Shown: one piece after another, positions 1 through 64,000 of the stretch
How the letters are laid out: each line of letters begins with the position of its first letter
Numbering within the stretch: the first letter of the stretch is position 1
Assembly (NCBI GenBank): GCA_051872765.1
Contig: JBJEED010000091.1
Span: forward strand, 17,878-81,877
Reading direction: 5' to 3'
From: Bacilli bacterium
GTDB lineage: Bacteria > Bacillota_I > Bacilli_A > RF39 > UBA660
DNA: 64,000 nt
The notes under the pieces: model-generated
Database searches by the model: none
What the model was told of the DNA's origin: nothing
What the model saw: only the letters and a program-made list of their open reading frames with translations
Position numbers and translations under genes: made by a program

Positions 1-238
1 TCATATCCACCTGAATTAATTTTCAAATTTTTACATTGTGGTAATTTATCATAGTCTACTAACAATTCACTTTTATTTTCAGAATAGATTTTTTGCAAAT
101 CTTCACTTTCAGGCTTACACAGTATATTAGAAACATAATTTTTCTTAGTTTCAGTTTCTTTATTTTCTAAAGTAAAACGCTTAGTACATCCACATAACAT
201 TAACAACGCTAATGTTATTATTAATATCTTTTTTTTCA
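1..238 (-). CDS. Partial ORF (N-terminal part) of a putative lipoprotein; starts at ATG 236-238 on the minus strand
   Basis: Translation MKKKILIITLALLMLCGC... gives a signal peptide plus an L-x-G-C lipobox. The ORF runs out of the window. Confidence 0.4.
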
Positions 239-598
239 TTAATTTTCTCCTTTTAAACACTTAATTATTTCATTATTTATTTCTTGATAAGAAATATCTA
301 ATATTGGTTTCCTTAATATTATAACATAATCATTAGAGGAATTAAAATTATTTTTCATTAGAATATCCTTAATTCTTCTTTTATATAGATTTCTTATATT
401 AGCTTTACCAATTTTTTTACTAACACTAATGCAATATCTATTATACTTCAAATTATTGTTAACTAAATAAATAATAAAATATTTGTTAACTATTTTTTTC
501 GAGTTTTTTATTATTTTTTGAATTTCTTCATTCTTTTTGATTATATACTTTTTATTCATTATAATCACATCCTTTAATATATACATTGTATATTTCAC
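239..598 (-). CDS. rnpA: Ribonuclease P protein component
   Basis: 119-aa basic protein immediately downstream of rpmH. This is the conserved rpmH-rnpA arrangement next to dnaA. Confidence 0.8.
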   Translation of the reverse strand: MKYTMYILKDVIIMNKKYIIKKNEEIQKIIKNSKKIVNKYFIIYLVNNNLKYNRYCISVSKKIGKANIRNLYKRRIKDILMKNNFNSSNDYVIILRKPILDISYQEINNEIIKCLKGEN

Positions 599-786
599 TT
601 GATGAAAATATTATATAAAAAAAATAATTTAAATTAAAGTGATTTATTTATTTTTATTAATTTATAATACTTTAAAATAAAAGAAGTAAGTTACTTATAA
701 AAGTAATCTTACTTCATATTAATAATTTGAAACTAAATATCTTTTAAGATTATTTTATCAAATTTGATTATTATAAATTTATAGAA

Positions 787-909
787 TTATTTAGACAATT
801 CTTTTCTTCCTTTTGCTCTTCTTGATTTTAATACGTTTGTACCTTTTCTAGCAAAAAATCCAGATGTTTTACTTTTTTTACGATTATTTGGTTGAAATGT
901 TCTTTTCAT
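787..909 (-). CDS. rpmH: 50S ribosomal protein L34 (40 aa; not in the ORF track because it is shorter than the cutoff)
   Basis: Manual translation gives [40 protein letters not shown], the canonical L34 sequence. Confidence 0.9.
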
Positions 910-1005
910 AATTAACCTCCGTTTCTCTTTGACTGAAATAGATTATATTATAAGTTTTTTTAAAAGTCAACTTATTTAGGTTTAAAAATATGCTGTTTAA
1001 ATAAA

Positions 1006-2451
1006 TTAATATTCAATTGAATCAACTAAATCATTAATTAATTCTAAATAACTATTATAGTTTGGAATATAATTATATATATTATTAATAAACTCTTTTC
1101 CAGTTATTTTATTACCATTTTTTAATTCTACTATACAGTTTTCTGGAATATTATCAATTATATTATTATCTAAAATATATTTCTTTATAGTTATACTAGT
1201 TCCATTTTTCAAGTTAACTATTTTATTAGCATATTCATCACTTATTATATATTCTGATATTATTTTATCTTTTTGATTAGTTTCTTTTTTTTCATAGTTA
1301 TCCATAATAGATAATAAATAATCCATTATTAATTTAATTTGTCTAAATGAAAAATTCATCTTTTTATATGCAAAATATAAACTTGACGATAATAATAATA
1401 TCTTATTTATCTTATCCATACTAGGATTTAATAAATCTAAAATATCTTCAATATTTTTATAATTATTAACTAATATGTTATCGAATGTATCATAAAATAA
1501 TTTATAATATTTATCACTTGTGTCCTTTTTTATTATATTCTCATAATACTTTGCATAAGCAATATTAAAAAAATCTTCACTTTCATATCTAATTTCAATA
1601 TTATTATCTTCTTTATCAATAAAATATATCATTTCATTTTCATCATACTTTATAATAAAATCATTTCCTTGAAAACTACTTAATTCCATTACTAAATTTT
1701 CTTCAAATAAATTAAATATATCATCATTATTATATATTATAAGTATATAATTATATAAAATATTTAACATTCTTTTTTTATTTATTTTTCTTTCATTTTT
1801 ATATAAAAATTCAATATATCTTAAAAATGATTCAATATTTATATCACTTTCATTCATATATTTAGAATAATAGTGGTACAAATACTTTATATAAATATTT
1901 TTAAAAGAATATGGGGATATCTCCGTATATACTCCTATTAAATTAATTTGATATAAAAAAGGTAATGTTCGAGATTTAACTAATTTAGATATTTCTTCTG
2001 ATTTTGTAAAATAATCTATTATTTTATTTGCATCGATTACTTTAAATACTCTCATTTGAAATATAGTATTTTTAAGTTTTTTATTTAATTTTATTGAAAA
2101 ATTAATATTATTTTCAAAACAATATTTAACTAAACTATTTGCAATAAATTCATAATTATCTTCAAATACAGGAATATCTAATAAAATATTATGTTTTTTA
2201 TTTTTTTTATCATCTATATTTTCAATATAAAAATAATTGTCATATTCATTATAAATAACATAATTTTTATTGAAATCTAGTTTTAACAAATCAGTAAATA
2301 TTTTTTTAGAAATAATTGAAATATCTTTTTTATATGATCCAATTGCTATATTATAACTTAATATTTTATTAACAAATGATTCAAAATTATTATCTTTATA
2401 ATATTCGAACATTGTTTTTAAATAATTTTCAAAATTAGTTTTTAGTTCCAT
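1006..2451 (-). CDS. Hypothetical N/K/Y-rich 481-aa protein, no recognisable family
   Basis: Long uninterrupted ORF in a genome where stop codons are very frequent. It sits between rpmH and dnaA. Confidence 0.5.
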   Translation of the reverse strand: MELKTNFENYLKTMFEYYKDNNFESFVNKILSYNIAIGSYKKDISIISKKIFTDLLKLDFNKNYVIYNEYDNYFYIENIDDKKNKKHNILLDIPVFEDNYEFIANSLVKYCFENNINFSIKLNKKLKNTIFQMRVFKVIDANKIIDYFTKSEEISKLVKSRTLPFLYQINLIGVYTEISPYSFKNIYIKYLYHYYSKYMNESDINIESFLRYIEFLYKNERKINKKRMLNILYNYILIIYNNDDIFNLFEENLVMELSSFQGNDFIIKYDENEMIYFIDKEDNNIEIRYESEDFFNIAYAKYYENIIKKDTSDKYYKLFYDTFDNILVNNYKNIEDILDLLNPSMDKINKILLLSSSLYFAYKKMNFSFRQIKLIMDYLLSIMDNYEKKETNQKDKIISEYIISDEYANKIVNLKNGTSITIKKYILDNNIIDNIPENCIVELKNGNKITGKEFINNIYNYIPNYNSYLELINDLVDSIEY

Positions 2452-2761
2452 ATTAACACCTAATTAATTTTATCATAAATTAAATGTTATGTTAATTTAT
2501 TTTTTTACACTTTATGTTAACTTATTAACAATATTTCAACATTTTATGTTAACTTATCAACAAGTTATTAACATAACACTATAAAGATATGTTAAAATTT
2601 GTTAATAATGTTAGTAACTCTTTTTAGGTTAATAAATAAAAGAAAAAAATGTTTACAAATTGTTTGGAACTTGTTAATATAAATGTTAATAAATTATTTT
2701 GTTTTGACATTAAAAAAAGATGATTTATAATAATTGTGTAAGTGTGAAGAAAGGAGAAATT
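2452..2761. promoter_or_regulatory. oriC-upstream region with DnaA-box-like 9-mers and the dnaA promoter
   Basis: A 22-bp direct repeat TTATGTTAACTTAT[T/C]AACAA occurs twice (about 2511-2532 and 2546-2566). It contains TTATCAACA and TTATTAACA, variants of the DnaA box TTATCCACA. TTGACA (2704-2709) and TATAAT (2726-2731) lie ahead of dnaA. Confidence 0.5.
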
Positions 2762-4147
2762 ATGACTACAGAAGAGTTATGGAAAGAATTTTTATCACGG
2801 ATAAGTAAACGAGTTTCTCCAATTACATATAATTGTCTTTTTAAAGATTTAAAATTGCATTCTTATAAAAACAGTAAATTTACTATAATAGTTCCTGATA
2901 GTAATAATAATGAATTGTATATACAAAATTTAAAAGATTCTTACAACATAATAGTTGAAGATATTGCTAATGATTTAACTAACGATACTTGTGAGATAGA
3001 ATATATACTACAAAAAGATATAAAAAAATTAGATGAAGAAGAAGAAAAACAAGAAAGTAATAATGATCAAATAGAAAATATTACTAATTATAAATATAAA
3101 AGTAATTTTAATCCTAAGTACACTTTTGATACTTTTGTAGTGGGTGAATCAAATAAATTAGCATATGGAACTGCTTTATCTGTTGCACAAAATCCAGGAA
3201 AATTATATAATCCATATTTTATTTATGCTAAAAGTGGTCTTGGAAAAACACATTTAATGCATGCAATAGGTAATTACATAGTTACACATTCAGATAAGAG
3301 AGTTTTATATATAAGTTCTGAACAATTCATTAACGACTATGTTTCTATAGTAAATACTAGAAATAAAAATAATAACAATATTACTTATTTAGAGGCTTTT
3401 AGAGAAAAATATAGAAATGTTGATGTACTAATGATTGATGATATACAATTTTTAGAAAAAGCTACCAAAACACAAATTGAATTTACAAATACTTTTAATA
3501 CATTATATGATAATGAAAAACAAATTATAATTGCATCAGATACTTCTATTAATGATTATAAATATTTAGAAGATAGATTAAAAACTAGATTTGGTTGGGG
3601 GTTAACGGAATCGATAAATCCTCCGGAATTTGAATTAAAAAAGAATATAATAAGAAAAAAAGTTATGCTTAATGATTTTCCACAACTAAATGAAGATGTA
3701 GTTGAATATATTGCTAATAATTGTGGAAGTGATATTAGAAATCTTGAAAATGCAGTAATTAGATTGGTTGCTTATAGAGTAACATTAAATATTAATGAAA
3801 TTACTTTAGAGGTAGCACAAAATGCTTTAAGAGAGTATGTAGGACAAGTAATATATAGAACTAATTCTGTTTCCAAAATTATTGATGTAGTAGCTAAATA
3901 TTATGGAATAGATTCTTCTATGATTAAAGGTAAAATGAGAAATAAAAATGTTGTTACAGCTAGATCTATTGCAATATACCTTAGTTGTTTAATGACTGAT
4001 GAAAGTCAAGAAAGAATAGGATTAGAAATGGGGGGAAGAGATCACTCGACAATAATTTATTCAAGGGATAAAATTACTGAAGAATTAAAAGTTAATTTAA
4101 AATTACAAGAAGAAATAAAAATTTTAAAAGAAAAAATTTGTGAATAA
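2762..4147 (+). CDS. dnaA: Chromosomal replication initiator DnaA (start taken at ATG 2762 after RBS AAAGGAG)
   Basis: Walker A GLGKTHL, conserved AAA+ core, C-terminal DnaA-box-binding domain. Position after rpmH. Confidence 0.95.
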   Translation: MTTEELWKEFLSRISKRVSPITYNCLFKDLKLHSYKNSKFTIIVPDSNNNELYIQNLKDSYNIIVEDIANDLTNDTCEIEYILQKDIKKLDEEEEKQESNNDQIENITNYKYKSNFNPKYTFDTFVVGESNKLAYGTALSVAQNPGKLYNPYFIYAKSGLGKTHLMHAIGNYIVTHSDKRVLYISSEQFINDYVSIVNTRNKNNNNITYLEAFREKYRNVDVLMIDDIQFLEKATKTQIEFTNTFNTLYDNEKQIIIASDTSINDYKYLEDRLKTRFGWGLTESINPPEFELKKNIIRKKVMLNDFPQLNEDVVEYIANNCGSDIRNLENAVIRLVAYRVTLNINEITLEVAQNALREYVGQVIYRTNSVSKIIDVVAKYYGIDSSMIKGKMRNKNVVTARSIAIYLSCLMTDESQERIGLEMGGRDHSTIIYSRDKITEELKVNLKLQEEIKILKEKICE

Positions 4148-4278
4148 ATCAACCAGTTATCAACAAACTAACAAATATAAAAAAATAGAAAACCCTGTTA
4201 ATAACTTAACATAAACTAGTTATCAACAATATCAACACTTAATAATAATATGATTTATATAAATAAGGAGGTAAAATT
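4148..4278. promoter_or_regulatory. dnaA-dnaN intergenic oriC segment with DnaA boxes
   Basis: TTATCAACA at about 4160-4168 and 4222-4230, plus TATCAACAC at 4232-4240, in AT-rich spacer. This is the typical Firmicute oriC/DUE location. Confidence 0.6.
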
Positions 4279-5397
4279 ATGAAATTAATAATTGAAAAAA
4301 ATATTTTAATGGAAGGATTAAATGCAGTAAGTAGAGCTTTATCTACAAGAAATATAATACCTGTATTAAATTGTATCAAATTTGATTTACAAAATAATGG
4401 ATTATATTTAACAGCAACAGATAATGATATAACAATTCAATATTATATTGATAAAAAAGATATAAAAAGTATTGAAGAAACAGGATGTTCTATTATTTAT
4501 GGAAAAACATTATTAGAGGTTATTAGAAAATTACCTGAAACAGATATTTTAATAGAAAATTTTGAAAATAACGAAGTATCTTTTAAAACAAATAATTCTA
4601 TATATAATTTTAATTGTTATATGGTTGAAGATTATCCAAACATTTCTTTAGAAGAAGGAAAAAATCCGATAAGTATATCAAGTAATAAATTTAAGGAAAT
4701 AATTAATAAAACAACATTTGCTTGTTCATTACAAGAAAGTAACCCTGTATTAACAGGTGTAAATGTAAAAATTCAAGGAGATTTATTTGAATGTATTGCT
4801 ACAGACTCATATAGAATTTCAAAGATTAATCTAAAATTAGATGAAATGTATATTGAAAATATAAATATCGTGATTCCAGCAAAAAATATAAATGAATTTG
4901 CAAAAATTATAAATTCTGATTCAAAAATGGAAATACATGTATTTAGTAATAAAGTTATATTTAAGTTAGATAATATTATTTTTCAATCATCATTATTGAA
5001 TGGAAATTATCCACAACTTGAAAATATTTTTCCAAATGAGTTTGAATATAAAATAAAAGTAAATTTAAAAGATTTCTACAATACTTTAGATAGGGCATCA
5101 TTATTAACTGGATCTAGTAAAAAATATATTATAGATGCAGAAATTAAAGATAATTATTTGAAATTAAAAGCATCAAGTGCAGAAATGGGTAAAGTAGAAG
5201 AAAAAATTAGTATAGAAAATTTAACTAATAATAATATATACATATCATTTAGTTCAAAATATGTGCTTGAATCATTGAAGATGTTTAGTAGTGAAGATAT
5301 ATATATATTATTAAATAGTGGTGTAAAACCATTTGTGTTAAAAGAAGTTGATAATGATAATTTTATTCAACTTGTATTTCCTATTCAAACTAATTAG
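4279..5397 (+). CDS. dnaN: DNA polymerase III beta sliding clamp
   Basis: 372 aa, beta-clamp three-domain pattern, directly after dnaA. Confidence 0.95.
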   Translation: MKLIIEKNILMEGLNAVSRALSTRNIIPVLNCIKFDLQNNGLYLTATDNDITIQYYIDKKDIKSIEETGCSIIYGKTLLEVIRKLPETDILIENFENNEVSFKTNNSIYNFNCYMVEDYPNISLEEGKNPISISSNKFKEIINKTTFACSLQESNPVLTGVNVKIQGDLFECIATDSYRISKINLKLDEMYIENINIVIPAKNINEFAKIINSDSKMEIHVFSNKVIFKLDNIIFQSSLLNGNYPQLENIFPNEFEYKIKVNLKDFYNTLDRASLLTGSSKKYIIDAEIKDNYLKLKASSAEMGKVEEKISIENLTNNNIYISFSSKYVLESLKMFSSEDIYILLNSGVKPFVLKEVDNDNFIQLVFPIQTN

Positions 5398-5505
5398 TAA
5401 TCATTTAGTAATATTTAAAAGAAAATGTAATAGTTTATTTAAAATAATTAATAAATTATTACATTTTTTATTGTGTAAAACAAATATATTGGAAAATTTT
5501 TCCTT

Positions 5506-5532
5506 TTCGACAAAAAATGACAAAATTCGACA
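5506..5532. promoter_or_regulatory. Two Spo0A-box matches (TTCGACA, which is TGTCGAA on the other strand) 20 bp apart
   Basis: Exact 7-mers at 5506-5512 and 5526-5532, about 50-80 bp upstream of the comK-like start. CG-containing 7-mers are rare in this AT-rich genome. Confidence 0.4.
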
Positions 5533-5584
5533 AACGTAATATGTTAGTATAGCAATCAATTTTAAAGAAAGGGGGTATTATACA

Positions 5585-6046
5585 ATGAAATATGAAATCA
5601 ACTCAGATACTCAAGTAATCTTACCAATTAGTAAAGAGTGTACAAAGGTCATAGAACAGGGAGACGAATATATATTAAATATAGCTTGTCATGAAATATT
5701 AGAACATAGTTGTGAATATTTTGGTAGTTCATATGAAGGTAGAAAAGAAGGAACAAAGAAAATTTTAGGTATTACACATAAGGCTCCAATAATAATTGAA
5801 GAAAGTAGACAAATAATATTTTTTCCAACAACTTCACCAGATAATATTAACTGCGTATGGATTAATTTAGAAAAAATTGAAAAGTATTTTAAAACAGATA
5901 CTAGAAAATCAGCAATTATTTTTAAAGACGGAACAACATTAGAATTTAATATATCTTATGGATCTTTAACAAATCAAATAATGAGAGCAACAAGATTAAA
6001 ATATGTTTTAAATGAAAGATTAATAAAAAAAGAAGATAATAAATAA
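5585..6046 (+). CDS. comK: ComK-family competence transcription factor homolog
   Basis: 153 aa; CEYFGSSYEGRKEGT...ITHKAPIII...QIIFFPT...ISYGSL aligns block by block with B. subtilis ComK (CRFFGSSYAGRKAGT...ISHKPPIMV...QIFLFPT...ISYNSF). Confidence 0.8.
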   Translation: MKYEINSDTQVILPISKECTKVIEQGDEYILNIACHEILEHSCEYFGSSYEGRKEGTKKILGITHKAPIIIEESRQIIFFPTTSPDNINCVWINLEKIEKYFKTDTRKSAIIFKDGTTLEFNISYGSLTNQIMRATRLKYVLNERLIKKEDNK

Positions 6047-6149
6047 AATTATCTTTTTTTATAAGGAAATTTGTGGTATAATCTTATTAGTGAGTAGGAG
6101 TACTATTTAAATAAAAAATTCAAAAATTGGGGGTTAAAGAGGTTTAAAA

Positions 6150-7229
6150 ATGAATATTACAAAAATTGAACTAAATAATTTTAGAAATTACAAGAAAAAA
6201 ATTTTTGATAATTTTTCAAATTTAAATATTATTATTGGTAAAAATGGTATAGGTAAAACATCTATACTTGAAGCAATTTATTTAGGTAGTTTAGCTAAGT
6301 CTTTTAAAACTACATCTGAATTGTCCATAATTAAAACAGGAACAGATTATTTTAGAATAAAAATATATTATTTTGATGATGGACAAAAAAAGAATTTAGA
6401 GTTGTATTTAGATAAAAATGGCAAAAAATCAAAAATAAATTCAAAATTACAAAATAAATTAAGTTCTTTTATTTCTCAATATAGAATAATTTTACTTTCT
6501 CCAGATGAATTAAAATTAATTAAATCATCACCTAATATTAGAAGAAATTATTTAAATATACAAATATCACAGTTACATAAAGAATATCTTTATTATTTAA
6601 ATAATTATAACGTGCTTATTAAAAATAAAAACGATTATTTGAAAAAACTATTAACTAATAGTACATTAGATACAAGATATTTAGATATATTAGATAAAAA
6701 AATAGTAGAAGAGGGAATAAAAATATATAATTATAGAAAAAAATATATAGATTCTATAAATAAATATATTAATTCAATTTTTAAAAACTATGTAAAAAAT
6801 AATGAAATTGAATTAAATTACATATCTGACTATGAAATAAATGATAAAGATAAATTATTAAAAGAACTTAAAAGAAATAGAAGAAAAGAGATTAATATTG
6901 GTATGACTTCTTTTGGTATTCATAGGGATAATTTTGAATTTATGCATAATGGAAATAATTCTAAAGAATATAGTTCTCAAGGATTACAAAAATTAATAGT
7001 TTTAGCTATGAAATTGTCTGAAATAAAAATATTTATGGATGATTATCAAATAACTCCTATTTTATTACTTGATGATTTATTTAGTGAACTTGATGAAAAA
7101 AATAGAAATAATATTTTTAAATCATTAAATAAAGATATACAAATATTTATAACAACTACAGATTTAAAAAATATTAATAAAAATATTATAAAAAAAGCCA
7201 AAATATATGATTTAAATGAGAGGGTGTGA
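6150..7229 (+). CDS. recF: DNA replication and repair protein RecF
   Basis: N-terminal Walker [18 protein letters not shown]-like ABC ATPase, C-terminal D-loop [11 protein letters not shown]. Position dnaN-recF-gyrB. Confidence 0.9.
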
Positions 7230-7233
7230 TATT

Positions 7234-9153
7234 ATGAATGAAGAATATGGCGTAAAAGATATACAAGTTTTAGAAGGATTAGAGGCAGTAAGAAAAAGAC
7301 CTGGTATGTATATAGGAACTACTGATGTAAAAGGGTTACATCATTTAGTCTGGGAAATTGTAGATAATTCTATTGATGAGGCCTTAGCAGGTTATTGTAA
7401 TAATATTGAAATAGTAATAAATAAAGATAATTCTATAACAGTAAAAGATAATGGTCGTGGTATTCCAGTTGGTATACATCCTCAAACCGGTATTTCTACA
7501 GTAGAAACAGTTTATACAGTGCTACATGCTGGTGGAAAATTTGGCGGTGGAGGATATAAAGTATCTGGTGGACTTCATGGTGTTGGTGCATCTGTTGTTA
7601 ATGCATTATCAAAATGGGTAACTGTAACAGTATATAAGGATAGTAAAATATATGAAACAAAATTTGAGAATGGTGGAAAAACTGTTCAAAAATTAACAGA
7701 GATTGGTGAATGCGAAAAAAATAGAACTGGAACAATAGTAACATTTAAGCCAGATGCAGATATATTTGATACTGATATTTATGATTATGAAACATTAAAA
7801 ACTAGAACAAGAGAATTAGCTTTTTTAAATAAAGGATTAAGACTTACATTAAGAGATGACAGAGATGAAGAAGATACACAAGGTGATATTTTCCTATATG
7901 AAGGTGGAATAAGTGAATATGTAAAATTTATTAATCAAGGAAAAACTGTTCTTCATGATAACGTAATACATTTAGAAGGAGAAAAAGATGGAATTCTGTT
8001 TGAGGTAGCACTTCAATATAATTCTGGGTATAATGAAAATATTTATTCTTTTGTAAATAACATTAATACTCATGATGGAGGAACTCATGAAGACGGAGTT
8101 AAAAGAGCTTTAGTAAGAGTAATAAATTCATATGCAAGAAAAAATAATATATTAAAAGATAAAGACGAAAATTTAAGAGAAGATGATGTTAAAGAAGGAA
8201 TTACTATGATAGTTTCTTGTAAACATCCAAACCCTCAATTTGAAGGTCAAACAAAAGGTAGACTAGGTAATTCAGAAGTTAAGAATCTTGCAGATAGTGT
8301 TTTTGCAGAAGGATTTGAACAATTTTTACTAGAAAATCCAGAAAATGCTAAAATTATTATAAATAAAGCTATATTAGCTAGAAATGCTAGAATGGCTGCT
8401 AAAAAAGCAAGAGAAGCTACAAGAAAAAGTGATCTTACTACAACAAATTTTTTTGGTAAATTATCTGATTGTAAAAGTAAAGATCCAACAGTATCTGAAA
8501 TATTTATTGTCGAGGGAGATTCTGCCGGTGGTTCAGCAAAAAAAGGTAGAGATTCAATGACACAAGCAATATTACCTTTAAGAGGTAAAATATTAAATGT
8601 TGAAAAAGCGAGACTTGATAGAGCACTTGGGAATGAAGAAATTAAAACTATTATAACCGCGTTTGGAACAGGAATTGGTGAATATTTTGATTTAAGTAAA
8701 CTAAGATATGACAAAATAATAATTATGACCGATGCTGATGTTGATGGTGCTCACATTAGAGTATTATTATTAACATTATTTTATAGATTTTTTAAACCTA
8801 TAGTACAAGCAGGACATATTTATGCCGCTCAACCACCATTATTTAGAATTATGCATGGTAAGACAAGAAAATATGCACTAGATGAAAAAGAAAAAGATGA
8901 ATATTTAGCTTCATTACCTGAAAATGTTAGAGCTAGGGCTGAAATTGCACGTATGAAAGGTTTAGGTGAAATGGATGCTGAAGAATTAAATGAGACTACA
9001 ATGGATATTAATAAAAGAGTTTTACGTAAAATAACAGTGGATGATTGTGTATTAGCTGACTCAATATTTGAAAAATTAATGGGCGATGAAGTAGAACCAA
9101 GACGTGCATTTATAGAAGAAAACGCAGAATTTGTTAAAAATTTAGATATATAG
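7234..9153 (+). CDS. gyrB: DNA gyrase subunit B
   Basis: GHKL ATPase, [25 protein letters not shown]; start at ATG 7234. Confidence 0.97.
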
Positions 9154-9160
9154 GAGGTTT

Positions 9161-11650
9161 ATGATGGAAGAAGAGATGAAACAAGAAAATGAATTTAGTG
9201 GAAGTTTTCATGAAAGAGATAGTCATGCTGTAAATAATATTGTAGATGAAGTAAAAAGTTCATTTTTAGATTATTCTATGAGTGTTATAACATCTAGAGC
9301 TATTCCTGATTTAAGAGATGGATTAAAACCTGTACACAGAAGAATTTTATGGTCAATGTATGAAGAGGGAAATACACCTGATAAACCTCATAGAAAATCT
9401 GCAACAACTGTAGGTAATGTTATGGGACATTATCATCCACATGGTGATAGTTCTATTTATGAGGCTATGGTTCGTTTAGCTCAAGATTTTAATCAAAGAT
9501 ATATGTTAGTAGATGGACATGGAAACTTTGGTAATATAGAAGGAGATGGAGCAGCAGCTTATCGTTATACAGAAGCAAGACTTGCTAAGATATCATTAGA
9601 ATTATTAAGAGATATTAATAAAGATACAGTTGATATGGACGATAACTTTGATGTTACTAGAAAAGAACCTAAAGTTTTACCATCTAGATTTCCAAATATA
9701 TTAGTAAATGGTTCTTTAGGTATAGCAGTTGGTATGGCAACAAACATACCACCTCATAATTTAGGTGAAGTAATTGATGGATGCATAGCATATATCGATA
9801 ATCCTGATATTGATACTTTAGGTTTAATGCAATATATAAAAGGTCCAGATTTTCCCACAGGAGGAATTATTCTTGGAAACTCCGGTATAAAGAAAGCATA
9901 TGACACGGGAAGAGGTAGTATTACTATTAGGAGCAAGGCTAGTATTGAAGAAATACATGGTCATAATTGTATAGTAATTACCGAAGTACCTTATGGTGTT
10001 AATACTTTAGAATTAAAAAATAAAGTAGCTGAATTAGTCCATAATAAAATAATAGATGGAATAACAGATTACCATACTGACTTAAAAGATGGAATTAAGA
10101 TTACAATTACTCTAAAAAAAGACGCAAATCCTCAAGTAGTATTAAATAATTTATATAAACATACATCTTTTCAAATTAATTATGGAATAATATTCTTAAT
10201 GTTAGATGGTCTTACTCCAAAAACATTAGGTTTAAAAGACATAATTTCTAAGTATATTGATCATCAAAAAGTGGTTATTATAAGAAGAACAAAATTCGAT
10301 TTAGCAAAAGATGAGAGAAGAGTACATATTTTAAATGGATATAAAATAGCTCAAGATAATATTGATGAGGTAATTAAAATTATTAAATCTGCTAAAACAG
10401 ATGAAATAGCTAAAACTAATTTAATGAATCGATTTGGTTTAGATACTATACAAGCTGAAGCAATATTGGAATTAAAACTAAGACGTTTAACTGGATTAGA
10501 AAGAGATAAAATAGAAGCAGAATTAGCAGAATTATTAAAAGAAATAGAAGAATTAAAATCTATTTTACAATCAGAACAAAAAGTTTTAGATATTATTAAA
10601 AAAGAAATGCTTGAAATTAGAAACAAATATAGTGATGATAGAAGAACTACAATAGATATGACAGCAGTAGAATACATAGAAGATGAAGCATTAATTCCTC
10701 AGGAAGAAGTAATGATTACTTTAACAAATAAAAATTATATTAAGAGAATTGCCAAAAATACTTATAAGTCTCAAAATCGTGGAGGTGTTGGCATAAAGGG
10801 TATAACAACAACAGAAGAGGATTTTGTTGAACATTTAATTTCTGTTAATACACATGATTATATTTTATTCTTCAGTAATAAAGGTAAAGTTTATAGACTA
10901 AAAGGTTATAATGTACCAGAATATTCAAGAGCAGGTAAAGGATTACCAATTATCAATCTATTACAATTAGAAAAAGATGAAAGAATTAATGCTATGGTTA
11001 AGGTAAATAACGAAGATATAAACAAATGTTTGCTTTTGAGTACTAAAAATGGTTTGGTTAAAAGAACAAAATATGAAGACTATATTAATATAAGACAAAC
11101 AGGTAAAATAGCAATTACATTAAAAGATGATGATGAATTAATTTCTGCTAAAGTAACTGAAGGAGATAGTCAAATTCTAATGTGTTCATCAAATGGTAGA
11201 ATGGTTAGATTTAATGAAAATGAAATTAGAATTATGGGTAGGACAGCTTCTGGAGTTAGAGGCATAAACTTGAATGGTGATATTTGTGTTGGTACAGAAA
11301 TATCTAAACCAGGAAATCTATTATTAGTAGTAACTGAAAATGGATATGGTAAAAAAACTGAAATAGAAGAATATAGAGAAACAAAGCGTGGCAGTAAAGG
11401 TGTAAAGACAATAAATTTATCTGAAAAAAATGGTAAAGTAGTAGGTTTCAAGTCAACTCAAAACGATAAAGACGTAATGATTATTACAAAGAATGGTATA
11501 ATAATTAGAATGGATGTTAATTCTATTTCACAAATGGGAAGAGTAACAAAAGGAGTTAAATTAATTAATCTTAAAGATAATAATAAAGTTGCTTCTATTT
11601 CAATTGTTGATAAAGAGATAGTAGAAGAAGTTGAAGAAAATGCAGAATAG
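9161..11650 (+). CDS. gyrA: DNA gyrase subunit A
   Basis: Active-site Tyr region AAYRYTEARL, QRDR HPHGDSSIYEAMV, C-terminal beta-pinwheel repeats. Confidence 0.97.
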   Translation: MMEEEMKQENEFSGSFHERDSHAVNNIVDEVKSSFLDYSMSVITSRAIPDLRDGLKPVHRRILWSMYEEGNTPDKPHRKSATTVGNVMGHYHPHGDSSIYEAMVRLAQDFNQRYMLVDGHGNFGNIEGDGAAAYRYTEARLAKISLELLRDINKDTVDMDDNFDVTRKEPKVLPSRFPNILVNGSLGIAVGMATNIPPHNLGEVIDGCIAYIDNPDIDTLGLMQYIKGPDFPTGGIILGNSGIKKAYDTGRGSITIRSKASIEEIHGHNCIVITEVPYGVNTLELKNKVAELVHNKIIDGITDYHTDLKDGIKITITLKKDANPQVVLNNLYKHTSFQINYGIIFLMLDGLTPKTLGLKDIISKYIDHQKVVIIRRTKFDLAKDERRVHILNGYKIAQDNIDEVIKIIKSAKTDEIAKTNLMNRFGLDTIQAEAILELKLRRLTGLERDKIEAELAELLKEIEELKSILQSEQKVLDIIKKEMLEIRNKYSDDRRTTIDMTAVEYIEDEALIPQEEVMITLTNKNYIKRIAKNTYKSQNRGGVGIKGITTTEEDFVEHLISVNTHDYILFFSNKGKVYRLKGYNVPEYSRAGKGLPIINLLQLEKDERINAMVKVNNEDINKCLLLSTKNGLVKRTKYEDYINIRQTGKIAITLKDDDELISAKVTEGDSQILMCSSNGRMVRFNENEIRIMGRTASGVRGINLNGDICVGTEISKPGNLLLVVTENGYGKKTEIEEYRETKRGSKGVKTINLSEKNGKVVGFKSTQNDKDVMIITKNGIIIRMDVNSISQMGRVTKGVKLINLKDNNKVASISIVDKEIVEEVEENAE

Positions 11651-11942
11651 CATTTTCTTTTTTATATCATAATGTTTTATAAAGATATTTATTATATATA
11701 TTTTATATATATTTGCAAATATATGGTGTAAAATAAACAATTATATAAATGAATCTATATATGTATATATTGGGTAGTTATTTTAGATATATTAATTTTC
11801 TAATTAAGCTACAATAATGATATTTAAATAATACAAGATTAATAATCAAATATAAATAATTATAGTATTGTATCAATGTATTGAGTATTATTAACTTAAC
11901 TAATTTTTAATAACACATATTTTAAAATTAATTAATAAATTG

Positions 11943-12398
11943 CAAAAATTATTTCCCGGGAAATAATTTTTGATAATATTTAGATAAAGTCTAAGCTATG
12001 TTTCACATGAAACATAGCTATTTTAATAATATTAAAATTAAATATGTGTTAGTATATATATTAATTTAAAATATTATAATAATATAATTTCATATTTTAA
12101 TGTTTCACATGAAACATTATATAAATTAACTTTTTTTAATAATTATATAAATTATTTCCCGGGAAATAATTTTTGCATAATATTTAAATAAAGTCTAAGA
12201 TATGTTTCACATGAAACATATATAAATATTTACTTAAATAACTATTAAAATATTAGTTATAAATAAAAATAAGTATGATTGAAAAGTAATATGTAATATT
12301 TTATAAATAAAATACATATTTAAGTTTCATGTGAAACATAAAACTTAAATAGAAAAAAATAAAATTGTTTATCAATTAATATGTTTCATGTGAAACAT
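11943..12398. repeat. Cluster of five parS-like 16-bp sites (TGTTTCACATGAAACA) and two CCCGGG-centred perfect palindromes
   Basis: 18-mer ATGTTTCACATGAAACAT at 11998-12015, 12100-12117 and 12202-12219; inverted copies at 12322-12339 and 12381-12398. Perfect palindromes CAAAAATTATTTCCCGGGAAATAATTTTTG (11943-11972) and AAATTATTTCCCGGGAAATAATTT (12149-12172). An approximately 75-bp unit spanning palindrome to parS is duplicated. Confidence 0.6.
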
Positions 12399-12452
12399 AT
12401 ATTTTAAAAAAAATAATGATTGATTTTTTTTAAAATATAGTGTAATATATAT

Positions 12453-12525
12453 GCGTGCAACGAAAATGGTTTGAACCAGGTCAGAATCGGAAGATAGCAG
12501 CCTTAAAAAGCAAATTCGTGTGCAC
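12453..12525 (+). ncRNA. ffs: Small SRP RNA (4.5S/ffs-like)
   Basis: Conserved domain IV ACCAGGTCAGAATCGGAAGATAGCAGCC (E. coli 4.5S has ACCAGGUCAGGUCCGGAAGGAAGCAGCC). The 5' and 3' ends pair (GTGCAACGAA / TTCGTGTGCAC). Followed by a T-run. Lies next to tadA and dnaX as in Bacillus. Confidence 0.6.
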
Positions 12526-12545
12526 TTTTTTTATTAGGAGATATT

Positions 12546-12953
12546 ATGAATGAAATATTTATAAATAAATTAATTAAATTAAATCAAAAGGCATTAAAAA
12601 ATAATGATGTTCCTGTATCTTGTTTAATAAGTAAAAATAATGAAATAGTTTCTTATGCATATAATAAAAAAATAAAAAATAATGATCCTTTTGCGCACGC
12701 AGAAATATTAGCTATAAGAAAAGCAGCAAAAAAATTAAAAACATATAATTTAAGTGATTGTGAAATATATGTATCTTTATATCCTTGTAAAATGTGTCAA
12801 GAAGTAATAAACGAAGCAAGAATAAAAAAAGTGTATTATGTTTTAAATAAAAATAAAGATATAGTAAACACTACAAAATATATTAAAATAAAAACAGATC
12901 AAGAAATAAAATTCAGTAAAGAGTTAAGTGAATTTTTTCATGATAAAAGATAG
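12546..12953 (+). CDS. tadA: tRNA-specific adenosine deaminase
   Basis: CDA zinc motifs HAE (HAEILAIRKA) and PCxxC (PCKMC); 135 aa. Confidence 0.85.
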   Translation: MNEIFINKLIKLNQKALKNNDVPVSCLISKNNEIVSYAYNKKIKNNDPFAHAEILAIRKAAKKLKTYNLSDCEIYVSLYPCKMCQEVINEARIKKVYYVLNKNKDIVNTTKYIKIKTDQEIKFSKELSEFFHDKR

Positions 12954-12995
12954 TTAATTTATTATTAATTTGGTATAATTAATTTGGAGGAAATT

Positions 12996-14612
12996 ATGAC
13001 ATATATATCACTTTATCGAAAATATAGACCAAAAAAGTTTTCAGAAGTAGTTGGTCAAGATGTAATAATTAAAATTATTAAAAATAGCATTAAAAATAAT
13101 AAAATAAATCATGCTTACATATTTAGTGGTCCAAGAGGTACTGGAAAGACAACAATCGCAAAAATATTTGCTCGAGCTGTAAATTGTTTGAATTTTAAAG
13201 ATGATATTTGTGAAAAATGTGATAATTGTAAAAATGAAAATAATAATGAAATAGATATAATTGAAATTGATGCTGCTAGTAATAATGGAGTTGATGAAAT
13301 AAGAGAAATAAGAAATAGTGTAAAATATTTACCATCAAGTCTAAAATATAAAGTATATATAGTTGATGAGGTACATATGTTATCTTCAAGTGCATTTAAT
13401 GCACTATTGAAAACTCTTGAGGAACCACCAAGCCATGTAATATTTATATTAGCAACAACTGAATTTAATAAGATTCCCGCCACTGTGGTTTCAAGGTGTC
13501 AAAAGTTTGATTTTAAAAAAATTAATAATAAAACAATTATAGAAAGATTAAAATATATTTTAAAAGAAGAACATAAAAATGTAAGTGAAGATGTATTAAA
13601 TTTAATAGCTAAATTAAGTGATGGAGGATTAAGAGATTCAATTAATTTATTAGATCAAATTCTTTCAATTAATGAAGAAAATGTTACTACTGATCAGGTA
13701 TATAATTTAATTGGAGAATTGAGTGATATAGAAATTTCTAAATTATTAGAAACAATAACAAATGGAAATGTTAAAGAACTTTTAAATAGTGTTAATAAAT
13801 ATATAGATGAAGGAAAAAATTTAATTAGTATTGTTAATAAATTAGAAATATTAATAAGAAATATATTAATATATAATTCAACAGATAATTATTTTGATGC
13901 TGAATATGAAAATATTTTATCTAAATTTAATAAAATTGATATAAATAAAATATTTGAATTATCTAAAAATTTATTTGAATTAAATAATGAGTTAAAAAAA
14001 ACCAATAATCAAAAGATATTAATTGAAATATATTTTATTAAAACTACTTTATTATTTACAAATCAGTCAAATTATAAAACAAATGTTTGCCAAAATAGTG
14101 AAAATTTCACTAAAGATACTAATAGTAATGATGAATCTAATAACTATTCTTTATCCGACAATGATAAAAAAATAAATATTAATAATGCTTTGTCTGGTGC
14201 AAGTAAAGAACTAAAAAAAGATTTTATTAGTAAATTTAAAATTGTTGAAGAATATGTATCAAGTAAAGATTATAATTCAATTAGTAATTTATTACTTAAA
14301 TCAACTCCAGAGGTAGTATCAGATAAAAATATATTATTTACTTTTAAAAATAATTTTGAGGTAGTATTATTTGATAAAAATATAGAAGATATTCAAAAAT
14401 TTATAAATATGTTGTATAATAAAAAATATGTAGTTGTTGCAGTTAGTTCTGAACAATGGATTGATATCAGAGATGAATATATTAAAAATATAAGATCAGG
14501 CGTTAAATATCAATATATTGAAGAACAACCTAAACAAAAAAAAACTACAAAAAACACAGTGTTACAAGATAGTGTAGAAGATATATTTGGGAATGATTAC
14601 ACTACAATTTAG
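12996..14612 (+). CDS. dnaX: DNA polymerase III subunit tau/gamma
   Basis: Walker A GPRGTGKTT, zinc module CEKCDNC, clamp-loader AAA+ domain. Start taken at ATG 12996 after RBS GGAGG. Confidence 0.9.
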   Translation: MTYISLYRKYRPKKFSEVVGQDVIIKIIKNSIKNNKINHAYIFSGPRGTGKTTIAKIFARAVNCLNFKDDICEKCDNCKNENNNEIDIIEIDAASNNGVDEIREIRNSVKYLPSSLKYKVYIVDEVHMLSSSAFNALLKTLEEPPSHVIFILATTEFNKIPATVVSRCQKFDFKKINNKTIIERLKYILKEEHKNVSEDVLNLIAKLSDGGLRDSINLLDQILSINEENVTTDQVYNLIGELSDIEISKLLETITNGNVKELLNSVNKYIDEGKNLISIVNKLEILIRNILIYNSTDNYFDAEYENILSKFNKIDINKIFELSKNLFELNNELKKTNNQKILIEIYFIKTTLLFTNQSNYKTNVCQNSENFTKDTNSNDESNNYSLSDNDKKININNALSGASKELKKDFISKFKIVEEYVSSKDYNSISNLLLKSTPEVVSDKNILFTFKNNFEVVLFDKNIEDIQKFINMLYNKKYVVVAVSSEQWIDIRDEYIKNIRSGVKYQYIEEQPKQKKTTKNTVLQDSVEDIFGNDYTTI

Positions 14613-14623
14613 GAGGAAAAAAT

Positions 14624-14917
14624 ATGAATATACAAGCAATGATGGCTCAAGCAAGAAAGTTACAAACACAATTAGAAAAAACTACAAAAGAAATAGATGA
14701 AACAATATACAAATATGAGAATGAAAATATATTGGTAGAAGCTTATGGTAGTAACAAAATTAAAAAAATAAATATTAAAAATAGTGATGTATTAGAAGAT
14801 TCCGAAATGTTAGAAGATATTTTATTAGTAGCTGTTAATGATGTTTTAAAGCAAATTATAGATGATAAAAATAAAAAATTAGGTAAATACACTAATGGTC
14901 TTGGAGGATTATTCTAA
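14624..14917 (+). CDS. ybaB: Nucleoid-associated protein YbaB/EbfC
   Basis: 97 aa; conserved dnaX-ybaB-recR position; typical MAQARKLQ N-terminus. Confidence 0.85.
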   Translation: MNIQAMMAQARKLQTQLEKTTKEIDETIYKYENENILVEAYGSNKIKKINIKNSDVLEDSEMLEDILLVAVNDVLKQIIDDKNKKLGKYTNGLGGLF

Positions 14918-14920
14918 AAA

Positions 14921-15517
14921 ATGCCATTACCAAAAAGTTTTACACAATTAATTAATAATTTATCAATATTACCTGGTGTTGGTGAAAAAACTGCAGAAAG
15001 GTATGCATATGCTTTATATCAAAAAGATAAAGATGAAGTGGAAAATTTAGCAGATTCTTTAATTAATTTTAAAAAAACAATTAGAAATTGTGAAATTTGT
15101 GGATGTTTGAGTGACGAAAATATATGTGATATATGTTCTGATGAAAGTAGAGATAGAACAACTATATGTATAGTTGAAGATTCTAAGAGTGTATTTTTTA
15201 TAGAAAAAACAAAAAAATATAATGGTTGTTTTCATGTACTTAATGGTTTGATATCTCCAATTGACGGTATTAATCCAGAAGATCTTAACATACATACATT
15301 GTTAAATAGAATAGAAAATGAAGTAAAAGAAGTAATTTTTGCTTTAAATCCTTCTATTGAAGGAGAAGTGACTTCTTTATATATACAAAAATTATTGGAA
15401 AAGTATAATTTGAAAATTTCAAGATTATCATATGGAATACCTATGGGTGGTGAGATAGAATATCTTGATCCATTAATGATTTCAAAAGCATTAGAAGATA
15501 GAAAAGTAATATCATAA
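14921..15517 (+). CDS. recR: Recombination protein RecR
   Basis: HhH region, C4 zinc finger CEICGC...CDIC, Toprim domain. Confidence 0.95.
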   Translation: MPLPKSFTQLINNLSILPGVGEKTAERYAYALYQKDKDEVENLADSLINFKKTIRNCEICGCLSDENICDICSDESRDRTTICIVEDSKSVFFIEKTKKYNGCFHVLNGLISPIDGINPEDLNIHTLLNRIENEVKEVIFALNPSIEGEVTSLYIQKLLEKYNLKISRLSYGIPMGGEIEYLDPLMISKALEDRKVIS

Positions 15518-15518
15518 A

Positions 15519-15550
15519 AAACTCTCTCATATTTTTTTATGAGGGAGTTT
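15519..15550 (+). terminator. Rho-independent terminator after recR
   Basis: Stem AACTCTCTCAT/ATGAGGGAGTT with a T-rich loop. Confidence 0.45.
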
Positions 15551-15551
15551 T

Positions 15552-15722
15552 ATGTATATAATAAAAAAATTAGTATGTACTTTATGTTTACTATATTCTT
15601 TAAATTTAATATTAAGTTCTGTTGGTAAGATAGTACCAATAAATATTTATACGATAATAATAGTATATCTTTTTGACTTTTTTGGAATATTGGCTATAAT
15701 ATATTTGAAATACTTTAATTAA
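15552..15722 (+). CDS. bofA: BofA-like small membrane protein (sigma-K processing regulator family); 56 aa, below the ORF-track cutoff
   Basis: Manual translation MYIIKKLVCTLCLLYSLNLILSSVGKIVPINIYTIIIVYLFDFFGILAIIYLKYFN. The VPIN...GI.AL.VIK.F region matches the B. subtilis BofA C-terminus (GIHVPINLVTTAISGILGIPGIAALVVIKQF). bofA follows recR in Bacillus. Confidence 0.5.
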   Translation: MYIIKKLVCTLCLLYSLNLILSSVGKIVPINIYTIIIVYLFDFFGILAIIYLKYFN

Positions 15723-15746
15723 TATTATTAATTATTTGGAGGAATT

Positions 15747-16535
15747 GTGAATAATTTATACCACTATTTTGAAAAAATATATGAAAAAGGAAAACTATCA
15801 CATGCATTTCTAATAGGAAATGTATCTTTAAGTGAAATAAAGCCAGTACTATTAAAAATATTTAATGATTTTATATTAAAAAGTAAAAATAATGTAGATA
15901 GTAATCCTAATATATACTTTTTAGAAGAAAAAAATGGTATAATAAAAAAAGATGATATAAGGAATTTATTAAAAAATTTAACAACTACGTCACAATTTGA
16001 TGGATCAAAAATCTATGTAATAGATAAATGTGAAAATTTGAATGATTTTTCATATAATGCCTTATTAAAAACATTAGAAGAACCTGCTGAAAATATTTAT
16101 GCATTTTTATTAACAACAAATATAGATGCGGTTAAAACCACTATTGCTAGCAGATGTCAAAAAATATTTATTTCTTCTTATATTGATATTAAATATGAAG
16201 ATAGTTGCATAGATATTGCAAATTCTTTAATTGAAAGTATAGAAAAAATTGGAGTAGACTCTATAACGTCGTCTTCTAAAATATATAAGTTAATTGAAGA
16301 TAGAGATTCACTAGTTAATATTTTAAAATATATGTTAAATAAATATATGGAAGCATTAAATGATATAGTTAATAGTGATTCTATAAGTAATTATTTACTA
16401 GAAAATAATGATATTAATAGTTTAATAAGCAAAATATTAGTTATTAATGATAGTATAAATAGAATAGAGTTTAATTTAAATAAAAATATGTGTATAGATA
16501 GATTAATTATAGAAATGGGAAGATGTAATATATGA
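15747..16535 (+). CDS. holB: DNA polymerase III delta' subunit (GTG start)
   Basis: AAA+ clamp-loader-like with degenerate Walker A (HAFLIGN); position upstream of yaaT. Confidence 0.75.
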   Translation: MNNLYHYFEKIYEKGKLSHAFLIGNVSLSEIKPVLLKIFNDFILKSKNNVDSNPNIYFLEEKNGIIKKDDIRNLLKNLTTTSQFDGSKIYVIDKCENLNDFSYNALLKTLEEPAENIYAFLLTTNIDAVKTTIASRCQKIFISSYIDIKYEDSCIDIANSLIESIEKIGVDSITSSSKIYKLIEDRDSLVNILKYMLNKYMEALNDIVNSDSISNYLLENNDINSLISKILVINDSINRIEFNLNKNMCIDRLIIEMGRCNI

Positions 16536-17338
16536 AAACAATTGGAGTAGAATTTAAAAAAGGTGGAAAACAATATACATTTTATGATAATGATTTAGAA
16601 TTATCCATAAGTGATAATGTTATAGTAGAAACTGAAAGAGGATTACAGTTTGGTACAGTAGCATCTATATATGTCAAGGATGATAATAAAGAACACAGTA
16701 AAGTGGTTAAAAAAGCTGATAGTGATGATGAAAAGCAGCATTTAAATAACATTAAGAGTGCTTTAAAAGCAATAGATAAAGCACAATCTTTAGCAAACAA
16801 ATTAGAACTTGATATGAAATTTTTAGATGCATATTATACTTTTGATAAGAAACAATTGGTATTTCAATTTTTAGCTGATAATAGAATTGATTTTAGAGAA
16901 TTAGCAAAATCATTAGCTTCAATATATAAAACAAGAATAGAGTTAAGACAAGTAGGTGTAAGAGATAAAGCAAAGGAAATATCTGGAATAGGCCCATGTG
17001 GAAGAAAATTATGTTGTTCATCATTCTTGAATGATTTAGATTCAGTTGGAATAGCACAAGTAAAGAATCAAAATATAGCATTAAATCCACAAAAGATAAA
17101 TGGTTTGTGTGGTAGACTTCTTTGTTGTTTAAAATATGAGGATGATTTATATACAGAGTATAGAAAATATTTACCAGAAGTTGGAGATAAAGTTAAAGTA
17201 AATGGAGAAGATGCTACAGTTATATCTTTAGATATTCCTAGAAGAAAATATATAGCATTGATGGAAAACGATAATACGAAAGTAGAAGTGGATGTATCAA
17301 AAAAGAATGAAAAACGAGAAAAAAGAAGTAATAAATGA
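16532..17338 (+). CDS. ricT: PSP1-domain stage 0 sporulation protein YaaT/RicT
   Basis: PSP1 C-terminal domain with conserved Cys pairs (CGRKLCC...CGRLLCC); follows holB as in Bacillus. Confidence 0.85.
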   Translation: MKTIGVEFKKGGKQYTFYDNDLELSISDNVIVETERGLQFGTVASIYVKDDNKEHSKVVKKADSDDEKQHLNNIKSALKAIDKAQSLANKLELDMKFLDAYYTFDKKQLVFQFLADNRIDFRELAKSLASIYKTRIELRQVGVRDKAKEISGIGPCGRKLCCSSFLNDLDSVGIAQVKNQNIALNPQKINGLCGRLLCCLKYEDDLYTEYRKYLPEVGDKVKVNGEDATVISLDIPRRKYIALMENDNTKVEVDVSKKNEKREKRSNK

Positions 17339-18044
17339 TTTAGTATACTATGATAATTTAAAAATAATACAAAACTCTGATTATTTTAATTTTAGTTTAG
17401 ATAGTGTATTATTACCAAATTTTGCCATAATTACTCCAAATACCAGAAATATTTTAGATTTATGTACTGGAAATGCACCTATACCCTTAATTTTTTCAAA
17501 AAAAACAAAGGCTAATATAATAGGTATAGAATTACAAAAAGAAATATATGATCTTGCTATTAGGTCAGTGTCTATAAATAATTTAGAAAGCCAAATTAGA
17601 ATAATAAATATGGATGCAAATGAAGTAATAAATAAATATGAGACTGATACTTTCGATTTAATAACATGTAATCCTCCATATTTTAAATATAATAAAAATA
17701 GTATAATAAATGATAATTATATAAAAACATTAGCAAGACATGAGGTTTCATTTAAATTAGATGATTTATTTAAAATATCTAAAAAATTATTAAAAAATGG
17801 TGGTTCAGTTTGTTTAATTCATAGAACAGATCGATTAATGGATATAATTATTAGTATGAAAAAAAATAACATTGAACCAAAAAGAATTAGATTTATATAT
17901 CCAAAAGTTGGTGCTGAATCTAATTTAGTATTAATAGACGGACATAAAAATGGTAAAAGTGGATTAAAAATATTACCACCATTATATGTACATAATGACA
18001 ATAGTGAATATACAGAAGAAATACTTAAAATGTTTGGAAAATAA
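17292..18044 (+). CDS. SAM-dependent methyltransferase, YabB/TrmN6 family (tRNA m6A37); the true start may be ATG 17307
   Basis: NPPY motif (ITCNPPYF), Rossmann fold. Overlaps the yaaT 3' end by 32-47 nt. Confidence 0.7.
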   Translation: MYQKRMKNEKKEVINDLVYYDNLKIIQNSDYFNFSLDSVLLPNFAIITPNTRNILDLCTGNAPIPLIFSKKTKANIIGIELQKEIYDLAIRSVSINNLESQIRIINMDANEVINKYETDTFDLITCNPPYFKYNKNSIINDNYIKTLARHEVSFKLDDLFKISKKLLKNGGSVCLIHRTDRLMDIIISMKKNNIEPKRIRFIYPKVGAESNLVLIDGHKNGKSGLKILPPLYVHNDNSEYTEEILKMFGK

Positions 18045-18077
18045 AGAAAGGATATAAAAATATATTGTGGGTAAAAT

Positions 18078-18908
18078 ATGATACAAAGAAGTTATGAAAA
18101 AAGTAAATTTGGAAATTTATATTTAGTTCCAACTCCTATTGGTAATTTAGATGATATCACAATAAGGGCAAAAAATATCTTAAATGAATGCGATATAGTA
18201 TATGCTGAGGATAGTAGAGAAACATTAAAATTATTAAAAATGTTAAATATAAATAAGAAAGTAGAAAGTTGTCACAAATATAGTGAGATGACTCATAAAG
18301 ATAAAATAATTTCTATATTAAAAGATGGAAAAAATATAGCATATGTTACAGATAGAGGAACACCATTAATTAGTGATCCTGGAAATGTTATAGTAGACTA
18401 TGCTATTGAAAATAATATTAATGTTATTGCTTTACCTGGCCCAAATGCTTTATTACCTGCAATTAATATGTCTGGAATAAGTAATCAAAGATTCTTATTT
18501 TATGGTTTTTTGAACAAGAAAAAAACATATGCAAAAAAAGAATTAATTGATTTAAAAGAAATCAAACATACATTAATTTTTTATGAGGCTCCTCATAGAA
18601 TTAAAGATACTCTATCTTTGATGTTAGAAGTATTAGGTAATAGAAAAATAGCCTTAGTTAGAGAAATATCTAAATTATATGAAGAAGTAATAAGAGATAA
18701 TATAGAAAATGTTATTAAATTGTGTGATAATATAAAAGGAGAAATTGTTATTATTGTTCAAGGGTCAACAAATAGTGAAGATAATAATAATTATGAAGAA
18801 ATGATAAATAACTTAATTTCTTCTGGTTATACAAAAAGAGATGCTATTAGGGAAATAGCTGAAAGATATAATATTAGTAAAAATAAATTATATAATGAAT
18901 TTAAATAG
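18078..18908 (+). CDS. rsmI: 16S rRNA (cytidine1402-2'-O)-methyltransferase
   Basis: Tetrapyrrole-methylase fold, YabC position. Confidence 0.9.
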   Translation: MIQRSYEKSKFGNLYLVPTPIGNLDDITIRAKNILNECDIVYAEDSRETLKLLKMLNINKKVESCHKYSEMTHKDKIISILKDGKNIAYVTDRGTPLISDPGNVIVDYAIENNINVIALPGPNALLPAINMSGISNQRFLFYGFLNKKKTYAKKELIDLKEIKHTLIFYEAPHRIKDTLSLMLEVLGNRKIALVREISKLYEEVIRDNIENVIKLCDNIKGEIVIIVQGSTNSEDNNNYEEMINNLISSGYTKRDAIREIAERYNISKNKLYNEFK

Positions 18909-18941
18909 TGATAAGAATATAAAGGAAAAAGGGTGTATTAT

Positions 18942-19508
18942 ATGAAGTTAATAGTAGGTTTGGGTAATCCTGGTAATAATTATACTAATACTAGACATAA
19001 TTGTGGATTTAGAGCAATTGATTTTTATGCTAAAAAGAATTCATTAACTTTTAAAAATAAATATAATGGTGAATATTGTGAAAATATTATTAATGGTGAA
19101 AAAATAATACTATTAAAGCCTCAAACTTTTATGAATTTATCTGGTGAATGTGTTGTTAAATTTTTTAATTATTATAATTTGGAACTTAAGGATGTACTAA
19201 TAATATATGATGAAGTAGATTTAGAAGTAGGTAGTTTTAAAATTAAAAGAGGTGGTAGAGATAATGGCCACAATGGAATAAAAAATATAATTAATCAATT
19301 AAAAAGTGAAGATGTTTATAGATTAAAAATAGGTATATCTAAAAATAAAAATATACCTAGGATGGATTATGTGCTTGGAAAATTTAGTGATGAAGATAAT
19401 AAAAAATTAAATAAATTATTTGATATAACTTCAAAAATAATTGAAGATTTTTCTTACATGACAATAGACGAACTTATGCAAAAATATAATGGTAATTCAA
19501 ATGAATAA
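18942..19508 (+). CDS. pth: Peptidyl-tRNA hydrolase
   Basis: MKLIVGLGNPG...TRHNCGF...GHNG motifs; start taken at ATG 18942. Confidence 0.9.
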   Translation: MKLIVGLGNPGNNYTNTRHNCGFRAIDFYAKKNSLTFKNKYNGEYCENIINGEKIILLKPQTFMNLSGECVVKFFNYYNLELKDVLIIYDEVDLEVGSFKIKRGGRDNGHNGIKNIINQLKSEDVYRLKIGISKNKNIPRMDYVLGKFSDEDNKKLNKLFDITSKIIEDFSYMTIDELMQKYNGNSNE

Positions 19509-22500
19509 ATATTTATGTTTAGAATTATTTGATTTTGATATTTATAAATATAAAAAAATATCAATAAATAAAAATGAAATATATAATCAATTATTGTTAT
19601 ATATCTTTTTTAAATCTAATAAAGATATGTTATTAGTTATACCAACTTTAAATGAGGCTACTGATGTATATAATTCATTAAAAAATTATATTGATAATGT
19701 ATATTTATTTCCTGAAGATGATATTATAACTAAAAAAGCAATAGCATCTTCTCCTGAACTTTTATTTATGAGAGCAAATCTTTTAAATAGGCTGAATGAT
19801 GAAAATAATAAAATAATAATAGTTCACTTAAATAGTTTCATTAAAAAATTACCTAGTAAGAGTGTATTTAAAAATAATAAAATAAAATTAAATATTGGTG
19901 ATAAGATAAATAGAGATGAATTAATCAATAAACTAAATATGAATGGTTATAAAAGAGAAAGTGCTGTATATGATGTATCAGATTACGCAGTCAGAGGTTT
20001 TGTAATTGATGTATTTCCAATAGAAGAAAAAAATCCAATACGAATAGAATTTTTTGATAATGAGATAGAAAATATAAGATATTTTGATCCTTTAACTCAA
20101 AAATCAATTGAAAATATAAATAGTATTGATATAGGTATTATAAAAGATGATTTTGCAGATAACACTTCATCTATTAGAGAGTATTTAAATGATAGTATTA
20201 CTATATTTAGTGATTATAATCAACTTATTGAACAAGAAAAAATGAATTTACCGCAAATTAAATATTTGAATCTTGAGAAAGAATTATTTAAAGTTAAGGA
20301 TTTAATAAATGAAGATGATATTTTTATTGATACAATTAATAATAAAAATTTTGATTTAAATATAGAGGCAAAAAGTATTGATAAATATGATTATAATAAA
20401 GAAAAATTTGTTATGGATATTAAAAATAATAATGGTTTTTTATGTACTACAAATAAATTGTTAATTAATGAAATTAAAAATATTGATAAATCTATCAAAA
20501 TATTAGATTATACACTTAATAATGGATTTGTGTATAAAAATTCTTATTATTTTTCAGAATTTGATTTATATAATGGATATTCAAATAAAAATAAAGTAAA
20601 AGAAACGACATATGGAAATAAAATAATGTCAATAGATAGTATAAATATTGGAGATTATGTTGTACACAGAAAGTCAGGAATAGGAATATATAAGGGTATT
20701 ACTACTATTGAAAAAAATGGTATGAAAATGGATTATTTATTAATTCAATATAAAGGTAATGATAAACTATATTTACCAGTAGAAGATATATCTAAATTAT
20801 ATAAGTATTCTTCTAAAGAAGGAGTAAAGCCTACAATTAATAAATTAAATAGTGTTGAATGGACAAAAACTAAACTTAGAATAAAAGATCGTATTAAGAA
20901 TATAACAGGAGAATTACTTAAAATATATAAAGAAAGAAATAAAGCAACAATTAAACCTTTTGAAAAAGATGATGAAAGTCAAATGATATTTGAATCTGAA
21001 TTTGAATATGATGAAACTGTTGATCAATTAAAAGCAATAGAAGAGATTAAAAGAGATCTTGAAAAACCAAGGCCAATGGAAAGATTACTATGTGGTGATG
21101 TTGGCTATGGAAAAACTGAAGTTGTATTTAGAGCAATGTATAAAGCAGTAATTAATGGTAAACAAGTAGCATATCTATGTCCGACAACTCTTTTGTCACA
21201 TCAACAATATGATTCTGCTATAAAAAGATTTAAGAATTATGGTATAAATATAGATTTGATAAATAGACATTTTACTAACAAACAAATTCAATTAAAATTA
21301 AATAGGTTAAAAGAAGGTAAGATAGATATAATATTTGGTACTCATAGACTTTTAAGTAATGATGTTGAGTTTAAAGATTTAGGACTTTTAGTAATTGACG
21401 AAGAACATAGATTTGGAGTTGAGCAAAAAGAGAAAATGAAAAAAATTAAGTCTAATGTCCATGTATTATCAATTTCTGCAACTCCTATACCAAGATCTTT
21501 ACAAATGTCTTTAGTGGGCATTAGAGATTTATCGTTGATTGAAAGTGCACCTAAAAATAGATTTCCAGTTCAAACATATGTTATAGAATATAATGAAATG
21601 CTATTAAGAGAAGTAATATTAAAAGAAATGTCTAGAAATGGTCAATCATTTATTTTATATAACAATATCACTAATATGGAAAATCTTGTAAATAAATATA
21701 AAAAACTTATACCAGAAGCTAGAATCTGTTATGCACATGGAAAAATGACTAAAAACCAAATGCAAGATATTATATATGATTTTACTAATAAGAAATACGA
21801 TGTTCTTGTAAGTACAACTATTATTGAAAATGGTATTGATATACCAAATGCAAATACTATTGTTGTAATTGATAGTGATAGATTTGGTTTAAGTCAATTA
21901 TATCAAATTAGGGGTCGTGTAGGTAGGAGTGATAAGATTGCTTATGCTTATTTAATGTATAAAAAAGTTCTTACAGGTACTGCTTTAAAGAGGCTTGAAG
22001 CAATCAAAGAATTTACTGAACTTGGAAGTGGTTATAAAATATCTATGCGTGATTTAGCAATAAGGGGTGCTGGTGATATTCTTGGTAAAGAACAGGCTGG
22101 GTTTATTGATTCAGTTGGAGTAAATATGTATTTAGATTTAATCAATGAAGAGGTAAATGGTATAGATTTAGATAGTGAGGAAGATAAAGAAGCAATTCCA
22201 ATTAATGTAGAAACTCATATTGGTAGTGAGTATACAGATGAGAGTAACATAGTTATAGAATTACATAAAAAAATTAATGGTATAACTAATAAAAAAGAAC
22301 TAAATGAAGTTTTATCTGAAATAAGAGATAGATTTGGAATGACAAATCATTCTCTAGAAATATACGCTCATGAAAAATATCTAGAAAAATTAATTATGAT
22401 TACTATGGTAAAAGTATTAATTAATGATAATTTAAAAGTTGTATTAAAATTAAAAAGAGAAGTATATGAACAATTAAATATAGAAAATTTATTTTATGAA

Positions 22501-22647
22501 ACAACTAAAATAAGTAATAAGTTTAATTTTCAGTATAAAAATGATTCAATATTAATTACTTTACTTAAGGCTAGTTTACAAAAAAATTATATATATTATT
22601 TAGAAGAATTATTAGAACTTATTTATAATATGAAATTTAAAGTATAA
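19489..22647 (+). CDS. mfd: Transcription-repair coupling factor
   Basis: SF2 helicase motifs GDVGYGKTEV and DEEHRFG, TRG motif, pth-mfd-spoVT order. Confidence 0.9.
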   Translation: MVIQMNKYLCLELFDFDIYKYKKISINKNEIYNQLLLYIFFKSNKDMLLVIPTLNEATDVYNSLKNYIDNVYLFPEDDIITKKAIASSPELLFMRANLLNRLNDENNKIIIVHLNSFIKKLPSKSVFKNNKIKLNIGDKINRDELINKLNMNGYKRESAVYDVSDYAVRGFVIDVFPIEEKNPIRIEFFDNEIENIRYFDPLTQKSIENINSIDIGIIKDDFADNTSSIREYLNDSITIFSDYNQLIEQEKMNLPQIKYLNLEKELFKVKDLINEDDIFIDTINNKNFDLNIEAKSIDKYDYNKEKFVMDIKNNNGFLCTTNKLLINEIKNIDKSIKILDYTLNNGFVYKNSYYFSEFDLYNGYSNKNKVKETTYGNKIMSIDSINIGDYVVHRKSGIGIYKGITTIEKNGMKMDYLLIQYKGNDKLYLPVEDISKLYKYSSKEGVKPTINKLNSVEWTKTKLRIKDRIKNITGELLKIYKERNKATIKPFEKDDESQMIFESEFEYDETVDQLKAIEEIKRDLEKPRPMERLLCGDVGYGKTEVVFRAMYKAVINGKQVAYLCPTTLLSHQQYDSAIKRFKNYGINIDLINRHFTNKQIQLKLNRLKEGKIDIIFGTHRLLSNDVEFKDLGLLVIDEEHRFGVEQKEKMKKIKSNVHVLSISATPIPRSLQMSLVGIRDLSLIESAPKNRFPVQTYVIEYNEMLLREVILKEMSRNGQSFILYNNITNMENLVNKYKKLIPEARICYAHGKMTKNQMQDIIYDFTNKKYDVLVSTTIIENGIDIPNANTIVVIDSDRFGLSQLYQIRGRVGRSDKIAYAYLMYKKVLTGTALKRLEAIKEFTELGSGYKISMRDLAIRGAGDILGKEQAGFIDSVGVNMYLDLINEEVNGIDLDSEEDKEAIPINVETHIGSEYTDESNIVIELHKKINGITNKKELNEVLSEIRDRFGMTNHSLEIYAHEKYLEKLIMITMVKVLINDNLKVVLKLKREVYEQLNIENLFYETTKISNKFNFQYKNDSILITLLKASLQKNYIYYLEELLELIYNMKFKV

Positions 22648-22686
22648 AAAATAATAAAATATTCACACTATAAATAGGGTGAATAA

Positions 22687-23184
22687 ATGAAGAATACTGG
22701 TATAGTAAGAAAGATAGATGAGCTTGGAAGAATTGTACTTCCAAAAGAATTAAGAAAAAGCTTAAATATTGCGACTGGAGATGACTTTCAAATCACATTG
22801 GATGATGAAAAAATAATTTTAGAGCGATACTCTAAATTAAAAAACTACAATGATGAGTTAATTAAAATAACTAATTGTTTCTCATCTATACTTAATTATA
22901 AAATATATATAGTTGTAAACAATAAAGCACTTGGAATTAATGATGAAGTAAACTCTGGTGTTATGAAAATTATACAAGAGAGAAAGTTTTTTGTAAATGA
23001 TCATGAAGAAAGATTAAACATTTTAATGAATACAATTGATGAAGGAAAGTCAGTTATACAACCTATTGTTATAGATAGTGATTTACTTGGAGCAATAATA
23101 ATAGTTGGAAAAGATAAAATAGAGAACATAGTTAATACTTCTAAAATTATTAATAATATAATAAAATCAAATATATTAAATTAG
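22687..23184 (+). CDS. spoVT: Stage V sporulation protein T (AbrB-family regulator with GAF-like C-terminus)
   Basis: N-terminus MKNTGIVRKIDELGRIVLPKELRKSLNI is a SpoVT/AbrB swapped-hairpin; it follows mfd. Confidence 0.85.
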   Translation: MKNTGIVRKIDELGRIVLPKELRKSLNIATGDDFQITLDDEKIILERYSKLKNYNDELIKITNCFSSILNYKIYIVVNNKALGINDEVNSGVMKIIQERKFFVNDHEERLNILMNTIDEGKSVIQPIVIDSDLLGAIIIVGKDKIENIVNTSKIINNIIKSNILN

Positions 23185-23285
23185 AATAACATTCGTTTAT
23201 TCTTTTTTATTATCAAAATAAATAATTGAAAAAAATATTAGATTAATGTATATTATAAAAAGATTGCTTAAAAGGAGGTATATGA

Positions 23286-24029
23286 ATGATAGATAGTCAT
23301 GCACATATATTAAGTGAATATTATGAAGATATAGATTCATTAATTAAAGAACTTAAAAGTAAAAAAATATCAAAAGTTATTAATTGCGCTAGTGGTTTTA
23401 AAGATATAGATGAAATATTAAATTTATCAAAAAAATATAATGGATTTTTATATCCAGCGATAGGAATTCATCCAGAAAATGTAAATGATTTAGATAATAT
23501 AGAAAAATTAGAAGATTTAATTAAAAATAATGAAATAATAGCAATAGGGGAAATTGGTCTTGATTATTATTGGACTAAAGATAATAAAGAATTACAAAAA
23601 GAATTATTTATCAAGCAACTAGATTTAGCAGAAAAGTATAATTTACCTATAATTGTTCATATTAGAGATAGTATAGGTGATTGTTATGATATATTAAAGA
23701 CAAGAAAGTTAAAAGGAATCATTCATTGTTATAGTGGAAGTTATGAAATGGCAATTAATTTTATAAAGTTAGGATATAAATTAGGCATTGGTGGTGTATT
23801 AACATTTAAAAATTCCAAGTTAGGAGAATTAATAGAAAAAATAGGGATAAATGATTTAGTATTAGAAACTGATAGTCCATACTTATCTCCAGAACCTTTT
23901 AGAGGTAAACAAAATAATCCTTATAATGTCTATTATGTTTTAAATAAGCTTTCTCTAATAACTGGGATTGATAATAAAAAAATATTAGAAGTGACTAATA
24001 ATAATATTACTTCAATTTTTGACATTTAA
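23286..24029 (+). CDS. tatD: TatD-family metal-dependent DNase
   Basis: MIDSHAHI start, TIM-barrel hydrolase motifs (GEIGLDY, HCYSG). Confidence 0.9.
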   Translation: MIDSHAHILSEYYEDIDSLIKELKSKKISKVINCASGFKDIDEILNLSKKYNGFLYPAIGIHPENVNDLDNIEKLEDLIKNNEIIAIGEIGLDYYWTKDNKELQKELFIKQLDLAEKYNLPIIVHIRDSIGDCYDILKTRKLKGIIHCYSGSYEMAINFIKLGYKLGIGGVLTFKNSKLGELIEKIGINDLVLETDSPYLSPEPFRGKQNNPYNVYYVLNKLSLITGIDNKKILEVTNNNITSIFDI

Positions 24030-24068
24030 AAGTACTTATTATATAATCTCATTAGGAGATGTATTGTA

Positions 24069-24626
24069 GTGAAGGAATATATAAGAACAAAAATATTTCA
24101 AACTGTTCAAACAATTGTCGTTATAGTGATTGTTTTTTTTACTTTTACAACTTCATCTATTGATACAACTAGTTTAGCTGTTGCATTTAATTTTAACTTA
24201 TCTAATTATGTAGATAAAGATAAAATTGAGAAAACTCAATTAGAGTTATATAAAGAAGGGCTTTATAATCCATTATTCTCTTTTACCGGAGATTTAACTG
24301 GTTATGTAGGAGACTGTCCATTATGTTCTGGATATCTTGCTTGTCCTCCTAATACAAATGTATTAAAAGAAGGGATATATTATAATGATGCAACATATGG
24401 AAATGTAAGAATAGTTGCTAGTAGTAAAAATTATCCTTGTGGAACTATATTAGAATTTGAAGTTGGAAAAATATCTAACGAACCAATTATAGCAATAGTG
24501 TTAGATAGAGGTGTTGGTGGTAATGATATAGACTTATTAACGGATTCACAAGATTATGCAATTAAAACAATAGGGAGAGTAAAAAATCAGGAATTTAAAG
24601 TACTTAGAGAAGGATGGAAGAGATGA
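24069..24626 (+). CDS. YabE-like membrane-anchored 3D-domain protein (GTG start)
   Basis: N-terminal TM; C-terminal 3D domain with conserved Asp residues (GNVRIVASS...LDRGVGGNDIDLLT); lies between tatD and ksgA as yabE does in Bacillus. Confidence 0.7.
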   Translation: MKEYIRTKIFQTVQTIVVIVIVFFTFTTSSIDTTSLAVAFNFNLSNYVDKDKIEKTQLELYKEGLYNPLFSFTGDLTGYVGDCPLCSGYLACPPNTNVLKEGIYYNDATYGNVRIVASSKNYPCGTILEFEVGKISNEPIIAIVLDRGVGGNDIDLLTDSQDYAIKTIGRVKNQEFKVLREGWKR

Positions 24627-25402
24627 AGAGTTTTAATTATAAAAAATCATTAGGACAAAATTTCTTAAAAGATAAAAATATTATTAAAAAAATATCTGAT
24701 AATATTAATCCTAATGAGAATGATTTAATTGTTGAAATTGGTCCAGGAGCAGGTGCATTAACGAAAGAACTTGTAAAAAAGGATTGTGATATCATATGTT
24801 TTGAAATAGATGAACGTTTAAAAGAAATATTAGAATCAATTGATTCAGATAGAATTAATATATTCTTTAAAGATTTTTTGAAAGTAAATTTAAGTGAATA
24901 TGTAGATACAAAAAAATACAATCATATTTATTTTGTAGGAAACTTACCTTATTATATAACAACGGCAATTATAAATAAGATAATTAGTGAATCTGATCCT
25001 TATGAAATAATTATAATGGTTCAAAAAGAAGTAGGAGAAAGATTTTCTTCAAGTCCAAATTCAAAAAACTATAACTCATTGTCAGTTTTCTTACAATATA
25101 ATTTTGATATAAAAAAAATAGTAAATGTTCCTAAGCAAAGTTTTACACCGGTACCTAAAGTAGATAGCATGGTTATAAAATTAAAAAAGAATAAAAAGTA
25201 TATAGTTAATGATGAAGAATATTTTTATAAATTTGTAAAGGATGCATTTACTCAAAAAAGAAAAAATTTAAGAAATAATCTCAAGAATTATGATTTAAAT
25301 AAGCTGGATATTATATTAAAATCTATTGGTAAAGATTTATCATATAGAGCAGAGGCTATATCTGTTGATGAGTTTGTTAAAATAGTAAATGAATTGAAAT
25401 AA
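24614..25402 (+). CDS. rsmA: 16S rRNA (adenine1518/1519-N6) dimethyltransferase
   Basis: GQNFL, EIGPGAG SAM motif, NLPY. Confidence 0.9.
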   Translation: MEEMKSFNYKKSLGQNFLKDKNIIKKISDNINPNENDLIVEIGPGAGALTKELVKKDCDIICFEIDERLKEILESIDSDRINIFFKDFLKVNLSEYVDTKKYNHIYFVGNLPYYITTAIINKIISESDPYEIIIMVQKEVGERFSSSPNSKNYNSLSVFLQYNFDIKKIVNVPKQSFTPVPKVDSMVIKLKKNKKYIVNDEEYFYKFVKDAFTQKRKNLRNNLKNYDLNKLDIILKSIGKDLSYRAEAISVDEFVKIVNELK

Positions 25403-25527
25403 ATCAATTCTTTTTTTATGTAAATGCATAAAAAATCTAATAATAAAAAAGTAAATGATTTTAAAATTCAATATTGTATTTTAATTTAAAATTTTGTATA
25501 CTAATATAGAGAATACTATAAAGGGAA

Positions 25528-27423
25528 GTGGTTTATGTGATAGACTCATATTTTGCAAGTATTGGATTTACATTAAGTGGTTTATTATTTATGCTTACAG
25601 TATTTGTAATGTTTGTATCAAAAAAGAAAGAAAATAATGAAGAAAGTCGAATATTTTTTTATCTATTAATAATTACAATATTACTATTATTTTTAGAGTT
25701 TGCAACTAGTTATACAATTTCCAAAATAGATGAGTTAACATTATTAAATACTATTTTAGGCAGATTATATATCGTTCTTATATATCTTTGGGCAGGAGGA
25801 TTTTTATTATATATTACAACCTTACTACTTAATAATGAAGAAAAATATAAAAATAAAAATAAGAAAAAGTTTTTTACTATTTATATAATCGTATCTATTA
25901 TTGTAGCAATTCTTATGTCTATTATATTTAAAGTAGAGTATTCTAATGGTATGAATGGAACACCTTATGTTATAGGTGGAACAGCTATCACTATATTAAA
26001 TATATTAATTATTTTTGGAGGATTTTTATTAATAACAATTTTATCAAGTTATAAAAATATTATAAAGAATATTTGGATGACTCCTATTTATATAATAATA
26101 TTGGCTTTTATATTGATTACTTTACTTCAAACATTCTTTAATTATCAAATAAATGATACAGTATTATTTTTCTCGCTAATAATTGAAACTTTATATTTTA
26201 CAATTGAAAGTCAAGATAATAAATTATTAGAAGAATATAAAAAATCAAAAGAAGATGCAGAAATAGCTAATAAAGCAAAAACAGAGTTTTTGATTAATAT
26301 GTCACATGAAATCAGAACCCCAATGAATACAATTTTAGGATTTAGTGAATCTTTATTAAAAGATCCTGTACTTGTTGAAGAGACAGTTAAGAATGATTTA
26401 AAAAGTATTAATTCTGCAAGTTCAACTTTAATGGACTTAATTAACAATATATTAGATATATCAAGACTTGAAGCTGGTGAAGAAGTATTAAATGATTCTG
26501 AGTATAATTTAGAGACATTAATATTTGAAATTAATAGTTTAATTCCAGCAAAGATAGAAAAAGAAGAATTAAAATTTACTATTGAAATTAATGAAAGTAT
26601 ACCTAAAGGTTATTATGGTGATGCTTACAAATTAATTAAGATTTTATGCTATGTATTAAGAAATGCAATTGATTATACCAATTATGGAGAAATTAAACTT
26701 AATGTTGATGGTAAAAAAGTAGATGCACAAAACTTTGAATTTTGTTTCTTAGTTTCAAATACAGGTCATGCAATGACTCAAGAAAGTTTCAATATGGATT
26801 TTGCGGATTATGTAAAAATTGAAAATGCATCACAAAAAAATAATGTAAAAACTATTAATCTTGGGTTAATTATAGCAAAACAATTAACTGAGTTAATGGG
26901 CGGTGAAATTGAATTTGTTAATGAAAGAGGACATGGAACTAGATACTTTATTAGAATAAAGCAAAAAATAACTAATGAAGAAAAAATAGGAAATATATTT
27001 GAAAGTAATGCTGGACATGTTTCTAGTAGTAGAGATATATTAAATTGTGAAGGTAAGAAAGTTTTAATAGTTGATGATAGTGAAATAAATTTAAAACTAG
27101 CATCAAGGTATATGAGTCAATTTAATTTTACTGTTACTACTGCGACAAATGGAAAAGATTGTGTTGAATATATTAAAAATAATAATTATGATATAGTATT
27201 TATAGATCATATGATGCCAGATATGGATGGTGTTCAAACTGTTAAAGCTATGGAAGCAACTGGTAAAAAATTGCCACCAATAATTGCTCTAACAGCAAAT
27301 GGATATAAAGGTCTAAAAGAAAGATTTGTTTCAGAAGGTTTCACAGATTATCTTCAAAAACCACTTAATTTTAGAGATTTAAATAAATTAATCAATAGAA
27401 TATTTGGTCAAAATGGTAATTAG
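25528..27423 (+). CDS. Orphan hybrid sensor histidine kinase (polytopic N-term, HisKA, HATPase_c, C-terminal receiver)
   Basis: H-box [16 protein letters not shown]-box GLGLIIAKQ, receiver [12 protein letters not shown]...[14 protein letters not shown]. Confidence 0.8.
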
Positions 27424-27441
27424 GAAGGGAGTGAAATTAAG

Positions 27442-29283
27442 ATGACATTTGAATTAATATTAACTGAAGGTACAGTTGCATTTATACTATTATTATTAAT
27501 GATGTATTTTAAAAAACAAACCTTCAAAAACTTAAAGACATTTATGTTTAAATTATTATTAATATTTAGTTTATCCTTTTCTGCTTTTGAAATAATATCT
27601 GTATTATTGTTAGATGTAATAGATTCTAATTTAATAAATACTATTATATGGAAATTTCACTTTGTGATTAGCATGTTATTTAATTTAGTATTCTGCTATT
27701 ACATATTAAGTGCTTTATCTGAAGAAGAGAAAAAATCTTTTAAAGAACTTTTTACAGCTAGTTTAATATCTAAAATTGTATCTGTAATAATATTTATTAT
27801 CATAATAGGATATATTGTTTTGCCAATAGATAATATAAATCCAGAAACATTAAATTTTATTCCAAACTATAGTATATATTTTTATATAGCATGTGTATTA
27901 ATCGCATTAATTGTAACAATGATTACTTTGTCAAAAACAAAGAAAAAGATTTCTAAAAATAAAAAGCCTTATTATATTTATGCTACTATTATTCCTTTAG
28001 TTTTTATACCATTGCAAATAATATTTACTCAGGTTTCATTTTTACCTTTTGCATTAATATTACAATTATATGATTTATATTTCTTCATTGAAAATCCAGA
28101 TTTAGAAATCTTAGAAGAAATAACAACAGCACAAGGAGATATTGAACAATCTAATCAAACAAAAACAGATTTCTTATCTAATATGACATCTGAAATAAAA
28201 GTTCCAATGAATCTAATTGTTAGTTTATGTGATGAATTGACTAGTATGCCAGTATTTAATGAGAAACTTGTTAGAGAAGATATTTCACAAATATATACAT
28301 CAGGTAATAGTTTATTAGACATAGTAAATAATATATTAGATATATCTAAAATTGAAACAGGTAAAGGAACGCTTCAAGAAAGAGATTATAAAGTTAATAA
28401 TTTGTTAACTGATGTAATTAATATTGCTAAATCAAAAATTGGTGCTAAACAAGTAAAATTAATGGTCAATGTTGATCAAAATATATCATCTGTATTAAAT
28501 GGTGACTATTCTAAACTTTATCAGGCTTTGACAAATATAGTCACAAATGCTGCTAAATTCACGGATGTTGGTAAAATTACTTTTACATTAACTAGTACAA
28601 AAGCATCAAATGTCGAGAATCTATTATTTAAAATCAGTGATACTGGTTCAGGTATTAAAGAAGAAGAACAGGCAATGTTATTTCAAAAAGGTGTTAGACT
28701 TGCAAATGCTAAGCAAAGTGAGATTGAAGGTAGTGGTTTAGGACTAGCTATAACAAAAGAATATATTGAACTTTTGGGTGGTAAAATATGGTTTGATAGT
28801 CAATACAGAGTTGGTACTACTTTTTATATTGAAGTTCCACAAAAAATAGTTGATTCAACACCAGTAGGTGCAGCAAAAGAGAAAAAACAAACTACTGAAA
28901 AGCTTGATTGTTCTAAGTATACAGTGCTTATTGTAGATGATAATAACTTAAATATTAAAGTTGCAAAAAGACTTCTTGAAACTTACAAGTTTAAAGTTGA
29001 AAGTGTTACTTCTGGTAAAGATTGTGTTTATAAAATAAAGGAAGGAACACATTACGATGCAATATTCATGGATCATATGATGCCTGAGATGGATGGTATT
29101 GAAACATTACATGTACTTAAGAAATTAAATGGTTATGAATTACCTCCTATTATTGCATTAACTGCAAATGCAGTTGCAGGTATGAGAGAAATGTATCTAA
29201 GTGAAGGGTTTGATGAATATTTATCAAAACCAATAAATACTACTGACTTAGATAGAATAATTAATGAATTATTTAACAAATAA
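27442..29283 (+). CDS. Second orphan hybrid sensor histidine kinase, paralogous to the upstream gene
   Basis: Same architecture; receiver VLIVDDNNLNIKVA...AIFMDHMMPEMDG. Confidence 0.8.
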   Translation: MTFELILTEGTVAFILLLLMMYFKKQTFKNLKTFMFKLLLIFSLSFSAFEIISVLLLDVIDSNLINTIIWKFHFVISMLFNLVFCYYILSALSEEEKKSFKELFTASLISKIVSVIIFIIIIGYIVLPIDNINPETLNFIPNYSIYFYIACVLIALIVTMITLSKTKKKISKNKKPYYIYATIIPLVFIPLQIIFTQVSFLPFALILQLYDLYFFIENPDLEILEEITTAQGDIEQSNQTKTDFLSNMTSEIKVPMNLIVSLCDELTSMPVFNEKLVREDISQIYTSGNSLLDIVNNILDISKIETGKGTLQERDYKVNNLLTDVINIAKSKIGAKQVKLMVNVDQNISSVLNGDYSKLYQALTNIVTNAAKFTDVGKITFTLTSTKASNVENLLFKISDTGSGIKEEEQAMLFQKGVRLANAKQSEIEGSGLGLAITKEYIELLGGKIWFDSQYRVGTTFYIEVPQKIVDSTPVGAAKEKKQTTEKLDCSKYTVLIVDDNNLNIKVAKRLLETYKFKVESVTSGKDCVYKIKEGTHYDAIFMDHMMPEMDGIETLHVLKKLNGYELPPIIALTANAVAGMREMYLSEGFDEYLSKPINTTDLDRIINELFNK

Positions 29284-29285
29284 TA

Positions 29286-29330
29286 TATACCTTTAGAGTA
29301 TTAAATTATACTTTAAAGGTATTTTTATTT
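29286..29330 (+). terminator. Rho-independent terminator after the histidine-kinase pair
   Basis: ATACCTTTAGAGTAT / ATACTTTAAAGGTAT stem followed by a T-run. Confidence 0.55.
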
Positions 29331-29392
29331 ATTAATTACGATATTTAAAATAATTATAGTATTATTTTAAATTTTGATAAATATATTTTAAT

Positions 29393-30142
29393 ATGAATAG
29401 TAAATTTAAAGTTGGTGACTATGTCACAAGAAAAAAATATAATAATGATATCGTATTCAAAATTAAAAGCATAAATAGAGATGTGATTATTTTAAGTGGC
29501 GTAGATGTTAGATTATATGCAGATGCATATGCTAATGATTTAGTATTAACATCAATTAGTAAAAAAAAAGAAGAGATAAGCACACTTAGAAGTTTAGATG
29601 TGGATAAATATTTTTATATTCCTGGTAAAGTACTTCATATAGATGCAGATAAGAATTATTTGGAAAAATGTAAAGAATATTATGAAACACAAAAAGTAAA
29701 GTATTATGGTTATATATTTAAAGAAAAAGATTTTAAAGAAAAAGTAAATAATCTTATTCAAAAACATAAGCCTGAAATTGTTGTTATAACTGGTCATGAT
29801 GCATATTATAAAAATAATAAATATAAGAATAGTAAATATTTTATTGATGCTGTTAAACAAATTCGAGATAAATATCCAAATGTAATTATAATAGCGGGAG
29901 CTTGTCAAAGTGATTATGAGGGACTTATAAAAGCAGGTTCAACATTCGCATCAAGTCCATCACATATTAATATTCATGCTTTAGATCCAGCTATAATTGC
30001 TTCATATATAGCACTAACTAGTAAAGATAAAACTATTGATTTAATAGAAATGTTATCAAAGACAAAGTATGGTAGTGAGGGAATAGGTGGATTTGTGATT
30101 AATGGTACTATGAAGATGGGATATCCAAGAAAAAAGGAATAA
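29393..30142 (+). CDS. yabG: Sporulation-specific protease YabG
   Basis: N-terminus MNSKFKVGDYVTRKKYNNDIVFKIKSI resembles YabG; yabG-veg order. Confidence 0.8.
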   Translation: MNSKFKVGDYVTRKKYNNDIVFKIKSINRDVIILSGVDVRLYADAYANDLVLTSISKKKEEISTLRSLDVDKYFYIPGKVLHIDADKNYLEKCKEYYETQKVKYYGYIFKEKDFKEKVNNLIQKHKPEIVVITGHDAYYKNNKYKNSKYFIDAVKQIRDKYPNVIIIAGACQSDYEGLIKAGSTFASSPSHINIHALDPAIIASYIALTSKDKTIDLIEMLSKTKYGSEGIGGFVINGTMKMGYPRKKE

Positions 30143-30180
30143 AATAATAAAAAAATAATATTCTTAAATAAGGTGATAAA

Positions 30181-30396
30181 TTGAATATTGAACAAATAAA
30201 AAATAAGTTAAAAAATTTTGGTAAATCTAAAATTAAAATAAAAGTAAATCTAGGTCGTAATAAGTATGAGTATTATGAGGGATATATAAATAAGATGCAT
30301 CCTAATATTTTTGTTGTTGAAACTAATAAAGGAATAAAATCTTTTTCTTATTCTGATGTAGTTATTAAAAATGTAATATTAACTAAATTTAATTAA
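30181..30396 (+). CDS. veg: Veg (biofilm-stimulating small protein), TTG start
   Basis: 71 aa; NLGRNKYEYYEGYINKMHPNIFVVE...FSYSDVV matches the Veg consensus. Confidence 0.85.
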   Translation: MNIEQIKNKLKNFGKSKIKIKVNLGRNKYEYYEGYINKMHPNIFVVETNKGIKSFSYSDVVIKNVILTKFN

Positions 30397-30668
30397 AATC
30401 AGTTTAAGATATTATTTACTTTATATATAAATATAATGTATTAATATTTGTATGCTTAGAAATAAAACTTAAAATAATAGTAAAACTAATTAGTAATTGT
30501 TGTTAATAATCTTATAATTATTTTTATATTGTCTTTGATTAATAAGATAAAAAATGCTTAAACTTCAATATTTAAATCGTTGACTGCTGATATATTATGA
30601 TGTATAATTTATGTATAGTAGTCTATATTTATAAGTTATTATAAATTTAAATAGAAAGGATCGAAGAA

Positions 30669-31232
30669 ATGAAAAAGCAAAGAAACACACAAATGCTGGT
30701 TATTGCAGTCTTAGCAATTGCGGTATTGACAATGTCAGTAGGTTTTGCGGCATTTACTCAAAGATTAGATATTAATAGTAATACTACAGTTGGTGTGTCA
30801 ACTTGGAATGTTAAATTTTTAACTGATAGTTTCACAGTAACTGATGGAAGCGTTAATGTAGATAGTGGTAACATAGTAATTACAGGTACATCTGTCACAT
30901 ATGAGGTTAAGTTATCTAAGCCTGGAGATTTTTATGAATTTACTATTAATGTTAAAAATTCAGGTACATTTAATGCTAACTTAGTTGGAATTACTTTAAG
31001 TTCTTTAACTGAGGCACAATCTAAATATTTAACTCACAAATTAACATATGATGGTGTAGAGTATACTCAAACAACATCTGGATTATCAAAAACATTAAAT
31101 GCAACTGATGGTGTTGCTAGTGTTAAAGTTCGTGTGGAATATGTTGCACCAGAAGATCCAAATGATTTACCACAGGAAGAAGTTCGTATACCTTTAACTG
31201 CATCTCTTTCATATGAACAAAAACCTGATTAG
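30669..31232 (+). CDS. TasA/camelysin-like secreted protein with SipW-cognate signal peptide
   Basis: N-terminus ...LTMSVGFAAFTQ matches the SipW-cognate class (TasA ...GGGTWAAFND); KLSKPGDFYEFTINVKNSG parallels TasA NLKPGD...FQFENNGS. A TTGACT-17-TATAAT promoter lies at about 30580-30608. Confidence 0.6.
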   Translation: MKKQRNTQMLVIAVLAIAVLTMSVGFAAFTQRLDINSNTTVGVSTWNVKFLTDSFTVTDGSVNVDSGNIVITGTSVTYEVKLSKPGDFYEFTINVKNSGTFNANLVGITLSSLTEAQSKYLTHKLTYDGVEYTQTTSGLSKTLNATDGVASVKVRVEYVAPEDPNDLPQEEVRIPLTASLSYEQKPD

Positions 31233-31286
31233 AATAATTTATAAAAATTATGTTTGTTAAATTGATAAATAACAAATATATAATTA

Positions 31287-32414
31287 GTGGGTAAAAATAT
31301 GAAAAAAAATATATTGACATTTTATATATGTAATATAATAATTATAGCCTTAATTGTATTATTTAATAATAAGAATTATAGTATTCTATTATGGATTTTA
31401 TTAACTATCTTTTTATTTTTTAAGTGTGGTTTTCCTAAAGATAAAAATTATTTAAAATATAATACAATTCAAATTGTAATAATTAGTATATTCTCATATT
31501 TTTTAATTACTTATAGTCTTGGTTTAATTACGGGATTTAGTAAAAATTTTTTTGATTTAAATATTAAATCGATTATTATGAATATGCTATATCCTTTTAC
31601 TTTGATTACTTGTCAAGAACTTATTCGATATATTTATGCTAAAAATTGTGTAGATGATATAAAGCCATATATTATGCTTACTTTAGTATATATTTTTTTA
31701 GAAATTTTTACTCAAGTTAATGGATATAATTTTTACAATTTTGAAATATTGTTTAAGTTTATATGTTTAGTAGTATTAAAAAGTATTTCTCATGAAATTC
31801 TATATAGTTATATTACTTATAAGATTAGTTTTATACCTACATTAATTATGAAACTAACATTTGGTTTATATATATACATTATACCTATATTTCCAAATTT
31901 AGGAGAATATTTAATGTCTCTTTTTGGAATATTATATCCGGCTTTGGTTTATGTAATGATATATAAAACTATTCAATCTTATGATAAAAGTAGTAAATAT
32001 GTGACTTCAATAAAGAAAAAATATTTGCTATATCCTGTAATTTTATTTTTATGCATAATTGCAGTACTTACATCAGGTATTGGAAAATATCAAATGATTG
32101 CAATTGGATCTGGTAGTATGGAACCAATATATAAGCGTGGTGATGCGGTAATCTTTACTAAGATAAAATCACTTGAAGAAGTGAAAATTGGTTCCATTAT
32201 AGCATTTACTAAAAATAATATACTAATAACACACAGAGTGGTAAATATTGAATATAAAAATGGTGATTATCAATTTATCACAAAAGGGGATAATAATAAA
32301 GATATTGACATTGGAACTGTTAGTGGCAGTAATGTTAAAGGAATTGTGATACATAAGATTCCTTATATTGGATATCCAACAATATGGATTAATGAAAAAC
32401 TAGGTAATATATAA
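31287..32414 (+). CDS. sipW: SipW-type (ER/archaeal-type) signal peptidase I fused to an approximately 250-aa N-terminal polytopic membrane domain
   Basis: C-terminal catalytic domain has IGSGSMEP (catalytic Ser), ITHRV (His) and KGDNN. The N-terminal half has about 7 predicted TM helices. Confidence 0.7.
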   Translation: MGKNMKKNILTFYICNIIIIALIVLFNNKNYSILLWILLTIFLFFKCGFPKDKNYLKYNTIQIVIISIFSYFLITYSLGLITGFSKNFFDLNIKSIIMNMLYPFTLITCQELIRYIYAKNCVDDIKPYIMLTLVYIFLEIFTQVNGYNFYNFEILFKFICLVVLKSISHEILYSYITYKISFIPTLIMKLTFGLYIYIIPIFPNLGEYLMSLFGILYPALVYVMIYKTIQSYDKSSKYVTSIKKKYLLYPVILFLCIIAVLTSGIGKYQMIAIGSGSMEPIYKRGDAVIFTKIKSLEEVKIGSIIAFTKNNILITHRVVNIEYKNGDYQFITKGDNNKDIDIGTVSGSNVKGIVIHKIPYIGYPTIWINEKLGNI

Positions 32415-32436
32415 AAAGAATAAGTGTGGTGATAAT

Positions 32437-33522
32437 ATGAAAAATGATGATAATTCTTTGTTTATGAGAAAAATTTATTATTTACTCATTGTTTTTTCAA
32501 TTATCATTTTAAGTATATGCTCTTATTTTTATATAAGAATGGGATTAGATAATAAGGTAAAAAATGTTTTAGATTACGAAAGTAGTAGTGATATAAATTA
32601 TAAAGTATATTTAAAGAAAAATAACTTTTTTAATGAAGAATATTTAACTATGAATAAAACTTATATTGCAAGTTTAATTGATCATTTAGATGTTATTTTT
32701 ACATATAATCTTAAATATAGTGAACTTGTATCTGGAAAGTATAATTATTATGTAAAAGCTACTATTTTAGCTGATAAAGATGCATCTAGTAATACAAATT
32801 ATTGGTCTAAATCTTATATTTTAACAGAACCAGAAACTATTGAATTTAGTAAAATTAATAATTATAATATCACCACTAGCGTAATAGTTGATTATCAGAA
32901 ATATAGTGATTTGCTTAAAGAATTTAGAAAAGAATATGGATTATCTATCACTGGTTTATTAAAATTAGAACTTATTGTTGAAAGTGAGACAAAAAGTGAG
33001 TCTATTGAAAATGTTGCTAATATAAATTCTTCTTCTGAATTAACTATTCCTCTTACTGAGCAAGCAATTGAATTATCTATTAATGCTGAAAATGATAGTA
33101 ATTCTGGAAGCATAGTAGAAGAGGTTGTATTAGATAATATTAAATATAAAATATTTTTAGTGCTTGGTACTATTTTAGGAATTTTAGCAATCATATTACT
33201 TGGAATATTTATTTACGAATTAATAATGTTATATCAAAGTAAAAGTAAATATTCGATAGAACTTAAAAAAATAATGTCTTCATATGATAGTATAATTGTA
33301 AATGTTAGTAGTATGCCTAATTTTACTAAATATAAAGTTATTAACGTACTTTCATTTGATGAGTTAATTGATGCTCATAGTGAAGTAAGAATGCCAATTA
33401 ATTATTATGAAGAGAAGCCTGGATGTAAAAGTGTTTTTGTACTTATTAATGGTGATATTGTCTGGATGTATACATTGTTAGATGAAAATTATAGAAAAAG
33501 AATTTTAAAAAAGAAGTCATAA
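32437..33522 (+). CDS. Hypothetical bitopic membrane protein in the matrix operon
   Basis: TM at the N-terminus and near residue 235; no family recognised. Confidence 0.45.
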   Translation: MKNDDNSLFMRKIYYLLIVFSIIILSICSYFYIRMGLDNKVKNVLDYESSSDINYKVYLKKNNFFNEEYLTMNKTYIASLIDHLDVIFTYNLKYSELVSGKYNYYVKATILADKDASSNTNYWSKSYILTEPETIEFSKINNYNITTSVIVDYQKYSDLLKEFRKEYGLSITGLLKLELIVESETKSESIENVANINSSSELTIPLTEQAIELSINAENDSNSGSIVEEVVLDNIKYKIFLVLGTILGILAIILLGIFIYELIMLYQSKSKYSIELKKIMSSYDSIIVNVSSMPNFTKYKVINVLSFDELIDAHSEVRMPINYYEEKPGCKSVFVLINGDIVWMYTLLDENYRKRILKKKS

Positions 33523-33560
33523 TTATTTATAATATAATAGAAAAGGAAAAGGAAAATCAA

Positions 33561-35900
33561 ATGTTAAAAAATCGAAATGTTATTATATATATATTTGTTT
33601 TACTAATTATTTCTTTTATGAGTGTAGGGTATGCATACTATGGACAATTGCTAGAGTTTTCTGGAAATATTAATTTAAAGCCAGATGGTAAATTTCGTAT
33701 AGATAATATAATACTTACGGATACTTCTAATGTTATAAGTAGTGTTCCACCAATTATTACAGATAATACAATTGAGTTTAATATAAGCTTTGGTGGTACT
33801 GAAAATGAGTATTATGCAATATATACAGCTGACTTCATAAATGAAAGTAGCTATAGTTATACATATAATTCTTTTAATTTTACGCCAATTGTTACCGCGA
33901 GTGGTGATGGAAGTGGACAATTATCTTTTGAAGTTAGTAATATTAATGATGGAGATGTAATTTCTCCTGGAGAGATTTTAACGATTACGTTAAAATTGAT
34001 TTTAGATGTAAGTGATTCTGAACAAACATATGATATAAATGCCAAGAGTGATGTTATATTGAATTATAATGAAAAAGGTTCTATTTTTACTAGTGTATCA
34101 CCATTATCTGTAGATTTAACTGGTACTAATGAATTAGCTTTAATTAATTTAGAGGTTATGAACACATATGGTAGAAATATTACTTTTAATATGAAATCTA
34201 GTAATAATAATTTTTCTTTAGTAAATAGTGATGGAACAGATTTAGGAAGTTTTACTATTTTAGCAAATAGTGTAGATGATTATCAAATATATTTGAAAAA
34301 GACAGATAATAGCGTGTTTTATGATTCTTCTGAGACTACAATATTAATATTACAATGTGGTACTTTAGGAAACTATAATACTAGTAAGATAACAGTTTCT
34401 GTTGATAAGTCAGAGTTAAGTGATACTAGTATTCCTGAAATTGGTGAAATTAGTTTTACTATAAATAATAATGAAGGACAGGCTGATCTTAATTGGAGTA
34501 GATTAGATAGTGGGGGCACTAGTATTATTGGTTATACAATATTACTTTATAATTCTACGAATGATACCTTAGTAAATACTTATAATACTAATAGTGACTT
34601 GACAAGTTATAGTATTACAGGTCTTGAAGAAGGAAGTTATTATGTTAAAATATATGGAACAGATCAAGCTGGAAATAATGGAAGTGGATATGTAAATGAT
34701 GCTACAACTAGTACAATTTATTGTCGTCAATCTTCTACTGTTGCTTTAAAATGGATATTTAATGTTACTAATAATTTAACTTATTTGACTTCTTCAGGTG
34801 CTAGTACTGCTTCATTAGGAAGTACATATACTGCAACATTATCGGTTTCAGGAAATGTAAGTTTGCCAACTTCTATTACAGTTACTATGAATGGTGTTAC
34901 ACTAGTAAATGGTACAGATTATACATATAGTAGTAGTACAGGACAAATATCTATTCCTAATGTAAATGGAGATATTACCATTACAGCTAGAGGAAGTGGC
35001 GTATGTTTAATTGAAGGAACAAAGATTAGTTTAGCTGATGGAAGTACTAAAAACATTGAAAATATAAGATATGATGATTTACTTCTTGTTTGGAGTTATG
35101 AAGAGGGGCGTATGGTATATGAATATCCTATTTGGATAGAAAAAGAACATAAAGCGCAATCTTATCAATTAACAAAATTCTCATCAGGAGATGAGTTAAA
35201 AACAATAGGATATCATGGCATATATAATATGGACCTTAATAGATTTGTTTCAGTTGATAATAGAGAAGAATTTGATGTTGGTACTAATGTTGCTATTATG
35301 AATGATGATAAAACAGGTTTTATATCTACTAGTGTAGTTAGTATAGAATATGTGTATGAAGAAGTAAATTATTATCATGTGGTTTCAACTAGATATTATA
35401 ATATAATTGCTAATAATATTTTAACAACTGATGGAACAGTAATATTATCTAATTTATATGGATTTGATGATAACATTATGTGGTTAAATAGAAATCAAGT
35501 AATTAATGATAAAAATAATCTTTATGATTATATAGAATTTAATGATATAATGCCATATTATATGTTTTCTGGCCTTAGAGCTAGTGAAGGTAAGTATTTA
35601 GCTAATTTAGGTTTTTTGAGTAAAGAAACATTTAAATATTATTTACTTCAAAATCAAATGAATAAAGAAATGTTGTTACCGCCAACTGTAAATAAAAATG
35701 GTATAAGACAATGGGTTGTAAAAACAAGTTTAGGATATGAAAGATTAATAGATGAGGGAAGTTATTTTTATTTAGATAATTCAAATACTTTAGGTAAAAA
35801 GATTTTATATTGGTATGATATGTCTACAGGAGTAAAATACAAACCTAATGAAAGAGTTAAAATATGGTATGGTACTTATTTTGAGGCTATATATGAATAA
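33561..35900 (+). CDS. Large secreted protein: SipW-cognate signal/TasA-like N-terminus, Fn3 domain, internal Hint (intein-like) domain
   Basis: N-terminus ...FMSVGYAYYGQ...NLKPDG; Fn3-like LNWSRLDSGGTSIIGYTILLYN...YYVKIYGTD; Hint block A CLIEGTKISLADGSTKNIENI...DLLLV at residue 482 and block F-like YYNIIANNILTTDG (about nt 35004-35435). Confidence 0.6.
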   Translation: MLKNRNVIIYIFVLLIISFMSVGYAYYGQLLEFSGNINLKPDGKFRIDNIILTDTSNVISSVPPIITDNTIEFNISFGGTENEYYAIYTADFINESSYSYTYNSFNFTPIVTASGDGSGQLSFEVSNINDGDVISPGEILTITLKLILDVSDSEQTYDINAKSDVILNYNEKGSIFTSVSPLSVDLTGTNELALINLEVMNTYGRNITFNMKSSNNNFSLVNSDGTDLGSFTILANSVDDYQIYLKKTDNSVFYDSSETTILILQCGTLGNYNTSKITVSVDKSELSDTSIPEIGEISFTINNNEGQADLNWSRLDSGGTSIIGYTILLYNSTNDTLVNTYNTNSDLTSYSITGLEEGSYYVKIYGTDQAGNNGSGYVNDATTSTIYCRQSSTVALKWIFNVTNNLTYLTSSGASTASLGSTYTATLSVSGNVSLPTSITVTMNGVTLVNGTDYTYSSSTGQISIPNVNGDITITARGSGVCLIEGTKISLADGSTKNIENIRYDDLLLVWSYEEGRMVYEYPIWIEKEHKAQSYQLTKFSSGDELKTIGYHGIYNMDLNRFVSVDNREEFDVGTNVAIMNDDKTGFISTSVVSIEYVYEEVNYYHVVSTRYYNIIANNILTTDGTVILSNLYGFDDNIMWLNRNQVINDKNNLYDYIEFNDIMPYYMFSGLRASEGKYLANLGFLSKETFKYYLLQNQMNKEMLLPPTVNKNGIRQWVVKTSLGYERLIDEGSYFYLDNSNTLGKKILYWYDMSTGVKYKPNERVKIWYGTYFEAIYE

Positions 35901-36034
35901 AAAGAGTATAAAAGTATTATATTCTATTGTGATTTAATCTAATAAAAAGTCTTATATTAATTAAATTTAATTAAAAATATTGATATTGAAAAATATTTGT
36001 ATTATAATTAATATAGCAAATTAAGGAGGTACTT

Positions 36035-36313
36035 ATGAAAATTACATCAGTAAAAATTCGTAAAGTTGAGAGAGAAGGATCTCGTATGAAAGGTATTGCT
36101 TCTGTAGTAGTTGATGATGCAATTGCTATTCATGATATTAGAATTATTGAAGGCGATAATGGATTATTTATTGCTATGCCTAGTCGTAAAACACCAGTAG
36201 GTGAATATAAGGATATAGCTCATCCAATTAACCAAGAAGTAAGAACTATGTTTGAAAAAGAAATACTTGATGCATATAACAAATCAGACGAAGTTCAAGA
36301 AAACGAGGAATAA
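36035..36313 (+). CDS. spoVG: Septation protein SpoVG
   Basis: MKITSVKIRKVEREGSRMKGIASVVVDDAIAIHDIRIIEG is canonical SpoVG. Confidence 0.92.
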   Translation: MKITSVKIRKVEREGSRMKGIASVVVDDAIAIHDIRIIEGDNGLFIAMPSRKTPVGEYKDIAHPINQEVRTMFEKEILDAYNKSDEVQENEE

Positions 36314-36364
36314 TAAAAATATATATAGACTAATAATAATGAGTTTATAAGTTGTTTTTAATAT

Positions 36365-36401
36365 AGAATTGTATTTTAATATAAAACAATTCTTTTTTTA
36401 T
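36365..36401 (+). terminator. Rho-independent terminator after spoVG
   Basis: AGAATTGT / ACAATTCT stem plus T7. Confidence 0.5.
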
Positions 36402-36447
36402 GTAGTCTTTTTTTAAAAATATTTCATATTTTTAATTAGGAGGAAAT

Positions 36448-36732
36448 ATGGAAAATAAAACAGATGATTCATATAATCATATAATTAATATTACTGATAG
36501 AAAGGCAATATCATTATCAGGTATAAAAAAAATAAATAATTTTGATGATACAGAATTTTTTGTTGATACTATTATGGGACAGTTGATTATTAAAGGTGAA
36601 AATTTAGAATTATTAAAAATGGATACTTTTCAGGGTAATTTAACTATTAAAGGAAAAATAGTACTAATAAATTATTTAGAAGATAGTAAAAAATTTAAAG
36701 CTGATAATATTATGGCAAGGTTATTTAAATGA
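36448..36732 (+). CDS. yabP: Sporulation protein YabP
   Basis: 94 aa; the ITDRKAISLSGIKKINNFDD...LIIKGENLEL pattern is typical of YabP; followed by yabQ. Confidence 0.8.
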   Translation: MENKTDDSYNHIINITDRKAISLSGIKKINNFDDTEFFVDTIMGQLIIKGENLELLKMDTFQGNLTIKGKIVLINYLEDSKKFKADNIMARLFK

Positions 36733-36992
36733 TTAGTCTTAAAGAACAAATAATATCATTTGTTTTTTCATTTGTATATGGATTTATAATTTATTTTTTT
36801 TATAAAAAAAGTTATAAATATTTATATCATTCAAAAAAAATATATTGTATTTTAAATTCATTTTTATTTATTATAGATGTAATATTAATATATTTTAAAA
36901 TATTTTATTTTATTAGTGATGGTTATATAAGTATATATTTTATATTGATAACACTTATTGTTTTTCTATGTTTAAATAAAAAGTATAATTAA
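36729..36992 (+). CDS. yabQ: Spore cortex biosynthesis membrane protein YabQ
   Basis: Small multi-TM protein translationally coupled to yabP. Confidence 0.6.
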   Translation: MISLKEQIISFVFSFVYGFIIYFFYKKSYKYLYHSKKIYCILNSFLFIIDVILIYFKIFYFISDGYISIYFILITLIVFLCLNKKYN

Positions 36993-37082
36993 TTTTTTAC
37001 ATTATTTAATGTAAATATTTGTCGTTTTGCTTGTTAATAGGTATTAATAAGAATATAATTATATTATGGGAATATAAGGGTT

Positions 37083-37382
37083 GTGGATAATATGAATAAA
37101 ATAGGACAAAAAACAAAATTTAGAGTGACTTTTTTATTACTTGGTCTTATAATATCAAGTGTGTTTTTTGTATCCCAGTTTTTTTCTTATATTACTCAAA
37201 TTATGAAAACTAAACAAGAAATATATGATTTAGAACTTACATACAATGATAAACTTCATGAAGAAGAAGTATTAAATGATGAAATAAGTAAATTGGAAGA
37301 TCCTGAGTATTTGGCAAAATATGCTCGCGAAAAATATTTGTATTCGAAAAAAGATGAGATTATTATTAAAATTGAAGAATAA
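37083..37382 (+). CDS. divIC: Septum formation initiator DivIC/FtsB family
   Basis: N-terminal TM, coiled coil, C-terminal LEDPEYLAKYAREKYLY motif; yabQ-divIC order. Confidence 0.7.
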   Translation: MDNMNKIGQKTKFRVTFLLLGLIISSVFFVSQFFSYITQIMKTKQEIYDLELTYNDKLHEEEVLNDEISKLEDPEYLAKYAREKYLYSKKDEIIIKIEE

Positions 37383-37397
37383 TTAGAAAGGCTTGAT

Positions 37398-38723
37398 ATG
37401 GAAGAAGTATATGATTATATAAGAACTAAGATTGGTTTAATGCCTAATGATACAGTTGTGATTGGTGTATCTGGGGGGCCAGATTCAATGGCTCTTTTAC
37501 ATATTATGAAAGAATTTAAGAAGACATTTGGACTAAGAATAGTGTGTGCACATGTAAATCATAATGTAAGAATCGAAAGTGAGCAAGAAAGAATTGATTT
37601 AGAAAACTATTGTAAAATAAATAATATTATTTTTGAATATATTAAGATAGATAAATGGTCTATGGATAATTTTCATAATGAAGCAAGAACAATTAGATAT
37701 AATTTTTTTGAAGAATTAATTGAAAATTATGGAGCAAAATTTTTAATGACAGCTCATCATGGTGATGATTTAATTGAGACTATATTAATGAGAATAGTTA
37801 GAGGTTCTACATTAAAGGGATATAGTGGTTTTAGTAGAATTGTTAATAAAAATAATTATAAAATAGTAAGGCCACTATTAACATTAACTAAAGATGAAAT
37901 ATTAGATTTCGTTATTAAAAATAATATTAAATTTGCAATAGATAGTTCAAATAATGAAGATCATTATACTAGAAACAGATATAGGCATGTTGTTTTACCA
38001 TTTTTAAAAAATGAAGAAGCTAATGTTCATAAGAAATTTTTAAAATTTAGTGAAACATTATTGGAAAGTAGCAATTACATTGATATAGAAACTGATAAAG
38101 TTATAAATAAAGTATTTCAAAATGGACAATTAAATTTGAATAAATTTTTAGAATTAAATCATGTGATTCAAACTAAAATAATCTATAATATATTAGAAAA
38201 AATATATGGTGATGATTTATTGATTATTGGCGATGTACATGTAGAATTAATATTTAATTTAATTAAATCTAAAAAATCAAATAGTTGTGTATATCTTCCA
38301 AATGGTGTAGTAGTAATAAAGTCTTATAATGAAATTAGTTTTGACTATATTGACAATGAATATGAAGATTATTGTTATAAAATTGATAATTTAGTAAATT
38401 TACCTAATGGTAAAATAATTGAAGTAGTATCTTCAAGTAATGATACTACAAATAATACGATTAGATTAAATAGCAAAGATATAAAATTACCTTTATATGT
38501 GAGAAATAGACATAATGGTGATAAAATGGTAGTGAAAGGTTTAAATGGCTCTAAGAAAATAAATGATATATTTATTGATGAAAAAATAAAAAAATCATTA
38601 AGAGATATATGGCCAATTGTGTTAGATAATGAAGACAATGTTGTATGGTTACCTGGTCTAAAAAAATCTAGCCTTGACAAGGAAATAACAGAAGAGTATG
38701 ATATTATATTGAGATATTATTAG
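37398..38723 (+). CDS. tilS: tRNA(Ile)-lysidine synthetase
   Basis: PP-loop GVSGGPDSMALLH; about 440 aa; upstream of ftsH. Confidence 0.9.
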   Translation: MEEVYDYIRTKIGLMPNDTVVIGVSGGPDSMALLHIMKEFKKTFGLRIVCAHVNHNVRIESEQERIDLENYCKINNIIFEYIKIDKWSMDNFHNEARTIRYNFFEELIENYGAKFLMTAHHGDDLIETILMRIVRGSTLKGYSGFSRIVNKNNYKIVRPLLTLTKDEILDFVIKNNIKFAIDSSNNEDHYTRNRYRHVVLPFLKNEEANVHKKFLKFSETLLESSNYIDIETDKVINKVFQNGQLNLNKFLELNHVIQTKIIYNILEKIYGDDLLIIGDVHVELIFNLIKSKKSNSCVYLPNGVVVIKSYNEISFDYIDNEYEDYCYKIDNLVNLPNGKIIEVVSSSNDTTNNTIRLNSKDIKLPLYVRNRHNGDKMVVKGLNGSKKINDIFIDEKIKKSLRDIWPIVLDNEDNVVWLPGLKKSSLDKEITEEYDIILRYY

Positions 38724-38738
38724 AGAAAGGAAAACGCA

Positions 38739-40649
38739 ATGAATATTAAAAAAACAAAAAATAGTATGAATTTTATGCCATATATATTATTGGCAATGGT
38801 AGTAATAGGATCTTATTTATTTTTAAACACAATGGGTACAAAAATAAATGAGTTAAATTATACTGAATTAACTACACAAATAAATGAGGGAAATGTTACT
38901 GAAATATCAGTCACACCAAAAAGCGCATCAGGAGTATATATTATTACTGGTAAACTTGAAGGTTATGGGAAAGGAGAAACTTTTAGTGTTACTGTACCAT
39001 ACACTGACACAGTTATATCTTCTTTATATGAAGCAGCTGACAATAAAAATTTAACAATAAAGACAAATACTAATCCAGAAAATAGTACTTGGTTAAATGT
39101 ATTAATTAATGTTGTGCCAATTGTTATATTTGGAATATTAATATATATAATGTTTGTTAAACTTGGAAATAATGGTAAGAGTTCTTTTGATTTTGGAAAG
39201 AGTAGAGCTAAATTAGCTGAAGAGGGAGGAACTAAAACATTTAAAGATGTTGCTGGTTTAAAAGAAGAAAAGGAAGAAGTTCAGGAGTTAATTGATTTTC
39301 TTAAAAATCCAAAGAAATTTACTAAAATGGGAGCAAGAATTCCAAAAGGAGTTTTATTGGTTGGTCCTCCTGGTACAGGTAAAACATTATTAGCTAAAGC
39401 TGTTGCAGGTGAAGCAAAAGTACCATTCTTTTATATTAGTGGTTCTGATTTTGTAGAATTATTTGTAGGTGTTGGTGCTAGTCGTGTAAGAGATATGTTT
39501 AAACAAGCAAAACAAACAGCACCTTGTTTAATATTTATAGATGAAATAGATGCTGTAGGTCGTCAAAGAGGTACTGGGCTTGGCGGAGGTCATGATGAAA
39601 GAGAACAAACTTTAAATCAACTTTTAACCGAAATGGATGGATTTGGAGAGAATGAGGGTATTATCATTATGGCAGCAACGAATAGACCTGATGTATTAGA
39701 TCCTGCTTTATTAAGACCTGGAAGATTTGATAGACAAGTTACTGTAAGTAGACCAGATGTCAAAGAAAGAGAAGAAATATTAAAAGTTCATGCTAAAAAT
39801 AAGATATTAGCAAGTTCTGTTAAATTAAAACATATTGCTGAGAGAACACCTGGCTTTTCAGGAGCAGATTTAGAAAACTTATTAAATGAAGCAGCTTTAT
39901 TAGCAGTTAGACGTAATAAGACTGAAATAACTATGGATGAGATAGATGAAGCAGGAGATAGAGTATTAATGGGTCCTGCTAAAACTAGTAGAAAAGTAAC
40001 AGACTATGAGAAAGAAATAGTGGCATATCATGAAGCAGGTCATGCTGTATCTGGTATAGTTCTTCCAAATGGTGAAGAAGTTCATAAAATAACAATTATT
40101 CCTCGTGGTATGGCAGGTGGATATACACAAATGTTACCAAAAGAGGAAAGAACATTAGTATATACTAAAAAAGAATTAGAAGAGCAAATTATAACATTAT
40201 TATCTGGTCGTGCAAGTGAAGAAACTTATATGAGTGAAATATCAACAGGTGCTAGTGATGACTTAAAAAGAGCAACTAAAATTGCTAGAAGTATGGTTAC
40301 TGAATATGGTATGAGCTCACTTGGTCCAATGCAATTTGAGCATAGAAATGAAAGTGTCTTTTTAGGAAGAGACTACAATCAAACTAAAAATTTCTCAGAT
40401 CAAGTTGCACTACAAATAGATCAAGAAGTTAAAAAAATAATAGATGAATGTTATAGTCAAGCTAAAAAAATAGTTGTTAAAGAGAAAAAACTTATTAAAG
40501 TACTTGCTGATACATTAATTACAAAAGAAACTTTAACTAAAGAAGAGATTGAAGAAATTGTTGAAGCAAATAGTAATTATACTTTTGATAAAGACGAGAA
40601 AGAAGAAAAGACTTCTAAAAAAGAAAAAAAGCAAATTGATGAAGAATAA
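38739..40649 (+). CDS. ftsH: ATP-dependent zinc metalloprotease FtsH
   Basis: Walker [12 protein letters not shown], zinc HEAGH motif. Confidence 0.97.
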
Positions 40650-40666
40650 AATTTAAAATAAATTTT

Positions 40667-40702
40667 GTATACCCATATTTTTATAAATATGGGTATTTTT
40701 AT
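40667..40702 (+). terminator. Rho-independent terminator after ftsH
   Basis: ATACCCATATTT / AAATATGGGTAT stem plus T-run. Confidence 0.6.
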
Positions 40703-40805
40703 AATAAAATATAAAATAATTTTTACACAAATGTCTGCTAAATTACAATTAATATTAACCATGCATTTATAATTGTGCTATAATACACATGAAAAGAGGT
40801 GCAGT

Positions 40806-41351
40806 ATGATTTTATTTATTGATACTCATGCAGATTTAATTACAATCGCATTAAAAAATAATGATAATTTATATATTAAAACTCAAGAAAGTGAATATAG
40901 TCATTCAATATATACTATGCCAATGATAGAAAGCATATTTAAGGAAAATAATTTGGATGTTCATGATTTAAATAAAATAATAGTAGTTAATGGTCCTGGA
41001 AGTTTTACTGGTATTAGAATAGGTTTATCTATCGCTAAAACATTAGCATATGCTCTTAAAATTGATATTAATACTATATCTAGTTTAACAGCTTATTTAA
41101 TTAGTAGTAATATAAAGGGTACTAAAAAGGCCGTTATTGAAGATAATAAAGGATTTTATATTAGTGTATTTGATGAGAATAATAACCCTGTTACTGATGA
41201 ATTTTATAGTGATGAGGATACTTTAGAATATCCACTTGTAGATAAAAAAATAGATGTTAATAAAGTAATAGACTATTGTAGTAACATGAAAAGTGAAAAT
41301 CCACATCATATAAAAGCTAACTATATAAAGAAAATTGAGGTGGAAAAATAA
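40806..41351 (+). CDS. tsaB: tRNA t6A37 biosynthesis protein TsaB (YeaZ); start taken at ATG 40806
   Basis: MILFIDTHADL...NGPGSFTGIRIG matches the YeaZ N-terminal domain. Confidence 0.8.
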   Translation: MILFIDTHADLITIALKNNDNLYIKTQESEYSHSIYTMPMIESIFKENNLDVHDLNKIIVVNGPGSFTGIRIGLSIAKTLAYALKIDINTISSLTAYLISSNIKGTKKAVIEDNKGFYISVFDENNNPVTDEFYSDEDTLEYPLVDKKIDVNKVIDYCSNMKSENPHHIKANYIKKIEVEK

Positions 41352-41683
41352 TGATTCAAAAGGAAATAATAAGTGATACAGATAGCGTGTATAACTATAT
41401 GCAAGGACAAACTGTTCTTGGGTATTTAGAAATAAGATTAGTGGATGGCGTTATAGATATTATGAATTTATATGTGAGTGAAGATGAAAGAAAAAAAGGA
41501 ATAGCAACCTCACTTATGAATGAAATGATTGAAAAAGAAGACTATAATAGAATAATGCTTGAAGTAAATGAAAATAATAATGAGGCTATTAGATTATATA
41601 CTAAACTTGGATTTAAAGAGATAAGTTTAAGAGAACGTTACTATAATGAAGATACAGCAATAATAATGGAGAAGGTGAAGTAA
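41351..41683 (+). CDS. rimI: GNAT acetyltransferase (RimI-like), short
   Basis: Motif A RKKGIATSLM; lies between tsaB and tsaD as rimI does in Firmicutes. Confidence 0.65.
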   Translation: MIQKEIISDTDSVYNYMQGQTVLGYLEIRLVDGVIDIMNLYVSEDERKKGIATSLMNEMIEKEDYNRIMLEVNENNNEAIRLYTKLGFKEISLRERYYNEDTAIIMEKVK

Positions 41684-42684
41684 TGAAAGATGTATATATT
41701 TTAGCAGTTGAATCTTCGTGTGATGAGACTAGCGTTAGTATAATCAAAAATGGTTTTGAAGATATTGCTACTATAATCAATTCTCAAATAGACGTTCATA
41801 CTAAATATGGTGGAGTTGTTCCAGAAGTAGCAAGTAGGCTTCACCTTGAGAATATTACTATGGTGATTGATGAGTGTCTAAATAAAGCAAACATGAAATT
41901 AGAGGATATTGATGCATTTGCCTGTACTTATGCTCCGGGATTACTTGGAAGCTTACTCGTAGGAGTTGAAGCAACTAAAGCATTAGCTTTTGTATATAAA
42001 AAACCTTTTATTGCAACTAATCATATGATGGGACATATATATGCTAATATGATTGGTAATAAATTAGAATATCCATTACTTTCGTTAATTGTATCTGGAG
42101 GACACACTGATTTAATTTTAATGCAAAGTGAAAATGAATTTAAATATTTAGGTCAAACATTAGACGATGCGATTGGGGAAGCTTATGATAAAGTTGCAAG
42201 AATATTAAATCTTCCATATCCAGGTGGCCCAAATGTAGAAAAATATGCTTTAGAGGGACAACCTACATATAAAATGCCACAAATACTTAATGATGAATCT
42301 TTTAATTTTAGTTTTAGTGGTATTAAAAGTCATGTTAATAATTTAGTTCATAATGAAAAACAAAGAGGAAATGAAATAAGACAATATGATATTGCTAGAT
42401 CTTTTCAAGATTGTGTAACATCACATTTAGTTGATAAAACTAAAAAAGCACTTCTTAAATATAATTTAAAAACATTTTTAATTAGTGGTGGAGTTGCAGC
42501 TAATAATCATATTAGAGAGGCTTTAAAAGAAATGTGTGATAGTATTGGAGTAACTATGCATATGCCTCCTAAAAAGTATTGTACTGATAATGCTGCAATG
42601 ATAGGCGCAGCTGCTTATGTACTTTATAAAAATAAACAATTTGCTCCTTTGTCAACAAATGCTCAAAGTCATGTTAATTTATAA
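41683..42684 (+). CDS. tsaD: tRNA N6-adenosine threonylcarbamoyltransferase TsaD (Gcp/Kae1)
   Basis: ILAVESSCDETSV and HMMGH metal-binding motifs. Confidence 0.95.
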   Translation: MKDVYILAVESSCDETSVSIIKNGFEDIATIINSQIDVHTKYGGVVPEVASRLHLENITMVIDECLNKANMKLEDIDAFACTYAPGLLGSLLVGVEATKALAFVYKKPFIATNHMMGHIYANMIGNKLEYPLLSLIVSGGHTDLILMQSENEFKYLGQTLDDAIGEAYDKVARILNLPYPGGPNVEKYALEGQPTYKMPQILNDESFNFSFSGIKSHVNNLVHNEKQRGNEIRQYDIARSFQDCVTSHLVDKTKKALLKYNLKTFLISGGVAANNHIREALKEMCDSIGVTMHMPPKKYCTDNAAMIGAAAYVLYKNKQFAPLSTNAQSHVNL

Positions 42685-42688
42685 TAAA

Positions 42689-42713
42689 AAAATTATGATT
42701 TTAACTCATAATT
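42689..42713. terminator. Bidirectional hairpin terminator between the convergent tsaD and GT2 genes
   Basis: AAATTATGA / TCATAATTT stem with T/A runs on either side. Confidence 0.5.
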
Positions 42714-42717
42714 TTTT

Positions 42718-43572
42718 TTATAGCATATCTTCATCAAATCCATATTTATCTTTTATTATATAATTTGGTTCACTTCGATTAATATTTATTATTACATTTC
42801 TATTTAAAATTGCTGTGTAAGTTAAATTAACTCCACTTAATAGTAATAGTAAGAAAATTAATATTATTGTAAAAGTAGTCTTAGTAGCAATAATTGTAGT
42901 TATTAGAAAAATTATAGAAACTATAATTAGTGATATACCAATTAACATACAAATCAATATTGATTTTAAATTATTAGGTATTTCTATTTCATATTTATTT
43001 ACAGTATTAGTTTTAATTTTTTCATAATATACATTAAATCCTAATTTATTAAAAGTGTCATTACAAATAGCATTTTCTTTTGAAAAATTAATTATTGCTT
43101 TAATCATCTTTTTATTAAATATTCTACAATTAGTTTTATCATTAATGACATCAACTTTTAATAATTTTTTTAAAATATTAGTCCATATCTTTTGAAAAAT
43201 GTTTGGCTCTTTCATTTTTTTACATAAACAAATACTATCGTATTCTTCTTCATTCATACACATTATTAATTTTTTTATATAATTTGTTGAATATGTAAAA
43301 TCATAAACGCAGGCATAATCACATTGTGAATAGTTTAATGCAGCAACAATAGCGTTGTTATCATTGTATTTTTTAGATAATGATATTACCTTAATATTAT
43401 CTTCATCTTTCATTTGTATTTTTTTTAGTTCTTCAAATGTATTATCAGTAGAACCATTATCAACTAATATAATTTTATATTTTAAACCTTTTAATTCAAC
43501 TAATAGTTTTTCATAACATGCATTTATATTATTTTCTTTATTGTGTGCGAGTATAATTATATCTGTTTTCAT
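42718..43572 (-). CDS. Family-2 glycosyltransferase with two C-terminal TM helices (GtrB/CsbB-like polyprenyl-phosphate glycosyltransferase)
   Basis: GT-A N-terminus IILAHNKENNI...IILVDNGSTDNT; hydrophobic C-terminal 60 aa. Confidence 0.7.
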   Translation of the reverse strand: MKTDIIILAHNKENNINACYEKLLVELKGLKYKIILVDNGSTDNTFEELKKIQMKDEDNIKVISLSKKYNDNNAIVAALNYSQCDYACVYDFTYSTNYIKKLIMCMNEEEYDSICLCKKMKEPNIFQKIWTNILKKLLKVDVINDKTNCRIFNKKMIKAIINFSKENAICNDTFNKLGFNVYYEKIKTNTVNKYEIEIPNNLKSILICMLIGISLIIVSIIFLITTIIATKTTFTIILIFLLLLLSGVNLTYTAILNRNVIININRSEPNYIIKDKYGFDEDML

Positions 43573-43580
43573 GTAATCTC

Positions 43581-44069
43581 CTAGTATCCAAAAGTACCAT
43601 TTAAACTATCATCATTGTCAATTAGTTCTTGTACCATTATTGTTCTATATTTGTCTTTAGTATCTCTAAATACCATTTTAGTAATTCCACTATTAATTAT
43701 TGCTCTTTTGCACATTGCACATGGCATAGAGTTTTTTACATATTCATTTGTTTTAGCATCAACGCCTACTTCATATAAAGTTGCACCAATCATATCTTTT
43801 CTTGATGCTGATATAATTGCGTTTTGTTCAGCATGAACACTTCTACAAAGCTCATATCTTTCTCCTCTTGGAACATTTAGTTCTTCTCTAATACATTTTC
43901 CAAGATCAATACAATTCTTTCTACCCCTTGGAGCACCATTATATCCAGTTGATATTATTTCATCATCCTTAACTATAACTGCTCCCCATTTTCTTCTAAT
44001 ACATGTAGATCTTTCTAATGCTGCTTCTGCTATATCTAAATAATAATTATCTTTATCCACTCTTATCAT
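43581..44069 (-). CDS. comEB: dCMP deaminase (ComEB-like)
   Basis: Zinc motifs HAEQNAI and PCAMCKRAI; 162 aa. Confidence 0.8.
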   Translation of the reverse strand: MIRVDKDNYYLDIAEAALERSTCIRRKWGAVIVKDDEIISTGYNGAPRGRKNCIDLGKCIREELNVPRGERYELCRSVHAEQNAIISASRKDMIGATLYEVGVDAKTNEYVKNSMPCAMCKRAIINSGITKMVFRDTKDKYRTIMVQELIDNDDSLNGTFGY

Positions 44070-44163
44070 ACTTCATAACCTCTATTTTTTTAATTTTATC
44101 ATAATATATTAAATAATAAAACATTTTTGTCATTAAAAAAGTATTTAAGTAATAAAATTTTAT

Positions 44164-46692
44164 ATGAATACTAATAAGATAAATGGTTTAAATGAAGAAG
44201 AAGTTATTAAAAATAGAAAAGCTTTTGGTGATAATAAATTAACTAATAAAAAAAAAGTAACTATTTTTAGTTTGATATTAGAATCATTAAATGATCCGAT
44301 TGTTAAAATATTATTAATTGCTCTTGCAGTTAAAGTATTGCTTATATTTAATAAAAATGATTTATTTGAGACTCTAGGTATTGCAATAGCTGTATTTTTA
44401 GCATCTTTTATATCAGTTATATCAGAATATGGTAGTGAAAAGGCATTTGAAAGACTAAATGAAGAGAATAATATGATAGATGTAAAAGTAATAAGAAATA
44501 ACAAAAGGAAAATAATAAGTATTGATGATGTTGTAGTAGGTGATATAGTATTAATAGAAAGTGGAGATAAAATACCTGCTGATGGAATAATAATTGATGG
44601 AGAATTATATGTAGATGAGAGTAGTTTAACAGGTGAGTCAAAAGAAAAATATAAAGCATATAATGATGTTGTGTATAGAGGAAGCGTAGTTACTTCTAAG
44701 CATGCAATTATTAAAATAAATAATGTAGGAGATAAAACTTTTTATGGTAAAGTGGCATCAGAAATACAAGAAGAAAAAATTGAAAGTCCACTTAAATTAA
44801 GACTTAGAAATTTGGCAAAAATAATTAGTATATTTGGTTATATTTCAGCAATATTGGTATTTGTTTCTTACTTATTAAATGCAGTTATAATACCTAATGA
44901 TTATAGCAATATTTTATCTCATATATTATATGCACTTACTCTTAGTGTAGCTGTAGTTGTAATGGCAGTACCTGAGGGGTTACCTATGATGATTACACTA
45001 GTATTGTCATCTAATATGAAAAGGCTTTTAAAGAGAAATGTATTAGTTAGAAAATTAGTTGGTATAGAAACATCAGGTTCATTAAATATTTTATTTACAG
45101 ATAAAACAGGTACTCTTACTGAAGGTAAATTAAAAGTAATAGAATTTCTAGATGCATCACTAAATAAAGTTAATTATTTGAATGATATATATTATCAGTC
45201 ATTAGTTTATAATAATGATTCTTTTTATATTAATAACGAAGTAACAGGTAGTAATACTACAGATAGAGCTATTTTAGAATATTGTAAAACTGATAGTAAA
45301 GATAAATACAAAATACTTAAAAAAGAAGAATTTAGTAGTGAAATTAAATATTCTAGTGTAACCACTAATTATAATAATAAGACTACTTTTTATAAAGGTG
45401 CATATGAACTCATAGTTGATAAGTGTAGCATGTATTTGAATTCTAATATGGAAGAAAAAGTATTACTTGAAAAAGAAAAAATTTTAGAATTTATAAAATC
45501 TAGAACATCTAATGGTCAAAGAGTTATTGCTCTTGCATATTCAAACAGTAATAAGTTTGATAAATTAGTTTTAACAGGTTTTATATTTTTAAAGGATAAC
45601 ATCAGAAAAGAAGCATATGATGCGATTAATGATATAAAATCTTCTGGTATTAATGTTGTTATGATTACTGGTGATGCGAAAGATACTGCATGTAGTATTG
45701 CTAAAGAGTTAAAAATAATAAATAATAAAAATGATATTGTTATTACTAGTGAAGAATTTAATAAAATGAGTGATAATGAAGTATTAAGTAAACTTAATAA
45801 TATAAAAGTGTTATGTAGAAGTCTTCCACAGGATAAAAATAGACTAGTTAAATTAGCTCAAATGAAAGGATTAATTGTTGGTATGACAGGAGATGGAATA
45901 AACGATGCTCCTGCGCTTAGACATGCTGATGTAGGTTTCGCTATGGGAAGCGGTAGTGAAGTTGCAAAAGAAACAAGTGATATAATAATATTAGATAATA
46001 ATATTTCTTCTATTTCATGGGCTATATTATATGGAAGAACAATATTTAAAAATATAAGAAAATTTGTTACATTTCAATTGAGTGTAAATTTGTGTGCTGT
46101 TTTATTAAGTATAATAGGACCATTTATAGGAGTATTATCTCCAATAACTGTTATACAAGTATTATGGGTTAATATGGTAATGGACACATTCTCTGGACTT
46201 GCATTTTCATTTGAACCAGCATTAAAAGAATATATGAAAGAACCTCCAAAACCAAAAGATGAAAAGATAATAAATTCATATATGTTAAATCAAATAATTG
46301 TAGATGGTATCTATGGCACATTTCTTTGTATTTTCTTTTTGAAATCAACTTTTACTAAGGCTATATATAGTTTTGATGTAACTGATAAGTATTTGCTTAC
46401 TGCTTTTTTTGGACTATTTATATTTCTTGATATATTTTTAGCTTTTAATTCAAGAACTCATAGATTAAATATATTATCAAATTTATTAAAAAATAAAATA
46501 TTTTTAATCATGTTTACTTTTATTACAATAGTACAAATAATACTTATATATTATGGAGGGGAATTATTTAGAACTACAGGTCTTACATTGATAGAATTTG
46601 AAATAATGATATTATTTGCTTTTTCTATAGTTATTGTAGATATAATAAGAAAAATTGTATTGAAAAAAAAGAACATAGAAAGAAGCTTTTAA
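44164..46692 (+). CDS. P-type ATPase, calcium-transporting (P2A/YloB-like)
   Basis: DKTGTLT phosphorylation motif, TGDGINDAPAL, PEGLP in TM4, about 10 TM. Confidence 0.9.
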   Translation: MNTNKINGLNEEEVIKNRKAFGDNKLTNKKKVTIFSLILESLNDPIVKILLIALAVKVLLIFNKNDLFETLGIAIAVFLASFISVISEYGSEKAFERLNEENNMIDVKVIRNNKRKIISIDDVVVGDIVLIESGDKIPADGIIIDGELYVDESSLTGESKEKYKAYNDVVYRGSVVTSKHAIIKINNVGDKTFYGKVASEIQEEKIESPLKLRLRNLAKIISIFGYISAILVFVSYLLNAVIIPNDYSNILSHILYALTLSVAVVVMAVPEGLPMMITLVLSSNMKRLLKRNVLVRKLVGIETSGSLNILFTDKTGTLTEGKLKVIEFLDASLNKVNYLNDIYYQSLVYNNDSFYINNEVTGSNTTDRAILEYCKTDSKDKYKILKKEEFSSEIKYSSVTTNYNNKTTFYKGAYELIVDKCSMYLNSNMEEKVLLEKEKILEFIKSRTSNGQRVIALAYSNSNKFDKLVLTGFIFLKDNIRKEAYDAINDIKSSGINVVMITGDAKDTACSIAKELKIINNKNDIVITSEEFNKMSDNEVLSKLNNIKVLCRSLPQDKNRLVKLAQMKGLIVGMTGDGINDAPALRHADVGFAMGSGSEVAKETSDIIILDNNISSISWAILYGRTIFKNIRKFVTFQLSVNLCAVLLSIIGPFIGVLSPITVIQVLWVNMVMDTFSGLAFSFEPALKEYMKEPPKPKDEKIINSYMLNQIIVDGIYGTFLCIFFLKSTFTKAIYSFDVTDKYLLTAFFGLFIFLDIFLAFNSRTHRLNILSNLLKNKIFLIMFTFITIVQIILIYYGGELFRTTGLTLIEFEIMILFAFSIVIVDIIRKIVLKKKNIERSF

Positions 46693-46696
46693 TATA

Positions 46697-48448
46697 TTAA
46701 TTTCTATTATATTTTAATGCTCTTTTATATTCATCTCTCATAAGTAGAAGTTCCATACTTCTTAAATTAAAATATTCTACTAGTCTTTCAAATTGTTCAA
46801 AATCAAAATCAAAATCTTTATCTTTGAATATAAATTTATGTGCTAAATATTGTTCATATAAATCAGGATATTTTCTAAGTGGGTCGCAAGATTGCGTATA
46901 TGTGTAAATTCCCATACCACTATGGTATAAAGGAGAAGTTGAGTATCTACTATCTAAATATAATTCACTTACTATATCTTTAATATATTGATAGTTTCCA
47001 ATACCACATTCATCTAATAATTCACTTATATATTCACCATCTTGATATCTATAAATATATGGAATATTATTTTCATTACAATATTTACCGAATAAAGTAT
47101 TATATAAAACCATAAATTCTCTTATAATCATATCGCCTTTAAAACTAATATTTTTGTAGTTTACACTTTTTGATTTTTCTTTTTTATCCCAGTATCTACT
47201 TTTTTTAATATCATTATATTCAAGTGCTTTAGATAGCATAAATAATTCTTCTAGTTGTCTTTTTAGTTCACTTTTATCACTACTATTCATAATTTCTTCG
47301 TTTTGTAAATATGAAAGGTTTCTACTAACTATAATAGTGTTCTTTTTAATATAATAATCTAATATCTCACCACTATCATTCATTACTACATATAATGATA
47401 TTGTATCTCTAGATTTACCTTTATCAAGTGATAGTGCATTTTCATATTCATGTGGTAGTATTCTCGTATTACCATATCTATATATACATTTAAAGTTATT
47501 TTTAGCATTAAGATCAACATCACTAAAAGGATCAATGTGTTTTCCTGCATCAGCAATATGTATGCCCACTATATATTTATTTCCATCTTTTTTAATGCTC
47601 AAGCCATCGTCTCTTAGTTTAGTATTATCACCATCTATAGTAAATATCTTCTCGTTTATACCTTTAGCTTTAGGTTCTAGTATAATTCCACTTTCAGGTA
47701 TCTTTTTTATTAAATTGTATTTATCTAGTATTTCACTTGGGGTTAAAGAAAATTTATTTCCATTTAATAAAGATACTATTTCTTTTGCAAATGGATTATC
47801 TTCTAAACCAATTAAATAGCTTTTATATTTATCATGTTCTATATCAGGATTATCTAATATTCTAAGTAATGTTAAGTAGTAGTATATATTCTCATTATTA
47901 TTATTTATAGATGAGATAGTTTTTTTAAAAACAAAATCAAATAAATCTGTTTTTTCTATTGATATAACATTTTTATATTCATTTATAAATTTTTTAATAA
48001 TATTAGGATTTTCATTTTTATTTATAAGAATTTTTATAAATTTAACAAAACCTTCTGTATACATTTGTTTATCTAAAATTATACTTTCTAATCTTTCCAC
48101 ATTATCTATAAGAGATTGATTATTATATTTATTTGCATAAGACATTATGGATAATTTAGCTTTTTTAATTCGTTCCTTATTAACTATTATTTCTTTTTCG
48201 GTAAATGTTCTATTATTGCATAGTACATAAATCATATTAACACATTTAGTAATGCATTCATCTATATATTCATCTTCACCATTTGATAATTTATATATGT
48301 AATCATTTAAAATATCAAATGATATTTTAATAATTTTATTGATTGTAATATTTTTATGTTCATTAAGCTTTCCAAAAAGTTTATCTACACTTTTTGAATC
48401 AATTTTATCATGTAATATAAATCTTTTAATAACTGCTTTAGTGTCCAT
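46697..48448 (-). CDS. Divergent RNB-domain (RNase II/R family) protein without cold-shock or S1 domains
   Basis: IDGDNTKLRDDGLS resembles RNB motif I (IDGEDARDFDDA); YTYTQSCDPLRKYPDLYEQYLAHKF resembles RNase R YTHFTSPIRRYPDL...H. The N-terminal 270 aa match no known family. Confidence 0.6.
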   Translation of the reverse strand: MDTKAVIKRFILHDKIDSKSVDKLFGKLNEHKNITINKIIKISFDILNDYIYKLSNGEDEYIDECITKCVNMIYVLCNNRTFTEKEIIVNKERIKKAKLSIMSYANKYNNQSLIDNVERLESIILDKQMYTEGFVKFIKILINKNENPNIIKKFINEYKNVISIEKTDLFDFVFKKTISSINNNNENIYYYLTLLRILDNPDIEHDKYKSYLIGLEDNPFAKEIVSLLNGNKFSLTPSEILDKYNLIKKIPESGIILEPKAKGINEKIFTIDGDNTKLRDDGLSIKKDGNKYIVGIHIADAGKHIDPFSDVDLNAKNNFKCIYRYGNTRILPHEYENALSLDKGKSRDTISLYVVMNDSGEILDYYIKKNTIIVSRNLSYLQNEEIMNSSDKSELKRQLEELFMLSKALEYNDIKKSRYWDKKEKSKSVNYKNISFKGDMIIREFMVLYNTLFGKYCNENNIPYIYRYQDGEYISELLDECGIGNYQYIKDIVSELYLDSRYSTSPLYHSGMGIYTYTQSCDPLRKYPDLYEQYLAHKFIFKDKDFDFDFEQFERLVEYFNLRSMELLLMRDEYKRALKYNRN

Positions 48449-48530
48449 AATAATCTCCAGACTTATGTTATCATATTACAATTTAATTTTACAAGTAAAT
48501 ATGATATAATTTTTTTATAAAGGAGCAGTT

Positions 48531-49019
48531 ATGTATAAATATAAAAAGAATATTATAAGAGTTTTAACTTGTATTTATGTAATTTTATCAATAATAGAAT
48601 TTATTAAATATTTTTTTGTGAATAGTAATTTATTTGGTTTAATATATTTAATTATAAATATATTTATTATATTTTTATTAGTACCGGTAGCTTATAATTA
48701 CAATAAATACTATTCTATACCTAGAATTAGTAAGTTAATAATGGTAATAATATTGGGTATATTTAGTAGTTATATATTGAATAATATTGTAATTAATAAT
48801 ATGAGCTATACTGATGCTTCTATTATATATAATAATAAAATTTTTATAACAAAAAATATATTAAAAGTGATAGTTTACTTTGCACTAACTATATTTACAA
48901 TATTTGAATTTAAACTAGATAAATTAATAAAGAATATAACGGATAATAACAAAACGATTAATAAAAGTACTAAACGAAAAAAAATCAAACATAGACAAAA
49001 TAAAAAGAAAATGGTATAA
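48531..49019 (+). CDS. Hypothetical small polytopic membrane protein
   Basis: Four hydrophobic segments, basic C-terminal tail. Confidence 0.4.
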   Translation: MYKYKKNIIRVLTCIYVILSIIEFIKYFFVNSNLFGLIYLIINIFIIFLLVPVAYNYNKYYSIPRISKLIMVIILGIFSSYILNNIVINNMSYTDASIIYNNKIFITKNILKVIVYFALTIFTIFEFKLDKLIKNITDNNKTINKSTKRKKIKHRQNKKKMV

Positions 49020-49035
49020 TATGAAAAAATTTAAG

Positions 49036-49052
49036 TTTTTTTTTGGGGGGGG
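49036..49052 (+). repeat. Homopolymeric tract T9 followed by G8 at the start of an ORFan gene
   Basis: T-run 49036-49044 and G-run 49045-49052. A G8 run is highly atypical for this genome. The tract sits 4 nt upstream of ATG 49057 and inside the frame opened by ATG 49021. Confidence 0.8.
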
Positions 49053-49056
49053 TAAA

Positions 49057-49713
49057 ATGAAAATTGTTGTAATTGAAAGCAAAAAAGATTTAGACAGTAT
49101 AAGAAATATTGATGATGATAGAATATTATTATTTTTTGTAAAAGATATTAAATTTGATGGGGAATTTGAACCTATTAATAAAGAAAATTGTGAGATAATT
49201 ATATTTGGAAATAATTGTACTTTAGAAAATATTGTTATAAATAAACCTAATACTAATGATATTGGTTTGTTTTCAAAAGTTAAAAGTATGAATGTTAGAG
49301 ATCTAAAAATATTAAATTCACATATTAAATCTGGTGAGGTTTGTGGTTCATTAGTAGGAAGAGTAGATAATTCAATTAAGGCAAAAAATGTTACTGTTTA
49401 TGCTAATATTGATTCTGATAGTATCATTGGAGGAATTGTAGGTTCTACAAGAACAGCGAATATTTCAAATTGTAGTATTAGTGGTAATTTTTCAGCAAGA
49501 GGTATAATAGGGGGGTTAATTGGTATATGTAATTCTTTTGAAGGAAATAAAAATAACATAGATTCATTTTCTTTTAATACTGATCCAAACTATACCACAT
49601 GTACTATACATTTGGATGTAGGTTATTTAAGTGAAAGAGAAGAAAAAAATCTAACAATGAAATTAATACCTTTAATGAAAGATACAACTTTATCGGAGTA
49701 TTACATAAAGTAA
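49057..49713 (+). CDS. Hypothetical protein with Gly-rich GGIVG/GGLIG repeats; the alternative start ATG 49021 reads through the T9G8 tract
   Basis: ORF of 218-230 aa; an internal G6 run lies at 49510-49515. Confidence 0.5.
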   Translation: MKIVVIESKKDLDSIRNIDDDRILLFFVKDIKFDGEFEPINKENCEIIIFGNNCTLENIVINKPNTNDIGLFSKVKSMNVRDLKILNSHIKSGEVCGSLVGRVDNSIKAKNVTVYANIDSDSIIGGIVGSTRTANISNCSISGNFSARGIIGGLIGICNSFEGNKNNIDSFSFNTDPNYTTCTIHLDVGYLSEREEKNLTMKLIPLMKDTTLSEYYIK

Positions 49714-49885
49714 TACTCTCTTTTAATTGGCTATAAAATATTAGTATTTTTTATAAAAGTATTGATTCTTTATAAAAAAAATGTATAATAATATCTCGAA
49801 ATATCAATTAAAATAATAGGTTAGTTGACAAAAGGCATATTTTATGGTATAATATGCACAATTAACAAAAGGGGGAAAGGTTGTT

Positions 49886-51145
49886 ATGAATGAAAGTTTA
49901 TTATTAAATATGAGAAAGTTCAAAAATGAACTAAAAAATGAAAGATTAATTTTAGTTGAGCAATATAATCAAGCTACTACTGTTGCTGAGAAGAATGAGA
50001 TTGTTGATAGAGTAGAAGTACTAGATGCTATTTTTAGAGAAGTGGTTGCTGCTATTGTTGCTAAAGATGAAAGTAAATTAGAAGAATTAGCTGAAAAATA
50101 TGGTGTTAAATACGATAAAGACGAAAAAGAAACTAATTCTAAATTACCAGAAGAAAAGGTAAATGATAAAAAATCATTTTTTAAACAATTACCAATATGT
50201 TTACTAGCTGGTATTGCAGGTGGATTACTTGGACGTTGCGCTTATGACTTATTAAATGCTAATACTGCTATTGAAGAAGATATGGATGAAGATTTAACTT
50301 CTGATAAAAAAGTTAGTAAAAATGAAAAACCATTTGAAGTATATGGTGAGTTTAATGATTCTTCAAATGAAAAACAAATTCAAAATAGAGCAGTTTGGTT
50401 CTATGATAATTATGTTTCTAAAAATTCAGGTGTTAATCAAATCAGTACAAATGATCTTATGAATGTAATTAGAATGACAAATGGAGAATTTAAATTAGAT
50501 GATAGTGGAAATATTACTTATAATGCCATGGATATTATAGATGCTGCAAATGATATTCACACTATTGCAAATTATGCTTCATTTTCTCAAAATAAAAATA
50601 ATTTAACATTTGTGCCATATGCTCCATTATTTGAAGATGGGTCATTAGCACAACAAGGCGCTACTATATTGGATGATGCATATAAAAAAGTAGTAGATGC
50701 AATTAAAGCTGATGATGTAGAAGCATTTAAAGAAGCAGCAAAGCAATGGGGAATTGCAGTTGTAAATATTTTTGAACAAAATGATTTTACTGGTAAATAT
50801 CCAAGTGTATTTCAAATGGAGCCAGCTCAAGCATATCAATTATATCAAGTGATGTATGCTACATATGGAACAACAATTTTTGAATATGGACAATCAAGAA
50901 ATGTAAATATTTGTATTCCATATTGTACTGATTATAATAGTTCAGAATTAGTAGAAACTCCATTATCTGAAATTATTTATCAGTTAAATGAAGTTCCAAC
51001 AGATTGGGTTGCTAAGAGAAGTGGACATGAAAGTGAATATGCAGAAAATAACTTGTCATTACCAGAAGAGTTGTATTTAGCATCTAAGAATTATTATGAT
51101 AGTAAATATGAGTTAGAGATTGGTAAAAGTAGAGTTTTAAAATAA
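49886..51145 (+). CDS. Hypothetical protein with a central TM segment; composition richer in Ala/Val/Gly than its neighbours
   Basis: Preceded by a perfect sigma-A promoter, TTGACA-17-TATAAT (about 49826-49854), and a strong RBS AAAGGGGGAAAGG. Confidence 0.5.
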   Translation: MNESLLLNMRKFKNELKNERLILVEQYNQATTVAEKNEIVDRVEVLDAIFREVVAAIVAKDESKLEELAEKYGVKYDKDEKETNSKLPEEKVNDKKSFFKQLPICLLAGIAGGLLGRCAYDLLNANTAIEEDMDEDLTSDKKVSKNEKPFEVYGEFNDSSNEKQIQNRAVWFYDNYVSKNSGVNQISTNDLMNVIRMTNGEFKLDDSGNITYNAMDIIDAANDIHTIANYASFSQNKNNLTFVPYAPLFEDGSLAQQGATILDDAYKKVVDAIKADDVEAFKEAAKQWGIAVVNIFEQNDFTGKYPSVFQMEPAQAYQLYQVMYATYGTTIFEYGQSRNVNICIPYCTDYNSSELVETPLSEIIYQLNEVPTDWVAKRSGHESEYAENNLSLPEELYLASKNYYDSKYELEIGKSRVLK

Positions 51146-51167
51146 TATATTAAAGGGGGATATTAAA

Positions 51168-52562
51168 ATGTATAGTAATAAAAGAAATGGTTTTAGTATT
51201 TTAGATATTCTTGTTAAAATTATATTCATTGCGTTGTTTATATTTATTCTAATATGGTTATTTAAAAAGAATGTGCCAAATATGACTGCATTTTATAGTA
51301 ATGTGTTTAGAGAAAATATAAAGTATATGCAAGAAGCAGGTGAAAGTTATTTTACTGATGATAAAATGCCTCAAAATGTTGGTGATACAGTTAAAATTAC
51401 TTTAGCTGAAATGTTTGAAAAGAAATTAATATTACCATTTGTAGATGAAGATGGAAATTCTTGTAATCAATATGAATCTTATGTAAGTATTACTAAAGAA
51501 GTTGATGAAAGTTATTCTTTAAAAACAAACTTAGTATGTAATAAAGAACAGGATTATACAATTAAAGTACTTGGATGCCATAACTATTGTAAAGATAGTG
51601 AATGCTCTAAAACTTGTAGTATTGAAAAAATAACATCTTATCAATATAAAAAATTAGCAACTTCAACTAAGACTGTATATAGTTGTCCAAGTGGCTATAA
51701 ATTAGATGGTAAGTATTGTATTAAAACAATACTTGCTGATACAACATCAGCGAAAGTAACAACTGTTTCTACAACTAAAGTAGAAGTGCCTGCTATTGTA
51801 AAAAAAGTTGAGGGAGAAAAGACACTTTTAAATACTATTAAGACTAGTGTTCGTGAGTATGTAGATAGAATTGAAACAACAACACCAGGTCAAACTACTA
51901 CAACAACTATTCCATATACTTGTACAAAAGAACAAACTACTAGACAATGTTCAACAACTTATACACAAAATGCATATTCTTGTAATTGTACTACTCATGT
52001 AGGTCCAACAGGAAAACCAAGTACTACTTGTAGCACATGTTATGAAACTGTACCAGTTGAAACTTGTAAGGATGTAACTTCTACATATCAAGATACATGC
52101 TATAAGAGTGTGACATCTACTACTCCAGATGTAACTACTTATTCTTGTCCAGTTGATACAATTGAAGAAGGATCTGGAGAAAACTTAAAATGTTATAAGG
52201 TTGTTAAAAAATATAGTTGTCCAGCAGAAGCAAATTTAAAAGAGGGAAGTGGATCTAGTCTTAAATGTTATAAAGTCAAGGAAGGATCAGTTACATATAC
52301 TTGTCCTGATAGTACTTATACATTAAGTGCAGATAAGTGTTATAAGTATATTAATGAAGAAAGTACACAATATATTTGTAAAGATGGTTATAAATTAGAA
52401 GGAACTTTATGTAAGAAATATACTACTGAAAAAATTAAAGCAAATTCCAAGAAAGTAACTACTAAATATTATAAATATCAATGGAGTACTAAGACATCAA
52501 TTCCAGGATGGACTAAGACTGGTAAAACTAAAACTATAAATGGAAAAGAGATTTGTAAATAA
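51168..52562 (+). CDS. Cys-rich secreted/surface protein with a type IV pilin-like N-terminus
   Basis: N-terminus MYSNKRNGFSILDILVKIIFIALFIF resembles a class III (prepilin) signal, with Asp at +5. More than 30 Cys occur in recurring C-x(10-14)-C-Y-K units (CPSGYKLDGKYC, CPVDTIEEGSGENLKCYKV, CPAEANLKEGSGSSLKCYKV, and others). Confidence 0.5.
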   Translation: MYSNKRNGFSILDILVKIIFIALFIFILIWLFKKNVPNMTAFYSNVFRENIKYMQEAGESYFTDDKMPQNVGDTVKITLAEMFEKKLILPFVDEDGNSCNQYESYVSITKEVDESYSLKTNLVCNKEQDYTIKVLGCHNYCKDSECSKTCSIEKITSYQYKKLATSTKTVYSCPSGYKLDGKYCIKTILADTTSAKVTTVSTTKVEVPAIVKKVEGEKTLLNTIKTSVREYVDRIETTTPGQTTTTTIPYTCTKEQTTRQCSTTYTQNAYSCNCTTHVGPTGKPSTTCSTCYETVPVETCKDVTSTYQDTCYKSVTSTTPDVTTYSCPVDTIEEGSGENLKCYKVVKKYSCPAEANLKEGSGSSLKCYKVKEGSVTYTCPDSTYTLSADKCYKYINEESTQYICKDGYKLEGTLCKKYTTEKIKANSKKVTTKYYKYQWSTKTSIPGWTKTGKTKTINGKEICK

Positions 52563-52624
52563 ATCTCTCTTTTTTTTTCATTTTGTTGTATAATATTAAG
52601 TAGATTTTTAAATTGAGGTGTATT

Positions 52625-53071
52625 ATGAAAAAAAATAAAAATATAATTATTATTATTAGTATACTATTTGGATTTGTATTATTTTTTATATTGTCATTTA
52701 TGATATCTGGTAATACTAGTGAACCACTAAAAGAAAATGTAAATATTGATGAATGGTATAGTGAAACTCAAAAGGATGAATATGTCATTACTGTAATCGG
52801 ACAAACTACTTGTCCAAACTGTAAAGCTTATAAACCTATTATTTCAAGTTTATCTACTAAATATAAACTTAACTTATATTTCTTTGAAAGTGATATGTTA
52901 GAAGAAGAAGAATATAATAAATTAATTAGTTCATATGAGGAATTTGACCATGAATATGTTCCATTTACGGCTATTACTAAAAATGGTAAAGTATTAACTA
53001 CGACTGTTGGGAAAAAAGAGAAAAATGAACTAATTGAATTTTTAAAAGAATATGGAGTTATTAAAAACTAG
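52625..53071 (+). CDS. Membrane-anchored thioredoxin-fold thiol-disulfide oxidoreductase (CPNC active site)
   Basis: N-terminal TM, then VITVIGQTTCPNCKAY, a Trx-like CxxC context. Start taken at ATG 52625. Confidence 0.6.
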   Translation: MKKNKNIIIIISILFGFVLFFILSFMISGNTSEPLKENVNIDEWYSETQKDEYVITVIGQTTCPNCKAYKPIISSLSTKYKLNLYFFESDMLEEEEYNKLISSYEEFDHEYVPFTAITKNGKVLTTTVGKKEKNELIEFLKEYGVIKN

Positions 53072-53157
53072 TAATCTAGTTTTTTTTAATGTATAATTTA
53101 AGTTGTAAGTAATTATTTTTATTACTTAGGAAAGCGAGGTATTAAAAATCGTATATT

Positions 53158-54261
53158 ATGAAAAAATTATTATCGTATTCAATAATTATTTGTTTTATAT
53201 TAATATTTGTTAAATACAGATATAGTGATTATGATATTAAATATGAAATTGGTGATTATAAAATAAGAACTAGTTATAGTGATAAAAGATTATATTATGA
53301 AATTACTGATGGTAATAAAACATATAATTTTGATGTATATATGAGAAGAAGTCTAAGTAAAAAAAATATTACAAATATTAAAACTATTGAGGGAGATAAT
53401 TTTAATTGTATATATCCTGTAGTAAAAGATATAGAAACTTATCCTTTATGTTATATAGGGGATGAGTTTACTGATTATAATTTAATTGATTCAGAATTAC
53501 TTGAGTCGTATAAAAAAGAAACAATTAACATTGAAAAATCCGAAAAAGATTTTATTTATTATAATAATTTAGATAATAGTGAGTATATTGCTTTATGGAA
53601 TTATAAAGGTTATATAGTAATGAATGGAAAAACTTATAATAATATTGATTTATTCAAAAAAGATAAATATGATAATACTCTTTCTTATTTAATAAAAGAT
53701 ACTTTGTATATAGCTGATTATGATCAAGAGCATGAATATAATAAATTAATAACTTTGAATTTAAAAACACTTAAAAAATCAGAAATTATTCTTAATAAAA
53801 AGATAGATTTTGATTCATATTTTGTGGGTCATATTAATAAAAAATTATACATATATGATAATAAAAATAGTATATTATATGAAATAGATATTAGAAATGG
53901 AGAAACTGAAATAAAAGGAAATAATGAAATTGGTTTTGTGAAATATAATAATGGTAAGTTTATTGTATGTAGTAAATCTGAATATAAAATAAACAAAATA
54001 AAATATGATATAAATGAATCAATATACATATATACGAACAATAATGGTTTATTTAAAACAATAAAAGAAAATAGTAAGTTAATACAGAAAATTACAAATG
54101 ATGATGTAAAACTTATTAAAGAAAATAATAATAAAATATATTATTTAGATGTAGATAGTTTTTATATGTATACTCCTAATAATGGAAATGAATTAATATT
54201 TTATAATTATGAATTATCTTTTAATAATGAAAATACAATATTCGTATATTTAAATAACTAA
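53158..54261 (+). CDS. Hypothetical N-terminally anchored, beta-rich N/Y/K-rich protein
   Basis: Signal/TM at the N-terminus; no family recognised. Confidence 0.4.
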   Translation: MKKLLSYSIIICFILIFVKYRYSDYDIKYEIGDYKIRTSYSDKRLYYEITDGNKTYNFDVYMRRSLSKKNITNIKTIEGDNFNCIYPVVKDIETYPLCYIGDEFTDYNLIDSELLESYKKETINIEKSEKDFIYYNNLDNSEYIALWNYKGYIVMNGKTYNNIDLFKKDKYDNTLSYLIKDTLYIADYDQEHEYNKLITLNLKTLKKSEIILNKKIDFDSYFVGHINKKLYIYDNKNSILYEIDIRNGETEIKGNNEIGFVKYNNGKFIVCSKSEYKINKIKYDINESIYIYTNNNGLFKTIKENSKLIQKITNDDVKLIKENNNKIYYLDVDSFYMYTPNNGNELIFYNYELSFNNENTIFVYLNN

Positions 54262-54289
54262 ATTTAAAAAAATACATATAATACTTTAG

Positions 54290-54547
54290 GTGATTAAAGT
54301 GTTAGATTATGAAATTAAAAATAGTATAGAAAGTCCTTTTTATAGTATATATGAAATTAAAAAAGGAGATACATTATATAAGATATCTAAAGAATATAAT
54401 GTAAATACTAAGTTACTTGCTGAATTAAATGGTCTTGATTTAGATGATTATATTTATCCAGGTCAAGGTCTATTGGTTCCTAAAAAAGATGTAAGTTATT
54501 ATATTACTAAAGATGGGGATACGATTTTTGTGGGGAATAATGAGTAA
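54290..54547 (+). pseudogene. 5' portion of a split tandem-LysM gene: intact LysM1, with LysM2 interrupted after ...YYITKDGDT by the recombinase element
   Basis: LysM1 is YEIKKGDTLYKISKEYNVNTKLLAELNGLDLDDYIYPGQGLLVP. The ORF then reaches the start of a second LysM (VSYYITKDGDT) and diverges into element sequence (IFVGNNE*). Confidence 0.6.
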
Positions 54548-54599
54548 AATTATTGATTTATTTAGAAAAAAGTTTATAATATAAAGCAAGATAGGGGAT

Positions 54600-54980
54600 T
54601 TGCTAATGGAAGAGGATGAAAAAATTAGTCTTGAAATGTCTAATAACTTGAACTATGCTTTATCAAATTTAAAACAAGCTATAGAAGAGATAAATGTTTT
54701 AGAAGATAAGACATACTTTGAATTGACTAAACAACAAATAATTGATTATTTAAATTATGTTTATGCAAACATAAAGGACTGGAAAAAGAGTTATGAAACA
54801 AAAAATTATAAAATAATTACAGATAAATATAAAGAAATAGAATCTATTATTTCACAATTAGAATTTTGTTTAGTTGAATTTGATAATAAGTTTCATATAG
54901 AAGGCATATCATATTCTATATTCCAAATTGGCAAAATTATATCTAATTTAGAGAAAGAGAGTGATAAAAATGGCAGATGA
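54600..54980 (+). CDS. Hypothetical helical protein (cargo of the element)
   Basis: 126-aa ORF, no family recognised. Confidence 0.4.
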   Translation: MLMEEDEKISLEMSNNLNYALSNLKQAIEEINVLEDKTYFELTKQQIIDYLNYVYANIKDWKKSYETKNYKIITDKYKEIESIISQLEFCLVEFDNKFHIEGISYSIFQIGKIISNLEKESDKNGR

Positions 54981-55521
54981 TAAACCAATAATAAAAGCAA
55001 CTACTCCAAATAGTAGTAAATATGATGCTAAAATAGATGTGTACACATCAGATCCTAAAGGTCCTCATGAATCAATTCATATAGCAGTCGATAGCGATTC
55101 AAAGTCAGCACATATTATAGACACAACAAATGGCGGTACAGAACATACTGATGTTAAATGTTATTTAACTTCGGCTTGTATGAAATATTTTCAAGAAAAA
55201 TTTGATGATAATTGTTATGAATTAACAATACTAAGATGGTTTAGAGATAATTTTGTTTCAAAGGAAGATATACAACATTACTATGAAGTAGCACCAATTA
55301 TTGTTGAAACAATTAATAAAGAAGAAAAATCTGATATTATTTATGATTATATTTACGATAATATAGTAGATTATTGTGTTGAACAAATTGAACAAGGAAA
55401 CTATGAGGCAGCATATAACAGATATAAAAATAGTGTTTTAGTATTAGAAGAACAATTTGCAAAACCAGCATTAACAGATAGATTTATAAAAACTTTAAAA
55501 TTAAAAACTAATAATCAGTAA
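54961..55521 (+). CDS. Hypothetical protein (cargo of the element)
   Basis: 186-aa ORF, followed by the hairpin AATCATCCT...AGGATGATT. Confidence 0.4.
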   Translation: MIKMADDKPIIKATTPNSSKYDAKIDVYTSDPKGPHESIHIAVDSDSKSAHIIDTTNGGTEHTDVKCYLTSACMKYFQEKFDDNCYELTILRWFRDNFVSKEDIQHYYEVAPIIVETINKEEKSDIIYDYIYDNIVDYCVEQIEQGNYEAAYNRYKNSVLVLEEQFAKPALTDRFIKTLKLKTNNQ

Positions 55522-55946
55522 AAATTAATCATCCTATAAAATTTAGTGAAAACTAGAAATTAGGATGATTTTTTGTGCTATAAATTATAGTTAATATTAG
55601 ACTTATCCTATATAGCATCCTACTTTGTAGGATGAATTTCGTAAGTACGAAATAAGCATGGTGCATATACAAGCCCTTATTTCATAAGGAAAAGTGAGTA
55701 TATATGCACCATTTTCTTATCCTGCTATTCGATATTTTAATAGATTCTTAACTATTTTAGAATGATAGACAAAACTTTCCATTGTAAATGACTTGATTCT
55801 TATATTTTAAGAGAGGTATCATACATGCAAAAGGAGATGATGTTTATGAATATGAAGGAGGACTATGATATTAAGTAATATTATTAGGTATGTCTATAAC
55901 ACACCTAATAATATTACTAAAACAAAATTTAAAGCCATAGAATTTA

Positions 55947-56144
55947 TTGGGGGTATTAAACTCTATGGTTAAATACAAAGTTAATTTGAAATTTAAAGAA
56001 AATGGAAAATCTTTAAATGAAACAATAACTAATGTATTAAAAATTGAACTAGAAAAAAGAACAAATACGACTTGTAATATTTTAAAAAAGGAGTTACCAT
56101 TCAAGCATACTCATTATTCCCAAATGGAAGGGAGTAGGAATTGA
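55947..56144 (+). CDS. Small ORF immediately upstream of, and overlapping, the recombinase start; possible ribbon-helix-helix-like or recombination directionality factor
   Basis: KYKVNLKF...SLNETITNVLKIELEKR has a beta-strand then helix pattern; speculative. Confidence 0.2.
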   Translation: MGVLNSMVKYKVNLKFKENGKSLNETITNVLKIELEKRTNTTCNILKKELPFKHTHYSQMEGSRN

Positions 56145-57709
56145 TGATAGGGAATAGTAGTTTTAAAGCAGGAATATATATAAGATTATCAAGAGATGAT
56201 GGAAATATTGAATCTGATAGTATTGTTAGTCAAAGAAGTTTACTTAATCAGTATGTTAAAGAAAATAACTACAATATAATAGATGAATATGTTGATGATG
56301 GATTTACTGGAACTAATTTTGAAAGACCATCATTTAAAAGAATGATTAGTGACATTGAAATTGGCAAAATTAATATGATTATTACTAAAGATATGTCTAG
56401 ATTAGGTAGAGATTATATAGGTACAGGAGAACTCATTGAAAAGTATTTTCCAAATAAAAATGTTAGGTATATTGCTATTAACGATGGTATTGATACATTT
56501 ATAGATAATACAAATAATGATATAGCACCTTTTAAAGCTATAATGAATGATATGTATGCTAAAGATATTTCTAAAAAAGTTAAAACAAGTTTGCATTCTA
56601 GAATGAAAGAAGGATTGTATGTATCTGGTAGATGCCCATTTGGTTATATGAAAGATCCAAATAATAAAAATCATTTAGTCATAAATGAAGAACAAGCAGA
56701 AGTAGTTAAATTAATATTTGATTTGGCGCTTAAAGGTAATACTTACCACTATATTGCTCAAGAATTAACTAAAAGAAAAATTAAAACACCAGCATCCTAT
56801 TATAACTATGTTTGGAATACTAAGTGTATAAATACAAATTGTATTTCACAAGAATATGGTGTATGGGTTGATACAACAATTAAATCAATTTTAACTAATA
56901 GAATTTATGTAGGTGATGTAGTGCAAGGTAAAACTAAAAAGATTAATTATAAACTTAAAAAGACGGTTAAAAATAATCCAAATGATTACATTGTAGTTGA
57001 AAATATACATGAACCAATAATTGATAGAGATACATTTAATTATGTTCAAACTTTATTACCTAAAAATGTTAAAAGACCAGAAAAGAAACGATTTTATTTA
57101 TTAGATGGACTTTTATATTGCGGAGATTGTAAACATCGTATAACTATTAGATATCAAACTAAAACTGACAGAAGTTATACAACTTGTGATTATTATAGAA
57201 CATATTCAAAATATCATGTTTGTACAACTCATACAAATAATTATGAAGTATTAGAAAGTGTAATTTTAGAAAACATAAAAGAAATATGTAAAAGGTATTT
57301 AGATAAAAATAAAATAAAAGATTCTATTGGCAATATAAAATTTGAAGATAATACTTTAAAAATAAAAAAACAAATAGAAAGTTTAGAAATAGCTAATAAT
57401 AAATTAATAGAAAGTCTAGATAAGACTTATATGGATAGGTTAAAAGGAATTATTGATGAGGAACAATACATAAGAATAAGTGAAAATCTAAAACAAGAAA
57501 TAGCTAATAATAAATTAAGTATTGATAGTCTTAAAAATGAACAAATAAATGAAAATAAAGTAGATAATAAACAAATAGAAAAATATATAAATGAATTTTT
57601 ATCATTAGAAAATTCAACTAGAGAATTAATAATTAATTTAGTAGAAAAGATTTATATCTATCAAGATAAAACGATAGATATTATATTTACATTTAAAAAT
57701 GTTACATAA
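56141..57709 (+). CDS. Large serine recombinase (resolvase/invertase catalytic domain, recombinase domain, zinc-ribbon domain, coiled-coil)
   Basis: N-terminus GIYIRLSRDD...SIVSQRSLL (catalytic Ser), ...DDGFTGTNFERP...ITKDMSRLGRD; Cys cluster CGDC...C...C in the C-terminal half; 522 aa. Confidence 0.9.
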   Translation: MMIGNSSFKAGIYIRLSRDDGNIESDSIVSQRSLLNQYVKENNYNIIDEYVDDGFTGTNFERPSFKRMISDIEIGKINMIITKDMSRLGRDYIGTGELIEKYFPNKNVRYIAINDGIDTFIDNTNNDIAPFKAIMNDMYAKDISKKVKTSLHSRMKEGLYVSGRCPFGYMKDPNNKNHLVINEEQAEVVKLIFDLALKGNTYHYIAQELTKRKIKTPASYYNYVWNTKCINTNCISQEYGVWVDTTIKSILTNRIYVGDVVQGKTKKINYKLKKTVKNNPNDYIVVENIHEPIIDRDTFNYVQTLLPKNVKRPEKKRFYLLDGLLYCGDCKHRITIRYQTKTDRSYTTCDYYRTYSKYHVCTTHTNNYEVLESVILENIKEICKRYLDKNKIKDSIGNIKFEDNTLKIKKQIESLEIANNKLIESLDKTYMDRLKGIIDEEQYIRISENLKQEIANNKLSIDSLKNEQINENKVDNKQIEKYINEFLSLENSTRELIINLVEKIYIYQDKTIDIIFTFKNVT

Positions 57710-57837
57710 AAAATGTATCTGGGGATACATTATATAATGTTAGTAAGACATTTGGTATTAATCAGGAAGATTTAGTAAGGCAAAATAAAACAATATATTT
57801 ACTTCCAGAACAAATGATTTTTTATAAAAGAGATTAG
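57697..57837 (+). pseudogene. 3' portion of the split LysM gene (remainder of LysM2)
   Basis: The frame overlapping the last recombinase codons encodes KCYIKNVSGDTLYNVSKTFGINQEDLVRQNKTIYLLPEQMIFYKRD*. This is a LysM domain parallel to LysM1 of ORF 54290; it begins at the second TGGGGATAC copy. Confidence 0.6.
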
Positions 57838-57894
57838 AATATCTAGTCTTTTTTTTTTATAAATGATATAATTACTATAATAGGAGTTGGTTAG

Positions 57895-59502
57895 ATGATA
57901 ATAAAAAAGCCATATGCTTTTTTAATTAAGAATTTTAGGGTCATTCATGGACTTATTTTTGCTATGCTTCTTTATTTGACTTTTAAATTATTTTCTATAT
58001 ATTCTTTTTTTAGTGAATATGTATCTAACCATTATTATATAAACACTGGAACATTAGAAAGTGAATATATTAATTTTATAATGTTTATAGTAGCAAGTTT
58101 AGTTATTATAGTATCTATTATAATATTTTATCTATTATCTGTGAAAAGAAAAGAAAATAAATCTTACATGATAATAGTAATATACAATGTATTACTTATA
58201 ATTTATTTTTTTGTGATGTTTAGAGTATTTCAAGATTTAAATATAAATTCCTTGGATACTGAAACTGTCAGATTTTATAGAGATATTTCAATGATTGCAC
58301 TAATACCAGAGGCTATATTTATGTTAATTATGCTTGGTAGAACACTTGGATTTAATATAAAACAATTTGATTTTAAAAAAGATTTAGAAGAAATAAATAT
58401 AGATAGTAGTGACAATGAGGAAATAGAGCTATCTCTTGGTAATGATACATATAAATTTAAAAGATATATAAGAAAGTTATTTAGACTAGGTAAATATTTT
58501 GTTTTAGAAAATAGATTATTTGTTATATGTGTTAGCTCAGCAATAGTTTTAATACTATGCGTTACAATATTCATGAATATAAACGTTTATGGTACAAATT
58601 ATGAAGAAAATACTCAAATAGTGGCTAATACAGTATGGTATAAAGTTAATTCTAGTTATTTAACGACAACTGATATTAATAATAAAGTAATTAATAAAGG
58701 AAAAACTTATTTGATTGTAAAAGTAGAGGCTGAAAATAAATTATCAAAAACATATACTCTCTCAAGAGAAACATTTAGATTAGAATTTGAAAATGATATA
58801 TTATTTCCAATATTTACATTAAGTAACAGTTTTATTGATTTTGGTGAACTTTTTGTACCAAGAGAATTAAAGGCTAATGAAAATAGGGAATTTGTTGTAG
58901 TATATGAATTAGATACAAAAAAAATATCATCATCTTCATTTACCTTTAAAATTAAAAATTATAATGAAAAGGCATTAGGAGATATACAAGCTCCTTATAA
59001 GGATATTATATTAAAACCAAAAAATATAAATGATATACAAATAGAAGAAGAATATAATATACCATCTTCCTTAGATTTTAAGAAAACTATTTTAAATAAT
59101 TCTAAATTGGAAATAAGTGAATATAATATTAATGATACTTATATTGAAACATATGAACAATGTGAAAATGAAATATGTAAAAATATTAAGTATATAGTTG
59201 CTCCAAATAATATTGGTAAAGGAGAATTAACTATATTAAAATTAAAATCAGATCTGCAGTTAGATGATAATCTATATTTAAAAAAGTATATAAGTATTCC
59301 ATCTGAATTTTTAGAAAAATATGCATATTTAGAATATAATTATTTAGGAACGAAATATATTTCTTATTTAGAAGCAATACCAGTTAAATATAATAAAGAT
59401 AAATATTCTTATTTACAAGTGACAAAAAATATCAAATATTCAAATGATATTAAATTAATTATATTAATTAGAGGAATAAAATACACAATTAACTTGAAAT
59501 AA
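57895..59502 (+). CDS. Hypothetical membrane protein (four N-terminal TM helices plus large extracytoplasmic domain)
   Basis: 535-aa ORF; no family recognised. Confidence 0.45.
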   Translation: MIIKKPYAFLIKNFRVIHGLIFAMLLYLTFKLFSIYSFFSEYVSNHYYINTGTLESEYINFIMFIVASLVIIVSIIIFYLLSVKRKENKSYMIIVIYNVLLIIYFFVMFRVFQDLNINSLDTETVRFYRDISMIALIPEAIFMLIMLGRTLGFNIKQFDFKKDLEEINIDSSDNEEIELSLGNDTYKFKRYIRKLFRLGKYFVLENRLFVICVSSAIVLILCVTIFMNINVYGTNYEENTQIVANTVWYKVNSSYLTTTDINNKVINKGKTYLIVKVEAENKLSKTYTLSRETFRLEFENDILFPIFTLSNSFIDFGELFVPRELKANENREFVVVYELDTKKISSSSFTFKIKNYNEKALGDIQAPYKDIILKPKNINDIQIEEEYNIPSSLDFKKTILNNSKLEISEYNINDTYIETYEQCENEICKNIKYIVAPNNIGKGELTILKLKSDLQLDDNLYLKKYISIPSEFLEKYAYLEYNYLGTKYISYLEAIPVKYNKDKYSYLQVTKNIKYSNDIKLIILIRGIKYTINLK

Positions 59503-59533
59503 AGCATATAATTTGTTATAATTATATGCGTAT

Positions 59534-59607
59534 GGAGCCATAGCCAAGTGGTAAGGCACAGGTCTGCAACACCTTCATCGTCGGTTCAAATCCGACTGGC
59601 TCCTCCA
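59534..59607 (+). tRNA. tRNA-Cys (anticodon GCA)
   Basis: Acceptor stem GGAGCC/GGCTCC, D-arm AGCCAAGTGGTAAGGC, anticodon loop CTGCAAC, T-arm GGTTCAAATCC, encoded CCA. Preceded by the hairpin 59504-59529 and followed by a terminator at about 59626-59656. Confidence 0.85.
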
Positions 59608-59728
59608 ATTAATGTAATATTATATCCAATTTTATGAGTTGAATTGGTTTTTTTTTACTATAAAAAATATTTATAAATATAGACCTAAATTGCTATATAA
59701 AAGATAATAATACACAAAAAAATCATGA

Positions 59729-60643
59729 CTAACAATCATGATTTTTACATTTTTCAGAATTATATTCTATTTCTAAAGTGACATGTTCAATATCATTATC
59801 CTTTAATACTTTTTTAATATCATTTTTTAAAGTTATTATTTCTTTTTGAGTGACATCTTTATTAAGAGATACATGGGCAGTCATACAATTATTAATAGCA
59901 TCAACTGACCATACATGTATATGATGAATATCTTTAACATTATCAAATTTATCTTTTATTATCTTTTTTAAATTATCAATGTTAATATTTTTAGGAACTT
60001 TTTCCATAAATATATCAAATATTTCTTTTAAGTTTTTATAAACATGTAATAGTATAAATAATGCAATAAGTATTGATAGTATTGGATCGATAATTAATAG
60101 TCCAGTTATTTTTATTACTACACTTCCTAATAATACAGCTAACCAACCAAATACATCTTCAAGCATATGCAAATTAATTGCTTTTTCATTATGTTTAATA
60201 CCTTTAGAAGTTTTATAAGCGGCATAACCATTTATCATAACACCAAATATTGCAAATATAATCATCGCATCATGATTAACTTCTTCTGGTTGAAATAACC
60301 TAGGTATTGCATTTATTATAACAAATCCTGAACCAATTAATAGAACAACTGATGCAAGTAAAGCTCCCACTAATGAGTATCTTAAGTATCCATATGTATA
60401 TGTTTCATCTGGATTCTTTTTACTTTTTCTTTCTAATAAATACGATATTCCAATTGAAAAGGAATCTCCTAAATCGTGTATTGCATCTGAAAATATAGAA
60501 ATGCTATTTGTTAAAATTCCGCCAAAGAACTCAAGTATTGAAAATATTAAATTAAGAAAAAAAGCTGCTTTAATATTTTCTGATGCTTTATTTGCTAGTT
60601 CTTTAATATGATCATGATTTTCTTTTTTATTTTTCTTTGCCAT
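59729..60643 (-). CDS. Cation diffusion facilitator family transporter (CzcD-like)
   Basis: Six TM helices, metal-binding HD/DxxxD pairs (FSDAIHDLGDSFS), C-terminal His/Cys-rich tail. Confidence 0.85.
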   Translation of the reverse strand: MAKKNKKENHDHIKELANKASENIKAAFFLNLIFSILEFFGGILTNSISIFSDAIHDLGDSFSIGISYLLERKSKKNPDETYTYGYLRYSLVGALLASVVLLIGSGFVIINAIPRLFQPEEVNHDAMIIFAIFGVMINGYAAYKTSKGIKHNEKAINLHMLEDVFGWLAVLLGSVVIKITGLLIIDPILSILIALFILLHVYKNLKEIFDIFMEKVPKNINIDNLKKIIKDKFDNVKDIHHIHVWSVDAINNCMTAHVSLNKDVTQKEIITLKNDIKKVLKDNDIEHVTLEIEYNSEKCKNHDC

Positions 60644-60731
60644 ATTTACCTCCAGGTCAATTATATCATATATTTTGCAATATATTGAAAGAATTATATA
60701 TTTTTGATAAAATTATTTATGGTGGTTAGTA

Positions 60732-60860
60732 ATGAATATTTATGATTTATTGTTATTATGCAATATTAGAACTGAAGTAGCTTTATTAGCTTTAGTAGGT
60801 ATATGTATTATTTTTTTAATAATTATTTTAACTATTATTAAAAAAAAGAAAGAAAAGTAG
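60732..60860 (+). CDS. Possible 42-aa single-TM micro-protein upstream of the LtaS-like gene
   Basis: MNIYDLLLLCNIRTEVALLALVGICIIFLIIILTIIKKKKEK; found by manual translation, so low confidence. Confidence 0.2.
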   Translation: MNIYDLLLLCNIRTEVALLALVGICIIFLIIILTIIKKKKEK

Positions 60861-60861
60861 T

Positions 60862-62829
60862 ATGAATAAAAAAGTAGTAGTACCTATATGGTGGTTATTT
60901 TGGATTATATATTTAGAATTTATCTATAGAATATTTATAGTAGGTAATTTTTTTACAATGAATACTTTATCTGTAGTACTTTTTAGTTTTTTATGGATAA
61001 TATTTTTTTCTTTGATAACTACCTTATTTAAGGAAAGAGTAAATAGAATAATTACAATTTTAATATTATCGTTTATAATTTTAATAACATTAGCACAGAT
61101 TGTGTATTTTAATTTTTATAATTCAATATTTTCATTTTTTTCATTAACAACTGGTACTGGACAAGTAATGCAATTTTGGCAGATGATTATAGATGTTATA
61201 CTTAGAATTTGGTATATATTTGTTCTTATATTAGTTCCATATATTTTGTTTTTAATATTTAATAAAAAAATTGTATCATATAGAAGACTTAAATTATCAG
61301 GATATATTATAACATTATTAATTGGAGTTATTTCGTTAGTAGGAACGACTATTTATATAAAAATGGACAATAAGGGAATTTATTCATTAAATAGATTAAT
61401 ATATTCTACACATGCGCCAATGTTAACTATAGATAAAACTGGTTTATTTACTATGCAAGCAATAGATATATATAGATATTTATTTGGTTTTGATGAAGAA
61501 TATATCTTTCCTGTTGAAAAAGAAGAAACTGAAAAGGAAGATGTTGAAGAAGAGGTTAAAAAAATAGAATATAATAAATATGATATAGATTTTGATTTGT
61601 TAATAAGCAATGAAAAAAATGCTAAAGTAAAAAAAATACATGAGTATATGAAAAATGTAGAGCCTACTCAAAAAAATAAATATACTGGGATGTTTAAAGA
61701 TAAAAACTTAATATTTATTACAGCAGAAGCTTTTGATTCTATTGCTATTGATGAAAATATTACTCCAACGTTATATAAAATGGCAACTGAAGGAGCTAAG
61801 TTTGATAATTATTATCAACCATTATATCCTGTATCGACTTCAGATGGTGAATATTTAAATGTTATGTCACTAATTCCAAAAGAAGGTGTTTGGAGTTTTG
61901 CAAAAACAGGATCATTAGATATGAAATTTGCAATTGGAAATATGTTTAAAAATAACAATTATTTAACATTAGGTTATCATAATCATCATTATAAATATTA
62001 TGATAGGCATAAATCTCATCCTAATATAGGTCTTAAATATATGGGATGTAAGAATGGTCTTGAAAAGATTATGAATTGTAACAGATGGCCAAATAGTGAC
62101 AATGAGATGTTACAAGCAACATTACCTAGTTATATAAATAGTACAAATCCTTTTATGGTCTACTATATGACAGTTAGTGGGCATTTGAATTATAATTTTT
62201 ATGGTAATAATATGGCAAGTAGACATAAAAATGAAGTTAAAAATTTAAAATATAGTGATGCAGTTAAAGCCTATTATGCTACCCAAATAGAGTTAGATCT
62301 TGCAATGAAATATTTAATAGATGAGCTTACTGAAAAAGGTATATTGGAAGATACAGTTATAATAATTGCACCTGATCATTATCCATATGGTTTAAGTACA
62401 AAAGAGTTAAATGAGGTTAGTCTAACTGATAGAGGTGATAAATTTGAAAAATTTCATACATCTTTATTAATGTATAACCCTAAATTAAATGGAACATATA
62501 TAAATGATACAATAAGTGGATTAGATATACTTCCCACAATTTATAATTTATTTGGTATAGAATATGATTCTAGATTTTATATGGGTAAAGACATATTTAG
62601 TGAAGATGAACATATAGTGATACTTTCTGATAGAAGTTGGATTACTAGTAAGGGTAAATATAATAGTGTAACAAAAGAATTTATTAAGACTGTTGATGAA
62701 GATGTTCCAGATGATTATATTGATAATATTAACATGATGGTATCTTCAAAATTTTCGGTATCAGCATCCATATTAGATGTAAATTATTTTTCTAAGGTGA
62801 GTTTAAATGTTGAAAGTCCAAGTGTGTAA
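60862..62829 (+). CDS. LtaS-family polyglycerolphosphate/lipoteichoic acid synthase-like sulfatase-fold membrane protein
   Basis: Five N-terminal TM helices plus extracellular alkaline-phosphatase/sulfatase domain (about 655 aa). Confidence 0.75.
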   Translation: MNKKVVVPIWWLFWIIYLEFIYRIFIVGNFFTMNTLSVVLFSFLWIIFFSLITTLFKERVNRIITILILSFIILITLAQIVYFNFYNSIFSFFSLTTGTGQVMQFWQMIIDVILRIWYIFVLILVPYILFLIFNKKIVSYRRLKLSGYIITLLIGVISLVGTTIYIKMDNKGIYSLNRLIYSTHAPMLTIDKTGLFTMQAIDIYRYLFGFDEEYIFPVEKEETEKEDVEEEVKKIEYNKYDIDFDLLISNEKNAKVKKIHEYMKNVEPTQKNKYTGMFKDKNLIFITAEAFDSIAIDENITPTLYKMATEGAKFDNYYQPLYPVSTSDGEYLNVMSLIPKEGVWSFAKTGSLDMKFAIGNMFKNNNYLTLGYHNHHYKYYDRHKSHPNIGLKYMGCKNGLEKIMNCNRWPNSDNEMLQATLPSYINSTNPFMVYYMTVSGHLNYNFYGNNMASRHKNEVKNLKYSDAVKAYYATQIELDLAMKYLIDELTEKGILEDTVIIIAPDHYPYGLSTKELNEVSLTDRGDKFEKFHTSLLMYNPKLNGTYINDTISGLDILPTIYNLFGIEYDSRFYMGKDIFSEDEHIVILSDRSWITSKGKYNSVTKEFIKTVDEDVPDDYIDNINMMVSSKFSVSASILDVNYFSKVSLNVESPSV

Positions 62830-63628
62830 TTTAGATGTTAATAGCATATTAACTAGTGGAGCTTGTTTTAGATATATTATTGAAGATGATAATAGTATTA
62901 CCAATATATTAAAAGATAGAGTAATTAATATAAAACAAGATAAAGATATACTATATATTAAATCATCTAATTATGATAATTTAAAAGAAGTTATATTTGA
63001 TTATTTTGATTTAAATAGAGATTATGATGTAATAAACAAAGAATTAATTACTAATAATGATAATTTAAAAGATATAATTAATAGATGTAGTAATTATAGA
63101 ATATTAAATCAAGATTCTTTTGAGATGTGTATTAGTTATATTATAAGCCAAAATAATAATGTTAAAAGAATTAGTAAAACAATTAATGATTTAAGTAAAG
63201 AATATGGAACAAAAGTTGTATTTGAAAATAAAGAGTATTATTTATTTCCAAATTATGAGCAAATAAAAAATATTACTAATGAAGAACTAAAGCTATTTGG
63301 CGTTGGTTTTAGAGATAAGTATATTAAAAATTTTATAGATTTTTATCCTAGTATGAAAGATTTAAACAATTTATCAACAAAAGATGCTTTAGATGAACTT
63401 ATGAAAGTCAAAGGAATAGGATTAAAAGTAGCTTCATGTATATTATTATTTGGATATAAAAGATTAGATGTTTTTCCAATTGATACATGGGTAAAACAAT
63501 TTATATCTAATAATTACAATATAAAGAATAATCAAAAAGAAATAGAAAAGTTTGCTAAAGAAAATTTTGGAAAATATTCAGGTTTAGTTATACAATATAT
63601 GTTTCATAGTCAAAGGAATATTAAATAA
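62807..63628 (+). CDS. HhH-GPD DNA glycosylase (Ogg/AlkA family)
   Basis: HhH motif LMKVKGIGLKVASCILLFG and a following catalytic Asp (DVFPIDTW). Confidence 0.7.
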   Translation: MLKVQVCNLDVNSILTSGACFRYIIEDDNSITNILKDRVINIKQDKDILYIKSSNYDNLKEVIFDYFDLNRDYDVINKELITNNDNLKDIINRCSNYRILNQDSFEMCISYIISQNNNVKRISKTINDLSKEYGTKVVFENKEYYLFPNYEQIKNITNEELKLFGVGFRDKYIKNFIDFYPSMKDLNNLSTKDALDELMKVKGIGLKVASCILLFGYKRLDVFPIDTWVKQFISNNYNIKNNQKEIEKFAKENFGKYSGLVIQYMFHSQRNIK

Positions 63629-63865
63629 GTTGTAATTTTAAATAATATGTGCTATTATTTTTTATAAGAGGAATAAGTATGATAAAGAATAATATTTTTA
63701 ATTCTATTACTGGTTTTAATTATTTAATTTCTTTATCATTATTTTCCTTTTTTATTTTTAATATCATCTTATGATGATATTTTTTTATATAAAATTATTA
63801 TGAAAGGAGTTGTATATAAAAAAAGAAAATTTTGTTTAATAATTAAATATTTAAGGAGGAAATAT

Positions 63866-64000
63866 ATGAAAGAGATTATTTTAAATCATCCTATGATTAC
63901 ACATAAATTATCAATATTAAGAGATAAAAATACAGGTACAAAAAAATTTAAAGAATTAATTAGTGAAATATCAATGATCCTTTGTTATGAGGCAACAAAA
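63866..64000 (+). CDS. upp: Uracil phosphoribosyltransferase, N-terminal part (runs off the window)
   Basis: [35 protein letters not shown] matches the Upp N-terminus. Confidence 0.85.

Follow-up and report, generated by a model that had tools for sequence, protein, structure and literature searches.

In the common view, type I signal peptidases of bacteria consist of a single subunit that is fixed in the membrane by one or two anchors. SipW of Bacillus subtilis, the dedicated signal peptidase for TasA and TapA, is about 190 aa long and has a single anchor at each terminus, and its substrate TasA is cleaved in the context TWA|AF. In the eukaryotic signal peptidase complex, the catalytic subunit SEC11 is surrounded by the non-catalytic membrane subunits SPC12, SPC25, and SPC22/23. 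Exosortases and archaeosortases employ Cys transpeptidase chemistry with a Cys-Arg-His set and recognize C-terminal signals (PEP-CTERM, PGF-CTERM), while the CPBP/Abi intramembrane proteases are characterized by the motifs EExxxR, FxxxH, and HxxxN.

In haloarchaea, the peptidase TafD was shown to be needed for the processing of the fibre subunit TafA (PMC11821415). DUF5305 proteins have been proposed as accessory proteins of signal peptidases (PMC11821415, PMC12337348, doi 10.64898/2026.01.04.697558), and in some cases DUF5305 is fused to the peptidase itself (doi 10.64898/2026.01.04.697558). Signal peptidases with ten transmembrane (TM) helices, encoded at AbpX loci in bacteria and archaea, were mentioned in one sentence of a preprint of January 2026 (doi 10.64898/2026.01.04.697558). 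The fused peptidase described here is a further member of this barely described kind, and the enzyme type as such was already mentioned in that preprint.

The peptidase gene is part of a four-gene cassette in the window, a term used here for the whole 64-kb stretch of DNA that was analysed (Table 1). The cassette codes for an AbpX/TasA-like subunit, the peptidase, a DUF5305 protein, and a subunit of about 780 aa ending in a Hint domain, and this order is conserved in about 50 genomes. In 51 loci, the subunit gene was found upstream of the peptidase gene in 49 cases and the DUF5305 gene in 50 cases, while the large-subunit gene is present in most of them. No terminator-like site was identified on the plus strand from position 30669 to 35900.

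Table 1. Features of the cassette, with positions in the window
Feature	Position	Strand	Basis and remarks
Promoter-like site in front of the first cassette gene (TTGACT-17-TATAAT)	30580..30608	+	11/12 consensus matches; consensus match only
Secreted fibre subunit, 187 aa, AbpX/TasA-like	30669..31232	+	hhalign, DUF11, synteny
Peptidase ORF, 375 aa counted from GTG	31287..32414	+	
N-terminal eight-TM module, residues 5-245 in GTG numbering	31299..32021	+	AF2, hydropathy; ORF opens at 31287
Anchor helix of the peptidase (TM9, residues 246-265), behind a cytoplasmic linker rich in K/R	32022..32081	+	
Catalytic domain, extracellular, signal peptidase I of ER/archaeal type	32082..32414	+	TIGR02228, invariant residues, Foldseek
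DUF5305 protein	32437..33522	+	Pfam PF17231, E 4.8e-17, 62.6 bits (gathering threshold 29)
Large subunit, N-terminal 481 of 779 residues, beta-rich domains	33561..35003	+	BLASTP, signal motif
Hint (intein-like) domain from Cys482, then C-terminal extension of ~150 aa	35004..35900	+	Pfam, PDB

In the initial annotation, the gene product was described as a signal peptidase fused to a multi-helix membrane domain. This has been confirmed by hundreds of homologues with the same layout. Since MKK is the N-terminus of the homologues and of the identical NCBI entry P0001 (371 aa), the true start of the peptidase is probably the ATG at 31299, which gives a protein of 371 aa. A word-index search returned 452 matches to the peptidase; the best 120 of these are almost all full length, with about 370-390 aa, apart from a few entries which are 5'-shortened (about 333-338 aa) or truncated. 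With the N-terminal module alone as query, matches were obtained to at least 472 representatives of clusters at 50% identity. Of the 150 module matches listed, most have a length of 364-397 aa; about 30 fall below this range, at 133-338 aa, and another four exceed it (401, 409, 463, and 812 aa). Two broken homologues, L114 and L121, originate from low-coverage assemblies and were given little weight. The gene for the fused peptidase is present in 51 GTDB species genomes. The fusion of module and peptidase is thus genuine and not an artefact, and its architecture is widely conserved.

The C-terminal extracellular domain is a complete signal peptidase of the ER/archaeal Ser-His-Asp type. Residues 248-373 match TIGR02228 (sigpep_I_arch) with an E-value of 4.4e-26 and 91.6 bits, exceeding the cut-off of 51.85. 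The motifs SGSMEP (Ser277), THRV (His316), and GDNN (Asp335), which had been recognized before, are present, and S277, H316, D335, and D341 occur without exception in 35 homologues; the enzyme belongs to the Ser-His(-Asp) type, and a Ser-Lys pair is not used. In a Foldseek search of the model against the PDB, the top match was human SEC11A (7p2p_A; E 6.1e-7, 34% identity), with a TM-score of 0.62 normalised to the target. The peptidase lacks a C-terminal anchor, as had been claimed earlier, because the TIGR02228 match ends at position 138 of the 158 positions of the model and the protein stops two residues further on.

The N-terminal module had been counted as seven helices. From the AF2 model (pLDDT 88) and the hydropathy profile, eight helices are predicted for the module and, together with the anchor helix, nine TM helices in all. 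The module helices comprise residues 9-25, 29-47, 57-82, 93-120, 126-144, 152-179, 182-198, and 206-229 in the AF2 model, which contains, besides the nine TM helices, a short C-terminal helix (363-371). The K+R counts place the N-terminus and the linker at residues 230-245 inside the cell, with a mean of 5.3 K+R for the linker, and the catalytic domain outside. Since the pTM of the model is 0.64 and TM8, linker, and TM9 are drawn as a single long helix, it does not define how module and peptidase pack against each other.

The module falls outside the modelled families, in agreement with the first description. Residues 1-245 gave no match in Pfam, NCBIfam, or the PDB sequences, Foldseek against the PDB returned no match to the module, and a profile search with the module in the word-index database returned the same family alone. 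Since neither Pfam nor NCBIfam holds a model, the module merits a family model of its own. The best match among the PDB sequences, a bile-acid symporter with an E-value of 0.08, was rejected as chance. In the alignment of homologues, G79, G83, E111, R114, P203, and Y208 of the module are invariant, while no invariant Cys or His was identified. A CPBP/Abi intramembrane protease was considered for the E..R motif and rejected, since FxxxH and HxxxN are absent and PF02517 is not matched; EExxxR is also absent from the module, which contains solely E111-x-x-R114, with another spacing and with no invariant His.

The module is a separable unit, which is fused to the peptidase here, encoded in another lineage by a gene of its own that overlaps the peptidase gene, and stand-alone in a third. 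In the split form (loci L122-L124), a module gene of 247 aa overlaps a peptidase gene of 143 aa by 38 nt; the peptidase gene has its own RBS, ATG, and anchor, and the DUF5305 gene follows next. This arrangement is the same in the three assemblies covered, which come from different samples; a fourth contig is reported with the same split-form protein. In one case, a stand-alone homologue, P0203, adjoins a Coat_F gene, and no peptidase is present in the approximately 400 nt of contig downstream of it. This is a hint at a possible independent function of the module. An explanation of the stand-alone forms as artefacts of genetic code 4 (TGA=Trp) was rejected, since the in-frame stops are TAA. Genes interrupted by TAA are present in the loci L116 and L121, where readthrough, reinitiation, or pseudogenes may be involved. 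As judged from these sequences, the occurrence of fused, split, and stand-alone forms speaks for a real subunit rather than a decoration.

The AbpX-linked enzyme of the archaeon Pyrodictium abyssi (WP_338249487.1; doi 10.64898/2026.01.04.697558, PMC12518558), with 380 aa compared to the 371-375 aa of the peptidase in the window, has a similar organization. In both proteins, a polytopic N-terminal module is followed by a TIGR02228-type domain with the motif A[IV]GSGSMEP, the TM segments are colinear, and the gene adjoins that of an AbpX-like subunit. The window peptidase has two features of the AbpX-locus enzymes, many TM helices on a TIGR02228-type domain and an adjacent AbpX-like gene. The identity between the two modules is about 20%. 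The motifs GxxxGF, ExxR, S174, and PxxP are in register, as are eight of ten conserved positions, a number which was equalled by one of 100 shuffles. The hhalign comparisons of the modules gave E-values of 0.39 and 0.052, and the local score of 19.15 compares to 11.4 +/- 1.8, with a maximum of 18.9, for a block-shuffle null; nearly all BLAST matches lie on one diagonal. The HMM score of the module against the P. abyssi enzyme was no better than that of shuffles. When metagenomes were scanned with the P. abyssi enzyme as seed, nearly all matches belonged to the low-GC gut family of the window peptidase, and no bridging sequences were identified. With these marginal statistics, homology of the two modules is at most probable. 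The two systems differ in that the P. abyssi enzyme ends in a hydrophobic segment, which the window peptidase does not have, and in that the P. abyssi locus is minimal, with neither a DUF5305 gene nor one for a large subunit nearby. The initial annotation had considered that the N-terminal region might simply be a known SipW extension common in Clostridia. This applies in part, in that the region is common to a large family and ten-TM peptidases of AbpX loci are mentioned in the preprint (doi 10.64898/2026.01.04.697558).

The neighbouring genes point to fibre subunits as substrates. For the 187-aa protein, a relation to the AbpX/TasA superfamily has moderate support, short of proof: comparison of the family profile with that of the P. 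abyssi AbpX family by hhalign gave a probability of 84.6% and an E-value of 6.9e-6 over 144 columns. The signal comes solely from this profile-profile comparison, as BLASTP of AbpX against the subunit was not significant. DUF11 matches were identified in 15 of 35 members of the subunit family. A single-sequence AF2 model of the subunit (pLDDT 58.8) is all-beta with 26 disordered N-terminal residues, and Foldseek with this weak model gave only generic beta-sandwich matches, with AbpA (7ueg_A) at rank 34 and E 0.02.

The predicted signal peptide of the 187-aa subunit ends in ...LTMSVGFA|AFTQRLDINSNTTVG, with a putative N-terminal donor strand behind it, and that of the large subunit in ...FMSVGYA|YYGQLLEFSGNINL, with the motif conserved across the loci. 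Both flanking subunits carry signals ending in MSVG[FY]A, which are unusually conserved and are followed by donor-strand-like sequence. In the subunit family, the mean pairwise identity is 55% in the h/c-region of the signal compared to 40% in the mature part, and five of the eight invariant columns lie within the signal peptide. The motif MSVG[FY]A occurs in only two ORFs of the window, both of which flank the peptidase-DUF5305 pair. Residues 1-82 of the large subunit match the 187-aa subunit in BLASTP with E 6e-6. Among 28 members of the large-subunit family, Hom_end_hint is matched by 20 and Hint by 12 (Pfam, best E 2.1e-6), while the protein from the window by itself stays below the threshold of the Hint profile. 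Against the PDB, the Hint region matches 6tmm with E 2.7e-6 (6tmm/6y75, ~3e-6), and in the family Cys482 is nearly invariant and His552 is invariant. In the DUF5305 protein, two TM helices (residues ~7-37 and ~235-268) enclose a middle part that is extracellular, and the tail is cytoplasmic; by analogy to the described systems, it is proposed as a candidate accessory subunit of the signal peptidase.

With modest confidence, we regard the gene product as a signal peptidase dedicated to the donor-strand fibres of a TasA/AbpX-type operon, in which the module would dock the cognate signals. The subunits would be exported by Sec, and the eight-TM module would act as a non-catalytic membrane subunit. 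Combined with the DUF5305 protein and its two TM helices, it would make up a prokaryotic equivalent of the eukaryotic signal peptidase complex. Within the membrane, the module would serve as the docking site for the conserved signal peptide, with the E111/R114 pair of TM4 lying near the cytoplasmic side, the expected position of the K/R-rich n-region of the signal, and docking would bring the G-F-A|A site to Ser277. The N-terminal donor strand would then be released by cleavage, so that the subunits could polymerise by donor-strand complementation; the large subunit would be incorporated via a donor strand of its own and be processed or anchored by its Hint domain. A role of the module in substrate recognition had been suggested together with one in polymer export. 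The former part is plausible, since the peptidase is always flanked by proteins with MSVG[FY]A signals, while nothing points to the latter, the substrates having ordinary N-terminal Sec-type signals. Only tentatively can a stronger form be put forward, in which module, DUF5305 protein, and ER-type domain would constitute a true prokaryotic signal peptidase complex reading MSVG[FY]A, cleavage would be coupled to donor-strand polymerisation, and the fibre would be linked covalently to the cell envelope by the Hint domain, which would take over the role of a sortase.

Like SipW, the enzyme is a Ser-His signal peptidase of the ER/archaeal type encoded beside fibre subunits of the TasA superfamily, and the cleavage context GFA|AF in the window subunit resembles that of the SipW substrate TasA. 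However, with 371-375 aa, eight extra helices, and no C-terminal anchor, it differs from SipW, and it scores 66.7 bits with the SipW equivalog NF046067, for which the cut-off of 190 is not reached. SEC11 in the eukaryotic complex (PDB 7p2p) is the closest solved relative of the catalytic domain, with 34% identity, whereas the eukaryotic accessory subunits have no detectable relationship in sequence or fold to those of the window, one of which is here fused to the catalytic subunit. The TafD/TafG (DUF5305) pair of the Tat-fimbriae likewise represents a dedicated peptidase with a DUF5305 partner in a donor-strand fibre locus (PMC11821415, PMC12337348). TafD differs, however, by its four TM helices, an N-terminal catalytic domain, a second extracellular domain, and substrates using the Tat pathway.

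An ER-type peptidase with eight-helix and DUF5305 partners is represented by at least 472 clusters, in abundant uncultured Bacilli from gut and rumen and probably in archaea. If the module reads the signal peptide, the system would offer a tractable prokaryotic model for substrate choice by accessory subunits of signal peptidase complexes, and would explain the specific processing of TasA/AbpX-type fibres. Should the reading with a complete complex and Hint attachment be true, it would represent a new route of fibre assembly, in which bacteria and archaea would have an equivalent of the eukaryotic complex. The fibres may matter for biofilm formation or adhesion in uncultured gut bacteria.

Alternatively, the module might serve as a membrane anchor, a stabiliser, or a localisation device, with specificity set by the catalytic domain alone. 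This is unlikely, but has some points in its favour: apart from one E..R pair the module has no catalytic-looking motif, its packing on the peptidase is not resolved in the AF2 model, and canonical SipW processes TasA with single anchors. However, since the peptidase already has an anchor helix of its own, the module exceeds the needs of anchoring; its eight helices and invariant residues are kept in at least 472 clusters (50% identity), probably across domains of life, it is maintained as a separate gene beside a peptidase with its own anchor, and the signal peptides of the substrates are unusually conserved.

A module acting as an independent enzyme or transporter, for example, an intramembrane hydrolase that removes the cleaved signal peptide, a subunit modifier, or an exporter fused for stoichiometry, would account for the invariant charged residues E111 and R114 inside TM4 and for the stand-alone P0203 beside Coat_F, with no peptidase in about 400 nt downstream. 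This appears quite improbable, as the module matched no enzyme or transporter family in Pfam, NCBIfam, or the PDB sequences and no PDB structure in Foldseek, a set of invariant His, Cys, Asp, or Ser typical of intramembrane proteases is lacking, as are the CPBP motifs, and the substrates carry Sec-type signals.

The initial annotation had drawn an analogy to exosortases and archaeosortases, and the logic is indeed similar, with a polytopic processing enzyme paired with proteins bearing a conserved cognate sorting signal. A sorting enzyme of this kind coupled to polymer export is nevertheless very improbable, and membership in these families was rejected: in 29 members, no match to Pfam Exosortase_EpsH was found at E-values up to 10, neither a conserved Cys-Arg-His set nor any invariant Cys or His is present in the module, which is thus unrelated, the enzyme is a Ser-His peptidase, the shared signal MSVG[FY]A is N-terminal, unlike those of exosortase substrates, and the cassette contains no polysaccharide or export genes.

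A fusion of two genes by a sequencing frameshift or misassembly, which had been named as a possible objection and would fit the breaks at the domain junction seen in some homologues from low-coverage assemblies, has a negligible probability in view of the reading frame, which is uninterrupted in the window, of the independent full-length homologues, which number in the hundreds and come from different samples, and of the presence of the gene in 51 species genomes.

The C-terminal part of the peptidase (residues numbered from the GTG codon) was correctly described by the initial annotation as a signal peptidase catalytic domain. The archaeal/ER-type model TIGR02228 matched residues 248-373 (E 4.4e-26, 91.6 bits; cut-off 51.85), and the Bacillus SipW equivalog model gave just 66.7 bits, under its cut-off of 190. 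Ser277 (SGSMEP), His316 (THRV), Asp335 (GDNN) and Asp341 are invariant in 35 homologues with identities down to 36%. The AlphaFold2 model built from this alignment (mean pLDDT 88) had human SEC11A and SEC11C as the nearest solved structures in a Foldseek search of the PDB (7p2p_A, E 6e-7, 34% identity), with the bacterial Ser-Lys peptidases ranking behind them. Since the TIGR02228 match reaches only position 138 of the 158 in the model, with just two residues of the protein left after it, a SipW-like C-terminal anchor is absent, as had been noted. An identical NCBI protein (P0001, 371 aa, "MAG: signal peptidase I [Bacilli bacterium]") and the homologues begin with MKK, so that the ATG at 31299 is most likely the true start.

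For the N-terminal module, hydropathy and the AlphaFold2 model agree on eight transmembrane helices instead of the seven annotated; with the peptidase anchor, the protein has nine. The original observation is thus confirmed with two corrections, the helix count and the probable start codon. Across the 35 homologues, predicted cytoplasmic segments contain about 9.8 Lys and Arg residues versus about 2.6 in external loops, which fits a topology that has the N-terminus inside and the catalytic domain outside. In the model, short strands on the outer face (84-86 and 201-203) bear the conserved GLxxGF and PIxPNLGxY motifs, and an invariant pair, E111-x-x-R114, lies within TM4, towards the cytoplasmic side. 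The assignment to no known family also held: no match to the module was obtained for the window protein against Pfam, NCBIfam and PDB sequences, for 29 members searched singly against Pfam and NCBIfam, for their profile against PDB sequences, or for a partner structure in the PDB by Foldseek. The module is without a family model in Pfam and NCBIfam.

In three contigs (L122-L124), module and peptidase are encoded separately: the module gene (247 aa) and the peptidase gene (143 aa) overlap by 38 nt, the latter with an AGGAAG ribosome-binding site, an ATG and an anchor helix of its own, and a DUF5305 gene is next. These contigs are 99.7-100% identical over the split region and represent the same organism in at least three separate samples; a fourth with the same protein was reported only. 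The upstream subunit in these loci ends with a C-terminal transmembrane helix. Because fused and split forms both exist, the gene arrangements argue for the module as a subunit that partners the peptidase rather than a simple extension of it; that it is a simple stabilising anchor is unlikely. A stand-alone 235-aa homologue, P0203, has retained the GxxxGF, ExxR and PxxP motifs. Its gene adjoins Coat_F and Cu_amine_oxidN1 genes, the Coat_F neighbour being present in three contigs, and no peptidase was found in the approximately 400 nt by which the contig extends downstream. That the module is an enzyme or transporter in its own right is a distinctly doubtful reading. An exosortase-like sorter, as the annotation had proposed by analogy to exosortase/archaeosortase logic, is very improbable: the module has neither an invariant Cys nor an invariant His, Pfam gave no match, and the signals are N-terminal. 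A CPBP protease was likewise rejected, with no invariant Cys or His and no Pfam match. In two further homologues, P0250 and P0146 (mutually only 33% identical), a TAA interrupts the frame precisely at the linker between module and anchor, and the sequence after it lacks a canonical start codon; readthrough, reinitiation or a pseudogene are all possible, and the P0146 contig L121 is a low-coverage assembly.

A word-index search with the peptidase gave 452 matches, and the best 120 were almost all full length (about 370-390 aa), with few 5'-shortened or truncated. The module alone gave 472 matches (E <= 1e-3) against 1.84 billion cluster representatives; among the 150 listed, most had 364-397 aa, about 30 were shorter (133-338 aa) and four longer. 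The peptidase is carried by 51 GTDB species genomes, all uncultured gut, rumen or faecal MAGs labelled Bacilli, Tenericutes, Erysipelotrichaceae or similar, and a metagenome scan added 60 loci, nearly all of the same low-GC family. With these full-length homologues, a separate upstream gene joined by a sequencing frameshift, which the annotation had allowed for, is excluded, and an artefactual fusion has a negligible probability. In one protein, P0245 (812 aa), the module and the start of the peptidase domain run, by eye only, into metallophosphatase/5'-nucleotidase-like sequence; chimerism or a frameshift in the assembly is the probable cause. Metagenome contig L102 (64% GC) encodes a 553-aa protein with the peptidase domain N-terminal (residues 51-125) and a long, unassigned C-terminal part, a different architecture in which a peptidase may be fused with an accessory protein.

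TasA-superfamily fibre loci recurrently have a signal peptidase dedicated to them and a DUF5305 partner; TafA processing in Haloarcula requires TafD, with TafG (DUF5305) proposed as a helper (PMC11821415, PMC12337348). A January 2026 preprint described the AbpX-linked signal peptidase of bacteria and archaea as "structurally distinct, possessing ten transmembrane helices", and took DUF5305 for an accessory subunit that recalls the eukaryotic signal peptidase complex (doi 10.64898/2026.01.04.697558). The peptidase is a new bacterial member of this kind of enzyme, noted only once, in one sentence of that preprint. The Pyrodictium abyssi enzyme (380 aa) has the same layout, in which A-V-G-S-G-S-M-E-P comes after nine colinear hydrophobic segments, and identity between the catalytic domains is 41% (E 1e-20). 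For the modules, a global alignment placed G79, G83, F84, E111, R114, S174, P200 and P203 in register, local BLAST matches fell nearly all on the same diagonal, and 8 of 10 motif positions matched. The statistics are marginal: 1 in 100 shuffles also attained 8 of 10 matches, the HMM score of the module against the P. abyssi enzyme was not above shuffles, and hhalign gave E 0.39 with the single sequence and E 0.052 with a 292-sequence profile (local score 19.15; block-shuffle null 11.4 +/- 1.8, maximum 18.9). Homology of the two modules is probable from these alignments, not demonstrated.

The four-gene cassette is kept in essentially every locus. Its gaps are 22-66 nt, a strong promoter-like sequence match precedes it, and no terminator-like site was found on the + strand within it. 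The N-terminus of the 187-aa family is strikingly conserved (MSVGFA-A(Y/F)(S/T)QTLNINGT): the signal peptide accounts for 5 of its 8 invariant columns, and mean pairwise identity is 55% in the signal h/c-region versus 40% in the mature protein. Ordinary signal peptides show the reverse, and such a pattern of conservation is unusual for Sec signals. The 780-aa family has the same motif (MSVGYA-YYGQLLEFSGNINL), and residues 1-82 of the large subunit align with the small subunit (E 6e-6); no other ORF of the window contains MSVG[FY]A. The 187-aa family profile aligned with the family of P. abyssi AbpX over 144 columns (hhalign probability 84.6%, E 6.9e-6), with predicted cleavage sites, donor strands and the PGd..f.v.N.GT.pA motif in register. 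Since plain BLASTP was not significant and the single-sequence AlphaFold2 model (pLDDT 58.8) was too weak for fold assignment, a putative AbpX/TasA-type subunit is moderately supported, not proven. AbpX is a characterised TasA-superfamily fibre subunit which polymerises by donor-strand complementation (PMC12518558; doi 10.64898/2026.01.04.697558).

From the observed enzyme class, topology, cassette, shared conserved signal and separable module, a mechanism can be proposed. Both subunits would be exported by Sec. The module and the two-TM DUF5305 protein, in a complex whose formation we infer, would dock the conserved signal peptide in the membrane. Ser277/His316 would then cut, presumably after G-(F/Y)-A, and the freed N-terminus could serve as the donor strand driving fibre polymerisation. 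Of the earlier interpretation, the substrate-recognition role of the module is plausible and polymer export is unsupported. Should module, DUF5305 protein and catalytic domain turn out to constitute a prokaryotic signal peptidase complex reading a dedicated signal peptide, the system would gain in significance.

Hint domains cleave or transfer the polypeptide preceding them. The intein-like domain of the large subunit starts at the nearly invariant Cys482 and contains an invariant His552; 20 of 28 family members match Hom_end_hint and 12 of 28 match Hint (best E 2.1e-6), and PDB 6tmm and 6y75 match the region at E 3e-6. None of the four cassette genes codes for an LPXTG or SLH protein. The domain could release the N-terminal 481 residues by cleavage or transfer them covalently, and could be a route of release or attachment of the fibre's large subunit.

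The genes veg and spoVG flank the inserted cassette, within the conserved region ksgA-yabG-veg...spoVG-yabP-yabQ-tilS-ftsH, and its host is a Firmicute with sporulation genes retained. Conservation of two tandem hybrid histidine kinase/receiver genes just upstream is limited to the closest relative, L001.

Features of the peptidase, its cassette and related loci
Feature	Location	Remarks
Conserved ksgA-ftsH region	24614-40649
Hybrid kinase/receiver genes	25528-27423; 27442-29283	tandem
Promoter-like site	30580-30608
187-aa subunit gene	30669-31232	first cassette gene
Signal peptides with MSVG[FY]A	30669-30749; 33561-33641	the two proteins flanking peptidase and DUF5305 protein
Peptidase ORF	31287..32414 (+)	375 aa from GTG, uninterrupted
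Module TM helices	residues 9-25, 29-47, 57-82, 93-120, 126-144, 152-179, 182-198, 206-229
K/R-rich linker	residues 230-245	between module and anchor helix
Peptidase anchor helix	residues 246-263	hydropathy and model
DUF5305 protein	32437-33522	Pfam E 4.8e-17
~780-aa protein	33561-35900	last cassette gene, 779 aa in the window
Hint (intein-like) domain	35004-35900	within the C-terminal 300 residues of the 779-aa protein
Split module/peptidase form	L122 2738-3875; L123 2689-3826; L124 1180-2317
P0203 gene	L118 1982-2689; L119 1693-2400; L120 162-869
In-frame TAA in linker	L116 856-858; L121 1965-1967	P0250 and P0146
553-aa protein	L102 304-1962

What the first reader, a model, noticed from the sequence alone, without database searches (positions are those of the whole stretch)
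33561..35900. Matrix protein with an internal Hint (intein-like) autoprocessing domain after TasA-like and Fn3 modules
Residues 482-625 (nt 35004-35435) begin with the intein/Hedgehog block A signature (C-L-I-E-G-T-K-I-x-L-A-D-G-S...I-E-N-I...D-x-L-L-V) and end with a block F-like YYNIIANNILTTDG. The terminal His-Asn plus nucleophile of true inteins is absent. This matches bacterial intein-like (BIL) domains, which catalyse N-terminal cleavage or ligation rather than splicing. Placed after a SipW-cognate TasA-like N-terminus and an Fn3 domain, it suggests a matrix subunit that autoproteolyses or covalently attaches itself post-secretion.
Basis: partly seen in the sequence, partly recalled or inferred. 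Interest (0 to 1): 0.6.

Follow-up and report, generated by a model that had tools for sequence, protein, structure and literature searches.

The report
Hedgehog-like self-cleaving tail on fibre protein
A secreted fibre-associated protein of an uncultured gut bacterium ends in a genuine intein/Hedgehog-type self-processing domain plus a conserved tail, and this same unannotated C-terminal module sits on thousands of surface proteins in related small-genome bacteria, so it may be a new way to cut or covalently attach surface proteins without sortase.

Summary
ORF 33561-35900 (779 aa) holds a true Hint-fold domain at residues 482-624. Single-sequence Pfam/NCBIfam hits are sub-threshold. A family profile matches the BIL2 bacterial-intein-like domain (E=1e-5). 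A confident AlphaFold model (pLDDT 92) matches BIL2, Hedgehog HhC, mini-inteins and the C. thermocellum BIL by Foldseek (E down to 3e-9, probability 1.0).

Across 280 unique copies, Cys482 and the block-B His552 never vary. The intein terminal Asn is absent (Asp in 78%) and no +1 nucleophile is conserved. Only the thioester-forming N-terminal chemistry is constrained.

First, the Hint plus an ~80-aa helical region and an optional beta-grasp form a portable C-terminal module. It has 4,347 cluster representatives on LRR, Listeria-Bacteroides-repeat, DUF285, pilin-like, lipoprotein and subtilase proteins of gut/rumen Bacilli and 'Tenericutes' MAGs. Second, the gene is the fourth member of a conserved cassette: small subunit, multi-TM SipW-type peptidase, DUF5305, Hint protein.

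Best reading: a Hog-like autoprocessing module that cleaves at Val481|Cys482 and probably transfers the passenger to an acceptor. Plain hydrolysis is the main rival. 'TasA-like' is not shown by sequence. This is a new variant of a known kind.

The parts
30669..31232 (+). Gene 1 of the cassette: small secreted subunit (187 aa), one N-terminal hydrophobic segment ending in '...MSVGFAAF', then a beta-rich domain
   Evidence: ORF; a single TM-like segment at residues 6-31. 55 homologs lie in the same position in other loci. Only weak sequence hints exist: DUF11 in 12/20 members, AbpX PDB chains at E=0.23-0.29. No TasA or SipW-cognate NCBIfam model hit.
31287..32414 (+). Gene 2: SipW/archaeal-type signal peptidase I (375 aa) with a polytopic N-terminal membrane domain
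   Evidence: TIGR02228 sigpep_I_arch scores 91.6 bits (cutoff 51.85) on residues 248-373. The SipW Bacillus model scores 66.7 bits, below its cutoff of 190. A crude hydropathy scan finds about 8-10 hydrophobic segments in residues 5-273. The AbpX preprint describes a 10-TM dedicated SPase I in such loci.
32437..33522 (+). Gene 3: DUF5305 membrane protein (361 aa), proposed in the literature to be an SPase I accessory subunit
   Evidence: PF17231 E=4.8e-17, 62.6 bits (cutoff 29). Two hydrophobic segments at 7-37 and 234-268. Its role is proposed in 10.64898/2026.01.04.697558 and PMC11821415.
33561..35900 (+). Gene 4: the 779-aa Hint-bearing large subunit (whole ORF including stop)
   Evidence: It is 100% identical to NCBI 'MAG: hypothetical protein ACI33S_06750 [Bacilli bacterium]'.
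33561..33887 (+). Residues 1-109: signal peptide ('...FMSVGYA', Gly23 invariant) plus an N-terminal strand and the start of a beta-sandwich homologous to the small subunit
   Evidence: hhalign of the small-subunit profile against the family profile gives probability 96.8%, E=2.3e-10 over about 109 columns. BLASTP gives E=3e-5. Invariant G23 and near-invariant A25 and Y27. The cleavage site after Ala25 is inferred by analogy with TasA and was not tested.
34428..34703 (+). Residues ~290-381: fibronectin type III domain
   Evidence: PDB fibronectin/titin hits over 286-381. PF00041 in 8/27 members, best E=3.5e-6.
34749..34994 (+). Residues ~397-478: Ig-like 'LPxSITVTMGG...GDITITA' domain directly before the cleavage site
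   Evidence: The same unit is repeated in tandem in P0060 (seven matches, up to 44% identity) and precedes the Hint in P0061.
35004..35432 (+). Residues 482-624: Hint-fold autoprocessing domain. Cys482 is nt 35004-35006, block-B His552 is nt 35214-35216, and the block G-like strand ends in Thr-Thr-Asp624.
   Evidence: profile and fold. Conservation: Cys 258/258, His 269/269, Asp624 210/268. Codons.
35433..35675 (+). Residues 625-~705: conserved linker ('GTVILSNLYGF') and helical region, the constant partner of the Hint
   Evidence: Helices at model residues 155-225. 11-13 module variants end naturally just after this region. N631, Y633, F635, R673 and E676 are highly conserved. No Pfam, PDB-sequence or significant fold match. 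The linker has pLDDT 81-93 when modelled with the Hint but 58-73 when modelled alone.
35706..35897 (+). Residues ~716-779: terminal beta-rich domain, probably a beta-grasp of the Listeria-Bacteroides repeat (Flg_new / InlB B-repeat) type; optional in the wider family
   Evidence: Strands at model residues 244-306. Weak Foldseek hits to the InlB B-repeat 2y5p (probability 0.82) and to ubiquitin-like folds, none significant. Flg_new in 1/27 members at E=0.0043. Absent from 11-13 variants.

Best explanation
The 779-aa protein is the large accessory subunit of a four-gene secreted-fibre cassette: small subunit, dedicated multi-TM SipW-type signal peptidase, DUF5305 accessory protein, large subunit. 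The cassette belongs to the TasA/AbpX/Tafi locus class.

Residues 482-779 form a Hedgehog-'Hog'-like C-terminal module. It has a Hint domain (482-624), an ~80-residue helical region that packs against the Hint, and an optional beta-grasp domain.

Proposed steps:
1. Sec export and removal of the N-terminal signal by the cassette peptidase (inferred).
2. The subunit-like N-terminus joins the fibre (inferred from homology to the small subunit).
3. The Hint catalyses an N-to-S acyl shift at Val481-Cys482, assisted by His552, which converts the peptide bond into a thioester. This is inferred from absolute conservation of exactly these residues and from the established chemistry of Hint domains.
4. 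A nucleophile resolves the thioester. This detaches the Hint+tail and leaves the passenger (residues ~26-481) ending at Val481.

I consider transfer to a specific acceptor most likely. The acceptor could be a cell-envelope amine or hydroxyl, or a lysine of another subunit, with the conserved tail acting as the acceptor-recognition region. That would be sortase-independent covalent attachment, as in Hedgehog cholesteroylation or BIL2 isopeptide formation.

Estimated likelihoods: steps 3-4 (cleavage at Cys482 through a thioester) about 0.85; resolution by transfer rather than by water about 0.45-0.5. The confidence given for this explanation (0.45) refers to the full statement including transfer.
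For: - Hint fold and family profile.
- Catalytic pattern over 280 unique copies: Cys482 258/258 and His552 269/269. The intein-specific positions are relaxed: Asp624 78%, +1 Gly 58%. No splicing is possible, and selection acts only on the thioester step.
- The closest solved relative, BIL2, transfers its N-terminal flank onto a lysine to form an isopeptide bond.
- Module behaviour: 4,347 representatives. In 168 of 178 full-length matches the module ends within 10 residues of the C-terminus. The hosts are typical surface or adhesin proteins (LRR_5/BspA, Flg_new, DUF285, fn3, subtilase, pilin-like) with several kinds of export signal.
- A conserved extra region always accompanies the Hint. Plain hydrolysis would not need one. 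Hedgehog needs its SRR for sterol transfer.
- The tail linker is ordered only in the presence of the Hint (pLDDT 81-93 versus 58-73).
- The cassette is co-linear in 55-66 of the 83 loci held, with unrelated flanks.
- In published bacterial AbpX loci the accessory protein that joins the fibril carries an LPXTG or SLH wall anchor. Here the only C-terminal module available is Hint+tail.
- Natural Hint-less paralogs stop at the predicted cleavage point. The passenger is therefore a self-sufficient unit ending there.
Against: - No biochemical evidence of cleavage exists. Everything after the fold assignment is inference.
- The acceptor is unknown and the tail has no recognisable binding fold.
- Some hosts already have an N-terminal lipobox or TM anchor, so anchoring cannot be the only role of the module.
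- A cassette can function with only a Hint-less large subunit (L084), so the module is not essential to the fibre system.
- The block-B Thr is not conserved: Thr in 155 of about 269 copies.
- Absence of sortase in these genomes was not tested.
- The TasA-superfamily nature of the small subunit is not demonstrated.
Confidence: 0.45

Rival explanations
1. Self-cleaving pro-domain or release switch. The same thioester forms at Cys482 but is simply hydrolysed. The Hint+tail acts as a temporary C-terminal domain that is shed after export. It could hold the protein at the cell surface through non-covalent binding, or block premature assembly. The passenger is left with a free C-terminus.
For: - The catalytic conservation is the same as for the best explanation.
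- Type B BILs are reported to perform only cleavage.
- Hint-less paralogs ending at the junction exist and presumably function with a free C-terminus.
- Hosts that already have N-terminal anchors would gain a release or maturation step rather than an anchor.
- The terminal beta-grasp resembles the InlB B-repeat, which occurs in surface-associated proteins.
Against: - Hydrolysis alone does not explain why an ~80-aa helical region is kept with the Hint in nearly all copies and packs against it.
- The closest solved relative performs transfer, not hydrolysis.
Confidence: 0.33
2. Catalytically silent structural module. The Hint fold and tail serve only as a non-covalent cell-surface binding or spacer domain and no bond is broken.
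For: - No Hint-clan Pfam model reaches threshold.
- The block-B Thr and the block-F Asp equivalents are not conserved: position 606 is His, Asn or Phe.
- The tail ends in a repeat type common in surface proteins.
Against: - An inactive scaffold would not keep Cys1 in 258/258 and the block-B His in 269/269 copies while overall identity falls to 35-50%.
- Hint-less paralogs end precisely at the Cys.
Confidence: 0.07
3. Polymorphic-toxin arrangement (pre-toxin Hint). The Hint releases the C-terminal 155 residues as a toxin or effector.
For: Hint domains placed before C-terminal toxin domains are a known bacterial arrangement (polymorphic toxin literature listed). The tail has no known fold.
Against: - PF07591 is not among the listed families that members match.
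- The tail is conserved, not polymorphic: 53% mean column identity, and the same tail sits on all host classes.
- The genes downstream differ between loci and none recurs as an immunity candidate: spoVG here, ABC transporter, YkuD and CitMHS genes elsewhere.
- C-terminal cleavage chemistry is not conserved: Asp624 78%, and no Asn.
Confidence: 0.03
4. Degenerate true intein: a former mobile intein that decayed inside a host gene.
For: The N-terminal motif 'CLIEGTKI' and the block F/G-like 'YYNIIANNILTT' resemble mini-inteins. The best structural TM-scores are to RecA/DnaB mini-inteins.
Against: - There is no terminal Asn, no penultimate His, no +1 nucleophile and no endonuclease domain.
- The Hint travels with its downstream tail as one unit on unrelated hosts, almost always at the C-terminus.
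- Hint-less paralogs lack the tail too, so the flanks are not two halves of one host protein.
- Strong purifying selection acts on Cys and His over thousands of copies.
Confidence: 0.02

Closest known systems
BIL2 of the Tetrahymena thermophila BUBL1 polyubiquitin-like locus (PDB 6Y75/6TMM), a bacterial-intein-like domain
   Same: It is the best sequence-profile hit (E=1e-5, whole domain) and the best Foldseek hit (E=2.9e-9, TM 0.79). It starts with Cys, has the block-B His, and has no +1 nucleophile for splicing. It resolves its thioester by transfer of the N-terminal flank to an amine, giving a Lys isopeptide.
   Different: Identity is only 18%. BIL2 is eukaryotic, cytoplasmic, flanked by ubiquitin-like domains, and keeps a C-terminal Asn (the crystallised mutant is N143A). 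Here the context is secreted bacterial surface proteins, the terminal residue is mostly Asp, and a dedicated helical tail follows.
Hedgehog / Hog autoprocessing domain (Hint + sterol/adduct recognition region), PDB 1AT0
   Same: The layout is the same: passenger, then Hint, then a short conserved C-terminal region at the very end of a secreted protein. The fold matches at E=3.5e-8, TM 0.77. Only N-terminal thioester chemistry is present and there is no splicing. Unrelated passengers share one C-terminal module, as in nematode warthog/groundhog proteins.
   Different: No significant sequence relationship was found. PF01079 is matched by only 6/27 members with best E=0.0026, below cutoff, and hhalign to HhC failed. 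The tail is longer and ends in a beta-grasp. The adduct, if any, is unknown. These are bacteria, not eukaryotes.
Bacterial intein-like domains types A and B (Amitai et al. 2003, as summarised in PMC4031507)
   Same: It is a bacterial Hint domain in secreted, variable proteins that lacks the +1 nucleophile. Cleavage or ligation is expected instead of canonical splicing. The C. thermocellum BIL structure 2LWY matches at E=1.6e-7, TM 0.83.
   Different: Type A is defined by a C-terminal His-Asn, which is absent here. Type B is defined by lack of block G similarity, whereas this family keeps a block G-like hydrophobic strand ('NNILTTD') without the catalytic pair. No published BIL type is described with this helical + beta-grasp tail or in SipW/DUF5305 cassettes.
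TasA / AbpA / AbpX / Tafi donor-strand fibre loci with dedicated signal peptidase and DUF5305
   Same: The gene set matches: small secreted subunit, SipW/archaeal-type SPase I with many TM helices, DUF5305 accessory protein, and a large accessory protein whose N-terminus resembles the subunit.
   Different: The described loci use SLH or LPXTG anchors, or unrelated tip proteins. None is reported with a Hint domain. Sequence membership of this small subunit in the TasA superfamily is not established.
Sortase/LPXTG sorting (and other C-terminal sorting modules such as the T9SS CTD)
   Same: It is a C-terminal module on many unrelated surface proteins. The module is removed while an activated acyl (thioester) intermediate at the new C-terminus can be passed to an envelope or pilin amine. 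This comparison is functional only and rests on established knowledge of sortase chemistry.
   Different: Here the thioester would form within the protein itself by its own Hint domain, so no separate transpeptidase is needed. There is no homology. Transfer is not demonstrated.

Membership tests
Hint superfamily (Hedgehog/intein fold) | Hint fold (horseshoe-like beta structure with pseudo-twofold symmetry) | tested here: met
   The AF2 model has pLDDT 92.2. Foldseek against PDB gives 63 hits at E<=1e-3, and the 50 listed hits are all Hint-fold proteins with TM 0.77-0.86 to mini-inteins, HhC and BILs.
Hint superfamily (Hedgehog/intein fold) | N-terminal Cys/Ser nucleophile (block A) and block-B His | tested here: met
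   Cys482 in 258/258 and His552 in 269/269 aligned unique copies. The block-B Thr is only partly conserved (155 Thr; Val/Ile/Phe otherwise).
Hint-clan Pfam/NCBIfam models (PF01079, PF05203, PF14890, PF07591, TIGR01445) | Score at or above the curated gathering cutoff | tested here: not met
   For the query, Hom_end_hint scores 13.3 bits (cutoff 32.1) and TIGR01445 scores 14 bits (cutoff 24.5). Across 27 members, Hom_end_hint is matched by 16, Hint by 6 and Intein_splicing by 3, all with weak E-values. PF07591 is not among the 25 of 30 matched families that were listed.
Class 1 (splicing) intein | C-terminal Asn (usually His-Asn) and Cys/Ser/Thr at +1 | tested here: not met
   The domain ends Thr-Thr-Asp|Gly. 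Position 624 is Asp in 210/268 copies, and none of the six commonest residues there is Asn. Position +1 is Gly/Ala/Asp/Pro/Glu.
Class 1 (splicing) intein | Inserted within a host protein whose two flanks form one functional protein | tested here: not met
   The Hint and its downstream tail move together onto unrelated hosts. Hint-less paralogs lack the tail as well.
BIL type A | C-terminal His-Asn with no +1 nucleophile (PMC4031507) | tested here: not met
   There is no His-Asn. The lack of a +1 nucleophile is shared.
BIL type B | No similarity to intein block G; cleavage only (PMC4031507) | tested here: inconclusive
   A block G-like strand aligns with 'NGVLAH' of BIL2 but lacks the catalytic residues. 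No type-B model or reference sequences were available in the tools.
Hog domain (Hedgehog-type Hint + SRR/ARR) | Hint directly followed by a short conserved C-terminal adduct-recognition region at the end of a secreted protein | tested here: met
   Hint + ~80-aa helical region in about 97% of instances, ending the protein. This meets the architecture criterion only.
Hog domain (Hedgehog-type Hint + SRR/ARR) | Sequence homology to Hedgehog HhC, and transfer of a sterol or other adduct | tested here: inconclusive
   PF01079 is below cutoff. Adduct transfer cannot be tested with these tools.
Pre-toxin Hint of polymorphic toxin systems | Variable C-terminal toxin domain after the Hint, with an adjacent immunity gene | tested here: not met
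   The tail is conserved across hosts. The downstream genes are unrelated between loci.
TasA superfamily fibre locus (TasA/AbpA/AbpX/Tafi) | Dedicated SipW/archaeal-type signal peptidase I and DUF5305 accessory gene next to the subunit gene | tested here: met
   TIGR02228 at 91.6 bits, above its cutoff of 51.85. PF17231 at 62.6 bits, above its cutoff of 29. Conserved synteny. Literature.
TasA superfamily fibre locus (TasA/AbpA/AbpX/Tafi) | Subunit with the TasA-type jelly-roll fold and an N-terminal donor strand | tested here: inconclusive
   Only sub-threshold hits: AbpX chains at E=0.23-0.29 and Peptidase_M73 in 1/20 members at E=0.027. No TasA or SipW-cognate NCBIfam hit.
Fibronectin type III domain | Match to PF00041 or to solved Fn3 domains | tested here: met
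   PF00041 in 8/27 members, best E=3.5e-6. The family profile hits titin Fn3 arrays at E=1.4e-22 and single Fn3 domains at 3e-5.
Listeria-Bacteroides repeat (Flg_new / InlB B-repeat) | Match of the terminal ~65 residues to PF09479 or to the InlB B-repeat fold | tested here: inconclusive
   PF09479 in 1/27 members at E=0.0043. Foldseek gives 2y5p at probability 0.82 but E=0.18.

The most novel reading that the evidence does not exclude
The Hint + helical-tail module is a sortase-independent covalent sorting system, a bacterial counterpart of Hedgehog processing. Each surface protein or fibre subunit carries its own single-use transferase. The transferase converts the passenger's last peptide bond into a thioester and hands the passenger to a specific envelope acceptor: a membrane lipid, a peptidoglycan amine, or a lysine of the neighbouring subunit. 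In this cassette that would tether or cross-link a TasA/AbpX-class fibre. The module would then be a major unrecognised surface-display mechanism in small-genome gut Bacilli/'Tenericutes'.
Probability: 0.35. Interest if true: 0.85.

Novelty: new variant of a known kind. Interest (0 to 1): 0.62.

Why it matters
Hint domains are known from inteins, Hedgehog proteins, BILs and pre-toxin modules. A Hog-like arrangement (Hint plus a dedicated C-terminal region ending the protein) used as a general C-terminal module of bacterial surface proteins is not described in the literature I could search. It is also not captured by any Pfam or NCBIfam model at threshold, and the three NCBI-named copies are all called 'hypothetical protein'.

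The module is abundant, with thousands of 50%-identity clusters, in poorly understood uncultured gut and rumen Bacilli with very small genomes. If it transfers its passenger to an acceptor, it would be a new route for covalent surface display and for anchoring or cross-linking TasA-class biofilm fibres. It would also be a compact, self-contained protein-ligation tool.

Even if it only hydrolyses, it defines a new large autoprocessing family. It also gives a concrete, easily testable handle (C482A, H552A) on how these fibre cassettes mature.

Tried and rejected
1. Single-sequence Pfam/NCBIfam scans gave only marginal Hint hits and could not decide the question. The family profile and the structure did.
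2. I asked whether passenger homologs carry another sorting module in place of Hint+tail. P0210's precomputed Por_Secre_tail hit is spurious: it is internal, below cutoff, and the protein has the full Hint+tail. No LPXTG- or SLH-ended homolog turned up, only Hint-less ones.
It remains a lead only. Glu527 is 86% conserved.
4. Lys497 is invariant (261/261), so I considered it as a possible internal nucleophile. I set this aside because a basic residue at this block-A position is common in ordinary inteins. That point comes from my own recollection of intein sequences and was not tested.
6. NCBIfam and Pfam scans of the small-subunit family for TasA, camelysin or SipW-cognate models found nothing significant.
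7. The promoter/terminator scan of the cassette found no more sites than chance in this 23% GC DNA.
8. No other copy of the module and no LPXTG-like C-terminus is present among the window's ORFs.
Full report
**1. The observation**

The quoted motifs are present at the stated coordinates.
- Cys482 is nt 35004-35006, in SGV-CLIEGTKISLADGS.
- His552 is nt 35214-35216, in TIGYHGIY.
- YYNIIANNILTTDG ends at Asp624-Gly625, nt 35430-35435.

Alone, the sequence gives only marginal profile hits: Hom_end_hint E=0.085 and TIGR01445 intein_Nterm E=0.075, both far below the curated cutoffs.

**2. Is it a Hint domain?**

The protein is 100% identical to an NCBI MAG 'Bacilli bacterium' hypothetical protein. 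It belongs to a family of about 60 clusters of ~780-aa proteins, none with a precomputed Hint annotation.

In an alignment of 27 members, Cys482, Leu483, Gly486, Thr487 and His552 are invariant and Leu-Thr-Thr-Asp624 is nearly so. Sixteen of the 27 members individually touch Hom_end_hint, six touch the Hedgehog Hint model and three touch Intein_splicing. PF07591 is not among the 25 of 30 matched families that were listed.

A profile of residues 473-779 from 25 members matches PDB chains 6Y75/6TMM at E=1e-5 across the entire domain. Weaker hits are bona fide inteins. 6Y75/6TMM is BIL2, the intein-like domain of the Tetrahymena BUBL locus. BIL2 forms a lysine isopeptide bond with its N-terminal flank instead of splicing.

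An AlphaFold2 model of residues 473-779 is confident, with mean pLDDT 92.2 and pTM 0.89. Foldseek against the PDB returns 63 matches at E<=1e-3, and all 50 listed hits are Hint-fold proteins:
- BIL2 at 2.9e-9.
- A CDC21 intein.
- The Hedgehog autoprocessing domain 1AT0 at 3.5e-8.
- RecA and DnaB mini-inteins at TM 0.83-0.86.
- The C. thermocellum BIL 2LWY at 1.6e-7.

**3. Which chemistry is conserved?**

I collected 280 unique copies of the region from the protein searches and from 80 reference-genome loci.
- Cys482 is Cys in 258/258 copies.
- His552 is His in 269/269 copies.
- Lys497 is Lys in 261/261 copies and Asp506 is Asp in 260/261.
- Asn614 is Asn in 260/268 copies.
- The residue at the intein terminal-Asn position is Asp in only 210/268 copies (Tyr, Thr, Glu or Ser otherwise).
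- The +1 residue is Gly in 58% of copies and is never a conserved nucleophile.
- The penultimate His is replaced by Thr.
- The block-B Thr is Thr in only 155 copies.

Selection therefore holds exactly the pair needed for the N-to-S acyl shift at the N-terminal junction. It does not hold the residues needed for Asn cyclisation or for branch formation. By the published definitions, type A BILs end in His-Asn and can splice, and type B BILs lack block G similarity and only cleave. This domain is not a splicing intein and not a type A BIL. It works like a type B BIL or a Hedgehog Hint.

**4. The Hint is the head of a portable C-terminal module**

An exhaustive profile search with the Hint+tail alignment found many relatives:
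- 4,347 cluster representatives at E<=1e-3.
- 2,896 at E<=1e-10.
- 250 at E<=1e-30.

Among the full-length matches I hold, the module ends within 10 residues of the protein C-terminus in 168 of 178. The host proteins range from about 500 to 2,470 aa and are of unrelated kinds:
- BspA-type LRR proteins.
- Listeria-Bacteroides repeat proteins.
- DUF285 repeat proteins.
- Fn3-containing proteins.
- A subtilase.
- Proteins with a prokaryotic N-methylation (type IV pilin-like) motif.

Their N-termini include SipW-type signals, classical TasA/camelysin-like 'AYFTD' signals, pilin-like 'KGFTLIELL' leaders, lipoboxes and plain TM anchors.

Module anatomy, from 185 copies that include the Hint start:
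- 165 copies carry Hint + helical region + terminal beta domain.
- 11-13 copies end naturally just after the helical region, including one on a 285-kb contig.
- Hint-only ends are rare.

The constant partner of the Hint is therefore the ~80-residue helical region, residues 625-~705 here.

The tail has no Pfam or PDB-sequence match. A separate model of it is confident (pLDDT 87.8) but has no significant structural neighbour. The only coherent weak signal is beta-grasp / InlB B-repeat for the last ~65 residues, in line with one weak Flg_new hit. The linker 'GTVILSNLYGF' is well ordered when modelled with the Hint (pLDDT 81-93) but poorly ordered alone (58-73), which suggests it packs on the Hint.

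Passenger, then Hint, then a short conserved terminal region is the 'Hog' architecture of Hedgehog and Hedgehog-related proteins, where the terminal region recognises the adduct.

**5. The genomic setting**

The gene is the last of four tightly spaced same-strand genes, with gaps of 54, 22 and 38 nt.
- A 187-aa secreted subunit.
- A 375-aa signal peptidase I. Its catalytic domain passes the archaeal/SipW-type model TIGR02228 (91.6 bits, cutoff 51.85). It has a polytopic N-terminal domain.
- A DUF5305 protein (62.6 bits, cutoff 29).
- The Hint protein.

The same four genes, in the same order, flank divergent family members in unrelated contexts.

The small-subunit profile and the first ~110 residues of the Hint protein are homologous (hhalign probability 96.8%, E=2.3e-10). 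The large protein therefore begins like a subunit.

DUF5305 appears in the literature only in papers on archaeal Tat-fimbriae, bundling pili and the AbpX branch of the TasA superfamily. Those loci combine a subunit, a dedicated SPase I (ten TM helices in AbpX loci), DUF5305 as a proposed SPase accessory protein, and variable tip, minor or anchor proteins. In bacteria the anchors carry SLH or LPXTG signals and are predicted to join the fibril by donor-strand complementation. None of these papers mentions a Hint or intein-like domain, and no paper in the library links intein-like domains with TasA.

Direct sequence evidence that this small subunit belongs to the TasA superfamily is lacking:
- AbpX chains match only at E=0.23-0.29.
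- DUF11 is matched by 12 of 20 members.
- Peptidase_M73 is matched by 1 of 20 members.
- No TasA or SipW-cognate NCBIfam hit was found.

'TasA-like' is therefore a statement about locus class, not a shown homology.

**6. Natural Hint-less variants**

A search with the passenger alone (residues 1-481) found two family members that stop where the Hint would begin.
- In L084 the 528-aa protein ends '...SITARGTRSNSGGGCG' and an opposite-strand gene starts 12 nt later.
- In L085 a 498-aa copy ends just after the Ig-like domain. It is followed by a full 800-aa paralog with Hint+tail.

So the passenger is a self-sufficient unit that ends at the predicted cleavage point. The tail never occurs without the Hint in these paralogs. 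That argues against an intein inserted into a continuous host protein.

**7. Mechanism**

Shown:
- The fold.
- The conserved Cys/His pair.
- The absence of splicing residues.
- The C-terminal modular behaviour.
- The cassette.

Inferred from the established chemistry of Hint domains:
- After export, the Val481-Cys482 peptide bond rearranges to a thioester.
- A nucleophile then resolves it, separating the passenger from Hint+tail.

I put about 0.85 on this.

I lean towards transfer to a specific acceptor (about 0.45-0.5) for four reasons:
- A conserved extra region always accompanies the Hint.
- The nearest solved relative is a transferase-like BIL.
- The hosts are surface proteins of the kind that usually carry sorting signals.
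- In this cassette the large subunit occupies the place held by LPXTG/SLH anchors in described loci.

The main rival is simple hydrolysis, meaning a shed pro-domain or release switch (about 0.33). It is favoured by the Hint-less variants and by hosts that already have N-terminal anchors. A silent structural role, a pre-toxin Hint and a decayed intein are each unlikely, for the reasons given under the rivals.

**8. Organisms**

The module-bearing genomes are almost all uncultured gut, rumen or digester MAGs. They are labelled Bacilli, Tenericutes, Mycoplasmatota, Mollicutes or Erysipelotrichaceae, or named Candidatus Aphodocola or Candidatus Ventrenecus. One closed chromosome is 1.34 Mb. A few contigs carry Bacteroides, Muribaculaceae, Acidaminococcus or Saccharibacteria labels. 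I regard these as probable binning errors but did not test them.

The window itself is origin-proximal and about 23% GC. It holds dnaA, dnaN, gyrB, gyrA and mfd. The cassette sits between yabG/veg and spoVG/yabP/yabQ.

**9. Novelty and verdict**

The Hint fold and its chemistry are known. What is new, as far as these tools and the searchable literature show, is threefold:
- This large unannotated subfamily.
- Its Hog-like pairing with a helical and beta-grasp tail as a general C-terminal module of bacterial surface proteins.
- Its recruitment into SipW/DUF5305 fibre cassettes.

I rate it a new variant of a known kind, with interest 0.62.

Noticed in passing
window 25522-27420 and 27424-29280 (+): Two tandem hybrid histidine kinase / response-regulator genes (HisKA + HATPase_c + Response_reg) lie just upstream of yabG, veg and the fibre cassette. 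The AbpX preprint notes that such fibre loci are often next to histidine kinases. A regulatory link was not examined.
   Followed up: no
window 30181-30396 (veg) to 36035-36313 (spoVG): In this genome the four-gene cassette sits between veg and spoVG in an otherwise typical Firmicute origin-proximal block: yabG, veg ... spoVG, yabP, yabQ, divIC-like, tilS, ftsH. In other genomes the same cassette has quite different neighbours. It therefore behaves as an independently placed unit.
   Followed up: partly
L085 6001-7497 and 7556-9958; L084 3826-5412: These are natural Hint-less versions of the large subunit. L085 has a 498-aa Hint-less copy directly followed by a full 800-aa copy with Hint+tail. 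In L084 the only large subunit ends '...GGGCG', one residue after the aligned Cys, with an lgt gene on the other strand 12 nt later.
   Followed up: yes
proteins P0067, P0077, P0094, P0097, P0118, P0124: Proteins with a type IV pilin-like N-terminus ('KKGFTLIELLAV...'; PF07963 N_methyl in P0094) also end in the Hint+tail module. So do proteins with classical TasA/camelysin-like 'AYFTD' N-termini (P0059, P0123, P0141, P0144). The module is thus found on candidate subunits of at least three filament types.
   Followed up: partly
window 1-4200: The window starts at the replication origin region. GC skew changes sign near position 2000. dnaA (2714-4144), dnaN (4267-5394), gyrB (7216-9150) and gyrA (9146-11647) follow. 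A 485-aa ORF on the minus strand (1009-2463) has no Pfam match at E<=1e-5.
   Followed up: no
window 12444-12540 (+) and 59534-59607 (+): Small bacterial SRP RNA (Rfam RF00169, 52.1 bits) and a single tRNA-Cys(GCA). These are the only RNA families at gathering score in the window.
   Followed up: no
loci L012, L013, L016, L021, L031, L045, L047, L057, L062, L079, L081: Contigs carrying the cassette are labelled Bacteroides helcogenes, Bacteroidaceae, Muribaculaceae, Acidaminococcus fermentans or Candidatus Saccharibacteria. Yet they encode proteins 37-56% identical to the Bacilli ones (the best segment of the Hint+tail match) in the same gene order. This probably reflects MAG mis-binning or mislabelling rather than true cross-phylum spread.
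   Followed up: no
protein P0060 (838 aa) and window 34749-34994: The Ig-like domain just before the Hint ('LPxSITVTMGG...YTYD..TG.I.I..VTGDI.I.A') matches P0060 at seven places (32-44% identity) and has no Pfam model at threshold. It appears to be an undescribed bacterial Ig-like repeat family.
   Followed up: partly
protein P0063 (596 aa): This is a distant homolog of the first ~288 residues of the large subunit, with the same 'FMSVGYA' signal. It continues into an unrelated C-terminal region with no Hint. The subunit-like N-terminal part is thus also combined with other C-terminal regions.
   Followed up: no

Follow-up and report, generated by a model that had tools for sequence, protein, structure and literature searches.

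Immediately upstream of a gene in the 64 kb stretch of DNA analysed here, referred to below as the window, nine T residues are followed by eight G residues, and the question raised by this locus is whether such a homopolymeric tract is a phase-variation switch or plays another part in the expression of the gene. On the forward strand, the region 49021-49059 reads ATG AAA AAA TTT AAG T9 G8 TAAA ATG, that is an ATG (49021-49023) followed by the T-run (49036-49044), the G-run (49045-49052), a TAAA spacer (49053-49056) and a second ATG (49057), every element being present as originally noted. The open reading frame (ORF) from ATG 49021 amounts to 230 aa, is in frame with ATG 49057 and stops at 49713, and the gene read from ATG 49057 (49057-49713) encodes a product of 218 aa. 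The original prediction held that slippage in either run would shift the frame from ATG 49021 or change the spacing of the ribosome-binding site, and thereby toggle the expression of an ORFan, a behaviour held to be typical of surface or variable proteins.

The locus was compared with an allele series taken from public-assembly contigs (ENA, Logan, NCBI) encoding the 218-aa protein or close relatives. Besides the lineage of the window itself, the comparison covers a sister lineage, called here lineage B (L005, L008 and L044-L050), with 91-94% nucleotide identity to the window, and lineage C (L009 and L010), in which the protein is only 53% identical.

G-runs in the window

At a GC content of 23.4%, no G or C run other than the G8 reaches 7 nt in the window, where 0.012 (independent bases) to 0.026 (first-order Markov) G8 runs are expected. 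The run is thus unusual within the window as claimed, but calling it extraordinarily improbable was an overstatement, as the same expectation extrapolated to a genome of 1-2 Mb comes to roughly 0.2-0.8. With T9 and G8, the tract has the length from which homopolymers are taken to be slippage-prone (about 7-8 or more for G/C, 9 or more for A/T); the tracts of relatives are far shorter, e.g. T3G5. G5 runs are found at 5571, 49871 and 51155, each 8-10 nt 5' of a start codon, and, judging from these sites, GGGGG is a common Shine-Dalgarno form in the host organism. Since GGGGG commonly serves as a Shine-Dalgarno sequence here, the G8 can be regarded as a lengthened functional motif. On the opposite strand, an ORF of 52 aa (48924-49082), with PPP encoded by the C-run, was without support and judged spurious.

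Predicted promoter and leader of a probable one-gene unit

A SigA/sigma-70-type promoter is predicted at 48992-49020 on the forward strand, with TAGACA as -35 hexamer (48992-48997), a spacer of 17 nt and TGgTATAAT as extended -10 element (49012-49020). It agrees with the consensus at 11 of 12 positions, in addition to the TG extension, and is the second-best match within 48300-50000; lineage B keeps it as TAGACA-N17-TGaTATAAT. From this extended -10 promoter, transcription would begin at about 49026-49028, and ATG 49021 would consequently be left off the mRNA because the predicted transcription start, at about 49027, lies downstream of it. The next gene has a 12/12 promoter (49825-49853) whose -10 element is made up of the same TGGTATAATATG, and there the ATG within TGGTATAATATG is plainly no start codon. 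The upstream ATG 49021 would similarly be a sequence accident following the -10 box, with the same TATAATATG in the next promoter.

The T9G8 tract would form the core of a 5' untranslated leader of about 30 nt, the U-run being its unstructured part. Sequestration of the Shine-Dalgarno sequence by RNA structure in the leader was rejected, the secondary structures predicted for four alleles folding no better than shuffled sequences (z from +0.28 to -1.7). At the other end of the gene, a terminator-like hairpin of 10 pairs (49695-49719) with a T-rich tail (49695-49729 in all, forward strand) overlaps the stop codon; it is the single site of this type detected, where shuffled sequences would give 0.1. 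With this hairpin at its end, the gene looks like a one-gene transcription unit, which would consist of the predicted promoter, the leader of about 30 nt, the ORF 49057-49713 and the terminator.

Other roles for the tract in transcription were considered. The idea that the T-run belongs, as its tail, to an intrinsic terminator of the upstream gene was rejected, no hairpin being found. An alternative promoter, TTTAAG-N17-TAAAAT, with the tract as its spacer, matches the -35 consensus at only 3 of 6 positions and falls below the scan threshold; it would initiate transcription 3' of ATG 49057 and is not conserved among relatives. The tract does not lie between -35 and -10 hexamers but 16 nt 3' of the -10 box of the only strong promoter, an arrangement that, as read from the sequence, does not correspond to promoter-spacer phase variation of the porA, opc, hif or vlp type.

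The start codon in use

Sequence comparison indicates that the true start is ATG 49057. The N-termini of 15 homologues, which include stand-alone proteins of 200-240 aa with 26-53% identity, align with the Met at 49057, and none of these 15 sequences has a counterpart of the N-terminal extension MKKFKFFFGGGK. Besides, the 218-aa product was called on 7 contigs, and the 230-aa product is recorded by no gene caller in the collection. The ATG at 49021, placed 1 nt after the -10 hexamer and lacking a Shine-Dalgarno sequence, is most likely no start codon: in lineage B the frame that it opens closes after four codons with a stop (ATG AAA AAA TTT TAA), and in lineage C (L009 and L010) it is absent.

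These observations bear directly on the switch as first conceived, in which translation starts at ATG 49021 and slippage of the T- or G-run turns a 230-aa protein on and off by frameshifting. It is true that this ATG is in frame through the tract and that both alleles of the window lineage, of 17 and 14 nt, keep that frame. An ATG abutting the -10 box without a Shine-Dalgarno sequence, interrupted by TAA in lineage B, missing from lineage C and without an equivalent in homologues that begin at the second Met is nonetheless a most implausible start, and such a frameshift switch appears extremely unlikely. The tract lies outside the ORF in use, upstream of ATG 49057, and not within a translated frame as in translational phase variation; because it precedes the real start, it cannot frameshift the ORF, and any frameshift 5' of ATG 49057 would spare an ORF driven by its own Shine-Dalgarno sequence.

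The G-run as ribosome-binding site

The part of the original prediction that assigned the G-run a role as Shine-Dalgarno sequence of ATG 49057 holds well. The G-run would pair with the CCUCC anti-Shine-Dalgarno sequence of the 16S rRNA, translation then proceeding from ATG 49057, and the predicted duplex (-11.4 kcal/mol) is among the four strongest of about 47 window genes. No allele has fewer than 5 Gs, and the last G is always separated from the ATG by 4 nt, or by 5 nt in lineage C. The proposed change of spacing is therefore not borne out, because slippage within the run cannot shift its 3' edge; a change in length would alter only the length of the leader and the 5' extent, hence the pairing registers, of the Shine-Dalgarno sequence. 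A G5 offers one pairing register with a spacing of 4 nt and a G8 offers four, with spacings of 4-7 nt, and the other GGGGG or GGAGG sites of the window are mostly located 7-10 nt from start codons. Longer G-runs could modestly raise translation, so that a graded effect of tract length on expression is conceivable, amounting at most to tuning and not to an on/off frame switch.

Since at least 5 Gs are kept and the edge of the G-run is fixed, the gene should be translatable in every state observed. Among the alleles of the assemblies compared, all with at least 5 Gs and a spacer of 4-5 nt, none is predicted to be OFF. The most probable interpretation, in our opinion, is a ribosome-binding site that is prone to slippage but always ON, the lengths of the tract drifting fast between strains because both runs would be subject to replication slippage.

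Tract length variation among strains

Within the window lineage, T9G8 is present in 4 assemblies (the window metagenome-assembled genome, SRR30616827, SRR30616838 and SRR30616851) and T8G6 in 2 (SRR30616826 and SRR30616808), all six encoding an identical 218-aa protein. The sister lineage displays T6G6 in one assembly (L005), T4G6 in another (L050, with 99.5% gene identity to L005), T3G6 in 2 assemblies and T3G5 in 4, and the 53% lineage has T6G5 in 2 assemblies. In other words, the T-run occurs as T3, T4, T6, T8 or T9 and the G-run as G5, G6 or G8, never fewer than 5. Scanning the JGI metagenome collection for exact matches to TGRTATAATATGAAAAAATTT returned 33 loci, all of them chance matches with no tract or gene downstream.

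A single length fixed in all related strains was the finding that was to speak against the original prediction, and it is not what is observed, since the lengths differ: near-identical strains carry T9G8 or T8G6, and each related haplotype has T and G lengths of its own. The window and L002 are separated by 3 SNPs over 3.9 kb, and of the 27 homopolymer runs in that stretch (at least 6 A/T or at least 5 G/C) the tract alone has an indel; the window and L004 show zero differences in 1.77 kb apart from the tract. In lineage B, L005 and L050 differ by 12 SNPs in 1.87 kb and their sole indel is in the T-run of the tract. As in contingency loci, the length thus differs between close strains (0-3 SNPs in 1.8-3.9 kb), which supports a hypervariable tract and a recurrent site of indels. 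By contrast, the Shine-Dalgarno sequences at 49871 and 51155, which belong to the two genes that follow, keep exactly five Gs in all lineages; a tract that varies with nearly every haplotype beside these fixed neighbours could reflect selection for variability instead of neutral drift. As to the mutational event, the passage from T9G8 to T8G6 could be a single 3-nt deletion over the T/G junction and not slippage.

As all the data are metagenome assemblies and Illumina indel error is higher in long homopolymers, the length differences might be put down to sequencing or assembly errors. The alleles recur, however, across independent samples and assemblers (4 times for T9G8 and T3G5, twice for T8G6 and T3G6), the two adjacent runs change together, and those same contigs show no difference in the A8 runs at 48977 and 49774. 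Given this recurrence in independent samples and the constancy of the nearby A8 runs, error is hardly a credible explanation.

Another proposal is that of a graded contingency locus, in which the Shine-Dalgarno sequence itself is hypermutable, the lengths of the T/G tract set levels of expression and populations mix lengths under selection; the alleles would then act as a heritable rheostat for the translation of a GLUG beta-helix protein that is cytoplasmic or exported by an unconventional route. In line with this, two independent pairs of near-identical strains differ by no indel other than that in the tract, tract lengths are particular to each haplotype next to adjacent G5 Shine-Dalgarno sequences that are fixed, T9 and G8 are at lengths usually flagged as slippage-prone, and tracts in leaders or upstream regions have precedents in uspA1 (PMC7302503), espR (PMC11898584) and sabA (PMC4081817). 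Against it, one allele makes up the assembly consensus across several samples (T9G8 in 4, T3G5 in 4), no intermediate such as T9G7 or T8G8 was seen in the assemblies of the window lineage, short alleles such as T3G5 are not hypermutable by the usual criteria, and the product is without export signal. Besides, another intergenic T-run, at about 48510 upstream of the ORF starting at 48531, is indel-polymorphic between lineages as well as between L048 and L049, and intergenic homopolymer indels accordingly appear to be common, hence ordinary, in this clade. On balance, a rheostat under selection is considered rather unlikely, though more probable than the other alternatives to an always-ON ribosome-binding site.

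The two alleles found in the window lineage, with tracts of 17 and 14 nt, leave ATG 49021 in frame, which has a 1-in-3 chance of occurring under neutrality and is also expected under selection for an N-terminally extended product. Such a product could arise by dual initiation restricted to the window lineage, where, on read-through transcripts, ribosomes terminating on the upstream ORF would reinitiate at ATG 49021 and synthesise an isoform 12 residues longer; changes of the tract by other than a multiple of three would then abolish the isoform and send ribosomes out of frame over the main ribosome-binding site. The stop codon at 49017-49019 and the ATG are indeed 1 nt apart (TAATATG) and there is no terminator between the upstream 162-aa gene and the gene under study. 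The arrangement is lineage-specific, however, relatives having a stop after the ATG or no ATG; the MKKFKFFFGGGK extension is without counterpart in any homologue compared, and the internal promoter suggests independent transcription. Dual initiation is therefore regarded as very unlikely.

A small predicted GLUG-type beta-helix protein

The gene at 49057-49713 (forward strand) encodes a 218-aa stand-alone protein, predicted to be a GLUG-type right-handed beta-helix followed by two C-terminal helices. It is no ORFan: while a word-indexed search retrieved 2 close relatives only, HMMER returned 2,977 matches at E <=1e-3, 351 of them at E <=1e-10, and among these matches is a family of small stand-alone proteins (about 200-240 aa). 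Besides these small proteins, the matches comprise giant multi-repeat proteins, in which repeated modules match residues 50-160 or so of the query, and the two that were scanned (749 and 1,131 aa) exhibit strong Pfam Glug and Peptidase_M26_N domains, with an E of 4.5e-58 for Glug in the giant homologues. The query itself reaches E 0.008 and 17 bits against Pfam Glug, under the family cutoff of 20.5. Searched against the PDB, the family profile matched the N-terminal domain, a beta-helix, of the streptococcal and Gemella IgA1 proteases (E 1.6e-5).

An AlphaFold2 model built from 16 sequences shows the beta-helix and the two C-terminal helices with a pLDDT of 90, where a model from a 2-sequence alignment was unusable (pLDDT 53). 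The best Foldseek matches were 3n6z (E 9.5e-4) and 7uvk (TM 0.61, rmsd 4.6 over 212 columns), the modelled right-handed beta-helix thus matching the fold of solved GLUG domains. The family of small GLUG beta-helix proteins to which the product belongs is widespread but uncharacterised.

By inspection, no signal peptide, membrane segment or anchor is present in the 218-aa product, so that its designation as a surface protein lacks support. The GGxxG repeats noted in the protein correspond to GLUG motifs. An internal G6 does occur at 49510-49515 (forward strand), as had been noted, and is a GGG GGG codon pair encoding the invariant Gly-Gly of a GLUG motif, such GGGGGG pairs numbering three in the long ORFs of the window; its interpretation as a second contingency element has to be dropped, relatives using GGA GGT or GGC GGA, and because these codons are synonymous the G6 is not maintained as a homopolymer.

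Genomic neighbourhood

The conserved upstream neighbour is a 162-aa hydrophobic protein with a Lys-rich tail (48531-49019, forward strand), whose TAA stop codon (49017-49019) falls within the -10 box. The pair formed by this gene and the GLUG-like gene is present in all related loci (63% identity in the distant locus L010). An A8 run in the 3' end of this upstream ORF (48977-48984) is an A7 in the sister lineage, and this puts the Lys-rich C-terminal tail in a different frame there, with a different stop (162 vs 160 aa). Further upstream, on the reverse strand, a 583-aa RNB-domain protein (46697-48448) scores about 70 bits against RNase R/RNase II equivalog cutoffs of 369-598 and seems to be a 3'-5' exoribonuclease of divergent or shortened form.

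Downstream, a 419-aa gene (49886-51145) is preceded by a promoter and leader (49825-49885) of the form TTGACA-N17-TGGTATAAT ATGCACAATTAACAAAAGGGGGAAAGGTTGTT ATG. This region is nearly identical base for base in all lineages (about 5760-5820 in L005, about 855-925 in L009), including the lineage with only 53% identity in the GLUG-like protein, an uncommonly high conservation for non-coding DNA. Beyond the 419-aa gene come a 464-aa Cys/Thr-rich ORF (51168-52562) that starts with MYSNKRNGFSILDILV, resembling a prepilin-type cleavage motif (G|FS-I-L-D), and a PedC-like thioredoxin (52613-53071). The 464-aa ORF, the thioredoxin and the membrane-spanning 419-aa protein may constitute a surface-fibre or secretion cluster beside the GLUG-like gene. 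Searches of Pfam, NCBIfam and PDB returned no significant family for the upstream 162-aa protein or for the downstream 419-aa and 464-aa proteins.

On a larger scale, the window covers the chromosomal replication-origin region, with dnaA (2720), dnaN (4279), gyrB (7216) and gyrA (9161), as well as the SRP RNA (12444-12540) and tRNA-Cys, the sign of the GC skew flipping near 2 kb.

Significance and relation to known systems

If the tract merely drifts, this locus is a cautionary case in which a homopolymer next to an in-frame ATG mimics a frameshift switch, and in which relatives reveal an ordinary, fast-evolving ribosome-binding site. If, on the other hand, its lengths set expression, it would add a case of a Shine-Dalgarno sequence acting as a variable repeat, in an uncultured and very AT-rich lineage of gut Bacilli; repeat-mediated variation has hardly been studied in such an uncultured Firmicute lineage. 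Were this true, it would suggest a role under fluctuating selection for the widespread small proteins of the GLUG beta-helix type and for the conserved membrane protein that accompanies them.

Regarding the protein, the GLUG beta-helix of the M26 IgA1 proteases and giant adhesins (PF07581, PF05342; 6XJA, 7UVK, 3N6Z) is homologous in fold and probably in sequence. Unlike them, the product stands alone, at about 218 aa, and lacks a protease domain, a signal peptide, an anchor and any repeats beyond one helix; the family of its small stand-alone relatives has no Pfam family of its own.

Regarding the tract, Campylobacter, Neisseria and Haemophilus rely on intragenic poly-G/C tracts for on/off frameshift phase variation (PMC6321876, PMC5084427). 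The G8, close to the beginning of a gene and in a genome rich in AT, resembles these classical systems, but their tracts are inside the ORF, past the real start, whereas the present one is upstream of it. Closer in its layout is uspA1 of Moraxella catarrhalis, where a poly-G of 6-12 located 29 bp upstream of the ORF is linked to graded mRNA levels (PMC7302503 and the work cited there). Both G-runs are of similar size (5-8 here), outside the ORF and upstream of the start codon by a few tens of bases at most, and variable between strains, and any effect would be graded and independent of the reading frame. The uspA1 tract, however, is not a Shine-Dalgarno sequence and acts on the level of mRNA, switching and phenotype have been measured for uspA1, and its product is a surface adhesin, whereas the 218-aa product is without export signal.

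In Mycobacterium tuberculosis, the 5'UTR of espR contains a G7 in which a recurrent +1 indel among strains changes translation (PMC11898584). Here as in espR, a G homopolymer is found in the 5' leader and the reading frame is unaffected. In espR, however, the tract is located 144 bp 5' of the start codon and acts via folding of the leader, unlike the present leader of about 30 nt, which has no significant predicted structure and in which the tract would be the Shine-Dalgarno sequence itself. In Helicobacter pylori, a promoter-proximal T-tract of sabA works as a rheostat, its length tuning expression stepwise (PMC4081817). The T-run described here is likewise a T homopolymer adjoining expression signals and polymorphic in length. 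The sabA T-tract lies at the promoter, reportedly upstream of it, and acts on transcription initiation, unlike the T-run here, which lies 3' of the -10 box in the predicted leader.

From a non-exhaustive search of the literature, we know of no well-characterised example of a Shine-Dalgarno sequence that is itself the variable tract. If functional, the present tract would, in this respect, represent a variant among the graded leader repeats.

Follow-up and report, generated by a model that had tools for sequence, protein, structure and literature searches.

Exported proteins of Firmicutes usually contain few cysteines (PMC2823432). Extracytoplasmic oxidoreductases that are encoded beside, or act on, Cys-containing exported substrates in Gram-positive bacteria include MdbA, which serves the sortase pilins of Actinomyces and Corynebacterium, SdbA of Streptococcus gordonii, BdbD of Bacillus, and the DsbA homologues of clostridia (PMC5478893, PMC9974433, PMC12453122). 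DsbA-like enzymes that lack a regenerating partner function in anaerobic Firmicutes, and the charting of oxidative folding in these organisms has only begun (PMC12453122). The locus described here offers a natural substrate of apparently strong expression, with 25 to 51 cysteines, beside a candidate oxidase in a clade of uncultured, small-genome gut Bacilli. It lies in a window, the whole stretch of DNA analyzed, of 64,000 nt (positions 17,878-81,877 of the forward strand of contig JBJEED010000091.1, assembly GCA_051872765.1). The reading that we favor, with modest confidence, is that its central product, CYS464, is a type-II membrane-anchored, disulfide-rich envelope stalk protein that is made together with the product of the upstream gene g419 and is oxidized most likely by TRX, the thioredoxin-fold protein encoded downstream.

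All features of the locus are on the plus strand. A sigma-A-type promoter, read directly from the sequence (49825..49853; TTGACA, a 17-nt spacer and the extended -10 element TGgTATAAT), precedes a strong ribosome-binding site, AAAGGGGG, and g419 (49886..51145), which encodes a bitopic, conserved upstream partner of CYS464. The CYS464 gene itself (51168..52562; 464 aa, rich in Cys and Thr) ends in a terminator-like AT-rich hairpin (52547..52578), also read directly, which overlaps the stop codon; its stems, AGAGATTTG and TAAATCTCT, are followed by nine T, and its fold energy is -7.6 kcal/mol. TRX (52625..53071), a membrane-anchored thioredoxin-fold protein of 148 aa, comes next, then g367 (53158..54261), a conserved, TM-anchored extracytoplasmic protein with an invariant Cys pair, C84/C98, and finally LysM85 (54290..54547), a small protein with one peptidoglycan-binding LysM domain (Pfam LysM, E 4e-16) that closes the conserved block. 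g367 is syntenic in the same clade at 35-71% identity, and LysM85 in most of the clade at 70-84%. Both genes named by the sequence-only reading that drew attention to this stretch are present, as plus-strand ORFs of 464 aa at 51168-52562 and 152 aa at 52613-53071; the likely start of TRX is the ATG at 52625, behind a GAGGTG ribosome-binding site, which gives 148 aa versus 152 for the ORF from 52613.

No gene of the locus has a homologue of known function. Searches of Pfam, NCBIfam and PHROGs return no family for CYS464, g419, g367 or g162, even at E<=10, and g367 is likewise without a match among PDB sequences, also in a profile search with its alignment. Megablast of 49000-56000 against plasmids and phages gives no match; tblastn of CYS464 finds nothing in phages and a single irrelevant match, of 23% coverage, in plasmids. 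A search for repeats around the operon and the recombinases yielded only AT-rich chance repeats and the internal hairpin repeats, and so no evidence of an invertible element.

With 25 Cys, CYS464 carries by far the biggest cysteine load of its neighborhood: Cys makes up 5.4% of its residues, whereas the remaining 49 ORFs of the window average 1.06% (binomial tail 7e-11); Thr makes up 15.1%. The recurring Cys pairs and Thr-rich linkers of the sequence-only reading are evident, since six hairpins fit the regular expression C-x10-15-C-[YIK]-K (starts at residues 173, 300, 327, 351, 379 and 404), and its picture of an extracytoplasmic protein that is exceptionally rich in Cys and consists of Cys-bracketed hairpins stands, whereas its count of more than 30 Cys was too high. 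Among 46 homologues, 20 of these Cys are invariant, and in relatives the number of Cys rises and falls by pairs with the number of repeats. In each of the 43 Cys-rich members examined, the number of extracytoplasmic Cys is odd, indicating that at least one Cys stands outside any intramolecular pair. A search for a CYS464 paralogue within the window found none.

Homologues of the full-length protein number 463, none of them named, and a search with residues 1-160 returns 1053 clusters at 50% identity with E<=1e-3, 650 of them with E<=1e-10; by these matches CYS464 belongs to a large, unannotated family of uncultured low-GC gut Bacilli. Both ends of the protein are conserved in the family and the middle varies, consisting of cEGF-like hairpins or of Big_2 or Ig-like modules, so that the common plan is a TM helix, a juxtamembrane alpha/beta domain of ~100 aa, a lineage-variable stalk and a short conserved C-terminal motif. 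The TM helix (aa 11-32; 51198..51263) ends in a conserved WLF(P) motif, with W30, L31, F32 and P33 each kept in 110-129 of 138 aligned N-termini, and AF2 models place a helix at 11-32/34. The protein had been described as secreted; because the hydrophobic segment is long and lacks a cleavage motif, it predicts a signal anchor instead, and CYS464 would then sit in the membrane in a type-II, N-in topology with its N-terminus uncleaved.

The juxtamembrane domain (aa 40-135; 51285..51572), recognized from AF2 and conservation, is what defines the family. It consists of a helix at 40-61, a short strand and helix, and a three-stranded sheet, with C99 and C124 invariant; residues 1-155 model with a pLDDT of 83.7 and a pTM of 0.66, and the full-length protein with a pTM of 0.30. 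The stalk (51615..52556), modeled as long beta-hairpins at a pLDDT mostly of 70-89, is made of Cys-bracketed, cEGF-like hairpins (YSCPxGYxLxGxxCYK) and Thr-rich linkers; the number of repeats differs among relatives, and the C-terminal end is the conserved motif YKYQWS..GWTKTGKTK..GKEIC. Pfam cEGF matches 10 of 42 relatives (best E 2e-11), and CYS464 itself falls below the gathering threshold of PF12662 (13.9 vs 26.6 bits), so the likeness is a resemblance of repeats and not membership of the cEGF family. Comparison with known structures gave no relative: an alignment-profile search of PDB sequences with CYS464 found no match, Foldseek with the full-length model gave nothing beyond spurious matches of long hairpins to pore-forming toxins (TM-scores <=0.1), and the N-domain had no significant match.

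Genes of the g419 family are found directly 5' of CYS464 relatives at close and distant loci alike. BLASTP detects no link between g419 and the upstream gene of locus L045, and a profile HMM was required to establish it. By this gene order, the constant partner of CYS464 is g419 and not TRX, and the two proteins presumably interact. The sequence-only reading had overlooked g419 in this role. The predicted topology of g419 comprises a cytoplasmic, coiled-coil-like N-terminus, one TM helix (aa 102-120) and an ectodomain of ~290 aa with a C-I-P-Y-C motif. A fixed disulfide joining g419 and CYS464 as a heterodimer was considered but discarded, since Cys parity follows no pattern in the g419 family.

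The signals that flank the two genes point to a shared transcript. The promoter at 49825..49853 is the sole 12/12 match with a TG extension within 48400-56200, and a TTGAC[AT]-17-TATAAT box lies 5' of the g419 orthologue in about 40 genomes, distant ones included. At the other end, a hairpin with a T-run follows the stop codon of the CYS464 orthologue in 27 of the 31 genomes examined; a generic terminator scanner overlooked the hairpin at 52547..52578 because its stem contains few G-C pairs. We therefore read g419 and CYS464 as a putative bicistronic unit bounded by a consensus sigma-A promoter and an intrinsic terminator. Enclosed by such signals, the unit would be expressed vegetatively rather than specifically in sporulation, and the arrangement implies that this expression is abundant.

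The claim that a membrane-anchored CPNC thioredoxin adjoins CYS464 holds. TRX matches Pfam Thioredoxin PF00085 (E 1.9e-8; 34.7 bits, where the cut-off is 23.5), contains a single hydrophobic segment at its N-terminus, and carries the active site C63-P-N-C66 (nt 52811-52822). Across 15 orthologues C63, C66 and the cis-Pro P113 (motif [VI]-P-[FY]-T) never vary. In the syntenic genomes the active sites are mostly CPHC, with CGHC, CSHC and CPNC also seen; many orthologues have an additional hydrophobic segment, which makes their topology ambiguous. The ~105 residues that follow the TM helix align end to end with classical thioredoxins of 105-110 aa. The helical insert of DsbA is absent, and no match to the DsbA family (PF01323) was found in Pfam or NCBIfam. 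As for a regenerating partner, g162 was considered as DsbB- or VKOR-like and was set aside because it has one Cys and no CxxC.

The CxxC motif alone cannot tell the redox direction of TRX, and the adjacency could be incidental. TRX might be a general extracytoplasmic oxidoreductase, or a reductase or isomerase for g367 or other envelope proteins, with CYS464 oxidized by another enzyme or by small-molecule oxidants, or binding metal in place of forming disulfides. The terminator-like hairpin, together with separate ribosome-binding and promoter-like elements between CYS464 and TRX, fits this explanation. So does the distribution of the gene: L002, L005 and L007 lack it at the locus, although their CYS464-type proteins retain 25-29 Cys, and it is absent from the 7-8 kb around all distant Cys-rich family members; the hairpin and these absences also tell against the earlier description of the thioredoxin as dedicated. 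Moreover, g367 always accompanies TRX and brings an invariant Cys pair of its own, and the closest solved structures to TRX are classical reducing thioredoxins. On the other side, within one clade TRX comes directly 3' of CYS464 in about 30 of 36 syntenic genomes, and in about 30 genomes, at identities of 40-93%, it is placed precisely between CYS464 and g367; the dipeptides of its family (CPHC, CGHC) are of the oxidase/isomerase type, and no other protein nearby approaches the cysteine load of CYS464. We consider an incidental adjacency unlikely on balance, and TRX is probably the oxidase of the CYS464 disulfides.

The favored mechanism, a membrane-anchored stalk oxidized by TRX, would run as follows. 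g419 and CYS464 would be made together from one bicistronic unit, and CYS464 would be held N-in in the cell envelope by its uncleaved signal anchor. In this clade about ten beta-hairpins would follow one another along the stalk, with a disulfide between consecutive Cys stapling each of them and Thr-rich linkers joining one to the next. TRX, with a CxxC dipeptide of the DsbA/PDI kind, would most likely oxidize the Cys of the hairpins as they emerge at the outer face of the membrane, and may oxidize the Cys pairs of g367 and g419 as well. A structural or adhesive role of CYS464 in the envelope would be consistent with this arrangement.

The odd Cys counts in all 43 members suggest one conserved unpaired Cys in CYS464, which allows a bolder proposal. 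In it, g419 and CYS464 would form a widespread, hitherto unrecognized two-component envelope apparatus of uncultured gut Bacilli, in which the unpaired Cys links subunits, or the stalk to a partner, through intermolecular disulfides made by TRX, giving a disulfide-polymerized fiber or lattice distinct from both type IV and sortase pili. We offer this as a speculation that is quite unlikely.

A spore-surface structure had also been suggested. CYS464 would then be cross-linked into the coat or an exosporium-like layer, or would function in the forespore intermembrane space, with TRX acting in a StoA-like manner in sporulation. Spore coat and exosporium proteins are frequently Cys-rich; among the genes of the region are those for SpoVT, the YabG protease and SpoVG (the last read by eye from the translation), and the conserved block includes the LysM protein and a large serine recombinase. 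However, the 12/12 promoter fits the sigma-A consensus perfectly, not one for sigma-E, -K, -F or -G, and is kept in about 40 genomes. CYS464 is moreover TM-anchored by prediction and has a variable stalk of the surface type, which in relatives includes Big_2 and Ig-like modules, and distant family members have as neighbors the housekeeping or cell-wall genes pheST, cdaA, murG/murB and PASTA. A place on the spore is thus very improbable.

The N-terminus of CYS464, MYSNKRNGFSILDILVKIIF, had been called prepilin-like, and it does read KRNG|FSILD, with a short basic leader before the cleavage-like site and a hydrophobic stretch behind it. As a type IV pilin or pseudopilin, the protein would carry a class III signal that a prepilin peptidase cuts after G8, and would become part of a pilus or Com pseudopilus, or of its tip. 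In the model of the N-domain a helix comes before an antiparallel sheet, and the top Foldseek match, a non-significant one (E 0.19, probability 0.44), is the pilin ComZ; in addition, ComK is encoded within the window, so that a Com apparatus may exist, and weak N_methyl proteins lie close to one distant relative. The likeness of the motif, real in CYS464, is nonetheless not conserved in the family. G-x4-E occurs in 0 of 257 relatives. At -1, the residue is Gly in 64, Arg in 52, Asn in 1 and Val in 1 of 120 close relatives, with two outside the pattern, and Gly in 59 of 138 N-termini (43%) in the alignment of 137 cluster representatives and the query. The +5 column of that alignment holds D 84, N 18, G 8, S 7 and E 5, CYS464 having Asp. 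Lys or Arg occupies position +4 in 104 of the 138 (75%; Leu in CYS464), and K, Q or R occupies +9 in 126 (91%), so that the alpha1-N segment is not hydrophobic throughout, and the predicted helix is interrupted at the conserved WLFP..P motif. Pfam N_methyl (PF07963) matches none of 42 relatives at E<=0.05 and not CYS464 at E<=10, and the scanned ORFs of the window include no pilus gene, whether prepilin peptidase or assembly ATPase/platform. Judged by its family, then, CYS464 is not a pilin, and we give the pilin explanation hardly any credence.

The case carries a caution for annotation: a prepilin motif can be mimicked by chance in one sequence, and the test is whether Gly at -1 and Glu at +5 are conserved across the family. 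More broadly, a large family that has no Pfam or NCBIfam model and keeps a constant partner gene provides an entry to the envelope biology of organisms that are represented only by metagenomes.

Among the described systems close to TRX are MdbA, SdbA, BdbD and the clostridial DsbA homologues. Like them, it is membrane-tethered, has a CxxC and a cis-Pro loop, and probably faces outward; most of its orthologues share the CPHC dipeptide of DsbA, and it would function in an anaerobic Firmicute, with probably no DsbB/VKOR partner nearby. It differs from all of these in being a minimal domain of ~105 aa that lacks the helical insert and has no family-specific sequence match, and its presumed substrate, with 25 Cys, is unrelated to the sortase pilins served by MdbA, which have one or two disulfides. 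PedC/BrcD, the bacteriocin-maturation isomerases (TIGR01295), and TrbB of the F plasmid (TIGR02738) are accessory thioredoxins encoded beside the Cys-containing exported product whose folding they assist. In NCBIfam, TRX matches these two best, but the scores are far under the cut-offs (30.6 vs 120 and 24.6 vs 132 bits), and bacteriocin or conjugation genes were not found nearby; the likeness is one of arrangement only. In this one sequence, CYS464 has the short basic leader before G-F-S-I-L-D that recalls type IV pilins and pseudopilins, and its model places a small antiparallel sheet after an N-terminal helix, whereas the family lacks conserved Gly -1 and Glu +5, carries charges inside the 'alpha1-N' and has no HMM or significant structural match to pilins. 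Finally, the CYS464 repeat Y-x-C-P-x-G-Y-x-L-x-G-x-x-C is a two-Cys beta-hairpin, like the eukaryotic cEGF hairpins (PF12662), and corresponds only to the C-terminal hairpin of the six-Cys EGF module, a likeness that is likely due to convergence.

CYS464, the Cys-rich 464-aa product (51168-52562, + strand), is best read as a stalk protein with a signal anchor and disulfide staples, from a large unnamed family whose genes travel with that of a bitopic partner. Its ORF and that of the adjacent thioredoxin are present as the sequence-only reading stated; the protein holds 25 Cys rather than the more than 30 counted there, and six hairpins fit C-x10-15-C-[YIK]-K. Thr accounts for 15.1% of residues. 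Cys makes up 5.4% of the protein and 1.06% of the window's 49 other ORFs (binomial tail 7e-11); 20 of the Cys do not vary among 46 homologues. All 43 Cys-rich family members examined have an odd number of extracytoplasmic Cys (23 to 51 Cys; CYS464 and relatives at loci L001-L053), including members that have no C-terminal Cys; in the three members with an even total, one extra Cys lies within the TM helix. Since hairpins add Cys in pairs, an invariably odd count implies that the Cys-rich members share one conserved Cys that would have no intramolecular partner.

Full-length CYS464 retrieves 463 homologues, 0 of them named or domain-annotated, while its N-terminal 160 residues match 1053 clusters at 50% identity (E<=1e-3; 650 with E<=1e-10) of proteins about 350-900 aa in size. 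What is conserved family-wide is the TM helix, a juxtamembrane domain (invariant N50, M54, P68, L79, D93, C99, S104, L122 and C124) and a C-terminal motif, Y-x-Y-K-W-S...G-W..T-G-x-T-R/K. The middle region is variable: one type consists of Y-x-C-P-x-G-Y-x-L-x-G-x-x-C hairpin arrays, recognised by Pfam cEGF in 10 members out of 42 (lowest E 2e-11), and it may also carry Big_2 or further Ig-like modules, or repeats poor in Cys. Judged from sequence, this layout is that of a surface stalk protein with an N-terminal anchor. A structural or adhesive role in the envelope is a possible reading of the protein's architecture and variable stalk, of the LysM gene belonging to the conserved gene block, and of the cell-wall-related genes found near several distant members (LysM, PG_binding_1, NlpC/P60, PASTA, murG/murB).

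The N-terminus had been read as prepilin-like, and in the window sequence alone KRNG|FSILD does mimic a class III signal peptide; the mimicry is lost once relatives are considered. In a set of 120 close ones (clusters at 90% identity), 64 place Gly before the Phe, 52 Arg, one Asn and one Val, and two do not fit the pattern. Across 138 aligned N-termini (the query and 137 representatives of 50%-identity clusters), Gly occupies -1 in 43%, Phe +1 in 51%, Lys/Arg +4 in 75% and Lys/Gln/Arg +9 in 91%, and Asp takes +5 in 61%, Glu in 4%; G-x4-E occurs in no member of either set, and Pfam N_methyl matches 0 of 42 diverse family members. In AF2 models the TM helix (11-32) is separated by a break from a second helix (40-61), which precedes a small sheet of three strands, a predicted order compatible with a pilin-like fold; Foldseek against the PDB returned no significant match for the N-domain, the best being ComZ (E 0.19). 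At the level of sequence, none of the defining prepilin features tested holds across the family, and pilin identity is improbable. The long hydrophobic segment, its conserved W-L-F-P end and the absence of a signal-peptidase I motif from it argue instead for an uncleaved signal anchor, leaving the 'secreted' reading unsupported along with the pilin one. The proposal of a spore-surface structure is likewise unsupported. The presence of SpoVT and YabG suggests that the lineage is spore-forming.

The most constant companion of the Cys-rich gene is a 420-550-aa gene directly upstream, present in 39 of 40 related loci examined, distant ones included, and ending 15-25 bp before it (88 bp in L044). 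These partners, represented in the window by g419 (49886-51145), share an architecture in which a single TM helix joins a coiled-coil-like cytoplasmic N-terminus to a ~300-aa ectodomain. A profile HMM built from them, which scores the controls as negative, recognizes the upstream genes of additional distant loci: L053 (5.5e-14), L045 (2.4e-11), L052 (4.7e-9) and L048 (3.6e-4). A distant subfamily has no g419-like partner; in both members examined (L051 and the P0184 locus, NCBI GCA_016648615.1) a small Smr gene lies directly upstream. The P0184 locus also encodes, a few kb upstream, two large proteins that match N_methyl weakly; murG, murB and a gene of POTRA (FtsQ-like) type lie downstream. 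Many g419 orthologues (L003-L037) carry a lipobox-like L-[RSA]-[GS]-C, e.g. LRGC, LSSC or LASC, right behind the internal TM helix; in the window copy the sequence there is LGRC, outside the pattern.

Upstream of g419 lies TTGACA-17-TGgTATAAT (49825-49853), the sole 12/12 sigma-70-type match with a TG extension in the region, and this box is kept in ~40 genomes. Directly after the CYS464 stop codon comes an AT-rich hairpin with a run of nine T behind it (52547-52578); 27 of 31 genomes have an equivalent hairpin and T-run. At the motif level, this conserved promoter and the downstream hairpin suggest that g419-CYS464 is a bicistronic unit expressed strongly during vegetative growth. Another promoter-like box, TTGATT-16-TATAAT (49762-49789), lies ~60 bp upstream of the main one, and several relatives have a similarly duplicated promoter-plus-leader arrangement. 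The g230 gene (49021-49713, weak GLUG-motif match), followed by a terminator-like hairpin (49695-49719), separates g162 from g419 solely in the window and its closest relative, L027.

The window, of ~22% GC, begins in the chromosomal origin region (dnaA, dnaN, comK, recF, gyrB, gyrA, dnaX, recR, mfd, with spoVT, yabG, tilS, ftsH and tsaBD), after which come P-type ATPase and RNB-family RNase genes; comK (5585-6046; Pfam ComK, E 2e-47) lies between dnaN and recF. CYS464 relatives occur solely in uncultured gut MAGs labelled Bacilli, Mollicutes, Tenericutes or 'Clostridium sp. CAG:1000 / CAG:524', and no relative of the locus was found in the phage and plasmid collections searched. A TasA/SipW-like cluster (30669-35900) encodes a small secreted protein (DUF11, weak match), a multi-TM protein bearing a signal-peptidase S26 domain at its C-terminus, a DUF5305 protein, and finally a protein of 779 aa whose C-terminal part looks Hint-like by eye (CLIEGTKISLADGS), with no Pfam match. 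Downstream, a 535-aa large serine recombinase (57895-59502) keeps its place after the LysM gene in ~30 genomes (41-93% identity; 31% in the more distant L036) amid housekeeping genes; no flanking inverted repeats were found, and it could be a domesticated gene instead of a mobile-element component. Relative to L027 and L001, its closest relatives, the window has an insertion of three genes between LysM85 and this recombinase (54600-57709): g126, g186 (weak CFI-box-CTERM match) and a second, 522-aa large serine recombinase, with a 23-nt, 91% complementary inverted repeat (55871-55921) upstream of it. L006 has both g186 and the 522-aa recombinase, and no match to g126.

The thioredoxin gene following CYS464, TRX (Pfam Thioredoxin, E 1.9e-8), has a CPNC site and one N-terminal hydrophobic segment, and most likely starts at ATG 52625, which a GAGGTG ribosome-binding site precedes, giving 148 aa. 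Most orthologues (L003-L030) have a Lys-rich or CxxC...CxxC zinc-ribbon N-terminal extension and an extra hydrophobic segment, WWILGxxLPPVGxxLY, ahead of the anchor helix; the window copy has neither. In the window-syntenic clade the order is P-ATPase, RNB, g162, g419, CYS464, TRX, g367, LysM85 and large serine recombinase, and a TM-anchored thioredoxin follows CYS464 in ~30 of 36 genomes. The adjacency is real and conserved, but the terminator-like hairpin between the genes speaks against strict dedication, as do loci without TRX: it is missing in L002, L005 and L007, yet the proteins there keep 25-29 Cys. So do the invariant Cys pair that g367 itself carries and the distant Cys-rich members, within 7-8 kb of which neither TRX, g367 nor LysM85 occurs.

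Both active-site Cys and the cis-Pro are invariant in TRX, and orthologues mostly have CPHC, the rest CSHC, CGHC, CPYC, CQYC, CSYC or CPNC. Such dipeptides typify oxidases and isomerases (DsbA, PDI), whereas CGPC typifies reducing thioredoxins. TRX could act as a simple DsbA-like oxidase during CYS464 translocation, which would suit predicted disulfides that join consecutive Cys; this candidate oxidative-folding relationship is the best-supported link between the two. DsbA-like enzymes of anaerobic Firmicutes can function without a dedicated re-oxidising partner (PMC12453122), and exported Firmicutes proteins are generally Cys-poor, a rule that is looser in anaerobes (PMC2823432). The domain is a minimal thioredoxin of ~105 aa whose closest solved structures are ordinary thioredoxins, and it scores far under the PedC/BrcD and TrbB cut-offs. 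We rate the arrangement as one of a known kind, in which a thiol-disulfide oxidoreductase is encoded beside a Cys-rich exported substrate.
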